Source: Chlorokybus atmophyticus
Taxonomy: Eukaryota; Plantae; Mesostigma and Chlorokybus algae
DNA: 64,000 bases
Assembly: GCA_009103225.1 (NCBI GenBank)
Contig: RHPI01001715.1
Coordinates: forward strand, 958,011-1,022,010
Reading direction: 5' to 3'
The number at the start of each line of letters is the position of its first letter. Position 1 is the stretch's first letter. Below are positions 1-64,000 of this stretch, piece after piece. Position numbers and translations under genes: made by a program. Below the pieces are notes generated by a model. The model was not told the DNA's origin, made no database searches, and worked only from the letters and a program-made list of their open reading frames with translations.

Positions 1-1585
1 AGCAACAGCCTGCCTACATGTTCAGAGTAAGTTGGTGGAATGGCATTCTTAACTTCCGATTCCGCATCCATCCACTCCACCTGCATGGCAGATTGCCACC
101 CTGCAATCGTGCCACGGCAGGATGCTTGGCCGTACACCGGGTCAATTTGCCTCTCCCCAGGTAGCAACTGCCGGCGCTGCTCCGGGTGGGTGGCCAGCTC
201 TCCAAGTGCACAACCAGTGTGGTTGCATTTCAGGTCTGAGTGCAGTGGAGGGTTTGTCTCGAAGATGCGATAACGATACACATCCAACTTGAACATGGTG
301 CCACACAGCTTCAGGTGAGTTGTCATGTGTCCTGTTGCGCCTGCGACATTCTCTATCACCTATGGCTTGCCGCTCAACTGCAACTTGGCTCTTACGGGGT
401 CAATCAGGTTGACGTGCTCCCATCGATTGCCGTACGCGGAGCGCTGTGTAGTGGGAATGACCCCACTTAGAGCTTGACATGGAGGACTTGCCCACACCGC
501 AGCGTATGCTGTCGGGTCAGCGTCCATTGCATCCATCTGGCAGAACTTGAATGGGTATGACGGCTGTGACTTGTTGTCGATGCCCTAAACATTAAACCCT
601 GCCCTGTACAGACCCATGGCTACACCACTAGCGCCGCAAAAGCAATCCAGTGCGCGCGGCCTGCAACGTCTTCCGTTTGATTCTATTAGTGTGCGTGTGA
701 TCAGAGGGGGTGGGGGCTTGGGCCATCGATCGAGCTCTCGACCAGGCAAGTCTTGCAGTTTCAGACAGCTTTGACCACCAACACGAACCATTACGTCGTA
801 ACCCTCACGCACAGCTGCCATGTTCCAGTTCTGTATCAAGATGTGGTGCAGCCGTGGGTCCTCAACGAAATCGTCGTACTTGATGGTATGTTTTCCTGAG
901 CCACATGTTTGCCTGAGCCGGTGCTTGCATGAGCGTGCGCATGTAAATACTCTGCAGTATACCTGTGTTGGCATCAGAAGTGATGATGTGGCCTGCATAC
1001 CAGGAGCTCATTCCTGGCCAGTACACCACAACGCGGCATGCTACCAAAGACTGCCCCTCATCAACAAGCTCCTTCCGCCAAGCAGCCAGTGTCGCGACAT
1101 CGTCGACAATCGCGTTCCCCTTTGGCATTCAAGAGTAAGTTGGTCATGCATGCAAGCGCTGTTTTGCTGTTTGCAAGGACAGTTCAACTCACCCTGTTGT
1201 TGACATCGTCTTCGATTACAGTGGACTTGCCGCGACCGTTGCGCACGAGCTGACGTCGAACCACATTGCACATCTGCCCATCGTGATATGCTCCAGGCCG
1301 TGCCCAAGGCAGGTGATTCATGGGCTCGCCGTCCCACTCAAACTTGGAAAGCGAGCACTATAGGCAAGTGCACTCCTCCCAAAAGAAATCGGGCCTCATG
1401 CATTGTGCCAGCAGTCTGCATTGCCTCACATTGTCCCCCCTTGCCTTGTGGTGCCAGCAGGCTTCAAAGAAGCCATACTGCTCACTATACAGCTTGCACT
1501 TCTCTTCATGCTGTTGCAGACATCTGTTGTTGCCATTCCTAACCAAGTATGCTTTGCAGAAGCTACACACTTTGACGCCGCGCAT
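1..1585 (-). pseudogene. Spliced gene: N-terminal Cys/His-rich domain + Tudor-like domain + compact bacterial/phage-type C5 DNA cytosine methyltransferase; 3 in-frame TAG stops; runs off the window start
   Basis: Manual minus-strand translation reading through the stops. Motif I: ALDCFCGASGVAMGLYRAGFNV*GIDNKSQPSYPFKFCQMDA. Motif IV: VWASPPCQALS. Motif VI: KP*VIENV. Motif VIII: LCGTMFKLDVYRYRIFETN. Motif IX/X-like: WQSAMQVEWMDAESEVKNAIPPTYSEHVGRLL. Upstream in the same spliced frame is Tudor-like RVVVYWPGMSSWYAGHIITSDANT|GKHTIKYDD. GT-AG introns at about 1120-1195 and 896-962 keep the frame. Confidence 0.88.
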
Positions 1586-1874
1586 GCTGGCGCCACGCTA
1601 CCTGGCTCACAAACCCTAGAAGCTAATGCACTTGACGGAAGAAAAAAAGGAGCACGTACGCAAATTGTGGAGCATATCCGGATTGACTTTCCGGCGTGTT
1701 TTGAATCGGGATTGGATGTGTCCTAAACCCTAATTTACGGTAGGCAGTCATGACGGCGGCGACGGCGGCGGTGTCAGCGGCGGCAGCGTGCCTGCAGGTC
1801 TTTGCTTTGGCTGTATGGAAGTTGATTGGAAGTTGCTTGCAGTATGTTGGCTAACTGCTTTTGATGTTTGTAGC
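1586..1874. promoter_or_regulatory. Probable bidirectional promoter/5' UTR region with telo-box motifs
   Basis: Lies between two divergent start codons (1585 minus, 1875 plus). AAACCCTA motifs at about 1612 and 1726; the same motif occurs near other 5' ends in the window (about 40639, 55910). Confidence 0.5.
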
Positions 1875-4800
1875 ATGAGCTACTTTCGCAGGTGTTTTTG
1901 CCGCGACCGCAAAGGGAGCAAAGTGTTCATATACAACCACATTAGAAGGGCTGAATATCATGAAAAATCTGGCAAAAACATGTGGTGTGGCACTCCAGAA
2001 GCTGTTGCTCCTGAATATCGTGATCGACTACAACCCCATGAACTTGAAGAAGCTGATGCTGCTGTTGCTGCTGCATCCTTACACATGTCGTCAGGTACAA
2101 GAGCAACTTCTCTACAGCTGTGAATCTATACAACAGGCTATCTAATCATTGATCTGGCTTGCCCCAGGTGAAGCTCTCCATGACACCGAACAATTGCTAG
2201 TTGGGAACGACGCTACTGAACATGTTGACACAGGCACGCCGTTGCAATAGAGTGTTAAATCTCCTTTCAATGTTGCAGCCAACTTGCAACCAGCAGTACG
2301 ACCTGACTTGCGTGGCATGTTGACATTGCTGATGCTGTGCCTCTCATTGTTCATGTGCCACTAGACTCATTGCAGCTGGCAGGTTGTAATCCGTGTGCTC
2401 ATGAAGGACAATGTGCTTATGGAGAACAACGCGGATCTTACCCAGCATTTTGTGGAATTGAAAATGCTACATTGCAAGAGCATCAAGGTGCCGGAACCAA
2501 ATCCACAAATGGACAAGTAGAGCCTGAGACGCCAGTGCAGTGCACCTCCACTGCTGAGCAAGTCGATGCGGAGCAAGGTGATGCGGAGCAAGGTGATGTT
2601 GCCGGCGAAGACCAAGACTATGAAACCGATGTGGAATCGCAGCCGGACGAGGCTAAATGCGTTGATGATGCCATGCTACTGGACAACGTGAATGCTGCGT
2701 TGCTGGATAATGCAAGCAACCCTGTTGTTTTCGGCTCTCGTACAACCCCTCCAAGCATTTCCAAGCTGCTATTGGTTCCGGCGCAGCTACATCGAATACC
2801 CTTCAATTTCATGAATAAGCTGCTCAGGTTGGTGGGCAAGTTACACTGCTGACTGTTGAAACATCACCCTGTTCAGAACTGATGTGTTTCTGTGTGCCAG
2901 GTTGTTGCGTGGCATTTTCTTGCCTAAGGAGAATAAGATGCCAGGCAGCATGCACGAGCTATTGAAATGCCTTGAAGGCCTCAACATGGGCTTCCACACA
3001 TATGATGCCTGTCGCTGTGATCACATGTTGTATTGTGGCCGACATGCCAACAGGATACTTTGCAAAGGTGAGCAATTGTTGCAAATGTTCACTACAATGG
3101 GATTTGATTAGCATGTCCCATCAGCATACGACTTGCTTATGCAGTCTGCAAGGCCCCTCGCTACCGCAACATAGGAGGTAGACAAGTTGCATGGAAGATT
3201 GGGCGTTACTTTGACGTGCCTGCTGCGCTGAGGGCTCTGTACCTAAAACCTAGTGTTGCTGCGGAGATGATGGCGCACACAAATCGAAGTCAGGATGGGA
3301 TTATGCGATCTGTACACGGTAACATTGCCAAGTTCAGTGGTAAATGAGGCACGACTATGTGCATGATTGTGTTGGTGAGCGGCTGGGGCAGTCCAATGTA
3401 AGCCCTCGGTGTCCGTGCCTTGTGCTTTTGTGTGCGTGGCGCTGAGGCGGCATGTAAGACCTCGGTGTCCTTGCCTGTGTTTGTTTGTGTGTCGGCGTGG
3501 CGCTGAGGCGGCATGTAAGACCTCAGTGTCCTTGCCTGTGTTCGTTTGTGTGTCGGCGAGGTGCTGGGGCGGTATGTAAGACCTCAGTATCCAGCCTTGC
3601 GATTGTATGCATGTTTGAATGTGTTGTGGGGCTGGGGCAGTTGGTCGTAAGCCCTTGGTGTACTTGCTGCTGTTAGACTCGCCAATGTTCAAGGACACTG
3701 AACAACGCTACAGCCGGTTTGCCAAAGAACCACGCAATGTGCGCCTAGCGATGTTCATCGACGGGATGAGCCCGTTCAAAGATCCGCACAAAGGTATAAA
3801 AGAGCATTTTTTTTCCTGTATGCTCGTTGCAGTGTAACTGTACGAATGGCAGCAAAGGGTTTGTTGAGTTGCAGGGAATTATGAGTTTTGGGTTGTCACA
3901 ATCTCAGTGTTGAACCTGCCCATTGCCAAGATGCACAAGACAGACACTACACTTCTAACTGCTGTAATCCCTGGACCCAAACAGCCAGAGAAACTACAGG
4001 CTTATCTCAAGCCAATTATTGACCAGTTGGGAGATCTCTGGGAAGGTATGATTTCAACGCAGCTAGGATAAGCAGCTTCCATAACTGCAGTCATGCTTGA
4101 CAAATGCGCATGACTGAGGCATGTAATCTGCTGGCATTTGTTGTAGGTATAGACATATATGACAGCCACCGCGACGCAATTTTTCGTTGCAGATCTATTT
4201 TGGAGATTGTAATCCATGATTACCCAGGTACGCAAGCAGCAGCAGTGTTTGCACTTACTGTTATCAGTGTCTGACTGTATCTGTATATCGGACTGTCCTT
4301 GCAACCATGGTTGTGGCTACTGAAGTACATCATGTTGGTTGCGCAGCTCTGGCAAAAGCTGCCTTGCAGATGGCGCATGGAGCCATTTTTGGCTGTTCAA
4401 AGTGCGAGTGCAGTGGAGAACATGTGGAACTTCTCAAAAAGGTGATCTATCAAGGCCACCGCCGGTACCTACCGGATGACCATCCTTACAGAGTTGATGA
4501 GCGTTGGCCGCAACCAGAACACAGACCTCCACCACCCATGCGGACTGCAGAGAGCGTGTACAGGTGAGCAATCTCAGTTGATTGCGCATTCGGTTGCAGA
4601 ACATAGGTATGTCAGCAATGGATGCCATGTGATCAGGTATGCTATGACATCTCGCAACAGCAAGCGTCCACTGCACTCCAAGAGACATCCTTCAAAGACC
4701 TCCGGCATCCTTGGACTGAGCTGTTTTCACGACCTTCCATATTGGCTACCGTTACAAAAATCTGTCAAAGGTCATGTGGTTGGCCCTATGCACATTTTTG

Positions 4801-7800
4801 CCAACCTGGCAACCAACTTTGCAAATCCCTAGCTGGCTTGCGCGACAGCATCGAATCGCGAGAAGATCTGCAGCAGCAAGGCCGCATGCCTGAACTCTGG
4901 CTAGAGTTACGTATGTAGTCGGCCTCGTTGACATGTGCCATAGTTGGATTTAACTAAGGACTTGAACCTATGTGCTGCAGACAGAGATGAAGATGAAGGA
5001 TGGAAAGGAAGTCGCAGTCAAGGTAAAACCCCAGGCTCCATGGACAATCACAGATGTAGGACTGGTTGAGCAATTGCTTTCCGGCGTGAGGGTTTCAAGC
5101 ACTTTCGACTCGAAACTGCAGTCTTTCACAAAGCATTTAGGTGAGATAGCCGTTATATGTTTTGTGTTTACGCTAAAGCAATGATTCTCCATGCATGGAA
5201 CTTTTGACATGGAGCATGCAGGCTCGATGAAATTGCACGACAAGCACAACTTATAATCGGTCGTTTTTAGTACGTGCTGCGCTCGGCACACGACATTGGA
5301 GAAGATCAGAAGAGAACCATCTTCAAACTATGCGACATCTATCAACGGCTGACTGCATCGGAAGTAAAGCAGTCACACCTCAAAGAATTGAAGGTTGGCT
5401 TCAATAACACTTTACTCTGCATGCCCAGCTCCTATGGCATGCATAGCTTATTACTTAGTGCAGGTGCTGGTGCATGAGGCACAGTCTGAAGTGGAGCTGT
5501 TCTTCCCGCGAACTTCTCTCACAATGATGCTGCACCTCCTTGGCTATTTACCAGAGCAGTGCATGTGGCTTGGTCCGATGCGTGACCACTGGGAGTGGGC
5601 ACATGAACGCTTTATGCTGTGGGTGAAGCGCATGATATTTGCAAGGCAGCATGTGGAAGCAAGCATCTGCAAAAGGCAAGTTTTGTGTGAGCCCACTGAG
5701 AGTTACGTGCAAACTTTCCACATTGTTGGCCTTGTTCAAGTGCCAGTTGCATCTGCAGATACTCTATCCAGCTCATGCTGAGCACTTGCATGGACACCTT
5801 GAAGCGACTTTTCTCCGACATCCGTTTGCGATCGGGCAAGCAACGAGATGATGACGACTATGTGCTCTGCGGACGGAGACACCATATTAAGGTTGGGGAT
5901 AAAGATAGTAAGACAAGGCAGGAGCTCGAGTGGTGGTTGGCTGAGAATGACGATGAATACAGGCTGTTAAAAGAGTAAGTTGCTTTGCGAGTTGCTGTTT
6001 TGTACGTGATGTCCAACGCGCAGACACTATGATTTAATTATGGGTTGCTGCTACACAGAGAGTTCAGTCGGGAGGTGAACAAACGCAGGATGGCAAGGGA
6101 AAGGGCTCAAAAACAAGGACATGTCGTGGCAAAGGACATGGAGCATATGACTGAGCTGCATCACTGGCGTGGACCTGCTAGGGAGCTTACAAAGCACGAG
6201 ATGGAGCTGTTGAGCGGTCCAATCTTTCCAAAGTACATCAAGCGATACTTCAGAGCACGCTACAAGGACATCGGTCAGTTTAGAGCAGAGGAAATGGAGA
6301 AGAAACTCCGCACCATGGACTGTGGCGTGTTTACCGTTGGGCGCGACTCAGATGACCCAACCAAGAAGATCCATTGGTATGGCAGGGTGCAATCTTTTGA
6401 TGTTGTGGTGATAGCTGGTCGGGAGCACCAGCTGCTCAGAGCTAGGTGGTACATGAGCAACCAAGTCCAGCACAGTGGAGGATTTGCAATCCCAAGAAAA
6501 GACAAGCCCCGCTTTGCAAAATAAACCTACTTTGATTGCAACCTGGTAAGTGGCTGTGTTGCAATCGTTTTGGCGTGTGCTTGGTGTGATGATAGTAAAT
6601 TGAAATAGTAATATGAAAATGGCTGATGAATATCCCTTCTTGCTGGCAGGTCAAGGGCCAGTGGTTTGAGGGAATTGATCCCCATGACAACAAAGTAACA
6701 GTAGCGCTTGTTACAGATAGGCGCAGTCTCATGCGTCGAGGCATGCACCGGGACACTCCGGTTAGAGGAGAGTTAACAACGTTGTCCATTCGAATCTGGA
6801 TGTCCTCATATATCCTGGGTTTTGGCATCACATACAACCATCTTGTGTACTTGGTGCAGGGTGCCAAAAGCGAAACCAATAGCGCCTCGAGCGAGGTGTC
6901 ATGAACCACACACCGCGACTGGCATTTTGAGTACAAGAGGTACTGTTTGCGATTGTGATGCCTCATATCCCTACTGTGAGACTGCAGTAGACAGCTGTAG
7001 ACCTGGCCACTGAACCTTTGTTCACAGGATGAGACCGAGACTGGAGCTGGATGTGTTAGAACATCGGGAACATGAAGACTACTGCTTTGTCTGCAAGGAT
7101 GGGGGCACCATATCTGGCTGCGATGTTGAAAGTTGCTGGAAAAGCTACCACGCGCACTGTGTCTCTATGCCACTTGTGGAGGATGAATATTGGGAGTGCC
7201 CAAGGCATGAGTAAGTGGACTTCATTGCAGCAAATGCTTGGCATCTTGTTGTGAGGAACTTCACTCCTAGAACCATCATCACTTGTACTGAACCAAAACA
7301 CAGGTGCCATGTGAAGAACTGCAACGAAGCAGCTTTTCAAGTCAGCGCAACGTGTCCAAACAGCCTCTGTCGACGGCACGCTGTGGGTAGCATGGTCGAG
7401 GTTACGTGCTCGCGATGCGCTGCGTACGAAAAAGGTGGTGCTCCAGCGCAGCTCCCAAGGGAGAGCCTTGCTCGTCGTTCTCTGCCGGGCGGTTGCGGTA
7501 GGGTTTCACAACCTGTGCAGAGTGGGGTTCAACACGTTGAAGACAGTGGGGATGAGGCTAACAATGGTAAGCTGCTGTGTGCTTGAGCTTGTTGATTTGC
7601 GTTGTGGTTCTTGCCCAATTGAACCATTTATAGCTGCAGAGGCAGTCACGATGGAAGTTAGCGATGAAGACGAAGAGGGTTGTAACCAGCAACCCACGAC
7701 GGCTGCGGCAGTTGTGGACCTCGTGGGCAGCGATGATGATATCATGCTGCTGGACGATCCAGTCAGCAACCCGCAGCCGTCAACACCGCAGCCACTGTTC

Positions 7801-8922
7801 ATTTACCCTAGTGCAAGTGCACGTGATGCGGTGCCAGTGCTTGAAACGGACAGGAGATTGCTGAATGGTAGACAAGAGCTCAATGACACCATCCTCCACT
7901 TCTTTTGCAGGTATGTGATTTGTTGCGTCTGTGTTATTCGTGTATCTCATATGTACGTGGGATGCACATGCAGATACAAGGAAGAGGAAATCTTAGGTAG
8001 AGCAGATGGCATTCAGGTGAAGCTGTTTCACCCGCATTTCACATTTCACACCCGCATTTCGACACCAAAATCGTGCGCTGCCATAGACAAAATGACTGGC
8101 ACACGAGCAATCACAGAATAGACAGGTGGGAGAGTGATCCGTTTGCCAAGGACTTGCTGGGAGTGATTGTCAACCCAGACACGCGGTGAGAATAAGCGCC
8201 AAGAATATCTTGCTGAATTGCTGCTGTTTTTGCAAACTTGAATTATTTTCATTGTTCACAGGACTCACTGGAGTCTGCTGCTTGTGTGCAAGCCTGGAGG
8301 CCAACTTGGAAGTGACACGCCGCCTTTACTCGTCCATCTCGACTCCCTTGGCCTGCATCGCAACGTTGATGGACCTATGCGCGCTTACCTTGACTACATG
8401 TGGGGCAAAAAGCATGCAAGTGACTCACAACGACGCTTCTCTCCCGAAAACGTACAGCTTCTTGTACCACAGGTAGCACACGTTGCATTGCACTAGTGAT
8501 GAGTTTGCATGCATTCTGTCACAAGCACTGATCGGATGCATGCACATGCATTTGGTTTGCAAGCATTGACACATGTTTGTGCAGGTCCCACAGCAGAAGG
8601 ATGGAGTTGCGTGCGGTTGTTTGTCATGCTTTATCTTGACAAGTTTATAGATGGGGTACAAGCTGGTCCAATTGACCAAAATGCACGGATATTTCAACAG
8701 GTACAGTTCATGCATGTGCACTGCAATGTTTACAAGTGGAAGGTGCTTTAATGGCACTGTCGTGTAGGCCAACACGTGCATAGTAACCACATGTTATTGC
8801 TGTGTGGTTGTGTGCAGATGCAAAGGAGTTGGTTTCATCCTCAAGTGGCAGACAGGTTGAGAAGACGATTGCGAACACTCATGGACAGTATGTTAGCACA
8901 GCAAAGACATGAGTTGAGCTAG
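1875..8922 (+). pseudogene. Multi-exon CACTA transposase (Transposase_21, DUF4218, DUF4216-like) fused to PHD-C5HCH and a Ulp1/SENP (peptidase C48) domain; degenerate
   Basis: Transposase motifs: YDACRCDHMLY..CK|VCKAPRY, RFAKEPRNVRLAMFIDGMSPF, VIPGPKQPEKLQAYLKPIIDQLGDLWEG, YQGHRRYLPDDHPYR, FHDLPYW..GPMHIFAN, FFPRTSLTMMLHLL..LGPMRDHWEWAHERFM, HWYGRVQSF..LLRARWY. Then EDYCFVCKDGG..CWKSYHAHC..WECPRH|ECHVKNC..TCPNSLCRRH. Then LNDTILHFF, HWSLLVC..HLDSLG, PQQKDGVACGLFVMLYLDKF. Premature stops at 6522 (TAA) and 6902 (TGA); frameshift near 4830. Confidence 0.88.
3396..3590. repeat. Intronic tandem repeat, about 3.3 copies of a ~60-bp unit
   Basis: Unit ATGTAAGACCTC(G/A)GTGTCCTTGCCTGTG..GTGTGTCGGCGTGGCGCTGAGGCGGC repeated inside a transposase intron. 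Confidence 0.85.
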
Positions 8923-10479
8923 TAGTAGCAGGTGGTGTGTAGCATAGCAATGCTGTAGTCCATGTCAGAGCTGTCCCCCACCATCAACTCAAACCAGCTG
9001 TGTGGAATTGCTGAGCAACTCTGGCTTTGACATATATTAGACTGTATATTAAAATTAGCAGTGCAATCTACTTGGTTTTCAATCACATTCAGGACTTGGC
9101 CAAAATGAGAGTATATGTTTCTTCGTGTGGGGTTGAATATTCACTCACAGTCAGGAGTTAGTGCAAAACGTATTGCTTGGTTTTGGAATGGTGTTGAAAA
9201 TTCACTCAAAGCTAGGACTTACTGTGCATCGTATTGCGTAGTTTCAGATTGGTGTTGAATGTTCACTCACATCTGTGGCATGAAACTGGTGAAGGTTATG
9301 AATATACATGTGTGACAAGCTGATCAATTGATTATTCACGGGCAGTTGGGACTTGGTGAGTTTAAGCTGTCTGGTTTTAGCCACAAGCTTATGCCCCTTC
9401 ATGAATGTTCAGGCAATGTATAGCTGAATATTTAGCAGAGCACATGCTGTGTCCATTCACAATTGCATGCCCTTGAACATTTAATCGACTTTAACCGAAT
9501 ATACGAGGTATACGGGTTTTGAAAGGTGGCATTAATTTATCGCGTGGATATTCACGCGATTTATAGGTAAATGTCGCGATTTCGTTTTGGCAGAGATTGC
9601 ACAGAATGTACGAAAACACTTGAATATTCACTCGATACAAAGCTGAAACGGTAAATCAAACGAATATTCAGTGCGTTTGCCATGAATTTTCATAAATTCG
9701 GGGGTCTTATAATTACCGGTGGGGTATAACCATATATCTATTTTTATTTTCTTTCCGCGGCCGGTATTGGCACAACTCAATTGTGCTAGCACTGGCTGCA
9801 CATTCTGCGTGCCAGTTCTGGCACAACAAAGTTGTGCCAATGACCGGTACTGGCACAAGCCGTTTTATGCTAGTTCTAAGGACTTTTGGGTCTAGACCCG
9901 CTGTGGTGCTTGTTAATAACTGAGTATGCTAAGAGAGCATAATCAGCCGTTTATAAGCATTACACAGCCTCTCATGGTAGCGATTTTGCTACTGTGGCTT
10001 AGTCGGTTAAAGTCAGGTTCCACACCCGCAAGGCAGTGCCAGTGCTGGCACAAACGGTTTGTGCCAGTCTTGTACGGCCTGCAGACGCCACGTGTTCGTG
10101 ACAACTGCGCATGCTGGCTAAGGCGATAGATATTGCAGCGTAGGGTTGGGACGGCGGGTGAAGTGGTGCACATTGTGCTTACTGAGCATAAACCTCTAGG
10201 TATGCACGATGTACATAATGCGTATCGCTGATGTAAAGCAATATCACGTTTAAAAATGCGATATTACTTTGAATATATCACATATATCATATACATAAAT
10301 ATACATTATCTGTTCCCCCCTTCTCCCTCTTGTACGCACAAATGGGTACATAAAGCTGTGCTGAGATGGAGTATGCAATTGCTTATAGAAGGTGAAGTTT
10401 GGCTAATGGGAGATGTGTTCCCGTGCATATTTTGCATAGTTAGAGTGTGCATGCAGAGCGGTTAATCTGTAGACAGCAC

Positions 10480-11810
10480 AGTGAGAAGTGTGCAGCTTTC
10501 TGACGTGCAGGCTTACGTTTTGAGAGAGCTAGGTGACCCGCTGCCTATGTTTTTGTATGCGCTCGTTCATACTCGTGTCATGGCGGCCACCTTGCCTGCA
10601 CATGCGGAGGCGCGGGGAGTCGCCTATAGCGTAGCTACGCTAACGACACTTTTTGGATGGGACCGCTAGCCCAAGTGGAGGCAGCAGCCCAGGCCTTGGT
10701 GACGGCAATGACGGCTGTGGGACTACGCGTGGCACTGCACAAGTCAGCGGCATACAGCTTGGACGAGGCGGTGACGAGAGTGCTGACTTTGTTGGACCAG
10801 GTCCGACGCACCAATGGTGGCATTGTTGTACTGGGTGTGCCACTTGGCACGCCGGCTTTTATGGCCGCACACTGCGAGAAGATTGTGTCAGAGACGCGGC
10901 CGCTGTGCTGCCCGCCCTGCAATCAGTACTGGATGCACAGGTGGCCGTTCTGCTACTGACCAAGTGTTTGATGGCGCCCGTCGTATTTGGCGTGCATAGC
11001 GCGCCCAACACCACTCCGTCAAAGCTCGCCAAGGCGCGCCGTAAATCTGGCGATGGCGCACAAATGCGGCTGACCGGGTGGCTCGGACTGGAGGAGCGTC
11101 AGAGGCGCACAACGGCACAGGCGGGTCTGCCGGTTGCGTTGGCGTTGTCGCCATGCGCAGCATAGCACTACATGCGCCGGCGGCTTTTTTTGGAGGGTGG
11201 GAGTCGGTGGCGGCGCCCCTAAGTTCACATTTTGTCTCGCCACTGGACATAGAGTTCTCGACGGAGGTCGACAATGTGGAGACCGGTGCCTGTCTGTTCC
11301 AGCAGGAGTTGCGAGCAGTTTGTGATTTGTTGCCGCGGAAGGCGCGCCCCCTTATCCCGCCGTTCACGGCCATGGCGCGCACGGTGACTTATATGCTGCA
11401 AAAATCCCTCAGCTCGAAGGTGGACGATGCAGTCGTTATGGCATATGAACATGGGGCGACTCTTGACGACAAGGCCCGTCGGATGTCGGCGTCCGGGGTC
11501 GATGCAGGCGCGTGGCTGTCGGCGCTTCCCTTTCTTTCGGCGCTCCGCATCTCCGCCGATCTTTTTTGAACGGCCCTCCGCACCCGCCTGGGGTTGCCGC
11601 ATCCCATGCTAGCGGGCGTCACGCGTTGCACCTGTGGTGTCGTGCTAATGGCGGACGGTGCACACTTGCTGCGCTGCTCGATGGGGAGAGGGCGCACTGC
11701 GACGCATGACGCCTTGCGTGATGAGACGTTTGTAATACTACGCGAGGCGGGCTGTATGGTTAGTAGGGACTCCCTAACTAACTCTGCTCGGAGCAGACGG
11801 GCTTTAGGCA
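10480..11810 (+). mobile_element. Degenerate, 5'-truncated non-LTR retrotransposon of the CRE/R2-like (RLE) group: RT domains 4-7 plus C-terminal zinc knuckle
   Basis: ELGDPLPMFLYALVH (QGDPL motif), SYANDTFWMGP (YADD changed to YAND), GLRVALHKSAAY..GIVVLGVPLGTPAF, AGAWLSALP, CTCGVVLMADGAHLLRCSMGRGRTATHDALRD. Several frameshifts. Confidence 0.75.
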
Positions 11811-12082
11811 TGTCGCACAATCCGGGGGGACACTTTTGGTGCAACGTTAATGGGAGTTTTTTCAATTTTTATCGCATTTCATGATTTCGTTCAACATTTG
11901 AAGTCATCCCACAGCTGTTTATTTACTAGACCTCCACTAACCCGCGTCTGCGGCATAGCAACAAAGTACGCGACTTTTAGGAAGATAATACATAATAGCA
12001 CGCGTACAGCAAGCAGTTGTTGGTTATACGTTGAAAGTACGCAAAATCGTATGGTATTCAGCTAAAATGGGTCATTTTTTGT

Positions 12083-12868
12083 AAACTAGCGGTGCGGCTA
12101 ATTGGGCGGGATTGGGCCTACCGGCCTGCCGAAAGGCCGACATTAAGGCACAAAGACACATCACGCGCACTGAGGGCCATCAGATACGGCACCCGAGACG
12201 ACTTGCCGGCGTACGGAGCAGCCCGCCTACCTCTCATTGGCGATGCGACGTTTATCAGCAATTGGCCATTCGATTTATGTTACACAGATCTCAACCTTTC
12301 AAAGCACATCCCCATATCTTGCAATTGCACAAAGTATATGCGAATGAATCGAAGAATCCATTCTTTATGAGCACAACATGCACGGTGCACATATGCGTTG
12401 TACAGTACAGTCCACCCCTGTTAAAAGACTTCGGTTAAAGAGTATAACCCCGCTTGTAGCATACGATTTGAGATCACCAACGATTCTACAGGCAAATGTT
12501 AGTGCTTCAGAGAATATGAACAACCGCGAAGAGCATACAAATTCTTATGACATTTTTGCAAGTTTAAGTGTGCATATTCTTAACATCGAGGGAGTAGCGC
12601 GTGACGGGTTTGTCATAATGCGTAATGAGTGTGATGGACAAGGCGTGATGGGTACAGTGCAACGCGTAATTAGCGTAATGAGCGTGACGGCATAATAGAC
12701 GTGACGTAATGCGCGTGATGGGCGTGATGGGCGTATTAAACTGTTTTATAGCATACAGATGCTCTTAATGTATAAGAGCATATTATACTCTTTATTGCCA
12801 AGAGCATAACCCCGCCAGGAGCAAACCATCTTGAAGACAAATAGTATGCTCTTAAGGGGGGTAGACTG
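12083..12868. mobile_element. MITE copy 1 (right part only), TIR ending GGGGTAGACTG|TA
   Basis: Near-identical to 13429-14222. Confidence 0.75.
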
Positions 12869-12918
12869 TACAATAAATGTTTCAATGTTATTAGGTACAA
12901 CTATGTATCTTAATTATA

Positions 12919-14222
12919 CAGTCTACCCTTTTGTAAGAGCATACTGTTATCCTTAGAAATCGTATGCTCTTGGCAGGGTTATGCTCTTGGCGACTAAGAG
13001 CATAATATGCTCTTGAACGTTAAGAGCATATATATGCTATAAGCGCAGATTCATTCCGCCCATCACGCCTATTGGTCGGGCCGGCCTGTCGGCATTCAAC
13101 CTACATCACACATCCCGCGAGGGCCATCACACGGCACCAGCGATTGCCGGGCTGCGCGGCAGTATGTGCGGCCCGCTTGCTTCTCATTGGCTAGGCGGCG
13201 AGAACAAGCGTTACACCGTTAGATCTGCAAAACGATTTTGGCCGTCCAAAGCACATCCAATCATTTTAACGCATGCCAATAAATGTAGAATCAAGGACGG
13301 TTCTGCATACGTGGCCGCTTATGGCTGCATGTTGATCATTTTGATGTGTTACAGTAATAATATGCTGCAATATACTGCTTATATGGTGCAACATGGCTAG
13401 CAACCTGCAGTTAAGTGTTACAAAACTTAAACTAGCGGTGCGGCTGATTGGGCGGGATTGGGCCGGCCGGCCAGCCGGGAGGCCGGCATTAGGGCACAAA
13501 GACACATCACGCGCACTGAGGGCCATCACACACGGCACCCGAGACTACATGCCTGCCGCGCATACCGAGCAGCCTGCCTGCCTCTCATTGGCTATGCGAC
13601 GTTTATCAGCTATCAGCCATTCGATTTGTGTTGAACAAATCTCAACCTTCCAAAGCACATCCCCATACTATGCAATTGCACAAAGTATATGCGAGTGAAT
13701 AAAAGAATCCATTCATTTTAAGCACAACATGCACGGTGCACATATGCATCATGCGTGCGTTGTACAGTTCACCCCCGCTAAAAGACTTTGCTCCAAGAGA
13801 ATAACCCCACTTGCAGCATACGTTCTGGGATCACCAACGATTCTACAGGGTAATGTTAGTGCTTAAGAGAATATGACTAACCGCGAAGAGCATGTTATTT
13901 TTCATGACATTTTTGCAAATGTCAGTGTGCGTATTCTTAACACTGAGGGAGTAGCGCGTGACGAGTGTGTCATCAGGCGTAATTAGTGTGATAGACAAGG
14001 CGTGATGGGTACAGTGTCATGCGTAATTAGCGTCATGAGCGTGATGGCATAATACGTGACATAATGCGGGTGATGTAATGGGCGTGATGGGCTGCTTTAT
14101 AGCATACAAATGCTCTTAATGTTTAAGAGCATATTATGCTCTTTTTAACGCCAAGAGCATAACCCCGCCAGGAGCAAACTATCTTTGAAAACGAACAGCA
14201 TGTTCTTGAAAGGGGTAGACTG
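12919..14222. mobile_element. ~1.3-kb non-autonomous Tc1/mariner-pogo-type MITE (copy 2, complete)
   Basis: TA|CAGTCTACCC ... GGGGTAGACTG|TA; long imperfect inverted ends rich in AGAGCATA/TATGCTCT; no coding capacity seen. Confidence 0.8.
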
Positions 14223-14268
14223 TACAATAAATGTAATTAAGTACGTACCACTTTGTACCTTAATTGTA

Positions 14269-14721
14269 CAGTCTACCTCGCTATAAAAATCACGTGTATC
14301 TTTCATTTTATCAACGGGGAAATTCTCTTGGCATTTACAATAATATATACTGTTTTATTTATTACATAATATATAATTTACTGACAGGGGTATTGCAAAA
14401 TAACCGTAAGCCACGTCATTATGTTTTAACGTGGCATAAATTAAGTTAATAGTAGTCAATATTAAATCAATTATGTAACTATATATGAGTCTTGTAATAT
14501 GTGTATGCTTATAAATTTTAAAATAAACATGCCGTTAACGAGGTATTCCCTCGTAATAAGACTGAGCTCACACAGAATACTAACCCTTCGTTGTAGTCTT
14601 ATAGCGCACAAACTACTCCCCTATCGATGATATTGGCCTGTACAAGCATTGGATTTTTGCAAATCTATGATCTCAACGGGTTTATTTTCATAAACCGAAG
14701 TCTTTTAACGGGGGTAGACTA
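14269..14721. mobile_element. ~450-bp AT-rich MITE with the same TIR family
   Basis: TA|CAGTCTACC ... GGGGTAGACTA|TA. Confidence 0.7.
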
Positions 14722-14723
14722 TA

Positions 14724-15231
14724 TAGTTTACCTTTTTGTAAGAGCATACTGTTATCCTCAAAAATCGTATGCTCTTGGCGACTAAGAGCATAATATGCTC
14801 TTGAACGTTAAGAGCATATATATGCTATAAGCGCAGATTCATTACGCCCATCACGCCTATTGGTCGGGCCGGGCTGTCGGCATTCAATTTACATACATCC
14901 CGCGCTATGGCCATCACACGGCACCCGCGACTGCCGGGCTGCGCGGCAGTATGTGCGGCCCGCCTGCTTCTCATTGGCTAGGCGGCGAGAACAAGCGTTA
15001 CACCGTTCGATCTACCTAAACACGATCATGGCCGTCCAAAGCACATCCAATCATTTAAGCGCATGCCAATAAGTGTAACAATAAGCACAATTCTGCATAC
15101 GTGGCCGCTTATGGCTGCATGTTGATAATTTTAATGTGTTACATTAATGATATTGATAAACATGCTGCAATATGGTGCAATATGGTGCCATATGATTAGC
15201 AAATGCTGTTAATTGTTTTAAAACTTAATAA
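14724..15231. mobile_element. MITE copy 4 (left part only)
   Basis: Starts TAGTTTACC (mutated CAGTCTACC); near-identical to 12919-13430. Confidence 0.72.
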
Positions 15232-16185
15232 TCAACGTAACGTTCACGCCACGGTACGTGCTGCGATATACAGTATATAATGCCGAGGTTATGACCGTCA
15301 AAATAATGCTAACCTGAATTACCTTAACGTTAAGATTCAACTAAACGAAAAATTGCATCGTTAGGCCACCATTTGGTCACGCATGACATTGATCAAATGG
15401 GATCGCAACGGTGACAACAGCCAGTTGCTCAAAAAGGCAGCGAAATAGCCAATCATTGCCAAGATGCTTAAAAGATGCTGAAGAATATCTCAGCGGCAAC
15501 CGCTTACCAACGGCGACCCAAAATTGCTAGGGATTTGGTGCAATTGCGGCACAACTAGTGGTTAAAACGGCCGCGTTTTTGGCGGTACGAGGTCGGGGCA
15601 GGCCCCATACCCCAAACACATGCCGCCACTACTCACCCTCGTTCTAACTGATCCACTCTACCCTTAACGCTAATTGATTACACGCTATAGTTACTGCGTC
15701 ATCAAACATGGTCAACGGCCGAACCAACGTAACATTCACGCCACGGTACGTGCTAACATATATAGGAAGTAATGCCAAGGTTACCACCATCAAATAATGC
15801 TAACCTGGATTACTTTAACGTTAAGATTCAATTAAACAAAAAATCCGATCGTTAGGCCACCATTTGGTCACGCATGAATTTGATTAAATGGGATCGCAAC
15901 GGTGACGACAGCCGTTGCTGAAAACTATCTCAGCGGCGACTGCTTGCCAACAACGGCGACCCAAAATTGCTTGGGATTCGGTGCAATTGCAGCACAGTTA
16001 GTGGTGACAACGGCCGCCGTTTTGGCGGTACGAGGTCGGGGCAGGCCCCATACTCTAAAGACATGCCGCCACTACTCACCCTCGTTCTAACTGATCCACT
16101 CAACCATTTCACGCTAATTGATTACAAACTATAGTTACGTAACTAGTATACTGCGTCATCAAACATGATCAATAGCCAAATGACC
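15232..16185. repeat. Two tandem copies of a ~460-490-bp unit
   Basis: CAACGTAAC(G/A)TTCACGCCACGGTACGTGCT... starts at about 15232 and about 15725, with colinear similarity along the whole unit. Confidence 0.85.
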
Positions 16186-16599
16186 GCAGATAGCGTAGCA
16201 AACGGCCTTCGGTGACGTGCCGCGCGCGCGACCTGTCACGCGGCAGGGTAGGTCGCGGCAGTGCCGTGCGACCCACCTCACCTATCAGCACTGCAAGTAA
16301 TAAAGCATCTTACAAGAATGTGTTATGATATTACGTAATAACATGTTATGTAAAGCATTACCATTAGAAATGACTTTGATCATATCATAACATTGCTGGA
16401 TTAAACACTGTATTATAACATGGGCAACTCATTGTGATGTACAATGAGTTGCCCATCACTTGTTAGCACACATATCGCATTAAACGATATTAATAGTTAT
16501 TAATATTACGCATGAATACGATGTGAAATACGTACTGGCTGACGTATTGTGAAAAAACTACGAAAACATACGCGTACTTTGCCATACCATGTACTAGTA

Positions 16600-19500
16600 C
16601 ACGTAGGGTAAAGTGCCCTAATTTCGGGCAGTGACCTTATTTCGGTCACGCCTGTTTTTTGGCTGCTGTAAGCGCTGTGGGCCGTCGATCGCGGTGAGGG
16701 TTTAGGAGCTGTTAGATGTGGCTAACGCGCGTCTACTGGTTCAAACCCCATCCCGTTTGACCAAGTAGAGCGGCAGATTTGAATTTTTGAAAATAATTAG
16801 TTTAGGTAAATGCTGAGTCATCGTCCTTAACTGTTATAACTTTTGGCTGTGAACAAGTTTTGAAGTGCGGTTTGTTGCTGTGTGTTAGTTTAGTAATGAT
16901 GAAGCAACTTCTTTCAAAGTTTTATGCTGATTGGATAAGAATTGAGAAACTTAATATGTCACCCCTCCAAGTGTCGCCGTAACATTTTTAAGAGTTGGTG
17001 AAGGCGATAACTATTGAGTGGCGCGGGCTTTTAAGTTGAGGTTTTTCGCATTGTTTTGGTTAGTACGTAAGGCTGCTTATCATAAAGTTTCAGCTTAGTT
17101 AGATGAGTAACAAAAAAATTAATGTGCCACCCCTACCGCAACAATCGTAAAGTGCAAGCTTGTGCAAGTTGTATGAGTTAGCATCTGGACGGTGGCTTGC
17201 TGTTGTGGTTGTGTTAGTGTTGCGAGGCAAGCATAGGAGCGGTGGGCTTGCAATGCACGCGTGCAAGTGAGGTGAGCAGGGTGGAGGGCACACGGGGGTA
17301 GTGAGAAACAAAGTTGCATTCAAGTTTACAAGCAAAGCGCCTATGCCAACTCAGGTACGTTGCACTATGCTATGCCTATGCTATGCTCTTTTACCGTTTG
17401 GCTGAGACCAAGGTGTTATCATTGCCAAGTTGTTGTTGCTGTTGCGGCATTTCATCGTGCCTTATACAGTCAGGCATTGTGCTGCTCATAGGTGAGGAAA
17501 CGGGTTACCAACAAGAGCGTGCAGCAGCGACTAAAAGAGCTGCAGAGCAAGCCCAAGAGGGGACCATACATGAACAGGAAGGCCCGGGAGCAGCTGCTGC
17601 CTCAAGTAGAAGCTGCCATCCAAGCTGTGCAGCAAGGGTGCATGAGCGCACGAGTTGCAGCCAGGGAGGTGGGGCTGCCAGAGTCCATCTTTCAGGACTA
17701 TGTGGAGGACCCTGCCCGTGCGCAACAATACAAGTAAGCTGCAGTGCAACACACTCACTACTATCCTGCAGGGGGGCAGGGAGACCTACCTTGCTACACG
17801 ATAATGAAGAGATGAAGCTGGTGGAGCTGCTGACTTTCAAAAACGGCATAGGTTGTGCCACGACAAAGTATGATATTCAACTTCACGATGCCAAGCAACT
17901 CTGCTACGACCCCAAAAAAGACCAGTTCAAGGATGGCATACCTGGCAAGAGATGGGTGAGGAGCTTTATGAAGAGGCATAAGTTAAGCAAGAGAAAAGCA
18001 GAGCCAATGGACGCCAGCAGGAGGACGTCCTTCAAGCGATGGATAGTGAAGGACTACTTCAAGCGTTTGAAGGAGGTGCTGGAGGTGATGAAGATTGGGC
18101 CTGACAGGATCATATCGTGTAACGAGATAGGAATTGAGCCTGATTTTACCTTGAAGAACACCTGGGTCATAGTGAAGAGGTGAGTGAGGTGTGTGAGATG
18201 CTGGTTGTGCAATGCATGCACAGTGCTGACTAACACCTACCTATGCAGCAACTCGAAGTTTGCTCAACAGGATGTAAGCGGGGCAAGACAGCATATTATG
18301 TTGATGGCGGCTGTGACAGCTGCAGGGTACGCTACTCCACATACAGCAATCCTGGCAGGCAAGCATTTGTATTCTGAACGGGGAGAAGCATTCAATCTGC
18401 CTGGTGCCAGCCTAGGTTGCCAGGAGAATGCATGGATGACCACGGAGCATTTCGCCATTTGGATCGACCACCTGCAAATTAACATGCCTGGGAGCATTAG
18501 TCCTTTTTACTCGGCTCTCCTGATCTGTGATGGCCACGTTAGCCGATAATGTGTTGACACAATAGACATGTGCAAAGAGATGGGGTTGGAGATCATTGTG
18601 CTGCCACCCCACACGACACACAGACTGCAGGTGCTGGACGTTGCATGCTTCAGCAGCTTCAAGTCCGTGTACAAAAAGGAGTATCAAGCCTGGCTCAAGA
18701 CACACAGCAAGGTTAGACGGCTGCCTAACGAGGACTTCTTGAGCATGCTTGTGCCATGCTTCGTGCAAGGGCTGAGCGCCCATAACATACTCAGCGGGTT
18801 TAACGCATGCGGTGAGCACCCTGCTGCAGTATACTTACACATGCATGTGCATGCTGGCATGCAGTGTGACTGATGCATGCTTGTGCGTGCAGGGATATCA
18901 ACATTGGACGACACTGCAGTGGACAAGTACTCACCCCCAGAGCCGTCTAAGGGGCTGCTTGACGTCCTGGAAGAAGCCATGGAAACCGACCAACCAGATG
19001 CAGAGCCAGAGGAGGAGGAGGCTTGTCTGGATCAGGGTGCTTCAGCTGCCAAATCCAGTGCTCCCCCACCTAAGAAAAAGAAAAAGACTGGTATTAGGCC
19101 ATGCACAGCAGAGTGGCTGACACACGAGGACATTCACGACAGGCAATACCAGATAGAAAAGGAGCGTAGGTTGGGAAAGGAAGCTATAAGAGAGAGGAAG
19201 GAAGGCCCCTCTAGCAGCATTGGAGCGCACTGCTGCAGCTGCCGAGAGGGCTGAGGCAGCTGCTGCTCGCAAGGAAGAGTTAGCTCGCACAACAGAAGCA
19301 GCAAAGGCAAAGAAGGAGGCTAGCAAGCAAGCAAAGGCAGCAGAAGCAGCAGCACGACAAGAGGCACAAGCACAAGCAGCTAGACAGGAGGCAGCAGCAG
19401 CAAGACAACAGCAACAAGCGCACCGCCCACTCACTGCAGGAGAGCAGCGAGCCAAGATAAAACAAGAGGCCATTGACATTCTCGGCAGATGGAATTGGGA

Positions 19501-20308
19501 TGCATGCTCATGGGACAGTGAACGTCATGAACCCTTTGTGGAGTGGGCGGAGTGGCAGCTGTACCGCCTGTACAATGGCTGGCCCAGTGCCGCAGGCAAG
19601 CAAGCTGGCGCCAGGTGGCGTGCATACCGTGAGACTCACCCTAGACCCCCTCTGCCCCCTAGTACAGAGGCATACGACTCAGACTAGACTAGCTTAGGCC
19701 TATGCTTGACGCAAACAGCTGTACACAAACCATGCTGATGCTTACAACACCCACACCCATGTGCTTACCATGCATGCCGCTGCTGTCGCCGCCCACCTCG
19801 CCTACTGGCATATGTGCCTGCATCCTGCCTCGTTTGCTGACAGCTTTCTCCCGCCACAAAAAGGCGGAAAAAGGTTGACAGCCGCCTCACTGTGGCGGGA
19901 GCAGGCAGCTGTCAGAGCCAGCAAGGCCATCACCCTACATCCGCCACACCACGGTGATGGCTGACGGCATTCTGCCTGCTACACAGGCAAATGGGTGACC
20001 GAAATAAGGTCACGGGTCAATTTGACCTGCTGGGGATTACACATGCCCACTTGGCGCGCCATACCTACTGCTATACTGGTCAGAATTTACGTAAAAAATA
20101 TATACGTGTAGCTAACTTGATAAGCTACACATCACTCACTAACATCACCGCCAAAAAACAAACAGCCTGCTAGCTATAATAGGTCAAACCTTATTTGCCC
20201 GAAATTAGGGCACTTTACCCTAACATCACCGCCAAAAAACAAACAGCCTACTAGCTATGATAGGTCAAACCTTATTTGCCCGAAATTAGGGCACTTTACC
20301 CTACTGCG
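16600..20308 (+). mobile_element. pogo/Fot1-like DDE transposon with TA target-site duplication
   Basis: TIR GTAGGGTAAAGTGCCCTAATTTCGGGCA at 16603 and its reverse complement ending at 20304; TA flanks at 16598-99 and 20309-10; the terminal ~80 bp are duplicated at the right end. Confidence 0.88.
17343..19687 (+). pseudogene. pogo-family transposase (HTH_psq, CENP-B HTH, DDE_1), degenerate
   Basis: EAAIQAVQQGCMSARVAAREVGLP, GRPTLL..EE, PGKRWVRSFMKRH, IISCNEIG (D to N), ALLICDGHVSR* (in-frame TAA), LPPHTTHRLQVLDVACFSSFK. Confidence 0.85.
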
Positions 20309-21333
20309 TACTTTGTAACTATGGTCTGCAGGTCCTCCGCCTCAAGGCGGCAAGATCTAAATGTAGTCACCCTATTTCCTGTGTTTCAGGACAGGAAACT
20401 GAGTGAAGTCAGGCCACCAGCGCGGGGCTATCTTTTTCCGAGCTGGCACGAGGCCGCGCAGCCTGAAAGAGATCCTCGCAGCCGCGTTCTCTGAGAACGC
20501 GGTGACACCACTGGCTTTCTTCCGATGTCAGATCACGCACCTCCCGTCAAATGATTGATCGACACTCCGAAGGACGGAAAAAGTTACCACAAACGCATGA
20601 TAACCAGCGTCGACCTCTGCACAGTTGAGGGCGGACGGACTCCGAGGGCCGCAATTAGGCCAAGTCCCATAATTACATAGTCCCCATGTCCCCGCCAAAC
20701 GTGCCCACCAGGCCGAGGGTTTTACGGTCGAGATGGGGCCTTTGACCAGGCGACCCTCTAACCGACGGTTCAGATGCTCCCAACCGCCTCCAAGAGCGAG
20801 AAACGAGAATAAATCTGTTGAAAGCGGCGGAGGATTTATTTATAATGAAACCGCTATACCCAATCATGCTTTATTTCCGTCCATTTTCCAACCAGAAAGG
20901 GGATGCGTAAATCGGGGGCTTGGTCGTCAGCACGCACATGGCTCCTCGCTGACGTGCATGCCCACACCACTAGCCTCAAGCTCACGTCTCCAAGCTTGCG
21001 GCTGGCCAACACACACATAGCACAGCGCAGCACTGCTTTGGCTTCACCAGCCAAGCGGCTTGTCAGTGTGTGTCAAAGCGGCGGCGGTGGTGGTGGTGGC
21101 GTCTGTAAAGAGCTTGTTTGCTTGCTCGGTGGTAGGTCGCAGCTTGGGTTAGCTAGTGCGGCAGGGCTTGCCAGCTGTTGAGCGAAGCATGCTTGGCGAG
21201 TGCCGAGGCTTGTTGAGGTTGTCGTCCTGAGGTAGCTGGGTCGTCGGGGTCGTCGGGTTTGAGCTGGTCAAGGAGGAGGGGAGCATAGAGCAGCAGGCGC
21301 TCAGCACTGTCTGCTTCGCTGCGTGCCGGTGCA

Positions 21334-23280
21334 ATGGCTGTGTTGCTCACAGAGCTGGACGTGGTGCGCACCGCTGCCACTGGTGGCAGCGAACCCATGG
21401 ACACGGCTGCTGCTGGTCAGTGTTGACAAAACAGCTGTGTGACTGTGACAATTGGGTTGACTGGCACCGGCAGTGAGCAATCCCTACACAATTGCTTATC
21501 TTAGCCACGGAACGCAGCTCACGATTGCTCGGTGCTGGCTGTTGCTTGCCACTTGTGCGTCCACTGTCATGGTCATCCGCTCGGTTGCGATCCACGCGCT
21601 GACCATGACGTTTTGCTTGGAAACGTCCTTGCGTTGACCTTGCAGCATTGTTTATCGGCATCACCTGCTGACCTTGTAACATTGCTCACTTACGATTGAC
21701 TTACGGTTGCAGAGCATAGCGACGGTAGTGCAAGCGACACCGAAAAGGTACCATGCTTGTGACCTATGTAGTTCTTGTTTGATGTTTTTCTTCTTCTTCT
21801 TCTTCTTCTTCTTCTTCTTCTTCTGTGCCAAGCTGTGTGGATCGTTACTTGGTTTTCAATAGCACAGTGATATGGCTTGCGTCGTTGGCTACTGTGACAG
21901 CTGCTCAGCAATGTTGCGTGCTGATGGTGACTGTATTGCATTTGGGACAGGATGTTTGCTGGATCTGCCTTCAGCATGAAGATGCGCTTTGCAGAGAGAG
22001 TAGCAACGGTGCTCAACCTCAAGGGGAGAACAAGCCAGCGAGGCGTTGGCGGGTGCGCTAACTTACAACATACCCAATATTGCTCAGAGCATCTGGAATG
22101 TTGTCAACGTGCTTTTAGTGTAATTGCACTGAAACACCCCGCACATTCAACAAGTCGGTTTCAAAGTAGTGAAACCTTTTTCTGCAGGAGCCACTGGTGA
22201 GCGGCACATGCAAGTGTCCACGCCACGTGCACATGCGGTGCCTGGCGCAGTGGCAGCTGCGTTGTGCAGGAAAGCGTCAGGAGACGCATTGCCAGTTCTG
22301 TGACTCGCAACTGCCGGACTGGAGAACAACTCTTCTGGATCCGGCCTTCATTGGTCGCAACATTGGCATTCCGGTTACATCGAGCGCCATGCAATGCGCC
22401 GTTATGAATGTTACCTTTCAAGGGCAGCGCTACTCCTTCCCAGCGTCCACTGGCTCTGATGGACTCACATCCTTTGTGCAGCAAGTCCGCAATGCGTGCA
22501 GTAAGTTCGCAGATTTGTGATGTGACAGTCCTTGAGGACTGCAGTGAACCCAGCTATTTGCTCCTTGTTCACATATCAATACGAGTCTAACTCTCCAGTT
22601 GCTATAATTTGTGTGACCTACTGGCCTAACTGGCTACGATTGGCTTGCAGGTCTCCCCACGGATGTAGATCTGGACATGGAGTTCAAGTGCATCGACCCA
22701 ATCAGCGGCTTTCCACTGACACTGCGTGGGATGGGTGCATTTGACACTGCTGTGCGCTGTGCGGCTATCAACGCCTTTTATCGGGAAATGCGCTCTGCAA
22801 ACGCCAGTGCAGCAGCTGCACGGGTATGCTATTGATCTAGCTTGTTCTGTCTAAGTCCAAACAGTGTTGAAGACATACAGTTCTGATTGAATTTGCTGCT
22901 GGATAGGCGGCGTCCAGCGCTGCAGCAGTGGCAAGCGAGACGAGTCAACCACTGAACAATGCCGCTAGCGACATGACTGCTGCTTCGTGCGCTGAGCAAC
23001 AACAGGAGCAACCTCCACAACCTGTTACTGGCCAGGGACGACGCGGACGAGAAGGACTGGTCTCTCCTACTTCTGGTACTGACATTGCTTGCATGCTACA
23101 GACACGATTACTGCAGCATGACATTTTGTTTGCCTGCAACCGATAAACAGGCTTCATGATGTAATGGCCCCAATTGGCGCAGTGACAAGTTGCCTAATGC
23201 TTTTCACTTGGTACAGGCCGGTTCTCCAAGCTGCAGCGGCGGCTGAGGAGGTCATAGATCCACACACAGTGGGTTGAGTT
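21334..23280 (+). CDS. RINGv (RING-CH) zinc-finger protein, multi-exon; start and end approximate
   Basis: DVCWICLQH ...|EPLVSGTCKCPRHVHMRCLAQWQLRCAGKRQETHCQFCDSQLPDW, followed by VTFQG..FVQQVR..|DLDMEFKCIDPISGFPLTLRGMGAFDTAVRCAAI. Confidence 0.75.
21786..21824. repeat. (TTC)n microsatellite
   Basis: About 13 consecutive TTC units. Confidence 0.95.
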
Positions 23281-24664
23281 GTACACTAGTTGTTGACACA
23301 GCGGCTGAGCTTGCATGGGCGATGTCACAGGCATGCTTCCATGCAGCCTGCCAGCGTGTGTCCTGCTAATCTGGCCTCCTCACATGCACACCTATCATGA
23401 CGAGAGAGGCAACCCAGCCCTGGCACTTGACTTCCCACTTCGTTGCGCATATCTAGGATGTTGTTCGCGGACCCGCAGGCCAATTGGAGGCCATATTATG
23501 GGTGATTGCTCTATTGTACTTGCGCCCAGCCACAGCAAGGCTGCAAGGTTGCTCGTACACTTGCGGCACGCTTAGCTTTGTGTCGTGGCTATCCTCTTAC
23601 GGACAGGTCGTAGCATGGTGTATGACATAATTTGCAGATGGTGCGCGCGCATTTGCGCGCATCAAACACACTGAATAAAGGGTTTTGGGTATGCTGCATG
23701 TCTCACACTTGCACTTTGCGTGGACTTCATACTTGTTGCGAATACAGCCGGGGAATGGTGCCAAGCAGCCATGCGACGGACAAATTGACATGGTTTGATC
23801 GTAGTGGCGGCTTAAAGTCAACAAGTGTCTGAGTTGTAAGTTCTCCCTTGGGCCCAGCAGCCTAATTGATTGCTTCCATGCCTCTATGCTTGTGACTGCT
23901 ACTTGCATTGCTTGCTAGGACATCTTCCCACAGATTGTGCCTCGCGCAACTTTTATTGTGCGTGTGTGGTGCTGCAAGTGCGACTACATCAAGCTGAAGA
24001 GTGCCGCACACACACGAGAGTGATACGTACTGGTGTATGAAGACCTAATTATAAGCTACATGTCGGCATGCATATGGTGTGCCGAAAGCATGGTGACCTG
24101 CAATCAACGGCAGTCACGTCAGACAGTCAGACCATGCACTTAATCATACAACCGCCGGGCTAATCGTTCTCACCTACGCATCACACGCTACTCGCTAAAC
24201 TAGTTTTGCTGCCTATCCCGATCAGTCATGCATGCATGTAGGCTTGGTTGTCACCTGCCACAACCGCCAAAGCATGGCATCTGCGTCCACTCCACACCAT
24301 GTCGAGGACGACCAGTACACTCCCCCCGCCGCCGCTCCCAACCATCGCCGCTGCAACTGCTGTCGTATGCAGCAATACTGCGCACACTAGCGCAGCAGCG
24401 TATGTGTGCTAGTTTACACATACGCTGCTGCGCTGTTTGTACACATGTTGCTGAATATTGTATACATCAAGATTACTACAAATTTGCAATGGCGACATCT
24501 ATGAACAGTCTAATGCTCATACTACTCATAACAACCCTTTATTACCGCAGGAAATCAAACACAAGATGTAACTTGGATGTAACTTGGATTGAGACTGAAA
24601 GGTAATTAACCAAGGGGATTAAACAATCAAGCTTAATGGTATGTGTTTTCGTTTATGAACATGT

Positions 24665-25420
24665 ATGAAGGGACAGGGATAGGGATAGGGATAGGGATAG
24701 GGATAGGGGTAAGGGTAGAGGTAGGGGTAGTGTGATAGGGAGACGGATAAAGATAGGGGTTGGGATAAGGGATAAGCATTAGCATATGTAGGGATGGGAA
24801 TAAGGTTACCGATGTGGATAGAAATGGAGGTAGTGTGATATTGATAAAGATAGTACTAATACTAACGGTAGGGATAAAGGGTAGGGATAAAGGGTAAGCA
24901 TTGTGATGTGGATAGGGATAAGGATATGGATATGGGTAGGGGTTGTTTAATGGAGAAGGGATAAAGATAAGGGAAGGGATATGGATAGGCAACGCGATAG
25001 AGACATCGTTGGAGGTGACTATTCGGACAAGGGATAGGCATATGGGTAGTGGTAGTGTGATAGAGATTGGTGTAGGGAAAGTGGATGAGGAAAGCTGTTG
25101 GGGTATTACCAGTAAACGGTTACCATTGAATCAATAATAAAGTAATAATAGGGATGTGAATAGGAACGTCCATTCTAATCTTTATTCATATCCTCATCTG
25201 TATCCTCATCACTATCTCCATCCCTTTTTTTATCCATGTGACCATTGATATATTCACACCCTATACAAAATAAATAGCTCGGTTGCTATTCATTCAACCA
25301 TATTAAACTATGTGTTATTCTCATATCAAACTTATCAATATAAGTACTTATAAGTAGTATCCTTTGCCATATCTCTATCCTTATCACTATGACTATCCTG
25401 ATCCCAATTACCATCACGAC
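24665..25420. repeat. Degenerate (GGGATA)n simple-repeat region followed by an opposite-orientation TATCC-rich tract
   Basis: GGGATAGGGATAGGGATAGGGATAGGGATAGGGG at about 24676-24710; purine-rich until about 25100, pyrimidine-rich from about 25170 to 25420. Confidence 0.8.
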
Positions 25421-25441
25421 ATCAAGTTCACACGCCAACTA

Positions 25442-25571
25442 CCGTGTTTACTTCATCAGAGTCCCCCCTCGAATAAAGTCCCCATTAAAGCATTGTTTTC
25501 GAATCATTTCATCCTTAATAGAGGAGGGGGAGGACTGTATAAAAGTGGGGACATAAATGGAGTGAATACGG
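25442..25571. mobile_element. ~130-bp MITE related to the adjacent pogo element
   Basis: TA|CCGTGTTTAC..AGTCCCCCC ... GGGGGAGGACTG..GTGAATACGG. Confidence 0.55.
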
Positions 25572-26317
25572 CAGGGTACCGAGCGGAACACACGGCGCTA
25601 TCCCTACCGTATTTACCCTAACACAGTCCCCCCCTTTTTATACAGTCCCCCCCTCGATTTTGCTGAGGGGGACTGTGTACGGGGGGGGACTGTGTTACAG
25701 TAGGGGGGACTGTGTTGTGTAGCTGGGCGCAGCACAGTCCCCGCCCATGATACGTCATCCAACCTTCAAGTTACGCCCATGGTCGTAATTGGGATTTTCT
25801 GGCGCCGAAACAGCGGCGTTAGGGTTGTTGAGCTGGTTGGCGAGGTTGTTGAGGTGGGGCGGCGGTGAACATGGTGGGGGCGAGAGCTGCAAGGCATGCA
25901 GCGCGCAACCGCCTGGAAAGAGAAGCTGCTGCTGCCAAGGAGGCTGCCAAGATAGTTGCTGAGGCGGCAGCCAAGGCACGTGAGGCGGCCGCCAGGCTTG
26001 CGACAGAGGCGGCAGCAGAGCAGCTGGACGCCGGTGGTGAGCGGCCCACCGGCGTCCAGAAGCGCGTCAATGCTGCCCGCACCAACAACGGGCGCAATAG
26101 GAGGTACAAGCGGCGAGCATTCACATGCCACCAAAAGGTATGTTTATGCAATGTGCTTTGTGTATTGGTAATAATGCATGCTGTTACTGCTCAGCACAAT
26201 CAGCGTGTGCATATGCAAGTTTGCTTAGCAGTGTTGTGTGCTGTGTGTACTTGTGACAATGCATGCTATCACTGCTCAGCACAATAAGGGTGTGCATTTG
26301 CACGTGTACTTAGCTGT

Positions 26318-27068
26318 GCTGCGTGCTGTGACAATGCATGCACGCTCACACACTTGCATGCACGTGACGCATGTGTATGCGTGCATGCACTGTTGCTGCG
26401 TGCTATGTGTCTGGCTGGCGTGACCAACAAAGTGTTACATGGCAGCGCAAGTTCATTGACATTGCCAAGCATCTTGGCATTAAAAGAACCGAGCGCACGG
26501 CATCCACGCCAAGAGCTTGCGGAACTGGCTTAAGCTTAAGAGCTAGAGATCAAGTCTGCATGTGCAAGTGATTGTAGGCTAAAGGGTGGCGGGAGGACAC
26601 TCTCAATTCCAGAGCTTGACACTCTTGTGTACAACTACATTGTTGATAAGAGGTCGCGTGGGTTGGGAGTGACACAAGGCATGATCATGATGCTGTGCTG
26701 CGTGCTGTGACAATGCATGCACGCTCACACACTTGCATGCACGTGACGCATGTGTATGCGTGCATGCACTGTTGCTGCGTGCTATGTGTCTGGCTGGCGT
26801 GACCAACAAAGTGTTACATGGCAGCGCAAGTTCATTGACATTGCCAAGCATCTTGGCATTAAAAGAACCGAGCGCGAGCACGGCATCCACGCCAAGAGCT
26901 TGCGGAACTGGCTTAAGCAAGAGCTAGAGATCAAGTCTGCATGTGCAAGTGATTGTAGGCTAAAGGGTGGCGGGAGGACACTCTCAATTCCAGAGCTTGA
27001 CACTCTTGTGTACAACTACATTGTTGATAAGAGGTCGCGTGGGTTGGGAGTGACACAAGGCATGATCA
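26318..27068. repeat. Tandem duplication (~375 bp x2) of an intron/exon segment of the pogo transposase
   Basis: About 26318-26690 and about 26693-27068 are near-identical; the first copy has small indels that shift the frame. Confidence 0.88.
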
Positions 27069-27109
27069 GGGTATGTTTATGCATGTGGTACACTTGTGTT
27101 TGCATCAAG

Positions 27110-27780
27110 GGCTGCACGCACTTGCACGCACACACGCACGCGCACAGCTGCACCACTCTAGCATGCACACGCACACGGAGCTGAACCATGCACGCACGCA
27201 CACGCACACGCACTCCCGCACGCACACGCACGCGCACACGCACACACATGCACGCAGCTGCACACACACTCACGTACATGGCTGCACCACTCACGCACGC
27301 ATACACACACGCACGCAGCTGCACACACACACTCACGTACATGGCTGCACAACTCACGCACGCATACACACACGCACGCAGCTGCACACACACACACTCA
27401 CGCACGCAGCTGCGCCAGCTGCACACCCACGCACCACTCGCACACGCACACGCAGACGCACGCAGCTGCACACACACACGCACTCACACGCACGCAGCTG
27501 CACCACTCGTGCCCGCACTCATGCACCCACACGCACACGCACATGCACACGCAGACGCACGCAGCTGCACACACACGCATTCACACGCACGCATCTGCAC
27601 CACTCGCGCCCGCACTCATGCACGCACACGCACACGCACGCACGCAGCTGCACACACATGCACACACATGCAACAATGCACTGCACACGCACGCGCACAC
27701 GCACACGTATCTCAAGGGCACAACCACACACACGCACGCTGGTACACTCAGCAAACGCACACACCAGCACTTCAATAGCT
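27110..27780. repeat. Intronic CA/CACG-rich compound microsatellite
   Basis: CACACG/CACGCA low-complexity tract between a GT donor (~27071) and an AG acceptor (~27802). Confidence 0.9.
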
Positions 27781-29325
27781 CAATCAACATGCATGTGTGC
27801 AGCTGGAGGCCAAGCGGCTAGTTGCTGAACACAACGCCAACCTCAATGATGATGGCGATAAGTGGCAGTTGAAGGCCTCCCTCAATTGGGTGGTGCGCTT
27901 CATGGCGCGCCATGATCTTACTGTACGGGCACGCACTAAAGTAGGTCAGAAGCTCCCTCGTGATCTCGCACAAAAAGTTGAGGGCCACCGCATGTTCATT
28001 ACCCTCATGAAGGAGCGGCACAAGTATGCCTCCAGTCAGGTCGTCAACATGGATAAAGTTCCAGTCACGGTGGACATGCCCGCGACTCGCACGGTCAACC
28101 AGCAAGGCAGCCGCACTGTCACCATGAAAACAACAGGTGAGGCATGCATGCGCATGCAATCATTGCATGCTGATTCTGGCACAACACAACACATGTATGG
28201 CCTGGCCTCACACTCATTAAGCAGGCAACGAGAAGAAAAACATTACCGTGGTGTTGGCCTGTGCAATGGACGGCACCAAGCTACCGCCAGTCGTCATTCT
28301 AAAGCGCAAGACTCTGCCTTCTGATTTGATTATACCAGATGGTGTGGTGGTGTGGGTGAATGAAGCGGGCTGGATGGATGAGGCACACACGTGTGAGTGG
28401 GTCGAGGCGGTGATGCGCAAGCGGCCAAAGCGGGTTTTTGGCACGAGAGCGCTGCTTGTCTGGGATTCCTTTTCAGCACACATGTGTGAGTCCGTGAAAG
28501 CAGCAACGCAGGCTGGCGGTATCGATCAAGCTGTCATTCCGGGTGGGTGTACGCCTATTCTTCAACCTTTGGATGTAGGGGTGAACAAGCCTTTCAAGGA
28601 CATGCTTCGTGCAAAGGTGAGTTGCTAAAATGTGCATGTGCTGATGTTGTGAGGAGTGCACAACTCACACGCTAGGTTGCATGTAAGTTTGTGTGCGTAC
28701 CACCTGGGTGAGCTGCTCCTGGGTAAGATTGCAATAACGGTTGTCATCTTAGGTTGTCAGTCATGATTAACATTGTGCTTTGTTGGTGTATGCAGTGGGC
28801 GTTGTGGATGGCAGACCCAGCCAACCATTCCTACACTGCAGGCGGCAACTTGCGGCACGCGGACTGGTCAACCGTAGTGTCGTGGGTGCATCAGGCTTGG
28901 GAGGAGTTGTCAGTGCAGACCATCATCAATGCGTTCAAGAAGGCGGGCGTGTGTGAAGCTGATTGGACCCCGAAGCAGGTCGTTGATGACAATGCGGACA
29001 ATGTCGTCGATGTAGATGAGTTGCCGCTGGAGGTACAGGAAGAGCGTGTGATCTCAGAGTTGGAGAAGTTGCGTGTGCGCGATGAGGCCAATGCTTCAAG
29101 GGCTAACCATATCGAGCTGTCCAGTGATGAGAGCGAGCTTGATAGCATGTGTACTAGCAGTGATGATGATGCACAGGAGGATGATGGTGATGACTCTGAT
29201 GATGATCTTGTGTAGTGAGAGATTACTTGTGTTGGATGTTGTTGCTAGCATGTGTGATTCCCTCGCACGCACGCGCGCGTACGCACACACGCACGCACAC
29301 ACGCGCGCGCGCGCGCGCGCGCACA

Positions 29326-29358
<33 letters not shown>

Positions 29359-31265
29359 ACAGCAAGCAGCGCGCGTTATATGTCAATACAGTCCCCCTCA
29401 AGGAGAATACTAAAATGGGGGGGGACTCTAAGGTCAAAACACAGTCCCCCCCCCCCCCCAAATTTGCCGGGGGGGACTGTGTTCCAGGGGGGACTGTGTT
29501 GGGGTAAATACGGTATCCATGTTGCACTATCAAACTATAAAGAAACTTACGCCGACTTTATGGTACCACGCGGAACGGCAGCGAAAAAACGACGCACATG
29601 CAGCGGGCGCCGATCGGCGCTGCAAGGCAACACCTTTCAAATGCCTTGTTGCGCAATGCATCGACATAGTCGATATTTGACAAACAACGACGTAAATGAA
29701 ACGCCGACAAAGTCGGATACCCCTAAACATTGACAGCCTAATAAGGCAAGTGCATTATTGCCTGTGTTAAGTGATCGTAGCCCATAACATAGACTTCCCA
29801 TGCATCCTCGTTAATGGGATTCTCCGCAAACACCCCCTACGCTAGAGGCAAGAAAACGTTGCGGAGTTCGATTAATTGTAATTGACTGCTACATCTACTA
29901 AGTGTCAACCATACATGTGTGGGTGGCAGGCTGTCGCAAGCATGATCGCCAACCAAATGATGATTATCTTTCATCTATTGTTCTTGGGGGTTTGAGCCAG
30001 CCCATGTTGCTATTGTGCTCGATTGTTATTATATGCTCGACGATGTGTACACATTGTTGAACTCTGAGCTGCTTTTCAAAAATATGCGCACATTTTGCCT
30101 TCTTTTGTGATATCATACATGAGGGCACTTGCATGCTCTCTTTGTTGATACTAAATATCTTCCTTGCATGATGTTGCATTCAATAGCTCGTACACATTGT
30201 GTGTTTATTATGTATCAATCACATGTTGTGTAGTATTAATGCTATGTATGCATGCCAATAAACAAACTTAATTCGTTTAAACCCAATTAACAAGATTCCT
30301 CGTCAAATAACATGCTTTTAAAAACATTGACTATGATAAACTATATCGTAATAATGTAGCTTAAATGAACACCGCAACTCCCTCGGCAATGTGTAACATA
30401 GCTTACAAGTTATCTTGTTTTTGTTCATCGTAATGTTATACGTTAGCTGCAGCAAGCAGCAAATCCAATGCATACACCATATTCTTGTACCTTAACCTAT
30501 CTGTGTCATTGTTGCTTGAATATTTCTGAAAAATGCATTTTAAGCAAACACTCTCAAACTCACATACGTAGGCGTTGAAGGCTTATACCATTATACAAGC
30601 ACCTCAATTTACGAACATTTAAGTGTGGCATACTGCAATAAGTAAGCCATTATTATAAGTTGTCCATTTAAACATTCAGCATCACGCAAATTGAATTTAA
30701 TATGCGGTCAAGTCTTTGCGTTGCCTTGATTTTATTATATTTAAAGGCTCCTAAAGTTTGTTTAACACAAAATGTGTGTAATGTACGTCTAATCTAAGTA
30801 CAGTGCAATAATACAATAATAATATACATGAACATCTATGACTTTTCCTTTATTTTCATAACTATTCACATCGAAGTTTGGCCCAACCCTAACCACACAT
30901 GACACTTCGTAATTAAATGTGTGGGCCTCAAAATACCAGTAACGAGATCTTACCTCCCGCTAATAAAAACCGTTTTTCTGATTGCGTTTACGCGAATCAC
31001 AACCCACATTTGCATTATTCATACCCATAGCAACACGACCATGCCATTCGCTTGGCTATGCTATTGTCATTAGCCAGCACCACGACACGATAAACACTGC
31101 AACACTGTGAAATGGGTTAAATAAGGGCATCGTGATTTTGAAGGCAGCATGCACACTTGTGCTGGCACAGTGCGTGCAAGAGACACAATGTACTTCAGAG
31201 GAAAGGATTCGGTGCATACGCTATAAAAGCTAGCAGTAGCGCCCCCCCCCCCCCCCCCCCCCCNT

Positions 31266-31457
31266 ATAGAAGGAGATTGGAAGTATGAAGTGGAGGGTAT
31301 AATAACCCATAAAGGCCGGAAAGGCAGATCTCCCAGTTACTTTGTGAAATGGAAGGGTCATCCGTTCGAAGCATGTGAATGGGTTGACGAACCTAACATG
31401 CGATCACCGCTTCTGATAAAGAAATATTGGAGGGAGCTAACGGTTGCCCAAAGATGA
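31266..31457 (+). mobile_element. Chromodomain (integrase C-terminus) of a Ty3/gypsy chromovirus, directly after an assembly break
   Basis: YEVEGIITHKGRKGRSPSYFVKWKGHPFEACEWVDEPNMRSPLLIKKYW. Confidence 0.85.
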
Positions 31458-31616
31458 AGTCCAGGTAGGTCCATTTTCTGAAAATATATATTATCCGCCT
31501 TTAGAAGTAGTTCCACGTTTTGACCTATCAAGTTACTGATCATGGCTTGTTTACCTAGGTTGGAAAGCGTGGAGAAAGAAATTAAGCAGAGACGCTCAAT
31601 AACTAAGGGGGGGCAT

Positions 31617-32939
31617 TGTTACGGCCTAGCTATTACAGCTGGTCATGTACAGTGTATATATAAGTTTAATTACCAAAAGACAAAAGTTTAATGAACCTTG
31701 GTTGGATTATCTTGGTTTGTTATACAAGCTTTGAATGCGTGTGTTTGTGTTTGAGCTTTAACACAAGTGCAATGCATCGCTAATTATAGGCCTAGCTAGT
31801 TAGAGCATTTGCATGCATCTAATTAGAAGTGGTTGACTAGGAATTACCCTATTCATGAATGTATGGGCGTCTTGAGTAGGAAGATAAAAGCACATGGCTC
31901 TAGTATAATGATTTATTAACGCGATGTGGGCTTATGGGGCCAATCGCGTGAAACATCATAGGAATAAGCACGTGTAATTATAAGGTTCATTTAGGCCACT
32001 CCAAGGCGGCTTATTTGGATCAGATGAATAGAGCGAAGTAGCCTACCTTAGGGTGAACAAAAAGGACTTCGCGAAATGAGTTCGCGAAGGGATTGATTCA
32101 CCTGCGAAGTGAATCAACATAGTGAACTAAATTAGTTCACTTGTTCAATTACGAACATGAACTAAAATAGTTCACTAGGGGTTCGTAAGTGAACTAAAAT
32201 AGTTCACTGGTTCAGTTACGAACATGAACTAAAGTAGTTCACTAAGGGTTCGTGGTGAACTAAGTGAATTAAGTGAACTAAGTGAATCACCCTAATGTGA
32301 GGGGACTAATAGAAGAGGGAGCCAAAAGTGAATCACTAGTGAACTAAGTTAGTTCACTAGTAGAGTCATTCATAAAGCCGACAAGGTAGTGAACTAAAGT
32401 TGATTCACAAGTGAATCAACTATTAGATCACTTCGCGACGCGACGTCGCGACAGAAAATCGGCTATATAAGGCATTTGCCCCCTCCCGCGTGTGCCGATA
32501 CGCAGCGCATGGCAGCGCCGCCTGCCATGGCCGCAAGCACAAAAATCGCGGATTCGCATTATTGGTCACTTTGCAGAATGCCAGTGAACTAATGCCGGGT
32601 GAACTAAAATAATAATCACTTGGGTGAGTGAATGGGGATCTGGTAGAAGGCTTTAGACCAAGTAGGTCTCAGCCAAGATAGTTCCTAATAAAGCTCATGG
32701 CGATGGATTTCGCCATAAAAAAAGAGCCGGTCGCGGATGGAGGGTAGCCGCCGCACGACTTGAGCTCTGGGCTTTTGGGGCTAAGGTAGGGGTACCCAAG
32801 CTAGGTGACCATAACCCTTAAGTTACCAAGTAGTTGTTCATTCAACGAAAGGTGGTTAAGGGAGTGTACAGTCACTACATGTAAAGTGTGTGATCATTGT
32901 ACATAGTTTAAGTGATAGTTGGCCCCGCCCGGCGTAACA
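31617..32939 (+). mobile_element. LTR (~1.3 kb) of a Ty3/gypsy element
   Basis: Begins TGTTACG right after the polypurine tract AAGGGGGGG (31605-31613); ends CGTAACA; TATA-like TATATAA at about 32464; followed by PBS-like TGGCCTCGGAGC. Confidence 0.88.
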
Positions 32940-33029
32940 GCTGGCCTCGGAGCTTGGACATACGATTTTGAACCACTCAGGCCGTGGTTTGGGGCCACTT
33001 TGATTTGGAAATTAGCGCTTTCGAAGTGC

Positions 33030-34260
33030 ATGCCGAAACAACGCCGGATTGGAAATTATCACAAGTGGCGTGAGACTTTTAGTAGCGCCAGTGAAAAGGA
33101 TTACCGCGAAATAGAAGCGTATTTCGAAGAAAAAAGGCTAGTCGCGGCAATGGCGGAACAGGCGGAAACTTCGAATCCACCAATTCCCCAACTAGGGAGA
33201 AAGACGGAACGAAGGATAGCCAAGTTGTCGCAAAAATACAAGAAAATAGCCTTGGCTTGTTGCAAAGAGGGCAAAAAGGCCAAGCAAGGCATCTTGAGGT
33301 TGGTGAAGAACCTCGAGAAGAATGAGGAGGAGCTCACGCGCCTTTGCGTCCTTGGGGAGCAGAAAATGAAAGACTCGAGGACAAAATAGACTCGGTCCAA
33401 GTAGGACAAAGTACCAAGTTTTTAAAAATTCCCCCGGCATGGACAGGCAAAAAAGGGGAGGATATAGACGCTTGGTGGAACCAAGTCGAAGTGACTTTGG
33501 CTACGGTTTCAGAAAAGCAAAGGTTGGGTTTTGGCCGCGAGATACTTAGGTCCAGAACCACTTCAGTTGTGGAAGGACCATTGGTCTCATTTGGTTGAGC
33601 CCACCTTTGAATCCCTAAAGGAGTTTTTATTTAGCCAATATAGGACAATGGACCCCGGGCTTGATGCCAGGGATAAGCTATCTGACTTGAAACAATCGGG
33701 CAAGTTGATCACGGAATTTGTGAGCCAATTCACCCTGTTAGCGGCTCAGGCTGCAAATGGGGGAAGGCCATTAAGCCTGATTGAGAAGGCCAACCTATTC
33801 ATTCGAGCCTTGGATTCTAAGCTCCAAAAGCAACCAGATATTATGCGGTTGCAAAAGACCGATATATAGTGAACTCAGAAGAAGTTCACGGAGCTTGAGA
33901 ACACGGCGAGATGGGTCGGCCGGAATTTGGCTAGCATTCACAAAAGGGATAGAGAAGAGGGTGGAGACAAATCCGGGGGAGGAAAGGGAAAGAGAAGAAA
34001 AGGATTTCCCCCTCTGAGATGGAAAGTCCGGTTGAAAAGGAGAAGTCTTCAAAGACCCCTTTAAAGAAAAAGGGTAAAAAGCCGTTTGGCAAGAAACCCT
34101 TTAAGCCAGCCTACCAGGGCAAGGCAAGACTCTCCAGTGAAGAGAAGGAGAGAAGAACTCGCGAAGATTTATGCTTCAATTGTGGCGAAAAGGGCATAGG
34201 GCCTCCAAGTGCCCGAAGAAAGGAGCAAAGCCGACCGAGGATCCCGCCAAGTGACGGTGT
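33030..34260 (+). pseudogene. Ty3/gypsy gag (frameshifted)
   Basis: IPPAWTGKKGEDIDAWW, YRTMDPGLDARDKLSDLKQSGKLITEFVSQF, zinc knuckle CFNCGEKGH..CP. Confidence 0.85.
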
Positions 34261-34263
34261 GGG

Positions 34264-37010
34264 GTGGTTGCTTGTATAGGAACGGCGCCAGAGGAGCAAA
34301 GTAGTGGGCGACTTGAGAACAATAGTTGTATAGCTACAACGATGAAGTTGCCTATGAAATGTGATGTTTGTTTTCGGAATGAGTTTGAAGATTTGCCAAG
34401 AATTAATTCACTTGAGGTAGGGCATGAGCAAATTCTCATATGCGTGCCACTTCGTGAGTTAACAAGTACTCTGACAAATTATTGGCAACTAAAGCAAACT
34501 AACCCCGAAGTTAAGGCGTGTGTTCTAACACCTAAATATTATGGTAGGTGGAAAAGGTTGTTAGGCGGTATGCGCAGTATGGGCACATTACCAAGGGCCA
34601 AATCACCTTTTGCCACTGACTTGCAAATATGGTGTGATGATGCAAGTGATCGCCGAGGTTCACAAATAAATCCTAGGCTAAGTATGGTCTTCGATGCATT
34701 AGTGAATGATAGGGCATGTGGTGTCTTAGTTGACACTGGTGCCTTAGAAGATTTCGTAAGTGCCGAATTGGCAAAAAGGGTCTCGGCCACCATTGAAACT
34801 ACCAATGCTAGGGCAAGCCTAGTAGGTGAGTTACATTGTGAAGTAAGTGGCGTGACAGAGTTGCTAATTCGAACGGGGGATTATAGGACCAAAATTAAGC
34901 TGTATGTGGTCAAGTCCCTTATTCCAGGCATAGACGTGATATTAGGTGATAGTTGGCAAAAGCACGTGAAGTTAGAATTAACAAGCGTGCCACCTTCTAT
35001 TACAATCACACAAGGTGACAAGCGTTTTGCTTTGACACCTAGTAGGAACCGTAAGCCTACCAGAAGGAGTAAACCCACCATCGACCCAGTTGATCAATGG
35101 TTAAAGGGTGACTCCGAATTGGCTGTAGGTTGCCTAAGCATAGTGGGGTACTTGGAAGAGTCAAGTGAAATTGATTGGGAAAAGGTACACCCGGTGGTGA
35201 GGGAGTTTATGGATATATTCTCCGCGGATCTACCAAGTGCACCGGCAAATAGGTTTGTCTCCCATTTGATCCCACTAAAGAAAGGGGCTGGGCCTCCGCC
35301 GTTAAGGCCATTGTATAGGCTAAGTCCCAAAGAACGTGATGAAGCAAAGAAGCAGGTGAACTATCTCCTAGAAAGGGGTTTGATAGATGAATCGCAAAGC
35401 CCCTATTCGGCTAATGTAATTTTTGCCAAAAAGAAGGGAGGCAAGCTCTGAATGTGTATTGATTATAGGTCATTAAATGCACAAACGGTGATGAATGCCT
35501 TCCCCTTACCGCGTTTGGATGATTTGTATGATCAACTAGTTGGGAAGTCTTGGTTTAGCACCTTCGACCCAACTAGTGGTTATCACCAAATACCTATCGC
35601 GATAGAAGATAGGTATAAGACAGGGTTCAAAACCCCAATGGGTCATTACGAATATACGGTGATGCCATTTGGCTTGTGCAATGCGCCAGCCACATTCCAA
35701 GTGGTAATGAATGAAGTATTTAAAGAGGAGGTAGGGAAATTTGTCCTATTGTACTTGGATGATGTTATTGTATTTTCAAGTACAAAAGAGGAACATGTGC
35801 TTCATTTACGAAAAGCCTTGAGTAGGCTAAGGGAGCATAAGTTCTTGGCGAATTTCAAGAAGTGTGACTTCTTTGCTAGAGAAGTAGAGTACTTGGGTAA
35901 TATTGTGAGTGAAGATGGAATAAAAGGCGATCCTAAGAAACTCGAAAGGGTTAAAGACTGGGCAGTTCCTAAGAATGTAACGGAGTTACAGAAATTCTTG
36001 GGTTTTTGCCTATGGTTCCGCCGTTTTATTTTAGGCTATTCAATTATAGCCGCCCCACTCACTAATTTGACAAGTACTCGAAAACCCTTTGAGTGGGGTC
36101 CTAAACAGCAACAAGCCTTTGAAAGGCTTAAGGCTGCTATGACCTCACTTCCGGTATTGAAGTTGCCGGAAATGGACAAGCCATTTGAGGTAATAAGTGA
36201 TGCCTCTTTGGCAAGAACCGGGGCTATACTAATGCAAGAGGGGCATCCAATAGCCTTTGAAAGTTTCAAGTATAAGCCCGCGGAGAAGAATTACTCGACC
36301 ACCGATCAAGAATTATTAGGTGTTGTGAAAGCGTTGCATAGATGGAGGTGTTACTTAGAGGGGAGACATTTTAAGGTGATAACTAATCAAGACCCCTTAG
36401 TACACCTAAATACGCAACCTAATTTGTCGCGACGCCAAGTAAGGTGGCATGAGTATTTGGTGCGATATGATTTTGATTGGGAATATAGGCCAGGTAGGAT
36501 AAATGCGGCAGATCCTTTAAGTAGGCATCCCGCATTGTCCGAGGATTTGGCGTTACTTGCATTGGATTATGTGAGTGACATTCCTAATCAAATAATCGCA
36601 AGTTATACTAATTGCCCGGAGTTCCTTTTGGAATTCAACCAAGTGTTAAAACCACATGGGGCATTTTGGTATAAAGATGAAGAAAAGATTGCGGTTCCAA
36701 TGGATGGGTCACTTAGGTCAAAGGTGATTGAAGAATCACATATTCCCCCTTACCATGGCCATTTTGGTATAAGGAAAACTACCGAGTCTTTAGCTAGAAG
36801 GTATTGGTGGCCGACCTTAAGAATTGATGTCGAAAGCTATGTAAAGAATTGTGACTCATGCCAAAGGAATAAATCCGTAAGAACAAAACCGGCCGGGAAA
36901 ATTACAACCTTTACCCATACCAGAGGGGGCTTGGAAGTCAATGTCTGTTGACTTTATAGTCCAATTACCTAAAACGGTAATTGGACTATGAAGTCAACCA
37001 ATACTTAGCA
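34264..37010 (+). pseudogene. Ty3/gypsy pol (protease, RT, RNase H, integrase N-terminus), one premature TGA, truncated near an assembly gap
   Basis: VLVDTGA..VILGDSW, KL*MCIDYRSLN, MPFGLCNAPATFQ, YLDDVIVFS, SDAS..NYSTTDQELL, HIPPYHGHFG..YWWP..CDSCQRNK. Confidence 0.93.
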
Positions 37011-38285
37011 ACCCATACTTAGCAAAATTAAGCCCGCACGCGCGAGAAGGGGGGGGGGGGGGGGGGGGGGGCCCGATCTTGGGCTTTCAACGAAGGAGCA
37101 GAATGTCGCGTTCGGNNNNNGGGGGGGGGGGGGGGGGGGGGGGGGGGGGGCGTAAAAAAGGGGAGGCTGTCGTGCTGTGAATACGATAATATTGTGTTGT
37201 GCTGGAGCAAGGTGCCCATGTATGTATATATTGTTGATAAAAGTGCGTACAATGCAAGATGTGGTCCATGTGCTGCTCTTTCCCACGCGCGCGTTTTTAT
37301 ACATAAAGTTGAAGTACGTAAGATATAGAGTACACAACAACGAGCGCAACAAAAACACACCTGATATCATCACGTGTGTTTTGCTACATCCTCAGCTGAC
37401 GTCTCAGCAGAGGATATGCCTGTCGTCAGTTATTGTTGCTTGTTGTCGTCATGTCATTGTTGCTTGCTTTCATGCGTGCCTTGTAACTTAGCTGTGACGG
37501 TGACAGTGTCTATGTGCACTTTGTTTTATCCTTTGTTGCCTTGCATCGTGGTAGATGATGGGTGTATGTGCGTGTGTGGCACATTGCACTCTTCTTCTGC
37601 TTGATGAAGATGCCTGCTCGTGTATCAAACACTTTGTAGCTGCTAAACTTCGTGTGTGCTGTGCGCGCTGCACGTAATACGACCCAATGTGCATAGTACA
37701 CAACGATGTCCTGCTTGCTCATCAACTGTTTTGCAGCCGCGTAACCTCATACATTAGTGCGCATGCTTATGTGTATGAATGATCTGGTCTATATTTGTTG
37801 CCCTTGAGCTTGCTTTGCTTGCCATGTTGATTGCCCGCTTGCCCTTGTGGTCCATGTGCATGGATCATTCCTACATGATGCACTACTCGCCTGTATTGTC
37901 GTGCGCGGACTGATGCTTGTGTTGCACTTGTGCTTGTCTTTGGAAGCGAGAGAGCAACTACCAAGGCGAGGAAGCAGGCACCTAACAAATGATGGGAACA
38001 ATTGCTGCTCTTCATGTCAACCTCATGCATGGCCATTGCATGTTGCAGTAACGGACTACAAGGCCATTCAGAAAAGAGCTCTTGGTCTTGGCGAAAGCAT
38101 GCGTCATGTACATACATACAATGATGGCAAAAGCATGCGCAAGCGCAGTTACTCCAGACAATAACTAGTACACAACATAAAGCGCGTCAGCAAGTGCAGC
38201 AACTAAGTTGGTCTGTATAACAGGGTTTGCAAGGAAAACAGCCATATGTCAACAGCGTGTGTGAATGCTGTTGCAAGTATGCTGC

Positions 38286-40560
<2,275 letters not shown>

Positions 40561-41853
40561 CGTCGTCGTCGTCGCCTAGCACTGCCAGCTGTGCTACCTT
40601 CAGTGGCTAGTGGCCAATGTATTATCCACACAAGCCAGAAACCCTAACCACGCATTAACCCCTGGTCATTGTCCACCGCGATAAAGCCGATATGAAGTCT
40701 GTTTCTCCCGCTGTGCGCTTGTCTCCGCCTTCCATTTGACGATATCGTTTACAGGTCAGTCAAAGTGGAAAAGTTAACTCTAGCACAGGTGCCAGTTGTT
40801 GTGCGCACGCACAAGCATGTGCGCATTAGGGTTAGGGTTTAGGGATCAGCTGGGCGGTAGTGTCGTTGAGGGTGTAGGCGTCATAGCGGGTGGCGTTGTC
40901 GCAGGCGGCGGAGGGCTGAACGGCGTTGCAGGGCATGCACAGGTAGAAGGTATTGAGGGTGAGGATGGCCGGGGTCTTGAGCGTGCATTGTATGTGAGGG
41001 CCAGTATGGCGCCTGCGCCAGCAGTACTTGCTGCAGGGGGCGAAGCTACGAGGACTGCTTTGGTGAGTTTGCTGGTAGAAATCCAGCTTTTGCATTTGTC
41101 CTCCTTGCCATTGCAATGAACTCATGGACGTCTTGAGGTTGCAATACGTGTTGCGTTGCAGTTGCTGCTGTTTTGCCATGTTGCTTAGTGTTGGCGATCG
41201 CAGAAGTCGGTTGCAATCGGGTTGCAAGCGCCAGGCGTGGTGCGGTATCTGCTTGGCTGCGCTGTCATGTTAGTGGGCGTTGTGCTCCCGTTGGCATACA
41301 TGATGCTGCGCCAGAGGAAACAGGCCAATGCACCCTTCTCGAAGCACACGTAGGTACCCATGTGTTCCCTCTGTTGTCGTGATTGCTAATCAATCATTCT
41401 ATCTATTGACTCTTGCATTGCATTGTCTGTCACTTGGAACCAAGTTTGCGTCGCGTGCATGTTGGTGGTGCTTCTATCGATTTAGCTTGCCGCACCTGTG
41501 TTGGTGTTGAAAGCCTGTCGTTGTGCTTGTTTGTTCAATGGCTGTGAGCGCTTGAACAATATCCAACGATGTCTAGAGAGCCTTTGTCTACTGCTTGCTC
41601 ACACGGCCGTTCCCTGTCTTCAGTTCTGCAGCAGGCTGACAGCTTTACTATCAGAGGCAACATCTCACAGCGCTGGTCGCGCAGCAGCAAACCCGGGTCC
41701 CTGATGTGCAACATAAGCCCTTGGAACTCATTGTTGAATGCAGATGAACGCGATCGATTGTAAAACAAGGTGCAAGGTGATTGCACGAGTTGCCAGGTTG
41801 TATGTATACACACTGTACAGCTATCACGAAGGTTGGCTGTCTCGCAGCCACTG

Positions 41854-43116
41854 CTAGTCCATCATTTCTTTTGTGATGGTGTCGAAGTCTGCATTGGAAC
41901 ATTTGGAGAAGGCCCTTGCAAAGAAGGTGTAGAACTCAGCGATGCTGATCTCGTTGTCTCCTGATGTGTCCAAGTCTTTGAATATTTCCTGCAGATCTTC
42001 TGTGGACAGTACCTGCATGTGGTTCGCAGGTCATCCCACATCATTTGAACTCGTGAAGTGCTTGTGTCGCTGCAGTGCATGTGCCCTGTCACACCAAACT
42101 AAGTACAGCAATTCCGTGTGTTCTCGCCTGCGCACCTGCGTATTGCTCTTGTTGATGTGCGCTTGAATCTCTGAAAATTCCACTTGGCCAGAGTCGTTCT
42201 GCAATGTGGAAAGCAAGCATAATGCAGGATGTCAGATCACAAGCAGCATTTTGTAAGACAGTTCAGCACACCCTATGCTGTGCCCAAAGATTACGCTTGT
42301 AAACTCACCTTGTCAATGCACAAAAACACGCTCCGCAGCCGCTGCCTCCGATATGCGCTCAACCCGTTTTTATCCTGTGTCCAGCATGTCGCGTTCATGA
42401 TCAACCGCAAGACTGGGTTAAGCATCCATAGTGCATATACAACACACTCGGGACATAAGATGCAGACAGCATGCCAAACCTGTTCGGCAAGTGCGGGGTC
42501 GGCAAAGGTGAGCACGTCCACAAGGAACTGCAACGGGTCTGCTGGTCTCGCCAACAGGGTTTCCGTCAATAGGTGGGAGAGGCACGCAGAGACTCCCTTG
42601 TCCGCCTGGCAGAGCAATGAATGTAAGGAGCAGACCAATGCATCTCCTCGCGTGAGCACAAAGACTGACTCTCAAACCGCCTCGTGTAACATGGTGAACA
42701 CCAACAGAAGGTCATGGACAGGACTCAATGCGGCGCTGGAGTGGACTGGTGTGCACTGTGCTTAAAGAAATCGTAAGAATAGGCGGGAGCGACTGATGCC
42801 ATCAAAGTGCAAATCCTGGAGCTGAAATTGCCCATGGAGATATGCAAGTGTAGTCGTACAGCAATAACATTGACAGTTGTTGTGGCCAGATACGAGTTGA
42901 CGAATTGAGCGTGTTACTTTTGTAGTACAATGCAGCAGGTGCCAGTGCCAGTGCCAGTGCCAGCACAGGTGAAGGGTTTTTCGTTTGTTCAAGCATGTCG
43001 ATTACGCCCTGTCTCATGAAACCGCTTACCAGGTATTTCTGAGCAGACTGCATGAGCGCCGCATCCGCCTCCGCCCCTCCGCTCACAAGCGTCACAGCCG
43101 CAGGCGCGGGAGCCAT
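41854..43116 (-). CDS. Small protein with an RIIa/Dpy-30-like dimerisation/docking domain and two EF-hands
   Basis: Spliced reading: QSAQKYL|ADKGVSACLSHLLTETLLARPADPLQFLVDVL..|..FLCIDK|NDSGQVEFSEIQ..|..IFKDLDTSGDNEISIAEFYTFF..MMD*. Confidence 0.75.
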
Positions 43117-44566
43117 TTTTTGGGGCGGACAGACACAACCAATCCCCGCAAGCTATCAGCGGTGCACGATATCACCACCAAGAGCTTTAAAACACTAGTG
43201 ATGGCCGGATAATACTGACGTATCTCGCTCTCTCTGGCCACTACTGGGTGGCCTACACCGCCGCCGCCGCCGCCGCCGTTGCGGGCTTTGCCATTGCCCT
43301 CGCTTGCTGCGAAAGTCACGTGACTGCCGCTCGCCGCCCAGCCACCCTCGTTATAAGAGAGAGAGAGTGGCTACTAGATGCAAACTCATACCGGTATGAT
43401 ACCACCATGAATGAAGTGGTGAAGTGGTGGGATACCATGAACTTTAAGGGCAATCCTAAATAACTTACGATAGAGTGTCAAAGAGCTTTGAACTGCATAG
43501 TCCGTTTTTTGAATTAGTTTACTCATGTACTTATAAAAAAAAATTGATGCGATACAATTCTGTGCAAGAAATTGTCAACAATTGTATATTTATAATGCAT
43601 ATATCAAATGGAAAGCAACTTTAGGCAAAACTTTTGATGCATTTTTAACATATAAAATCAAATAACATTATTTATTTGCATTCATAGTAGTTGTACAATA
43701 ATAACTGCGCTATTGCATTCGAAAAAGCAATATCGCTTTCCACCCCACCTCACCTCGCATCTGCTAATGCATGTAATAACATGACATATTAACGCGATGA
43801 CTTATCCTTGTTTTTACTTTGCTCCGTCGATGGCAATGTACAAGCAATCTGCTAGCATGCATGCCTTTTGTACGTTGGCCTTGCAGCTTACATTTGCGGC
43901 ACTTCATCATGTAGGACGGATGTGATGACGTTGCGACGCGTTTAACTCTGAGCACGGTGCTTCCAACACGTGCTCTGAACACGGTGCAAACTCCAACACC
44001 ATTTATATGATACCTTGGCGCACGTAATGAATTAATACCGTTGATGCAATATCCCGCAATGTCTTCAACCCACACTGAAACAATACCGAATGAATAATAA
44101 GATGTGCACAACCACATCAATATATGCACGAAACAAGACGGAATGGTGGCCAAGCCTCAACGGCATGAGTTACCTAATTGAGTGCAAATGTGAGGTGCCC
44201 GCAAATTTGCCGCAATTGTTGTTAAGCACACCATGCATGTTGCCATAGTACCATACCCTTTATATACACAATTGTCTCGCGCATATCCTGTACATGCACT
44301 GAATTGTCTTTTCAGCTGTGTTTTTTGATTATTGCTTTATGTTGTTCTCACAAGTCATCACACGCAATTGCTTGCCATTCCAATGCACAAATTGCGCCAG
44401 CCGCCATACCCAATAAACAACCTACTGCGACGCAACAAAGATCTTCGCATGCACATCCAAGCAGTAATACCAACCAGTCCATATATAAACTAGCTATGAC
44501 AGTCTTGGTTGACGTTGCAAACGGTGTAGATAAATAGGGTTGGCGAACTCTATCAGTGCCAGACAC

Positions 44567-44665
44567 CAACGTCTCGTACAGATCACACAGCGTGTCCAGC
44601 TTCCACTCCTCATGATTGACATTGAACTGCTTGATTCCCTTAAGCGTGGGCTCATCACGCTTCTT
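44567..44665 (-). pseudogene. Isolated ~33-codon fragment of eIF4A
   Basis: [33 protein letters not shown] closely resembles the eIF4A inter-domain linker ([30 protein letters not shown]); the flanks are not helicase-like. Confidence 0.75.
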
Positions 44666-45744
44666 GTTGTTGCCAGTCAGCACTTCATGACCAATGCCGC
44701 AGAGTACGCATGCTGTGAAAACCGCCTGCCAGGATATGTCAATGACAATGCTTGCCACGGAGAGAACGCCATGTCACACTTGCCGCACAATGCCAGTAAT
44801 ACTGAATCACTGGCATTGAAGTCAGTGGTGTATCAGTGATACACCATAGACTTTGTACACGCAACTGTGCAAGCAGGCACTCGCTTGCCGCATTGTAGAC
44901 AAGAGGATCACCTCAACTACGAGGTCGTTGTCAAGGCAGAACCACTTGCCAGGGCTGTTGGGACCATAGACGTGAGATGAACTCGCTGTTGCCTACCCAA
45001 CTGGGGCAGGTGTCATACCTCGTGTCCATGCTCTTAAGCAGCCTTGAGCAGCTCCAGGTCATTGTCTATTGTGTACCCAAACAGGCCGAGGTCTACGACG
45101 AAACAAATCCTAATACCAATGTGCTCATTCAGAAGGGGCAAGAGCTCAGGCAGCAGGTCAACCACCAGACCGGCTTTGCTGTGCGCCGCACAGCCCAGTG
45201 TTTGGACAGCTGCCTTGCCAATCATCCTGCATGCAGGCAAGCAGGTCGGCATACTCAACGCGAAAACGGTACAACATGTTGTCATGCCCCCCTACTACTT
45301 CAAGCTGACGACAAATGGCGAGGAATTACCTTCGCCACAAACAAGGAACTCTCCGGCATAGGCTGCACCATCCAATCCAATTGCGGTTCGTCCACCTTTG
45401 TGTACTCCAACTCATTGTTACCATAACCGCTCACGTAAATGCGGAAGTGCTACTTGTTCTCTGCTGACAAGCGCCAGCCGTCAGAAAGTATGTGTCATTC
45501 ATTCATGACATGTGAACGCTCAGGCGCAAGCGGCACTATACAGCATCAAAAGCATCATTGACTCTTACCTGTTTCAGAGCACCGTTGCTGGCGAGATCAT
45601 AGCGAGCTTGCCCAGGCGGAACTCAGCATTCACATCACAGACACCTTCCTTACTCCGCACAGGACATACCAAGAATACCACTTTTAAGACACGGCAGGTC
45701 AACCTTGCAGCTGTGTTGATCGTATCCAGCAATGGTGCTTAAAG

Positions 45745-48670
45745 CTAGAAATTATCAGCCTGTCCACCCAGCAGCATCCCAAAGATGTCATCCACCTTGT
45801 TCTGCTGCCCACTGCGTGAAGAAGGAGGATTCGTGCTAGCAGGTGCGCTTTCTCTTCTGCGTTTCTTGTTGCGCTTGAGACGCTGAGACTCACACACAGC
45901 AGGCAACGCAAAACTTGCTGGGATTTGCACTGTCTCGGGAGCACTGCTCCCATGCTCAGGCTTCTCGGCGAGGTCTGCTGAAGGTACACTGAAAGCGAGC
46001 TCTTGTTCAGCAGCCAGCGTGGAGGTGATGGCAGTTGCGTCACCTCCAATGTCGCCAATGTCAGGTCTAACATTACTGCCTGAGTGCTCAGCGGGGACCT
46101 TCGATCCCAGCTTGATAACAGCACTTGGTCTTAAAGAAGCATGACTGGAGTGCACAGATGACGACACCACCGCTATCCTCGGGGGTGCAAACGTTGGTGC
46201 CGGATGCAAAGAAGCTTGGGTTGCAATTCCATGGCCTACAGAAGAGACATGGACATCAGTAGCTTGATCTGCTGCAGCCAGCGGCTCCTCTTTTGGCATT
46301 GGGCGTGGGCCTTCGTGAGGGGTAGAGACAGCCGTGGTAGCCAATTTGATGACAGCAGCTGGTCTTGCTAGTCCAAAGCTAGTACTTACTGCAGCTGCCA
46401 CAGCCACCTTAGGGGCTGCAAACGCTGGTACAGCCTTGGGGATGACCTGCGATGGTGGAGAACTGGCATGGCTGTTGTTTCCCTTACCATTGACAACTGT
46501 TGCCGTGTCCTTGTGGAGTACTGATGGCATGCCATTGAGAGCAGCTGCAGCACTCAGAGAAGGCATGGGCTCGGCTGAGGACTTGGGCTCAGCTGGCAGC
46601 GCTGGTGCGGGTGCCACCTCAGCAGATGCAGCAACATGAGCAAGTATGGACTCAACCGCAGAGTCTGGCTGGGATGGCAACAGCGGTGCTGACTCAGGTA
46701 ATTGTTGCAGCGGCTGTAGTGGTGCCGCAGGTGTTGAACCGCGGATGTTGGGAGTGCCTCTCATAGAGTGTGGCAGAACTGGCTGTTGCAGCTTTTCCAT
46801 TGGTGAGTTTCCACCATACTCTTCCTGCTGAAGGTCTGACGCGCTGAGGTGAACAAGCTCAGCGTCGGTGATGCGCTCTGCCACACCAATTGCAAGTAAA
46901 CTGGCTGTGGGGACTCATACAAGCATGGTGTACGTCGCGTAGCAGTCCATACTGCACAGGCCATTGAGTTACGAGCAAACACATACCACCGAGGTCTTCC
47001 TGTGCGCTCATGAAGGGACTGTCCAACTTCTGCGCAGGCGCTGTCTCCTCATTTGACATATGTTGCCGCAGGTGCACATTGACTCCTTGATATTCGCACT
47101 GAAGCATGCACGGCAGTTTCTGCACAGACACAGTCAACTACCTGTCTGTAATCTTAATGGCAACTACATGAACTGGCACGCGCTGTGACACTGCATGTGC
47201 GCTGCCATCACACAGGCATTTGCATCTTTCTAGCCTGATGGTCCCACGAACTTGAAAAGCTATCAGATCTCCATCCAGCATGTCTGAGGGTAGCGCGCAC
47301 CTCCCTGTTGCTGCTGCATACCATACCTTGGAAGGCCGCGCTGCAGGCAGCAGCGGAAGCAACTTGATAAGCGAGTTGTATGCAGCAGCGATGTCAAACT
47401 CCACCTGGCGAAGCGACTCAGGTTGAAGTCTAGTAGCTATCATGATGGCATATGCGTAAAGGAAAAGCACCTGTGCAGTTAATCAGCTATCCAGGTGAGT
47501 GAGTAGCCCTACCTGGTGAAGCAAGACACGCAGGCGTGCCAAGATGCCCAGGTTACATAAAGCAAACGGCATGAAATAGCTTTGGCCTACTAATGCTGTC
47601 ATGAGCCTGCAACACTTGTCAAGGGCCACCAGCATGTTCCATAATGCGTAACACGTTATAGTATCAGGCGCACAAGCAGCGTCTCAGGATACGCACTCGC
47701 CTTGAGTATTGGAAGCATGGTCTTGCAGACAACAACTGTGTCAACATGGCAGTGTACTTCACGCAGCAGTGACCTTTGCAGATTGGCGGTACCTGCTCTA
47801 CAAGTTGTGCAGCCGTAAGAAGCTGGAGTAACACCCATTCCAGGGCATCACTCAGTGGCAGGTGGAGCTTGAGATCTGCAGCTTTGTTGGTCACTCTGTG
47901 TATGAAGCACATGCAAACGGTCGGCATCCTACACAGCTGCAGTAACGATACCTACAAACAGTCTGTACCCGTCTCTGGGTAGCGACTCAAGTGGCAGAAT
48001 CTCTCGGAAGCCTGCAAGACACTGGCTAAGCCCAAGCTTGCGCAAGCGCCGGACAAGGCGAGCCACCTGAACAACACACGCCCCATGAAGGTAACTACCG
48101 TAAGCAAGCTCAGCAACACTCTGCATAGCGCTAGTGTCTGCACTGCCAGTTATGAGGATGGGAGTCTCCTGTACTGTCCTTACTAGCCCACATGCACAGC
48201 ACACACAAGTCCACAGCCTGAAACATGCCTTGTGCTTGCCTCAACCAGCCTGGGGTAATATGCAGTGCGGCTATGCTGATGCTTATTCCTGTACAACATG
48301 CGATCCAGCAATGCCAGCTCCGTCACCAACCCCGGGGCATCCAATGCCGTCTGCAACAATACGCGTCAAGAATGTGCATGCTGAAAAGTTCTGTTCAATG
48401 TGCAAGGCAAGGCTAGGAAATGATCAATGCATGCGCATTGATGTTGATTGATGTTGCTAACGCCGATTCATGCGGAGCAAGCAAGCCAATCCTGTTACGC
48501 TTAAAAGTCATGCCCGTGCTGCATGCTTGATCATCAGGCAAGCTTGCCGTCGTAATGCAAGCTTGACATGTCACCTCGTGTGCTCCCAGCTCAAGCTTCT
48601 GTAGCGCCGCCACCAGCTGGTGGGACGCAGTGACCAGCCTCCACGTCACCAGATGCTGCGGCAGCCCCAT
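45745..48670 (-). CDS. NEPRO/RMP1-like (DUF4477; RNase MRP subunit family) protein with a long low-complexity C-terminus
   Basis: ELALLDRMLYRNKHQHSRTAYYPRLVE|VARLVRRLRKL, ALEWVLLQLL, LVGQSYFMPFALCNLGILARLRVLL; 379-aa Pro/Ala/Ser-rich last exon ending KKRRRE..DDIFG. Confidence 0.75.
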
Positions 48671-49539
48671 TACGACCACCACCGACACCACCCACGCCGC
48701 CGCCGCCGCCGCCGCCCAGCACACTTTTGCCCAAAGCCGTAGCCGGAACCGATAGATCAACTCCAGTGATCCAGTGATCCGACTGATCGCAGCCACAGTT
48801 TGACACAAATGGATCACCTGTCGTTAATGATTCGTCAAGATTCATGATGCCATGATGACAACATGCCGGGCGGAACGTCCTTGCAATGCGTAGCCAGCAG
48901 CGTGAACAAGTCCAGCCATCACGCAGCCGTACAACTTTGTTACACTGTGCAAGCCACCTGTGATGAGCCGCGCTGCTCAGACTGAGCTGCTCAGTGAGCA
49001 CGACTGAGATAACTGCGGTCATGCGCCTAACTTGAGCCTTGACAACGCTATGCAAAGCACCGACTTAGGGCCTGGCTCGGTCAACACTAATTACATAAAA
49101 ATAAGCCATGCTAACCTTGCAAACTGATGCCGGCCATGTATGCTCCCGAATACTGCACAGCTGTGCACTTGCCAGTGGTGAAAACTACTACTTGTGCTTG
49201 GACAAGCAGCGGCGGCTGGGAGGAAAGAGGATCAGGAGCGGCAAGAGGAGCAGGACGAGGAGGACGAGCAGCAGCGTGCCGTAGGATCCGAGCGTTGCTG
49301 CTTGCTGAAGGGGCTGTTGCGGAGAAAGAGCCGTGGTGGCAGTGGTTTTGCGGGTGGTGTAGTGGTGTAGTGCAGTGGTGGGGTGGGTGGATGGCGAGTG
49401 ATGGCTAGGCGGCGGGGGAGGTTGTCGTGGAGGCGGAGGGAGTCGACGGCGGTGACATCCGTGTGTGATCTGCGTGTTCCACCGCCGCTGACGGTCACTC
49501 TGCTCTGCGGATGACCAGCCTTCCTGATCGGATCTGCGA

Positions 49540-52171
49540 ATGCGGCGCTCCACCAGCAACCCTCCTGTGCTCCATGTCCCGGAAAGGTCGAGGAACGGCG
49601 GCGGCGAGGTGTATCAGGAGGATGGGATGCCTTTCAGTCCCAAGTACATGGAGCGGGAGGAGCGCGCCTCCCCGCTGTTGCGTGGCATGGTGTTGGGCCT
49701 CATCGTCATCATCATCATCCTGATTATGAGCGTATTTGTCACAACTCGATCTGTCGCTCGGGCTCAACGAGATCTTATTGAGTATCAACAGGTGCGCAGC
49801 ATTTCAGTGTTGATGTATTCGTTAGTCTACCATAGCACGCTGATGGATTCGCACAGTACAAGCTACAAGCTTCTTTGACAGGAAAGGATGCCCTTGCGAA
49901 CATGCATTTGACGCACATTGCGTTGTAGTCAAGTTGAGGTATCCCAGGCGGAACTTCTTGTGCACATGCAAGTGAGTCGCTTTGAGTTGTGATGACAGCA
50001 GTATCAGTTGAGGAGAAGAAGACTCGAGCTTCAAACTTTTGCTCCACATGGTGCCACGTAGACCATGGCAAACATTGTTCGTAGTAGGTATAGATCATTG
50101 CAAGCAGAATAAGCACTGCAATCATTGCAAGTACAGAATACCAGCAACAAAGCGTCTCCTGTTGTATTTGCCAAACTGGAGCGCTTTGCTTTCAATGCTG
50201 CAGATGGGCGGACTGTAAGCTGAAAGTCAGGAATGTGTTGCGCAAGGGGGGCTCGTATAGCATCAACTTGACAATGTTTTGTGTCTGTAAACTGCAGTAG
50301 CGTGTGGGCAATCCATGCATGATATTATAACGATCATAACGATCACATTGAGGGATGTCATGAGCCATGCATCTTTGGCTGCTAAGGTGTGTGTGTGTGG
50401 TGGTGGTGGNNNNNNNNNNNNNNNNNNNNNNNNNNNNNNNNNNNNNNNNNNNNNNNNNNNNNNNNNNNNNNNNNNNNNNNNNNNNNNNNNNNNNNNNNNN
50501 NNNNNNNNNNNNNNNNNNNNNNNNNNNNNNNNNNNNNNNNNNNNNNNNNNNNNGGGGACCAGCAGCTGCATGTGTGTAGCGCTTGTGTCTTACTCTCTGT
50601 CTGCAGTATGCAGGTCGGCAACTTGAAAGTGATGATCAGTTACTACAAGAAAAGGTACGCACATGCATACCAGTTGCCCCATCTGCATGGCATGCTCGTG
50701 CCCTTAGCAAGCTCACACACTTGTCATCTGCATGCCCCACCCAGTCATTATCAAACCGTTGCACTGCATTGGATTGATACTCGTTCAACATGCATGGTGC
50801 AAAGGTTTGATGGCGGCATCTAATACTTTTCTCATTCAGTGATAGTCATTTGAAAACTGCGTTGCCTGCCATATTTGTGCAGGTGCCGGAAGAAAGGACA
50901 CAGCAGGTGACGTTTTTCATCAAGGTGTTGGCGTGCAACAGGCCCGGGAGTTTGGAGAGGCTGCTGAAGTCTGTGTCTGAAGCTGACTACCTAGGGGACA
51001 CTGTGCATCTGGACATCTTTGTGGACAGGTGCGTAGCTGTCACCTCAGCAGGGTGGCAAGACCATTGGCTTCTTTTCTCAACACATTATCAATGTGCATA
51101 CTCATGTCGCTGTTCGCTCTAGTCCTTGGGCTGGCGTGTCGTCAGCTCCTGATTTGCGAGTCTGCCTGTGTGTTGCAGATGTGACCCACCTGAGATGCGA
51201 AAAGCATGCCGCAAGTTGGCCATGGAGTTTTTGTGGCCGCACGGCGTCAAGACGCTCCATTTCAGAGAGCATCGCGCAGGGCTTCGCACACAATGGTTCG
51301 AGCTGTGGTATCCCCATGATAACTCAAGCTATGCTGCCATCTTGGAAGACGACATGGAAGTGAGGTACGCTCGCTAGTACTTGTAGTCTCAGACGTGCTC
51401 TGTGCATGTGCGCACGTGCACGACTGCGTGTCCACGCGTACGCGCTTGCGGCATACCAAGTGATACATCGGCATGCTTGCAGCATTCACTTTGTACACTT
51501 GTATGTGTTCAAATGGGGGGTGGGCAGGGGAGTGTGCGGTTCTGCTCGTCTATCAGGTTGTGAAAATGGCAACCTCAACTAACCTTGTGGTTTGCATTGG
51601 CAGTCCTTACTTCTACAAGTTTGGCAAGCAAATTGTGCAGCGATACAGCATACAGGAGTCTGACCCGCACATGGCATCTTTTTGCTTGCACCCTGCGTAC
51701 GTGCCGCGCATGAACACGATGAACAGCATCTTTTACAAGGCCCGTGCAGTATGCAGCTGGGGTGCGCTGCTCCTCCCGCAGCAGTGGCGCAGGTTCATCG
51801 ACTGGGTTGACACCAGGCTTGACGAGAGGGACTCTGAAGGCAGGCCATTCCGGCCATTTTTGCCAGCCAACTTGAGTCTGACCTTTGCGACTACAAAAGA
51901 AATCAATACATGGGTGAAATGGAAGCGTGATGTCTGGTCTGCCTGGCAGTACAGGTGGATGTGGGAGGAAGATATGTACTCGTTGAACTACGCTTTTTGG
52001 CAGTCGAAACAGGAAGGGCTGGTTGTCAATCATCAAGAAAAGGGCACCAATGTTGCGAAAGAAGCCATGGGCGACACCATCAAGAAGCTGATGGGACCAT
52101 ATGATGAGTTTGTTCGTTTTGAGCTGGCGCCAAATCTGGCAAAGCTGGAGTTGCGAGATAGCATGAATTAA
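49540..52171 (+). CDS. Type II membrane GT-A/GT2-like glycosyltransferase (resembles the Arabidopsis AT5G12260 family); spans an N gap
   Basis: N-terminal TM segment GMVLGLIVIIIILIMSVFV; FIKVLACNRPGSLERLLKSVSEADYLGDTVHLDIFVD; GLRTQWFELWYP..AILEDDMEV|SPYFY; SWGALLLPQQWRRF. Confidence 0.8.
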
Positions 52172-52946
52172 CCTAGTGCAGCATGCACATGGCCTTTGGG
52201 CTCACTATGGACCTCCTGTCAATACGCCAGTGATGGTAGCAAAGTCTCTCTCCAAGTAGAAGGTGCCTGTTGCTACATTGCAGTTGTGTATCTGCGCATC
52301 CCGGTGCCAATGCTTGCATCATAGCTGGGTTCTGGTTGTACATAGTGACGTGTTGGGTTATTGCATGTGTGCTGTGCATGCAGCATGGATATGCTGCCTG
52401 CACTGGCTGCAATATGTCTTATGACCTCACGATTGACTGTGGTTCATACCGTTCACGCGGTGCTCTCAATGTGCAGGGTGAAGTTCTGGTAATACTGCTA
52501 TGCCATCAGTACTATCATCATCAGATGTTGTCATGTTGTCGTTTCAATTTTGGGACCAGTACAGAATGCTCAGTGACATTGTGTCAACAACACTGGGCAT
52601 TGTCATTGACAATGCCCAGTTATAATGACCACGTCTGTTCTGGACATGACAGACATTGCGTGGTGGCGGCGGGGTTTTGCGTGTGGCCACAACTGCGTGC
52701 TTGCTCGTCTTCAATCGCAGCCAGACAAGACTGCAGAAGGATATCAGTCACCTGCATACAAGCAGAACCGCTGCACAAGTAAAAAGCACCATACACAGGG
52801 TGCACACAGCGCGCACAGAAAGCAGTGCAACTGCCTGCAGCTGCTCAAGCTGCAGACCACCAATAGTGCACTAGACAAGCAGCAGCAGGAGTGGTGCTGG
52901 TAAGTGTTATATACAAACAGGTGGGAAGGGTGCTGTATACACCAAA

Positions 52947-55574
52947 TCAGATGGGATTGGTTGAGGCTATTCCATTTTCAACAACCTTTATTAACTCTCC
53001 CACAGACAAGTCCTTGCGCATAGCCTGCGCAAGGGCTTTGAGGGTCTTTGGGTGCCTTCGTAGGATAGACACTGTATTCAGGACTGCCCACCTCACCTGC
53101 GAGTGGGACAACAAATGACGTATGTACCGGTCACAGCCAAGCAGCAACGCACACAGATGTGAGTGGTCTCAGCGGGACTGATTGGATGCAAGATGCAATG
53201 TACACCATAGTACGATCACATGAAGTACCTGTGAATCTGCCTTCTTCTGGGAAAACTGCAGGGCCCGCATCAGCTGGTCCAACTGCAACAATACAAGCGG
53301 GTCAGCACCAGCAAACTGCTGATTGTGTCGCTGACAATGTAAGTATGCATGGTTGGTGCAAAGTTTGGCGACGCGACACGGCGCATGCAGGGGTGTTCCA
53401 CAATGGACAGTTGGTGTTCTTAGGCTCACAACCAAGCACATGGCACCCCATAAAAATGCAGCATTGTAAGGTACGGGATGTCTGACCTGCTGTATATCTC
53501 CCAGCCCGCCTTCAGATCTCTCAAAGTTTATGTACTCACTTGCAACACCCGCCAGCGCAACACAAGAGACTTGGTCCAGCGTCTGCTTGACACAAAACAT
53601 GATGCACAAAGCAGCGCTGCATATGAAAGCTCACACCTGCGTAACAATACTCACCCCTGCCGATAACTTTCCCAGAGCAACCTGTGCGAAGCAAACCGTG
53701 GAAGTCACAACCACAACACAGACGTTGATGCGCACTGAATAGGAGTCAAGCCACTGCACACCTCGCGTTGGTAGTCATTGTCAACAAAGCGCGTGCCCGC
53801 TTGCACATTCATGGCATTGTACTTTCTCAAAGCATCCCAGCTGCTCAACGTGTATGATTTGGGCAGCAGACCCATCAGATACGAAACCAAGAAGTGTCCT
53901 GCTTCATGCTGATGGTCACAGACATCAGTAAGCAGAAAGCCATGCAAAATCTTCTTCCATAAACCGCACATGACATGGTTGATAATTTGGACAGCACCGA
54001 AATTGCAACAACCTACCTCGGCGACCCTTTGAGAGTATGTGGAGCTAATCCATCTGCCTAGAGCGTCAAGGAGCAAGGCCTCCAACCCTCCGCCATTCAC
54101 TATCTGATCAGCAGTTGCAAACGCGAGCAAAGCCACAAGGACTGTGAGCACATTGCCTGCCGTCAAATCTAACGCATATGTTGCTGCCACGGAGCCAGCA
54201 GCCGCAAACCTGCGATTGCACAAACTTCAGTGCAAGGTGATGAACAACATCCAAAAGCAATCGCTTACTGCACTCCAGCGACAGCACACACAGAATGAGT
54301 CCGTGCTAACCATTGGACCATCTCAAACCGTGCAAGCTGTTTTGCTGTGAATCAATCTGAACAGGACTTTGTCCAAAGAATGGTTTGTGAACTCAACAGA
54401 TCAAGGCCAGTGACAGGCGGGCTGTGTGAGTGGACTCCAAACTGCACCAGATACCAATCAACCAAGTGCGAAGCATACCCAAGAAGCATACCCAAGAAGC
54501 AATGTGCGGACTTTTCCCAATGTCTCATCTTTTGGAGAAAGGAATGATGCTGGGTCGATTTTGTTGATCCTCAAGTCTTCGAGGCTGTAAAGGCGTTTGG
54601 GTACCTAGTACATGACGACCACGGTTGCACCATAACTTGATCCATCGTGCTGTTCAGTACCACACCGTTCCACAGCACAACACACCATACACTGCGCCGG
54701 AACGCTTGCAACATGTGGGCTGCATTCTGCATGCACTGCAGCAAACAACTGGCATCGCTAAAGCCATGGTGACATTGTTTCATGCTCATGCAGTAAGTAG
54801 ATTCAGCGAGTTGTTGTGTTGCTGTCTGCAAATGCTGCATGCATTGCAGACACACAATGCTGAGATGTAGATCAACGTCTTACTATGGCACCTGCATGGC
54901 TGCGCCGAAACCCTTAAGCAGGGACGTCTCCTGCAGCGCTTGCACAACCTGATACGTAAAGCAGCTACAGTGACATGCAGCGCAAGGTGGGTCATGTAGT
55001 GAACAGCCTCTGGAGATCTCTGCGAATGTATGCCTATCCTGAATTGTGAGAATGCCCATTGCACTGAACTCAACCGAGGATGCGTGTGCTGTACCTTCAC
55101 TGCCTGGTCGTCCTTATCTGCAGCCAGCAAGGCATCAACTTTCCTAAGCGCCTCTTCCAGAGAAACCTTGCAACCGGAGCTCGGCTTCAATACAAGACAA
55201 CCTTTCACAAGGACAGTGGTAAAAACTTGCAATGACGCTCGAAGCTTAAACAACATGAACGGGACAATGGTGAGGCACATTCGCCTGTGCACTTGCATGC
55301 AAACCTTGCCAGCGGCAATGTCCGAAAGCTCCGCATCTTCCGCAACAGCAGCGTCTGCAGACACCGCGTACACCCCCCATCCCGTCGACTGACCAGACCG
55401 CCGCCGCCGCTGCTGCCAGCGACAAGCGCGTGCACCTCTTCTGCTAGGCTGCTGGCCGGAGCTCAGCGCTGTGCCAGACGCTCGGCTGGGCCTGCTTGTC
55501 GCACGAAGGTGGCTGCTTGCAGACAACCCAGGAAGCAGGGAGACAGCAGGCACGCTCACTGACGTCAACGCCAT
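52947..55574 (-). CDS. Chloroplast FtsH/M41-like HEXXH protein (AT5G27290-like, VIR3 family), multi-exon
   Basis: Transit peptide MALTSVSVPAV..; QHEAGHFLVSYLMGLLPKSYTLSS..NVQAGTRFVD; CVALAGVASEY..EGGLGDI; FSQKKADSQ|VRWAVLNTVSILRRH. Confidence 0.88.
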
Positions 55575-56037
55575 CGATCCGGGCAACCACACCAACGCCA
55601 CTCTCGCCAATGCCCGCCCCACAAGATGACGTGGAAGCAGCACGCAGTCAGCGTCACGCGTGCATCACGCCATTGAGCACAGCGTGTTGGCCTGCGTAAC
55701 GCGTAGCCGGATTACATCCAAAGCCAAGTTACGCTGCTCCGCTCTGAGCGCGTTACACCACCTCCCCTTAAGCAAGATATCTCGCTGTCTTCGAGGCGCA
55801 AACGGCGCCACGTCTAAGCACCTCAGCATAGAGCGGCCACGCTGGCGGATGAATGCCACTGTTGCATGCCAACGTCGCTGGCGTCTAGGCACAGCACACT
55901 TCCATTGACAAACCCTAAGCGGCGGAGTGTGGTGGACCACAGCAGCACTGGTGGTGTAGTCGTCCTGGTCGTCGGCGGGGTGGTGTTGTGGGTTGGTAAT
56001 TGTGCTGGCGTTGTTGTCGTCTGGCCGGACGGGGGTC

Positions 56038-59000
56038 ATGGCGACGGCGTCGGTGATGGTGGCTTCGTGCGGGTTGTGCGGGTCGCCCGTGCTGGCTGGA
56101 CGGCACAGGCAAGTAGCAGAGCTGGGCCGGCGCTCCCGTCGACTCTTGAGTAGTAGCAGCAACAGCAGTAGCAGCAGTGGGCACATGCACCGCCGCCGAT
56201 TGCACACATCCGCTGCTATGACCACTTCGTCTACACCGGTAAGTCTGTTTGCCAGACTCAAGGATGGCACAGCCACGCTACTTTAACTTGATGTGTAGTT
56301 TACGAATGTTCTGTGAAAGGTGCTGTTTACTTATTCATCATTCACACAAGCTTGTTGATTGCACAGGTTTATTGACATGTTATACTGATACGATGTGTCT
56401 TGCTGCATGCTTTTGCTGAAAGCGTGCATGCTTGTTGATTGCTAGTTGAGTGTTCACAGCTTTCACTTGCAGCCATAGTGGTGTTTGGTGGCCGTCAGCT
56501 CAGTACATCGGTTCGGTTTGACATGTGCTACATTGTTGCCGGCAATTTAACTTGACAGAGCGCTGGTCTGTTCTGGTACGCAGCGAGTATCAGATATGAC
56601 GAGACAGTTCAAGGACATGCGAAAGCAGATGGAAGAGAACGAGGACGTGGCCACGCTCATGCGTGGCCTACGCGGTCAAGGGCTTTCAGACTCAGAATTT
56701 GCGGATGCCAATGTGCAGATGCGCCTTGTTGAAGTCGCCAGGGAGGTATGTGGCGTATGGCACCATGTTTTGGTCTGGAACACTTGCGAGTACTGAGTCC
56801 CGTAGTAGACCTGCAGTGGTGTTGTCATGCAATCCAGTTAGCTGCAGGCATGCACATGTGCATGCCTGCAATCGCATCCTGTTTTGTGGTGTAGTGTTTG
56901 AAAGCTTGCGCTCATTGTGCGCGCAGGGTACGGACATGCTACCACTAGATTATGACCCGGATGTGATAGCAGCGTTTTGGGGCAAGCGGCCAGGTGCTGT
57001 TACAACGCGCATTTTCCAGCTGTTGTCGATAGCTGGAGGGTTCCTGTCTGGGATTGCGTGGGATATAGTTCGCGGAAAAGTGCAAGAGGTAAGTACTTCA
57101 CCGCCATCTACACCATTATAATTGTTTTGGTATGTGCCAATTCTTATGGTTGCATTTGACAGAATGAGGTGAAGAGGGCTGTGCAACTACGCGAGATTGT
57201 GACAAGCCTCGGTCCAGCTTATATCAAGCTGGGGCAGGCTTTGTCGATTAGGCCAGATTTGCTCTCACCGAAAGCTATGAACGAGCTGCAGAAGTTGTGC
57301 GACAAGGTACAGTGGAGTTGTGGCTGCGTTCAGTAAATGTGTACGGCAAGCAGAAGGCCTGCACACAACAGCAGCAGCATATTCATTGAATTTGCAAATT
57401 AGGTGCCTTCGTATCCAAATGAGATAGCCATGAAGCTCATTGAGGATGAGTTGGGGGCGCCTTGGTATGAGGTATACTCCGAACTCAGTCCCAACCCCAT
57501 TGCCGCAGGTACTACTGACGCAACATGCAGTGTTGCCTTTGCCCTACGTGTAGTGCCTAATGTCACTATTGTGTAGCATCTTTGGGTCAGGTTTATAAGG
57601 GAAGGCTGAAAGCGACTGGTGATAATGTGGCCGTAAAAGTCCAGCGGCCCTTTGTTCTGGAGACTGTCACCGTTGACCTCTTCATCATCCGCAAGCTGGG
57701 TGTTGCTCTTCGGAAGGTAAGCGATCAGGAATCCGTATGCCACCCCGCATGCAGTTGTTGTTTCAGTTTTGGTGCATTGATTGGATGCGCGCGCAAGTGT
57801 GCATGGGAGGGGTCTGATGATCATTCACAGGTACCGCAAATTGCAACAGATGTCGTTGGGTTGGTTGATGAGTGGGCTGCGCGCTTTTTTGAGGAGTTGG
57901 ACTATGTGCGAGAGGGGAGGAATGCAACCGAGTTTGCTGCCATGATAAAAGATGATTTGCCTCAGGTACATGTGTTTTCTTTGTGCTGCATGGCAGTCAG
58001 ACCACCATGATTCTAGCCAATGCCTTGCACGTGGGTTTCAGCTGTACATGGCTGAGTTCCGACTCAATGGCATGTGTATCAACGCCCAAAATGTGTGCAG
58101 ATTGTGGTTCCCAAGACATATGCTGAGTACACATCAAGACGTGTGCTGACATCAGAGTGGCTAGAGGGGGAGAAGCTTGCACAGTCTAAGGCTGATGACG
58201 TGGCAGACCTGGTCAACATTGGTGTAATTGCTTACCTGAAGCAGCTCTTGGACACAGGCTTTTTTCACGCTGGTGGGTGGAGAGACTGCCTTGCTCTGCT
58301 GACAGCATTGCATGGTGTCAGTGGTGCTACGTATTCACACTCTCTGCATTGCAGACCCGCATCCCGGTAACCTGATCCGCACACCTGATGGACGCCTGGC
58401 CATTCTGGACTTTGGACTGATGACACGCATCACTGATGATCAAAAGTAAGCAGTAGGAGAACTCACATGTTACAAATGTCCTGTCTTTTCTGTGGTAAGG
58501 TAGCCCACACGCTTCTCTCAGGTATGGAATGATCGAGGCCATATCACATCTAATGCATCGCGACTACGAGGCAATTGTTGAGGACTTCGTTCTTCTTGAC
58601 TTCATTCCTCCTGGTGTTAACCTGCAGCCCATTATGCCTGTGCTAGCAAAGGTGTGCAGTTGCATTCTGCATGATGCCAGGCAACGCAGCGGTTCTTATG
58701 CAACATGCACTCAGATAGGTAAATTTGGCTTGTCTCAAATTGTGTTCTGCAGGTGTTTGATCAAGCTCTGGCGGGTGGTGGTGCAAAGAGCATTAACTTC
58801 CAGGAGCTTGCGGCGGACTTGGCACAGATTACATTCGACTACCCATTCAGAATTCCTCCTTACTTTGCTTTGATTATCAGAGCCATTGGCGTGCTGGAGG
58901 GCATTGCGCTGGTGGGCAACCCCGATTTTGCTATAGTTGATGAAGCCTACCCTTACATCTCGAAAAGGCTGCTAACAGACCAGTCTCCACGCCTCCGCGC

Positions 59001-59712
59001 TGCGCTGCGCTACACCATCTATGGCAAATCCAACGTGCTCAACGTGGACAGATTGATAGATGTGCTGCAGGCATTTGAAACCTTCACAGTGGCTTCACAG
59101 AGTGCACAAGGCAACAGCACCTACGGCAATGACGAGTTCAATCGTGGCCAGCTGGTGTCCACACCAGCTTCTACTTCCGCCACATACACGAGTGAAAGCT
59201 TTGCAACCCGGTTCTTTGCACCGGGCGATGACATGAATCGCAATAGAGAGGCGCTGAACTTCTTGCTTTCACCAGAGGGATCTTTTTTCAGGGAGTTTCT
59301 GTTGGATGAGATTGTCAAGGGCATTGATGCCATGAGCAGACAGCAGCTGTTAGAGCTGGTCTCGACGCTGGGCTTGCAGAACACCTATGTGCCTGTCTTG
59401 GTCCCGGGAGCTGTGCGCGGGTTCAAGCTGGCACCTGACCTGAGCGTTGATGACCGGCAAGTTGTTGACAATGTTGTGAAGATGTTTACCTTCCTGGCGG
59501 GGGGGTCCTCCTCAGCAGGTGCCGTTGGTAGTGGACCTTTGGGCGCATTTCCTAGCCCAGTGTCGCTGTTTCTTCCTGGCGAGCAAAGTGCAGCTTTTAG
59601 GCAACTAGCGCCACTGTTGCCTGCTGTCGCAATGGAAATCTTGCCGGAGGTCATCAATAGGCTGACGGGTCGCATTGTTGCTCGGTTCATCAGGGAGGTG
59701 TTTGTTAGGTAG
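56038..59712 (+). CDS. ABC1K6: ABC1/UbiB atypical kinase, chloroplast (ABC1K6-like)
   Basis: [69 protein letters not shown]|[36 protein letters not shown]. Confidence 0.92.
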
Positions 59713-59883
59713 CAGTGTTGCTAATTAAGTACGCAAACTGTGCCATGCAGCATAGATTAGACTAACGCTGATATGTATTGTACAGTATTGTATGTATGTG
59801 ACTGAGGCGTCATCAAGTCAAACCATGTCATGTGAGATATTATGCTGGCGTAGTTACCTGTATGTATACTCGTAGCTACAGAG

Positions 59884-60788
59884 GGCCGCTGACCAAGGCG
59901 CATGTGCAGGTGATGACGCACGCATGCATGCATGCATGCATGTCTAATGGGTATGGGCAGAAGAGAAGGTAGGTAGCAGCTAGGTTGGCAGCCCGGTGGT
60001 TAATAAGAGTGGTTCATGGTGTGGTGAGTTGACTGCTCATGCATGTTCCACACTATCATGCATGCCACAATCCTGGTACTTTATTTATTATACACTCCAT
60101 GCCCAAGTTGGTGCGACCATCCCATGTCAAAGGCTAGACCAGTCGCTCATGCAGTTGAGGTGAGTGGCTGGCTACCCTATGTTACGGCATAGGGCATGCA
60201 TGTCACCGTGCTGGTGTAGTGTAGTGTGGAGTGGATAGGTGGGTGCTTGACCTGGAGTACCCTGCATGTGTAGTTGCCTAGTTGATAGCGAGAGTTGGGG
60301 CCTACCCCACTAGCCATGCATAGCAATGCACTGGACGAAGTTACAAGTGAAAGTACATGGGGAGCAGCGCAAGTCTGCCCGTGTCATCAAAGTAGACGCA
60401 CACAACCATGACATGCACCGCCGCAGAGGGAGTTTCTGTGCGTGCCGTACATACATGCGTGTGTGTACTAACAAAACCCTAAGCCGGCAGTAGAAGGTTG
60501 ACGGCGATGGTGGCGGGGGTGTGGGTGAAGCGGGAGGGGGAGTCCGTTGAGTCCTGCTGCTAGTGTGACCGCTGCTGCTGCAAAAAGGCCGCTGATCAAG
60601 GCGCATGTGCAGGTGATGACGCACGCATGCATGCATGCATGTCTAATGGGTATGGGCAGTAGAGAAGGTAGCAGCTAGGTTGGCAGCCCGATGGTTAATA
60701 AGAGTGCTTCAAGTTGTGGTGAGTCGATTGTTCATGCATGTGTGTGTCACACTCTCATGCATGCCACAATCCTTGCACTCTATTCATT
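59884..60788. repeat. Pair of ~200-bp direct repeats (59884-60089 and 60587-60788)
   Basis: Both begin GGCCGCTGA(C/T)CAAGGCGCATGTGCAGGTGATGACGCACGCATGC and end ATGCCACAATCCT..TATT. Confidence 0.88.
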
Positions 60789-62372
60789 GTACCTGACACG
60801 GTGGTTGGATGTGTGAAACAGGGGGGGGGGGGGGGGGGNAGTGGTTGCATGAGCACAACTACTATGATTGCTGCATGAGCATGGCTAACATGTGTTAATG
60901 ATTGCTAACTGCAAGCTGCATGAATGCAATAGCACCTTCGGTTTTGTATCTACGTACATCTATCGTTCATGAACATTCACATCGTGTAAAATTAAATACT
61001 CATGTGCATGACTATTGGTTGTAATAAGCCTACCGTATGTCACTCGCTGCTTGTGGCTGCGTGCTCTTGCTGTTCCTTTTGTAGGCCTGCATGCAGCCGT
61101 GTGATTGTGCTGTGCACAAATTATTGTTACCTCAAAGACGATAAGATTATTAGTGATTGCAATGGACGCTATCCCCCACAGCAATTATCTCATTGCGGCT
61201 TTGCATTCTTAGGGGACCCAGCTGAATGTTGCTGCAAGTTTGCCTAGGTATAGGTATGCTAATGTGGGTAACATACTTTCTTTGCTATGGGCTTGGGCCA
61301 GCCCATTTGCTTGCGACGATTCTCAGTGCATAAATTTCATTTCTTGTTGCTTTCGTACTGCGATGAAACATATGTACATGAATATGGGTAGCGCTCATAA
61401 GCCTGCGAGCATTGCCACTCCACATGTCACACTTGTATACATGTGATTGTGTTCATTTATAGGTGTTATAACAATAATCTTCATTTACAAGTTGATATAT
61501 AAGACACACTATCATGCGATAATTATGTCAGTTACGGTTTGCTACTGTACTAACTGAACATGCTTATAGCCTATGCTTACGTCGCAGCATGTATGCATGA
61601 GTATTGCATGTGGTAATAAACACAATAACATACGTAAACATTCGGCAATAATTTGCACATTGCGAGTAAAGCATTTGCAAAAAGTCCCACCTTAAACCGG
61701 AGTCCCCTTGGGAGGGAGGGTTGTTGCACTGCAAACCAAGGGGATTGTATACCATACATGGAATCAAATAGCAATGTCACTTTGCACAGCACCTTTACCA
61801 AGCAAAATGAATGCATCTTATAACGATGCAAATCGGCGTCAAGTTCTTTATTTATGACAGTCTTCAACTCGCGTGTACAATAGTGGCAAGTACTCCATTG
61901 CATCAACCAACAGTAGCCTTAACAGAACTCATCCTTACAAGAGCAACATGCTGCCTACTGGCGTAAGGGTAGCCCTATGGCACAGCATTTCCTTACATCT
62001 GATGATAGGTTGCTGGGAAATCTTAATCTCTGTCCATGTCCTGCAATTGCAGCAACATTGCAGACTGCTGCTGCAAGTGCAGGTCGGTCACACACAGATC
62101 ATCTCAACAATCGACGCTGTGCAGGTCGCCACTTTATATCATACGCTCTAGCGCCCTCCCAGCCGTCGATCCTGCGAGCTGCGAGGAAATATCAGCGCGC
62201 TGACGAGTGACCACGTTACGCGCGTAACGCTGATGTGTGACACCTCACAGCGGTCTGTGGCACTACTGCCAGCTGGCGTGCCTTGTCGGGTGACTGAGCA
62301 GGCGGCGCCTGTGACGGCGACGGTAGTGGCGGTGTCTTCACAACCTTTGTGGTAACATTGGTAGAGGGCGAT

Positions 62373-63575
62373 ATGGCTGCGGTGGTGTGCTCATCTGCGT
62401 CTGCGGTGGTCGCTTCCCAGCAGCGCTGCTCCGCAAGCCCTGTGCTGTCGACGCGCCGGAGCGTTGCGGCTAAGGTCGCTGGTGCCAAGGCTTTCATGCG
62501 TGGCTCGCCTGTTGCTATTCGCCGCCAGGGTGAGTGAAAGGTTTAGCTAGCTTGGGGTCGGAGCGCATGCTGGCTGCGCCACCTTGGCAATTCTTCGTTG
62601 CAACTCAACGCCCGCACACCCCTTAAGCCGCAGACGTCTCCCAACTGCTTTGTTCGTAACATAGGTTTATGATCCAGTCTGCGTGTAGACAAGGCAGCTT
62701 TCTCCATCCTGTCGCGATTGTCTCTCAGTGTGCGTACAGCTGCGTCCTCCATGCATTGTGCTGCTTACAATCACTTTTGTCATTCGCAGGTTGTTAGTCG
62801 TGCACGCGTCGCAATAGTCTCACACAGAATGGTCGACTTGCTGTGGAGCGCAGTGCATGCTAAGAAAAGCGCATGACAGGTTCTGTGCGCTCAGCTCCGG
62901 CATTCGTCGTGCGCGCTGCCGCTGAGGATGACGCCTCAGCAAATGCTCAGGCCCTGGTTGAAGATTTGAAGTCCAAGGTACGTGCAACTAGTTCTCATGC
63001 ATATATCGCAAGTTGCTGTCAACCGCAACAATGTTCAATACAAATACAGACAGATCCCACGATTGGTGTGTTGAAATCGTGAAGTGGCATGCTGTGTCTT
63101 GCATGTGGCTACAACTTAGTATCTCTGTGCAGTGGGACGCTGCTGAGAACAAGTCCACCATCGTTCTTTATGCTGGTTTCTCCATCTTTGCTCTGTGGCT
63201 AGCTTCTGCTGTCGTTGGCGCAATCAACTCTGTACCTTTGGTGAGTCTATGCAAGAGTTTCGTGTGCCAGTCTTTACCTTCCCTTGCAATGGACGGGTAA
63301 GGCTGTGGGTGGATGGCATTAAACAGTAAGGCCTGATTGGCTTTCCTTTCTCAACAGCTGCCCAAGGTGATGGAGTTGATTGGCCTTGGTTACAGTGGCT
63401 GGTTCGTATACCGCTACCTGCTCTTCAAGGTGACTGCATCGTTTGTGTTGGCCAATATGTAGCGCAGTGTGATGCTTCAGTTATAACTCTATTGTGTGTT
63501 CAGTCTTCAAGAAAAGAGCTGCTCCAAGACCTTGACGACCTGAAGAGCAAGATTGCCGGCACACCCAAGAACTAA
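62373..63575 (+). CDS. CURT1A: CURVATURE THYLAKOID 1 protein (CAAD domain), CURT1A-like
   Basis: Transit peptide; LVEDLKSK|WDAAENKSTIVLYAG..ALWLASAVVGAINSVPL|LPKVMELIGLGYSGWFVYRYLLFK|SSRKELLQDLDDLKSKIAG. Confidence 0.92.
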
Positions 63576-64000
63576 ACTAAGCTTGAGCACTTGTGGTAGG
63601 CTTACTGGCACTAGATAGGTAACAGGTTAGTGTGTATATGTTAACAACGCAAGGTCTTGCCTGTGTAAGTTGCAGTTGTAAATTCTGCACTGAGTGAAGT
63701 ATGCCTGCAAGTCGTGCTGGTTGTGTCGCGTACATTGGGTGGAAGGCGGGGGAATTGTTCTGTAGGGAATTGCAGTAACCTGCAACCACATCTGACAGCA
63801 TCTTCTGCAGATGCCATCTTGTGCGGTTGACGCCTTACTGGTGACAGACACCACATGACCTCAATCGCATGGCACCTGTTGTCAATATATATATATATAC
63901 TGAACAAGCTTGCTACAAGGCATCAACTTGTCAGCGGTCGGACAGATGTCGTTGGAGTACACGAAGTCAGGTAACTAGACCATGCACATTTGTACGTAGA

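Follow-up and report, generated by a model that had tools for sequence, protein, structure and literature searches.

C5 cytosine methyltransferases encoded by transposons have been described in retroelements. They are reported from retrotransposons of Symbiodinium and charophytes (PMC5890265), as the preliminary description of the present locus had stated for eukaryotic retrotransposons in general, and from EpiLTRs, which combine a C5 methyltransferase with a chromodomain reader (bioRxiv 10.64898/2026.05.21.726589). DNA transposons with related cargo are also in print. A red-algal Plavaka element (EnSpm/CACTA superfamily) has an N6-adenine methylase-SET gene, PAG2 (bioRxiv 10.1101/2025.02.11.637652), and Sola1-1_Ec32 of Ectocarpus carries a ParB-N4C/N6A methylase on the strand opposite its transposase (PMC12477816). 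Mariner-1_OLpv of a giant virus is described with a C5 cytosine methylase and a restriction endonuclease (PMC3627910), and TET/JBP genes are reported from fungal EnSpm, ESTA, and Plavaka elements (PMC12730594).

We analyzed a stretch of 64,000 nucleotides from Chlorokybus atmophyticus (the window), which has a decayed CACTA/EnSpm element near its left end. A spliced gene for a predicted Tudor-fused C5 methyltransferase lies head-to-head with the transposase gene. In encoding a C5 cytosine methyltransferase, this element would resemble the retroelements named above. As far as these are described, however, they mostly bear DNMT3-like or DNMT4-sister enzymes, whereas here a cut-and-paste element is accompanied by a separate spliced gene for a compact enzyme of a phage/giant-virus family joined to a Tudor domain. 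The Plavaka and Sola elements, too, are DNA transposons of algae whose accessory gene encodes a prokaryote-type DNA methyltransferase, but their enzymes are N6-adenine or N4-cytosine methylases fused to SET or ParB, in contrast to a C5-cytosine, Tudor-fused enzyme beside a Tnp_21/DUF4218 transposase. Mariner-1_OLpv is likewise a DNA transposon encoding a C5 methylase; it is viral, belongs to the Mariner type, and is partnered by the restriction endonuclease, and its description reports neither Tudor nor introns. The TET/JBP-bearing EnSpm elements share CAC..GTG ends and a cytosine-modifying cargo, but the fungal cargo oxidises 5mC (an eraser), whereas that of the window is a predicted writer. 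The combination was not known from CACTA elements to the preliminary description. A CACTA element with a Tudor-fused C5 enzyme was not found in the literature searched; DNA transposons carrying a methyltransferase have been published, among them the EnSpm-related Plavaka. The scope of this search was main texts only, outside which lie Repbase, the Bostrychia preprint's table of curated elements, and a 2011 chapter on green-algal elements cited by the Ectocarpus paper, all of which may affect how new the combination is. Nothing of relevance was found in PMC9940879.

Coordinates of the methyltransferase gene and of the CACTA element in the window
Feature	Position	Strand	Remarks
Exon 1	1193..1585	-	ATG 1585; Cys/His-rich N-terminus; TAG 1360-1358 (CAG elsewhere)
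Intron 1	1120..1192	-	73 nt, GT-AG; diverged variant unalignable over 1105-1175, both flanks align
Exon 2	963..1119	-	first half of the Tudor, from about 1053
Intron 2	896..962	-	67 nt, GT-AG; within the Tudor; only intron yielding the RDM15 cage spacing
Tudor, predicted PDS5/RDM15-type	825..1053	-	spans intron 2
Exon 3	1..895	-	end of the Tudor, linker, C5 methyltransferase domain (from about 660, extending past base 1)
Stops in exon 3	587-585, 362-360	-	TAG; GAG and TGG in other copies
Divergent intergenic region	1586..1874	.	289 bp; likely shared promoter; AAACCCTA at 1611 and 1725
CACTA/EnSpm transposase gene	1875..6800	+	Transposase_21 (Tnp_21), DUF4218; intron-rich; 3' end approximate
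Second accessory gene or fused 3' part	7029..8922	+	NSD-like PHD finger, C5HCH, Ulp1 (Peptidase_C48) protease
Subterminal repeats	9128..9671	.	61-bp tandem unit and GAATATTCAC motif
Right terminus	9706..9721	-	CACCGG... inward; ends GTG at 9721, CAC..GTG type

The methyltransferase gene (1585→<1, minus strand) comprises three exons and two GT-AG introns, as obtained by splice-site enumeration on the window sequence, and its last codons lie to the left of base 1, beyond the window edge. Three splice models were open, among which we chose the one with introns at 1192-1120 and 962-896. The preliminary description had read through three TAG codons to obtain a single spliced Tudor-methyltransferase protein. 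This reading is upheld by an ORF of 481 codons in the window copy, which contains the three TAG codons and no frameshift and has all of the methyltransferase motifs in exon 3. The predicted protein consists, from the N- to the C-terminus, of a Cys/His-rich region, a PDS5/RDM15-like Tudor, and the compact C5 methyltransferase. For the Cys/His-rich region of exon 1, the Pfam and PHROG scans gave no family within the thresholds applied. The methyltransferase ATG (1585) and the transposase ATG (1875) face away from each other across 289 bp, close to the approximately 290 bp given previously. In a diverged variant, the sequence just upstream of the methyltransferase ATG (100 bases, 1586-1686) can still be aligned. 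Other copies have TGT in place of the in-frame TGA found at 1609-1607. The true start, or a 5' exon, may be located further upstream. The divergent region holds two copies of AAACCCTA (1611-1618 and 1725-1732), which we take to be a telo-box-like motif.

Contigs representing other copies of the element came from public runs X1 and X2; about half of the sampled words of 1-9800 are present in either run. The two runs probably represent one genotype because they have contig sizes and differences in common. Every contig aligned to 1-1745 differs from the window at positions 361, 587, and 1360, where it reads TGG, GAG, and CAG in place of TAG. The three TAG codons are therefore decay of the window copy. 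A recoding of TAG is ruled out by the three different sense codons read at these sites, and is also countered by a host ABC1 exon of 329 codons that is open in the standard code. The contigs differ further at motif I (L for C and G for S), RHR, and YPVYG, in each case towards the family consensus. Among the 59 full-share differences listed across the element, the window copy shows C:G>T:A in 32 and the reverse in 8, with no context bias. The 24 changed codons of the methyltransferase comprise 6 silent, 15 missense, and 3 nonsense changes. Because the transposase of the window also carries frameshifts and a TAA codon in addition to these methyltransferase stops, the element copy in the window is dead. 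Other copies are open at the three stop positions, a statement that concerns those codons only; over the methyltransferase, 40 of 205 variant differences are listed, and the contigs are short.

Both genes occur in X1 and X2 as two tiers of variants, one about 97.5% and the other about 87% identical to the window. The methyltransferase tiers have 13 and 65 other letters over 387-898, the transposase tiers differ by about 2% and 12-21%, and a third methyltransferase piece is 83% alike. The ratio of the tier depths is similar in the two runs (21.3:10.3 and 33.1:14.8), where contig depth is not equivalent to copy number. Each run contains at least two diverged variants, and one alternative right flank occurs, in X2. 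The 87% variant has 18 extra bases, a multiple of three, in the linker between the Tudor and the methyltransferase, and its intron 1 is unalignable between alignable exons. Between variants differing by 13-17%, exons and frame are preserved, in contrast to intron 1 and part of the linker. By eye, loose contig ends show one variant in which an AG of its own is followed by the same Gly-Asn at the start of exon 2, another in which the second half of the Tudor continues in frame before diverging, and another with RPRALDL leading into motif I.

The Tudor domain was compared with that of RDM15, a PDS5-type Tudor of known structure (PDB 7DE9) that binds H3K4me1 via W616, Y623, Y641, D643, and D645 (PMC8184781). 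Exon 2 alone gave a weak match to this structure (E 0.059, on half of the domain), which was the only match at E<=10; Pfam Tudor matched neither half when the halves were scanned separately. In the spliced protein, a Trp is followed by Tyr, Tyr, and Asp at +7, +25, and +27, so that the aromatic cage and the first Asp have the same spacing as W616, Y623, Y641, and D643. This spacing is present in one of the three open splice models and occurs nowhere in the 127,996 residues of the six-frame translation of the unspliced window. In contrast, the equivalent of D645 (+29 from the Trp), which is described as part of the monomethyl-specific readout of RDM15 (PMC8184781), is Val in the window protein. 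The Atlas neighbours of the domain halves all fall under 0.9, and most of the named ones are of Tudor type. The identity as a Tudor domain is likely, and binding to histones is predicted from the cage residues.

The methyltransferase motifs FCGASG, PPCQ, ENV, YRYRIFETN, and AIPP are all within exon 3, and we take them to be motifs I (FxGxG), IV (PC), VI (ENV), VIII (RxR), and the C-terminal motif, respectively. S-P-P-C and E-N are invariant or nearly so across 119 aligned relatives. Exon 3 matches the PHROG_363 DNA methyltransferase family with an E-value of 8.9e-22, whereas Pfam DNA_methylase scores E 0.027, below the cut-off. A search with exon 3 against 1.84 billion representatives yielded 3586 relatives at E<=0.001. 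Of 50,697 phage records, 324 match it, and each of the 15 listed bears a DNA methyltransferase annotation. A structure model built from the 119-row alignment has a mean pLDDT of 82.5. Its best PDB match is M.HaeIII (E 1.2e-07), with TM-scores of 0.30-0.49 across the listed matches; all of these are C5 methyltransferases or annotated DNA methyltransferases, DNMT structures included, at 10-16% identity. No DNMT appeared among the three PDB matches at E<=1 in the sequence search of solved structures, and the Pfam scan found none of the companion domains BAH, RFD, PWWP, and ADD. As judged from the PHROG_363 and phage matches, the fold shared with M.HaeIII and DNMTs at 10-16% identity, and the lack of a DNMT match by sequence, the predicted enzyme is probably a compact prokaryote/virus-type C5 methyltransferase rather than a DNMT1, CMT, or DRM.

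The earlier label of a phage-type enzyme distinct from DNMT1, CMT, and DRM is supported at the level of the family, but the nearest relatives, instead of being ordinary phage proteins, form an insert-bearing clade. When 99 rows drawn from about 440 were placed in a quick tree (the 19 closest relatives, 35 other database proteins, 35 IMG/VR proteins, and 10 metagenome loci, with no reference eukaryotic DNMTs), the window enzyme falls in a clade of 18 (SH-aLRT 99) together with 17 insert-bearing or truncated enzymes and no IMG/VR rows. The relatives in this clade have an insert in the variable region, where Pfam detects MBD in four of the seven scanned and DUF7028 in one. The variable region of the window enzyme has no insert and measures 53 residues, compared with 95-166 in the relatives. 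P0004, P0005, P0124, P0135, P0144, P0146, and P0166 are phage-type C5 methyltransferases whose variable region contains an MBD-like insert; in another group (P0013, P0031, P0136, P0161, and others), the insert is longer. The database proteins P0133, P0134, P0139, and P0176 have the compact methyltransferase domain twice, in tandem or permuted. P0166 is a gene of Chromochloris zofingiensis that is 45% identical to the window enzyme over 196 columns; in the quick tree, it lies outside the clade of the window enzyme on a long branch. The PHROG_363 enzymes of mycobacteriophages and of Gordonia phage BrutonGaster have the same motifs (35-39% identity to annotated phage enzymes), as does the best viral fold match, the C5 methylase of Pithovirus LCPAC201 (34%, E 2.6e-17). 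The window enzyme differs from these in its introns, its N-terminal Tudor, and its placement in a separate clade lacking IMG/VR rows. Because the nearest relatives are insert-bearing, and one relative is a Chromochloris gene, an origin by way of giant viruses or other algal DNA is possible, and a route from phages through giant viruses or algal DNA is plausible. At least 160 viral or metagenome loci encode generic relatives, and none of the 45 placed in the tree falls within the clade of the window enzyme. A DNA pattern specific to this clade matched 3 viral and 10 prokaryote loci, none of which (0 of 13) encodes the enzyme. No transposase-like sequence was present near any of 173 loci examined, a weak search for longer fused relatives returned none among 1684 candidates, and the window contains no second copy.

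On the other side of the divergent region, PF02992 was detected on four exon ORFs of the transposase gene (best E 2e-10) and PF13960 with E 2.4e-08. The window copy is broken by frameshifts near 4827 and 5263, both one-base differences, and by TAA at 6522-6524. Reading by eye, we found CSKC, and HLLGY at the presumed H(3)H position of this decayed copy. A search for relatives of one transposase exon gave 0 of 1 candidate. The gene has two likely GC-AG introns (2233-2381 and 5676-5758), the first of which would excise an in-frame TAG at 2247, and a 61-bp tandem repeat of 3.3 copies (3396-3592) lies in one of its introns and is absent from the diverged variant. In the downstream PHD-C5HCH-Ulp1 gene, the window copy differs from others by a 20-base duplication near 8029 and by one base near 8614. 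Subterminal repeats are a feature of CACTA/EnSpm elements. The 10-mer GAATATTCAC, chosen by eye from the right subterminal region, has 10 of its 13 window matches in 9133-9671, less than 600 bases from the right end, and none below 9133; none of 100 shuffles reached 13 matches. One contig of X2 departs from the window sequence at 9721 into a different flank (one contig, one run). EnSpm termini are described as 5'-CAC..GTG-3' (PMC12730594), the type found at this end.

The window is about 50% GC and intron-rich, and Pfam identifies plastid-type host genes (ABC1 kinase and CAAD); its left half consists mostly of transposons (pogo-like and Gypsy). To the right of the CACTA end, a small element with GGCACAA inverted repeats (9760-10070) occurs in X1 and X2 with a different middle. 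At 10600-11900, there is a GC-rich decayed frame that is not CpG-depleted and has no Pfam support; it contains a GAWL.A.P-like motif of the kind that non-LTR retroelements typically have. At 12080-16110, a cluster of direct repeats interleaved with inverted ones, with the motif AAGAGCATA, probably consists of non-autonomous DNA elements. Two pogo/Tc5-type DDE transposons (16603-20304 and 25605-29515) have inverted ends of 28-29 bp each. A Gypsy-type LTR retrotransposon (33400-36950, with TGA at 35449) is strongly depleted in CAG/CTG (0.42), unlike the remaining window, a possible sign of CHG methylation.

Whether the methyltransferase gene belongs to the element depends on the left end. The preliminary description had proposed that a CACTA family acquired an intron-bearing Tudor-methyltransferase, a proposal to be abandoned if the left TIR lay between the two genes. 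We looked for it and found no copy of the right terminus and no terminus-like start in 1-1900, and the interval 1586-1874 has neither a terminus copy nor a subterminal motif; no left terminus lies between the genes. The introns, the fusion, and the divergent transposase also agree with the proposal, whereas the cargo status itself is something we infer, because the left TIR and the target-site duplication lie outside the window. An X1 contig spanning 1490-3463 joins methyltransferase exon 1 to the transposase, with 40 other letters in 1969 (98%). The contig of the diverged variant (1490-1686 aligned) extends beyond the start of the methyltransferase into intergenic sequence, and its next 30 loose letters have, by eye, 15 in-register matches to the window. 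Contig cover is continuous over 1-9800 and then 0-3.9, and one X2 contig extends 175 bases past base 1. As to whether intact copies exist and adjoin the transposase, a question raised previously, there are variants open at the three stops and one contig joins both genes, but the whole element is not covered by any one contig, and in the diverged tier there is no piece among those listed that joins the two genes. Because both genes have paired variants, a contig bridges them, the right end is at 9721, and no left end intervenes, the methyltransferase is very likely cargo of the CACTA element, with the left end outside the window. This position of the left end, the annotation of a relative as a Chromochloris zofingiensis gene, and the pithovirus enzyme as the best viral fold match would also suit a host or endogenous-virus gene beside the element, or one joined to a left-truncated element, in which case their linkage would be confined to this locus and its duplicates. 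Orphan DNMTs derived from viruses are reported as widespread in eukaryotic genomes (PMC12344493). Such an arrangement appears quite improbable in view of the 289 bp between the starts, which hold no terminus or subterminal motif, the parallel diverged variants of both genes, and the diverged contig that continues past the methyltransferase start into the intergenic region.

What the enzyme might do for the element was considered in the light of CpG content. The observed/expected CpG ratio is 0.62-0.68 in the element, 0.62 in the host ABC1 gene, 0.42-0.63 in other transposons, and 1.07 in one LINE-like piece. Because the CpG depletion of the element equals that of the host gene and its decay shows no context bias, there is no footprint of self-methylation in the window copy. 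These two observations would fit an enzyme that is cargo but a mere passenger, captured once from viral or algal DNA and intronised, with no role in transposition or self-marking. The neutral appearance of the codon changes given above points the same way, and so does the report that Symbiodinium retrotransposons without a DNMT expand as well as those bearing one (PMC5890265). We nevertheless regard this as unlikely, since the exons and the frame, unlike intron 1 and part of the linker, are kept at 13-17% divergence, the catalytic motifs of other copies are nearer to the family consensus, and similar reader-plus-writer cargo is described in other transposons. It is also conceivable that the element retains an active enzyme whose targets are host chromatin or other DNA, such as gene bodies, rival elements, or an invading virus, and not the element itself. 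RDM15-type Tudors read H3K4me1 (PMC8184781), H3K4me1 is described as a gene-body mark in plants (bioRxiv 10.1101/2022.05.28.493846), and the CpG depletion of the element is shared by the host gene in the window. However, such depletion can stem from host DNMTs, and no sequence-specific benefit to the element is evident; we consider this reading very improbable.

We favor, as fairly probable, the reading that the window holds a decayed algal CACTA/EnSpm copy whose likely cargo, a Tudor-fused C5 methyltransferase of a phage/giant-virus family, is predicted to give intact copies a cytosine-methylating activity of their own. In the mechanism that we envisage, the left end of the element would lie beyond the methyltransferase, and both genes would use the 289-bp region as a promoter and be expressed together. 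A shared promoter is suggested because the sequence between the divergent ATGs is not CpG-depleted (0.98, compared with 0.62-0.68 for the element). Intact copies would make the writer alongside the transposase, and the Tudor is predicted to tether the enzyme to nucleosomes bearing methylated H3; the mark read by the closest solved relative is K4me1. Cytosine methylation may then be laid on the element or on its new insertion site, where it might tune the activity of the element or mimic methylated host gene bodies. The PHD-C5HCH-Ulp1 gene could provide the element with a second chromatin-facing tool. A further prediction, which we advance only tentatively, is that a CACTA family of the nuclear genome has a 5mC writer guided by histone marks, derived from phages or giant viruses, co-expressed with the transposase, and backed by a PHD-Ulp1 protein, and that it would set the DNA methylation of its copies or landing sites without depending on host DNMTs.

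Cytosine methylation is normally a weapon of the host against transposons. If the favored reading is true, the capture of methyltransferases extends from retroelements to CACTA elements, and the question of why transposons keep methylation enzymes becomes testable. Because the enzyme is small and copies open at the three stops exist, its specificity and targeting could be assayed directly. The enzyme family scores below threshold in Pfam screens for DNMTs. The finding would also mark a route by which a clade of phage-type methyltransferases gained eukaryotic readers, as MBD-like inserts in the relatives and as a Tudor domain in the window enzyme.
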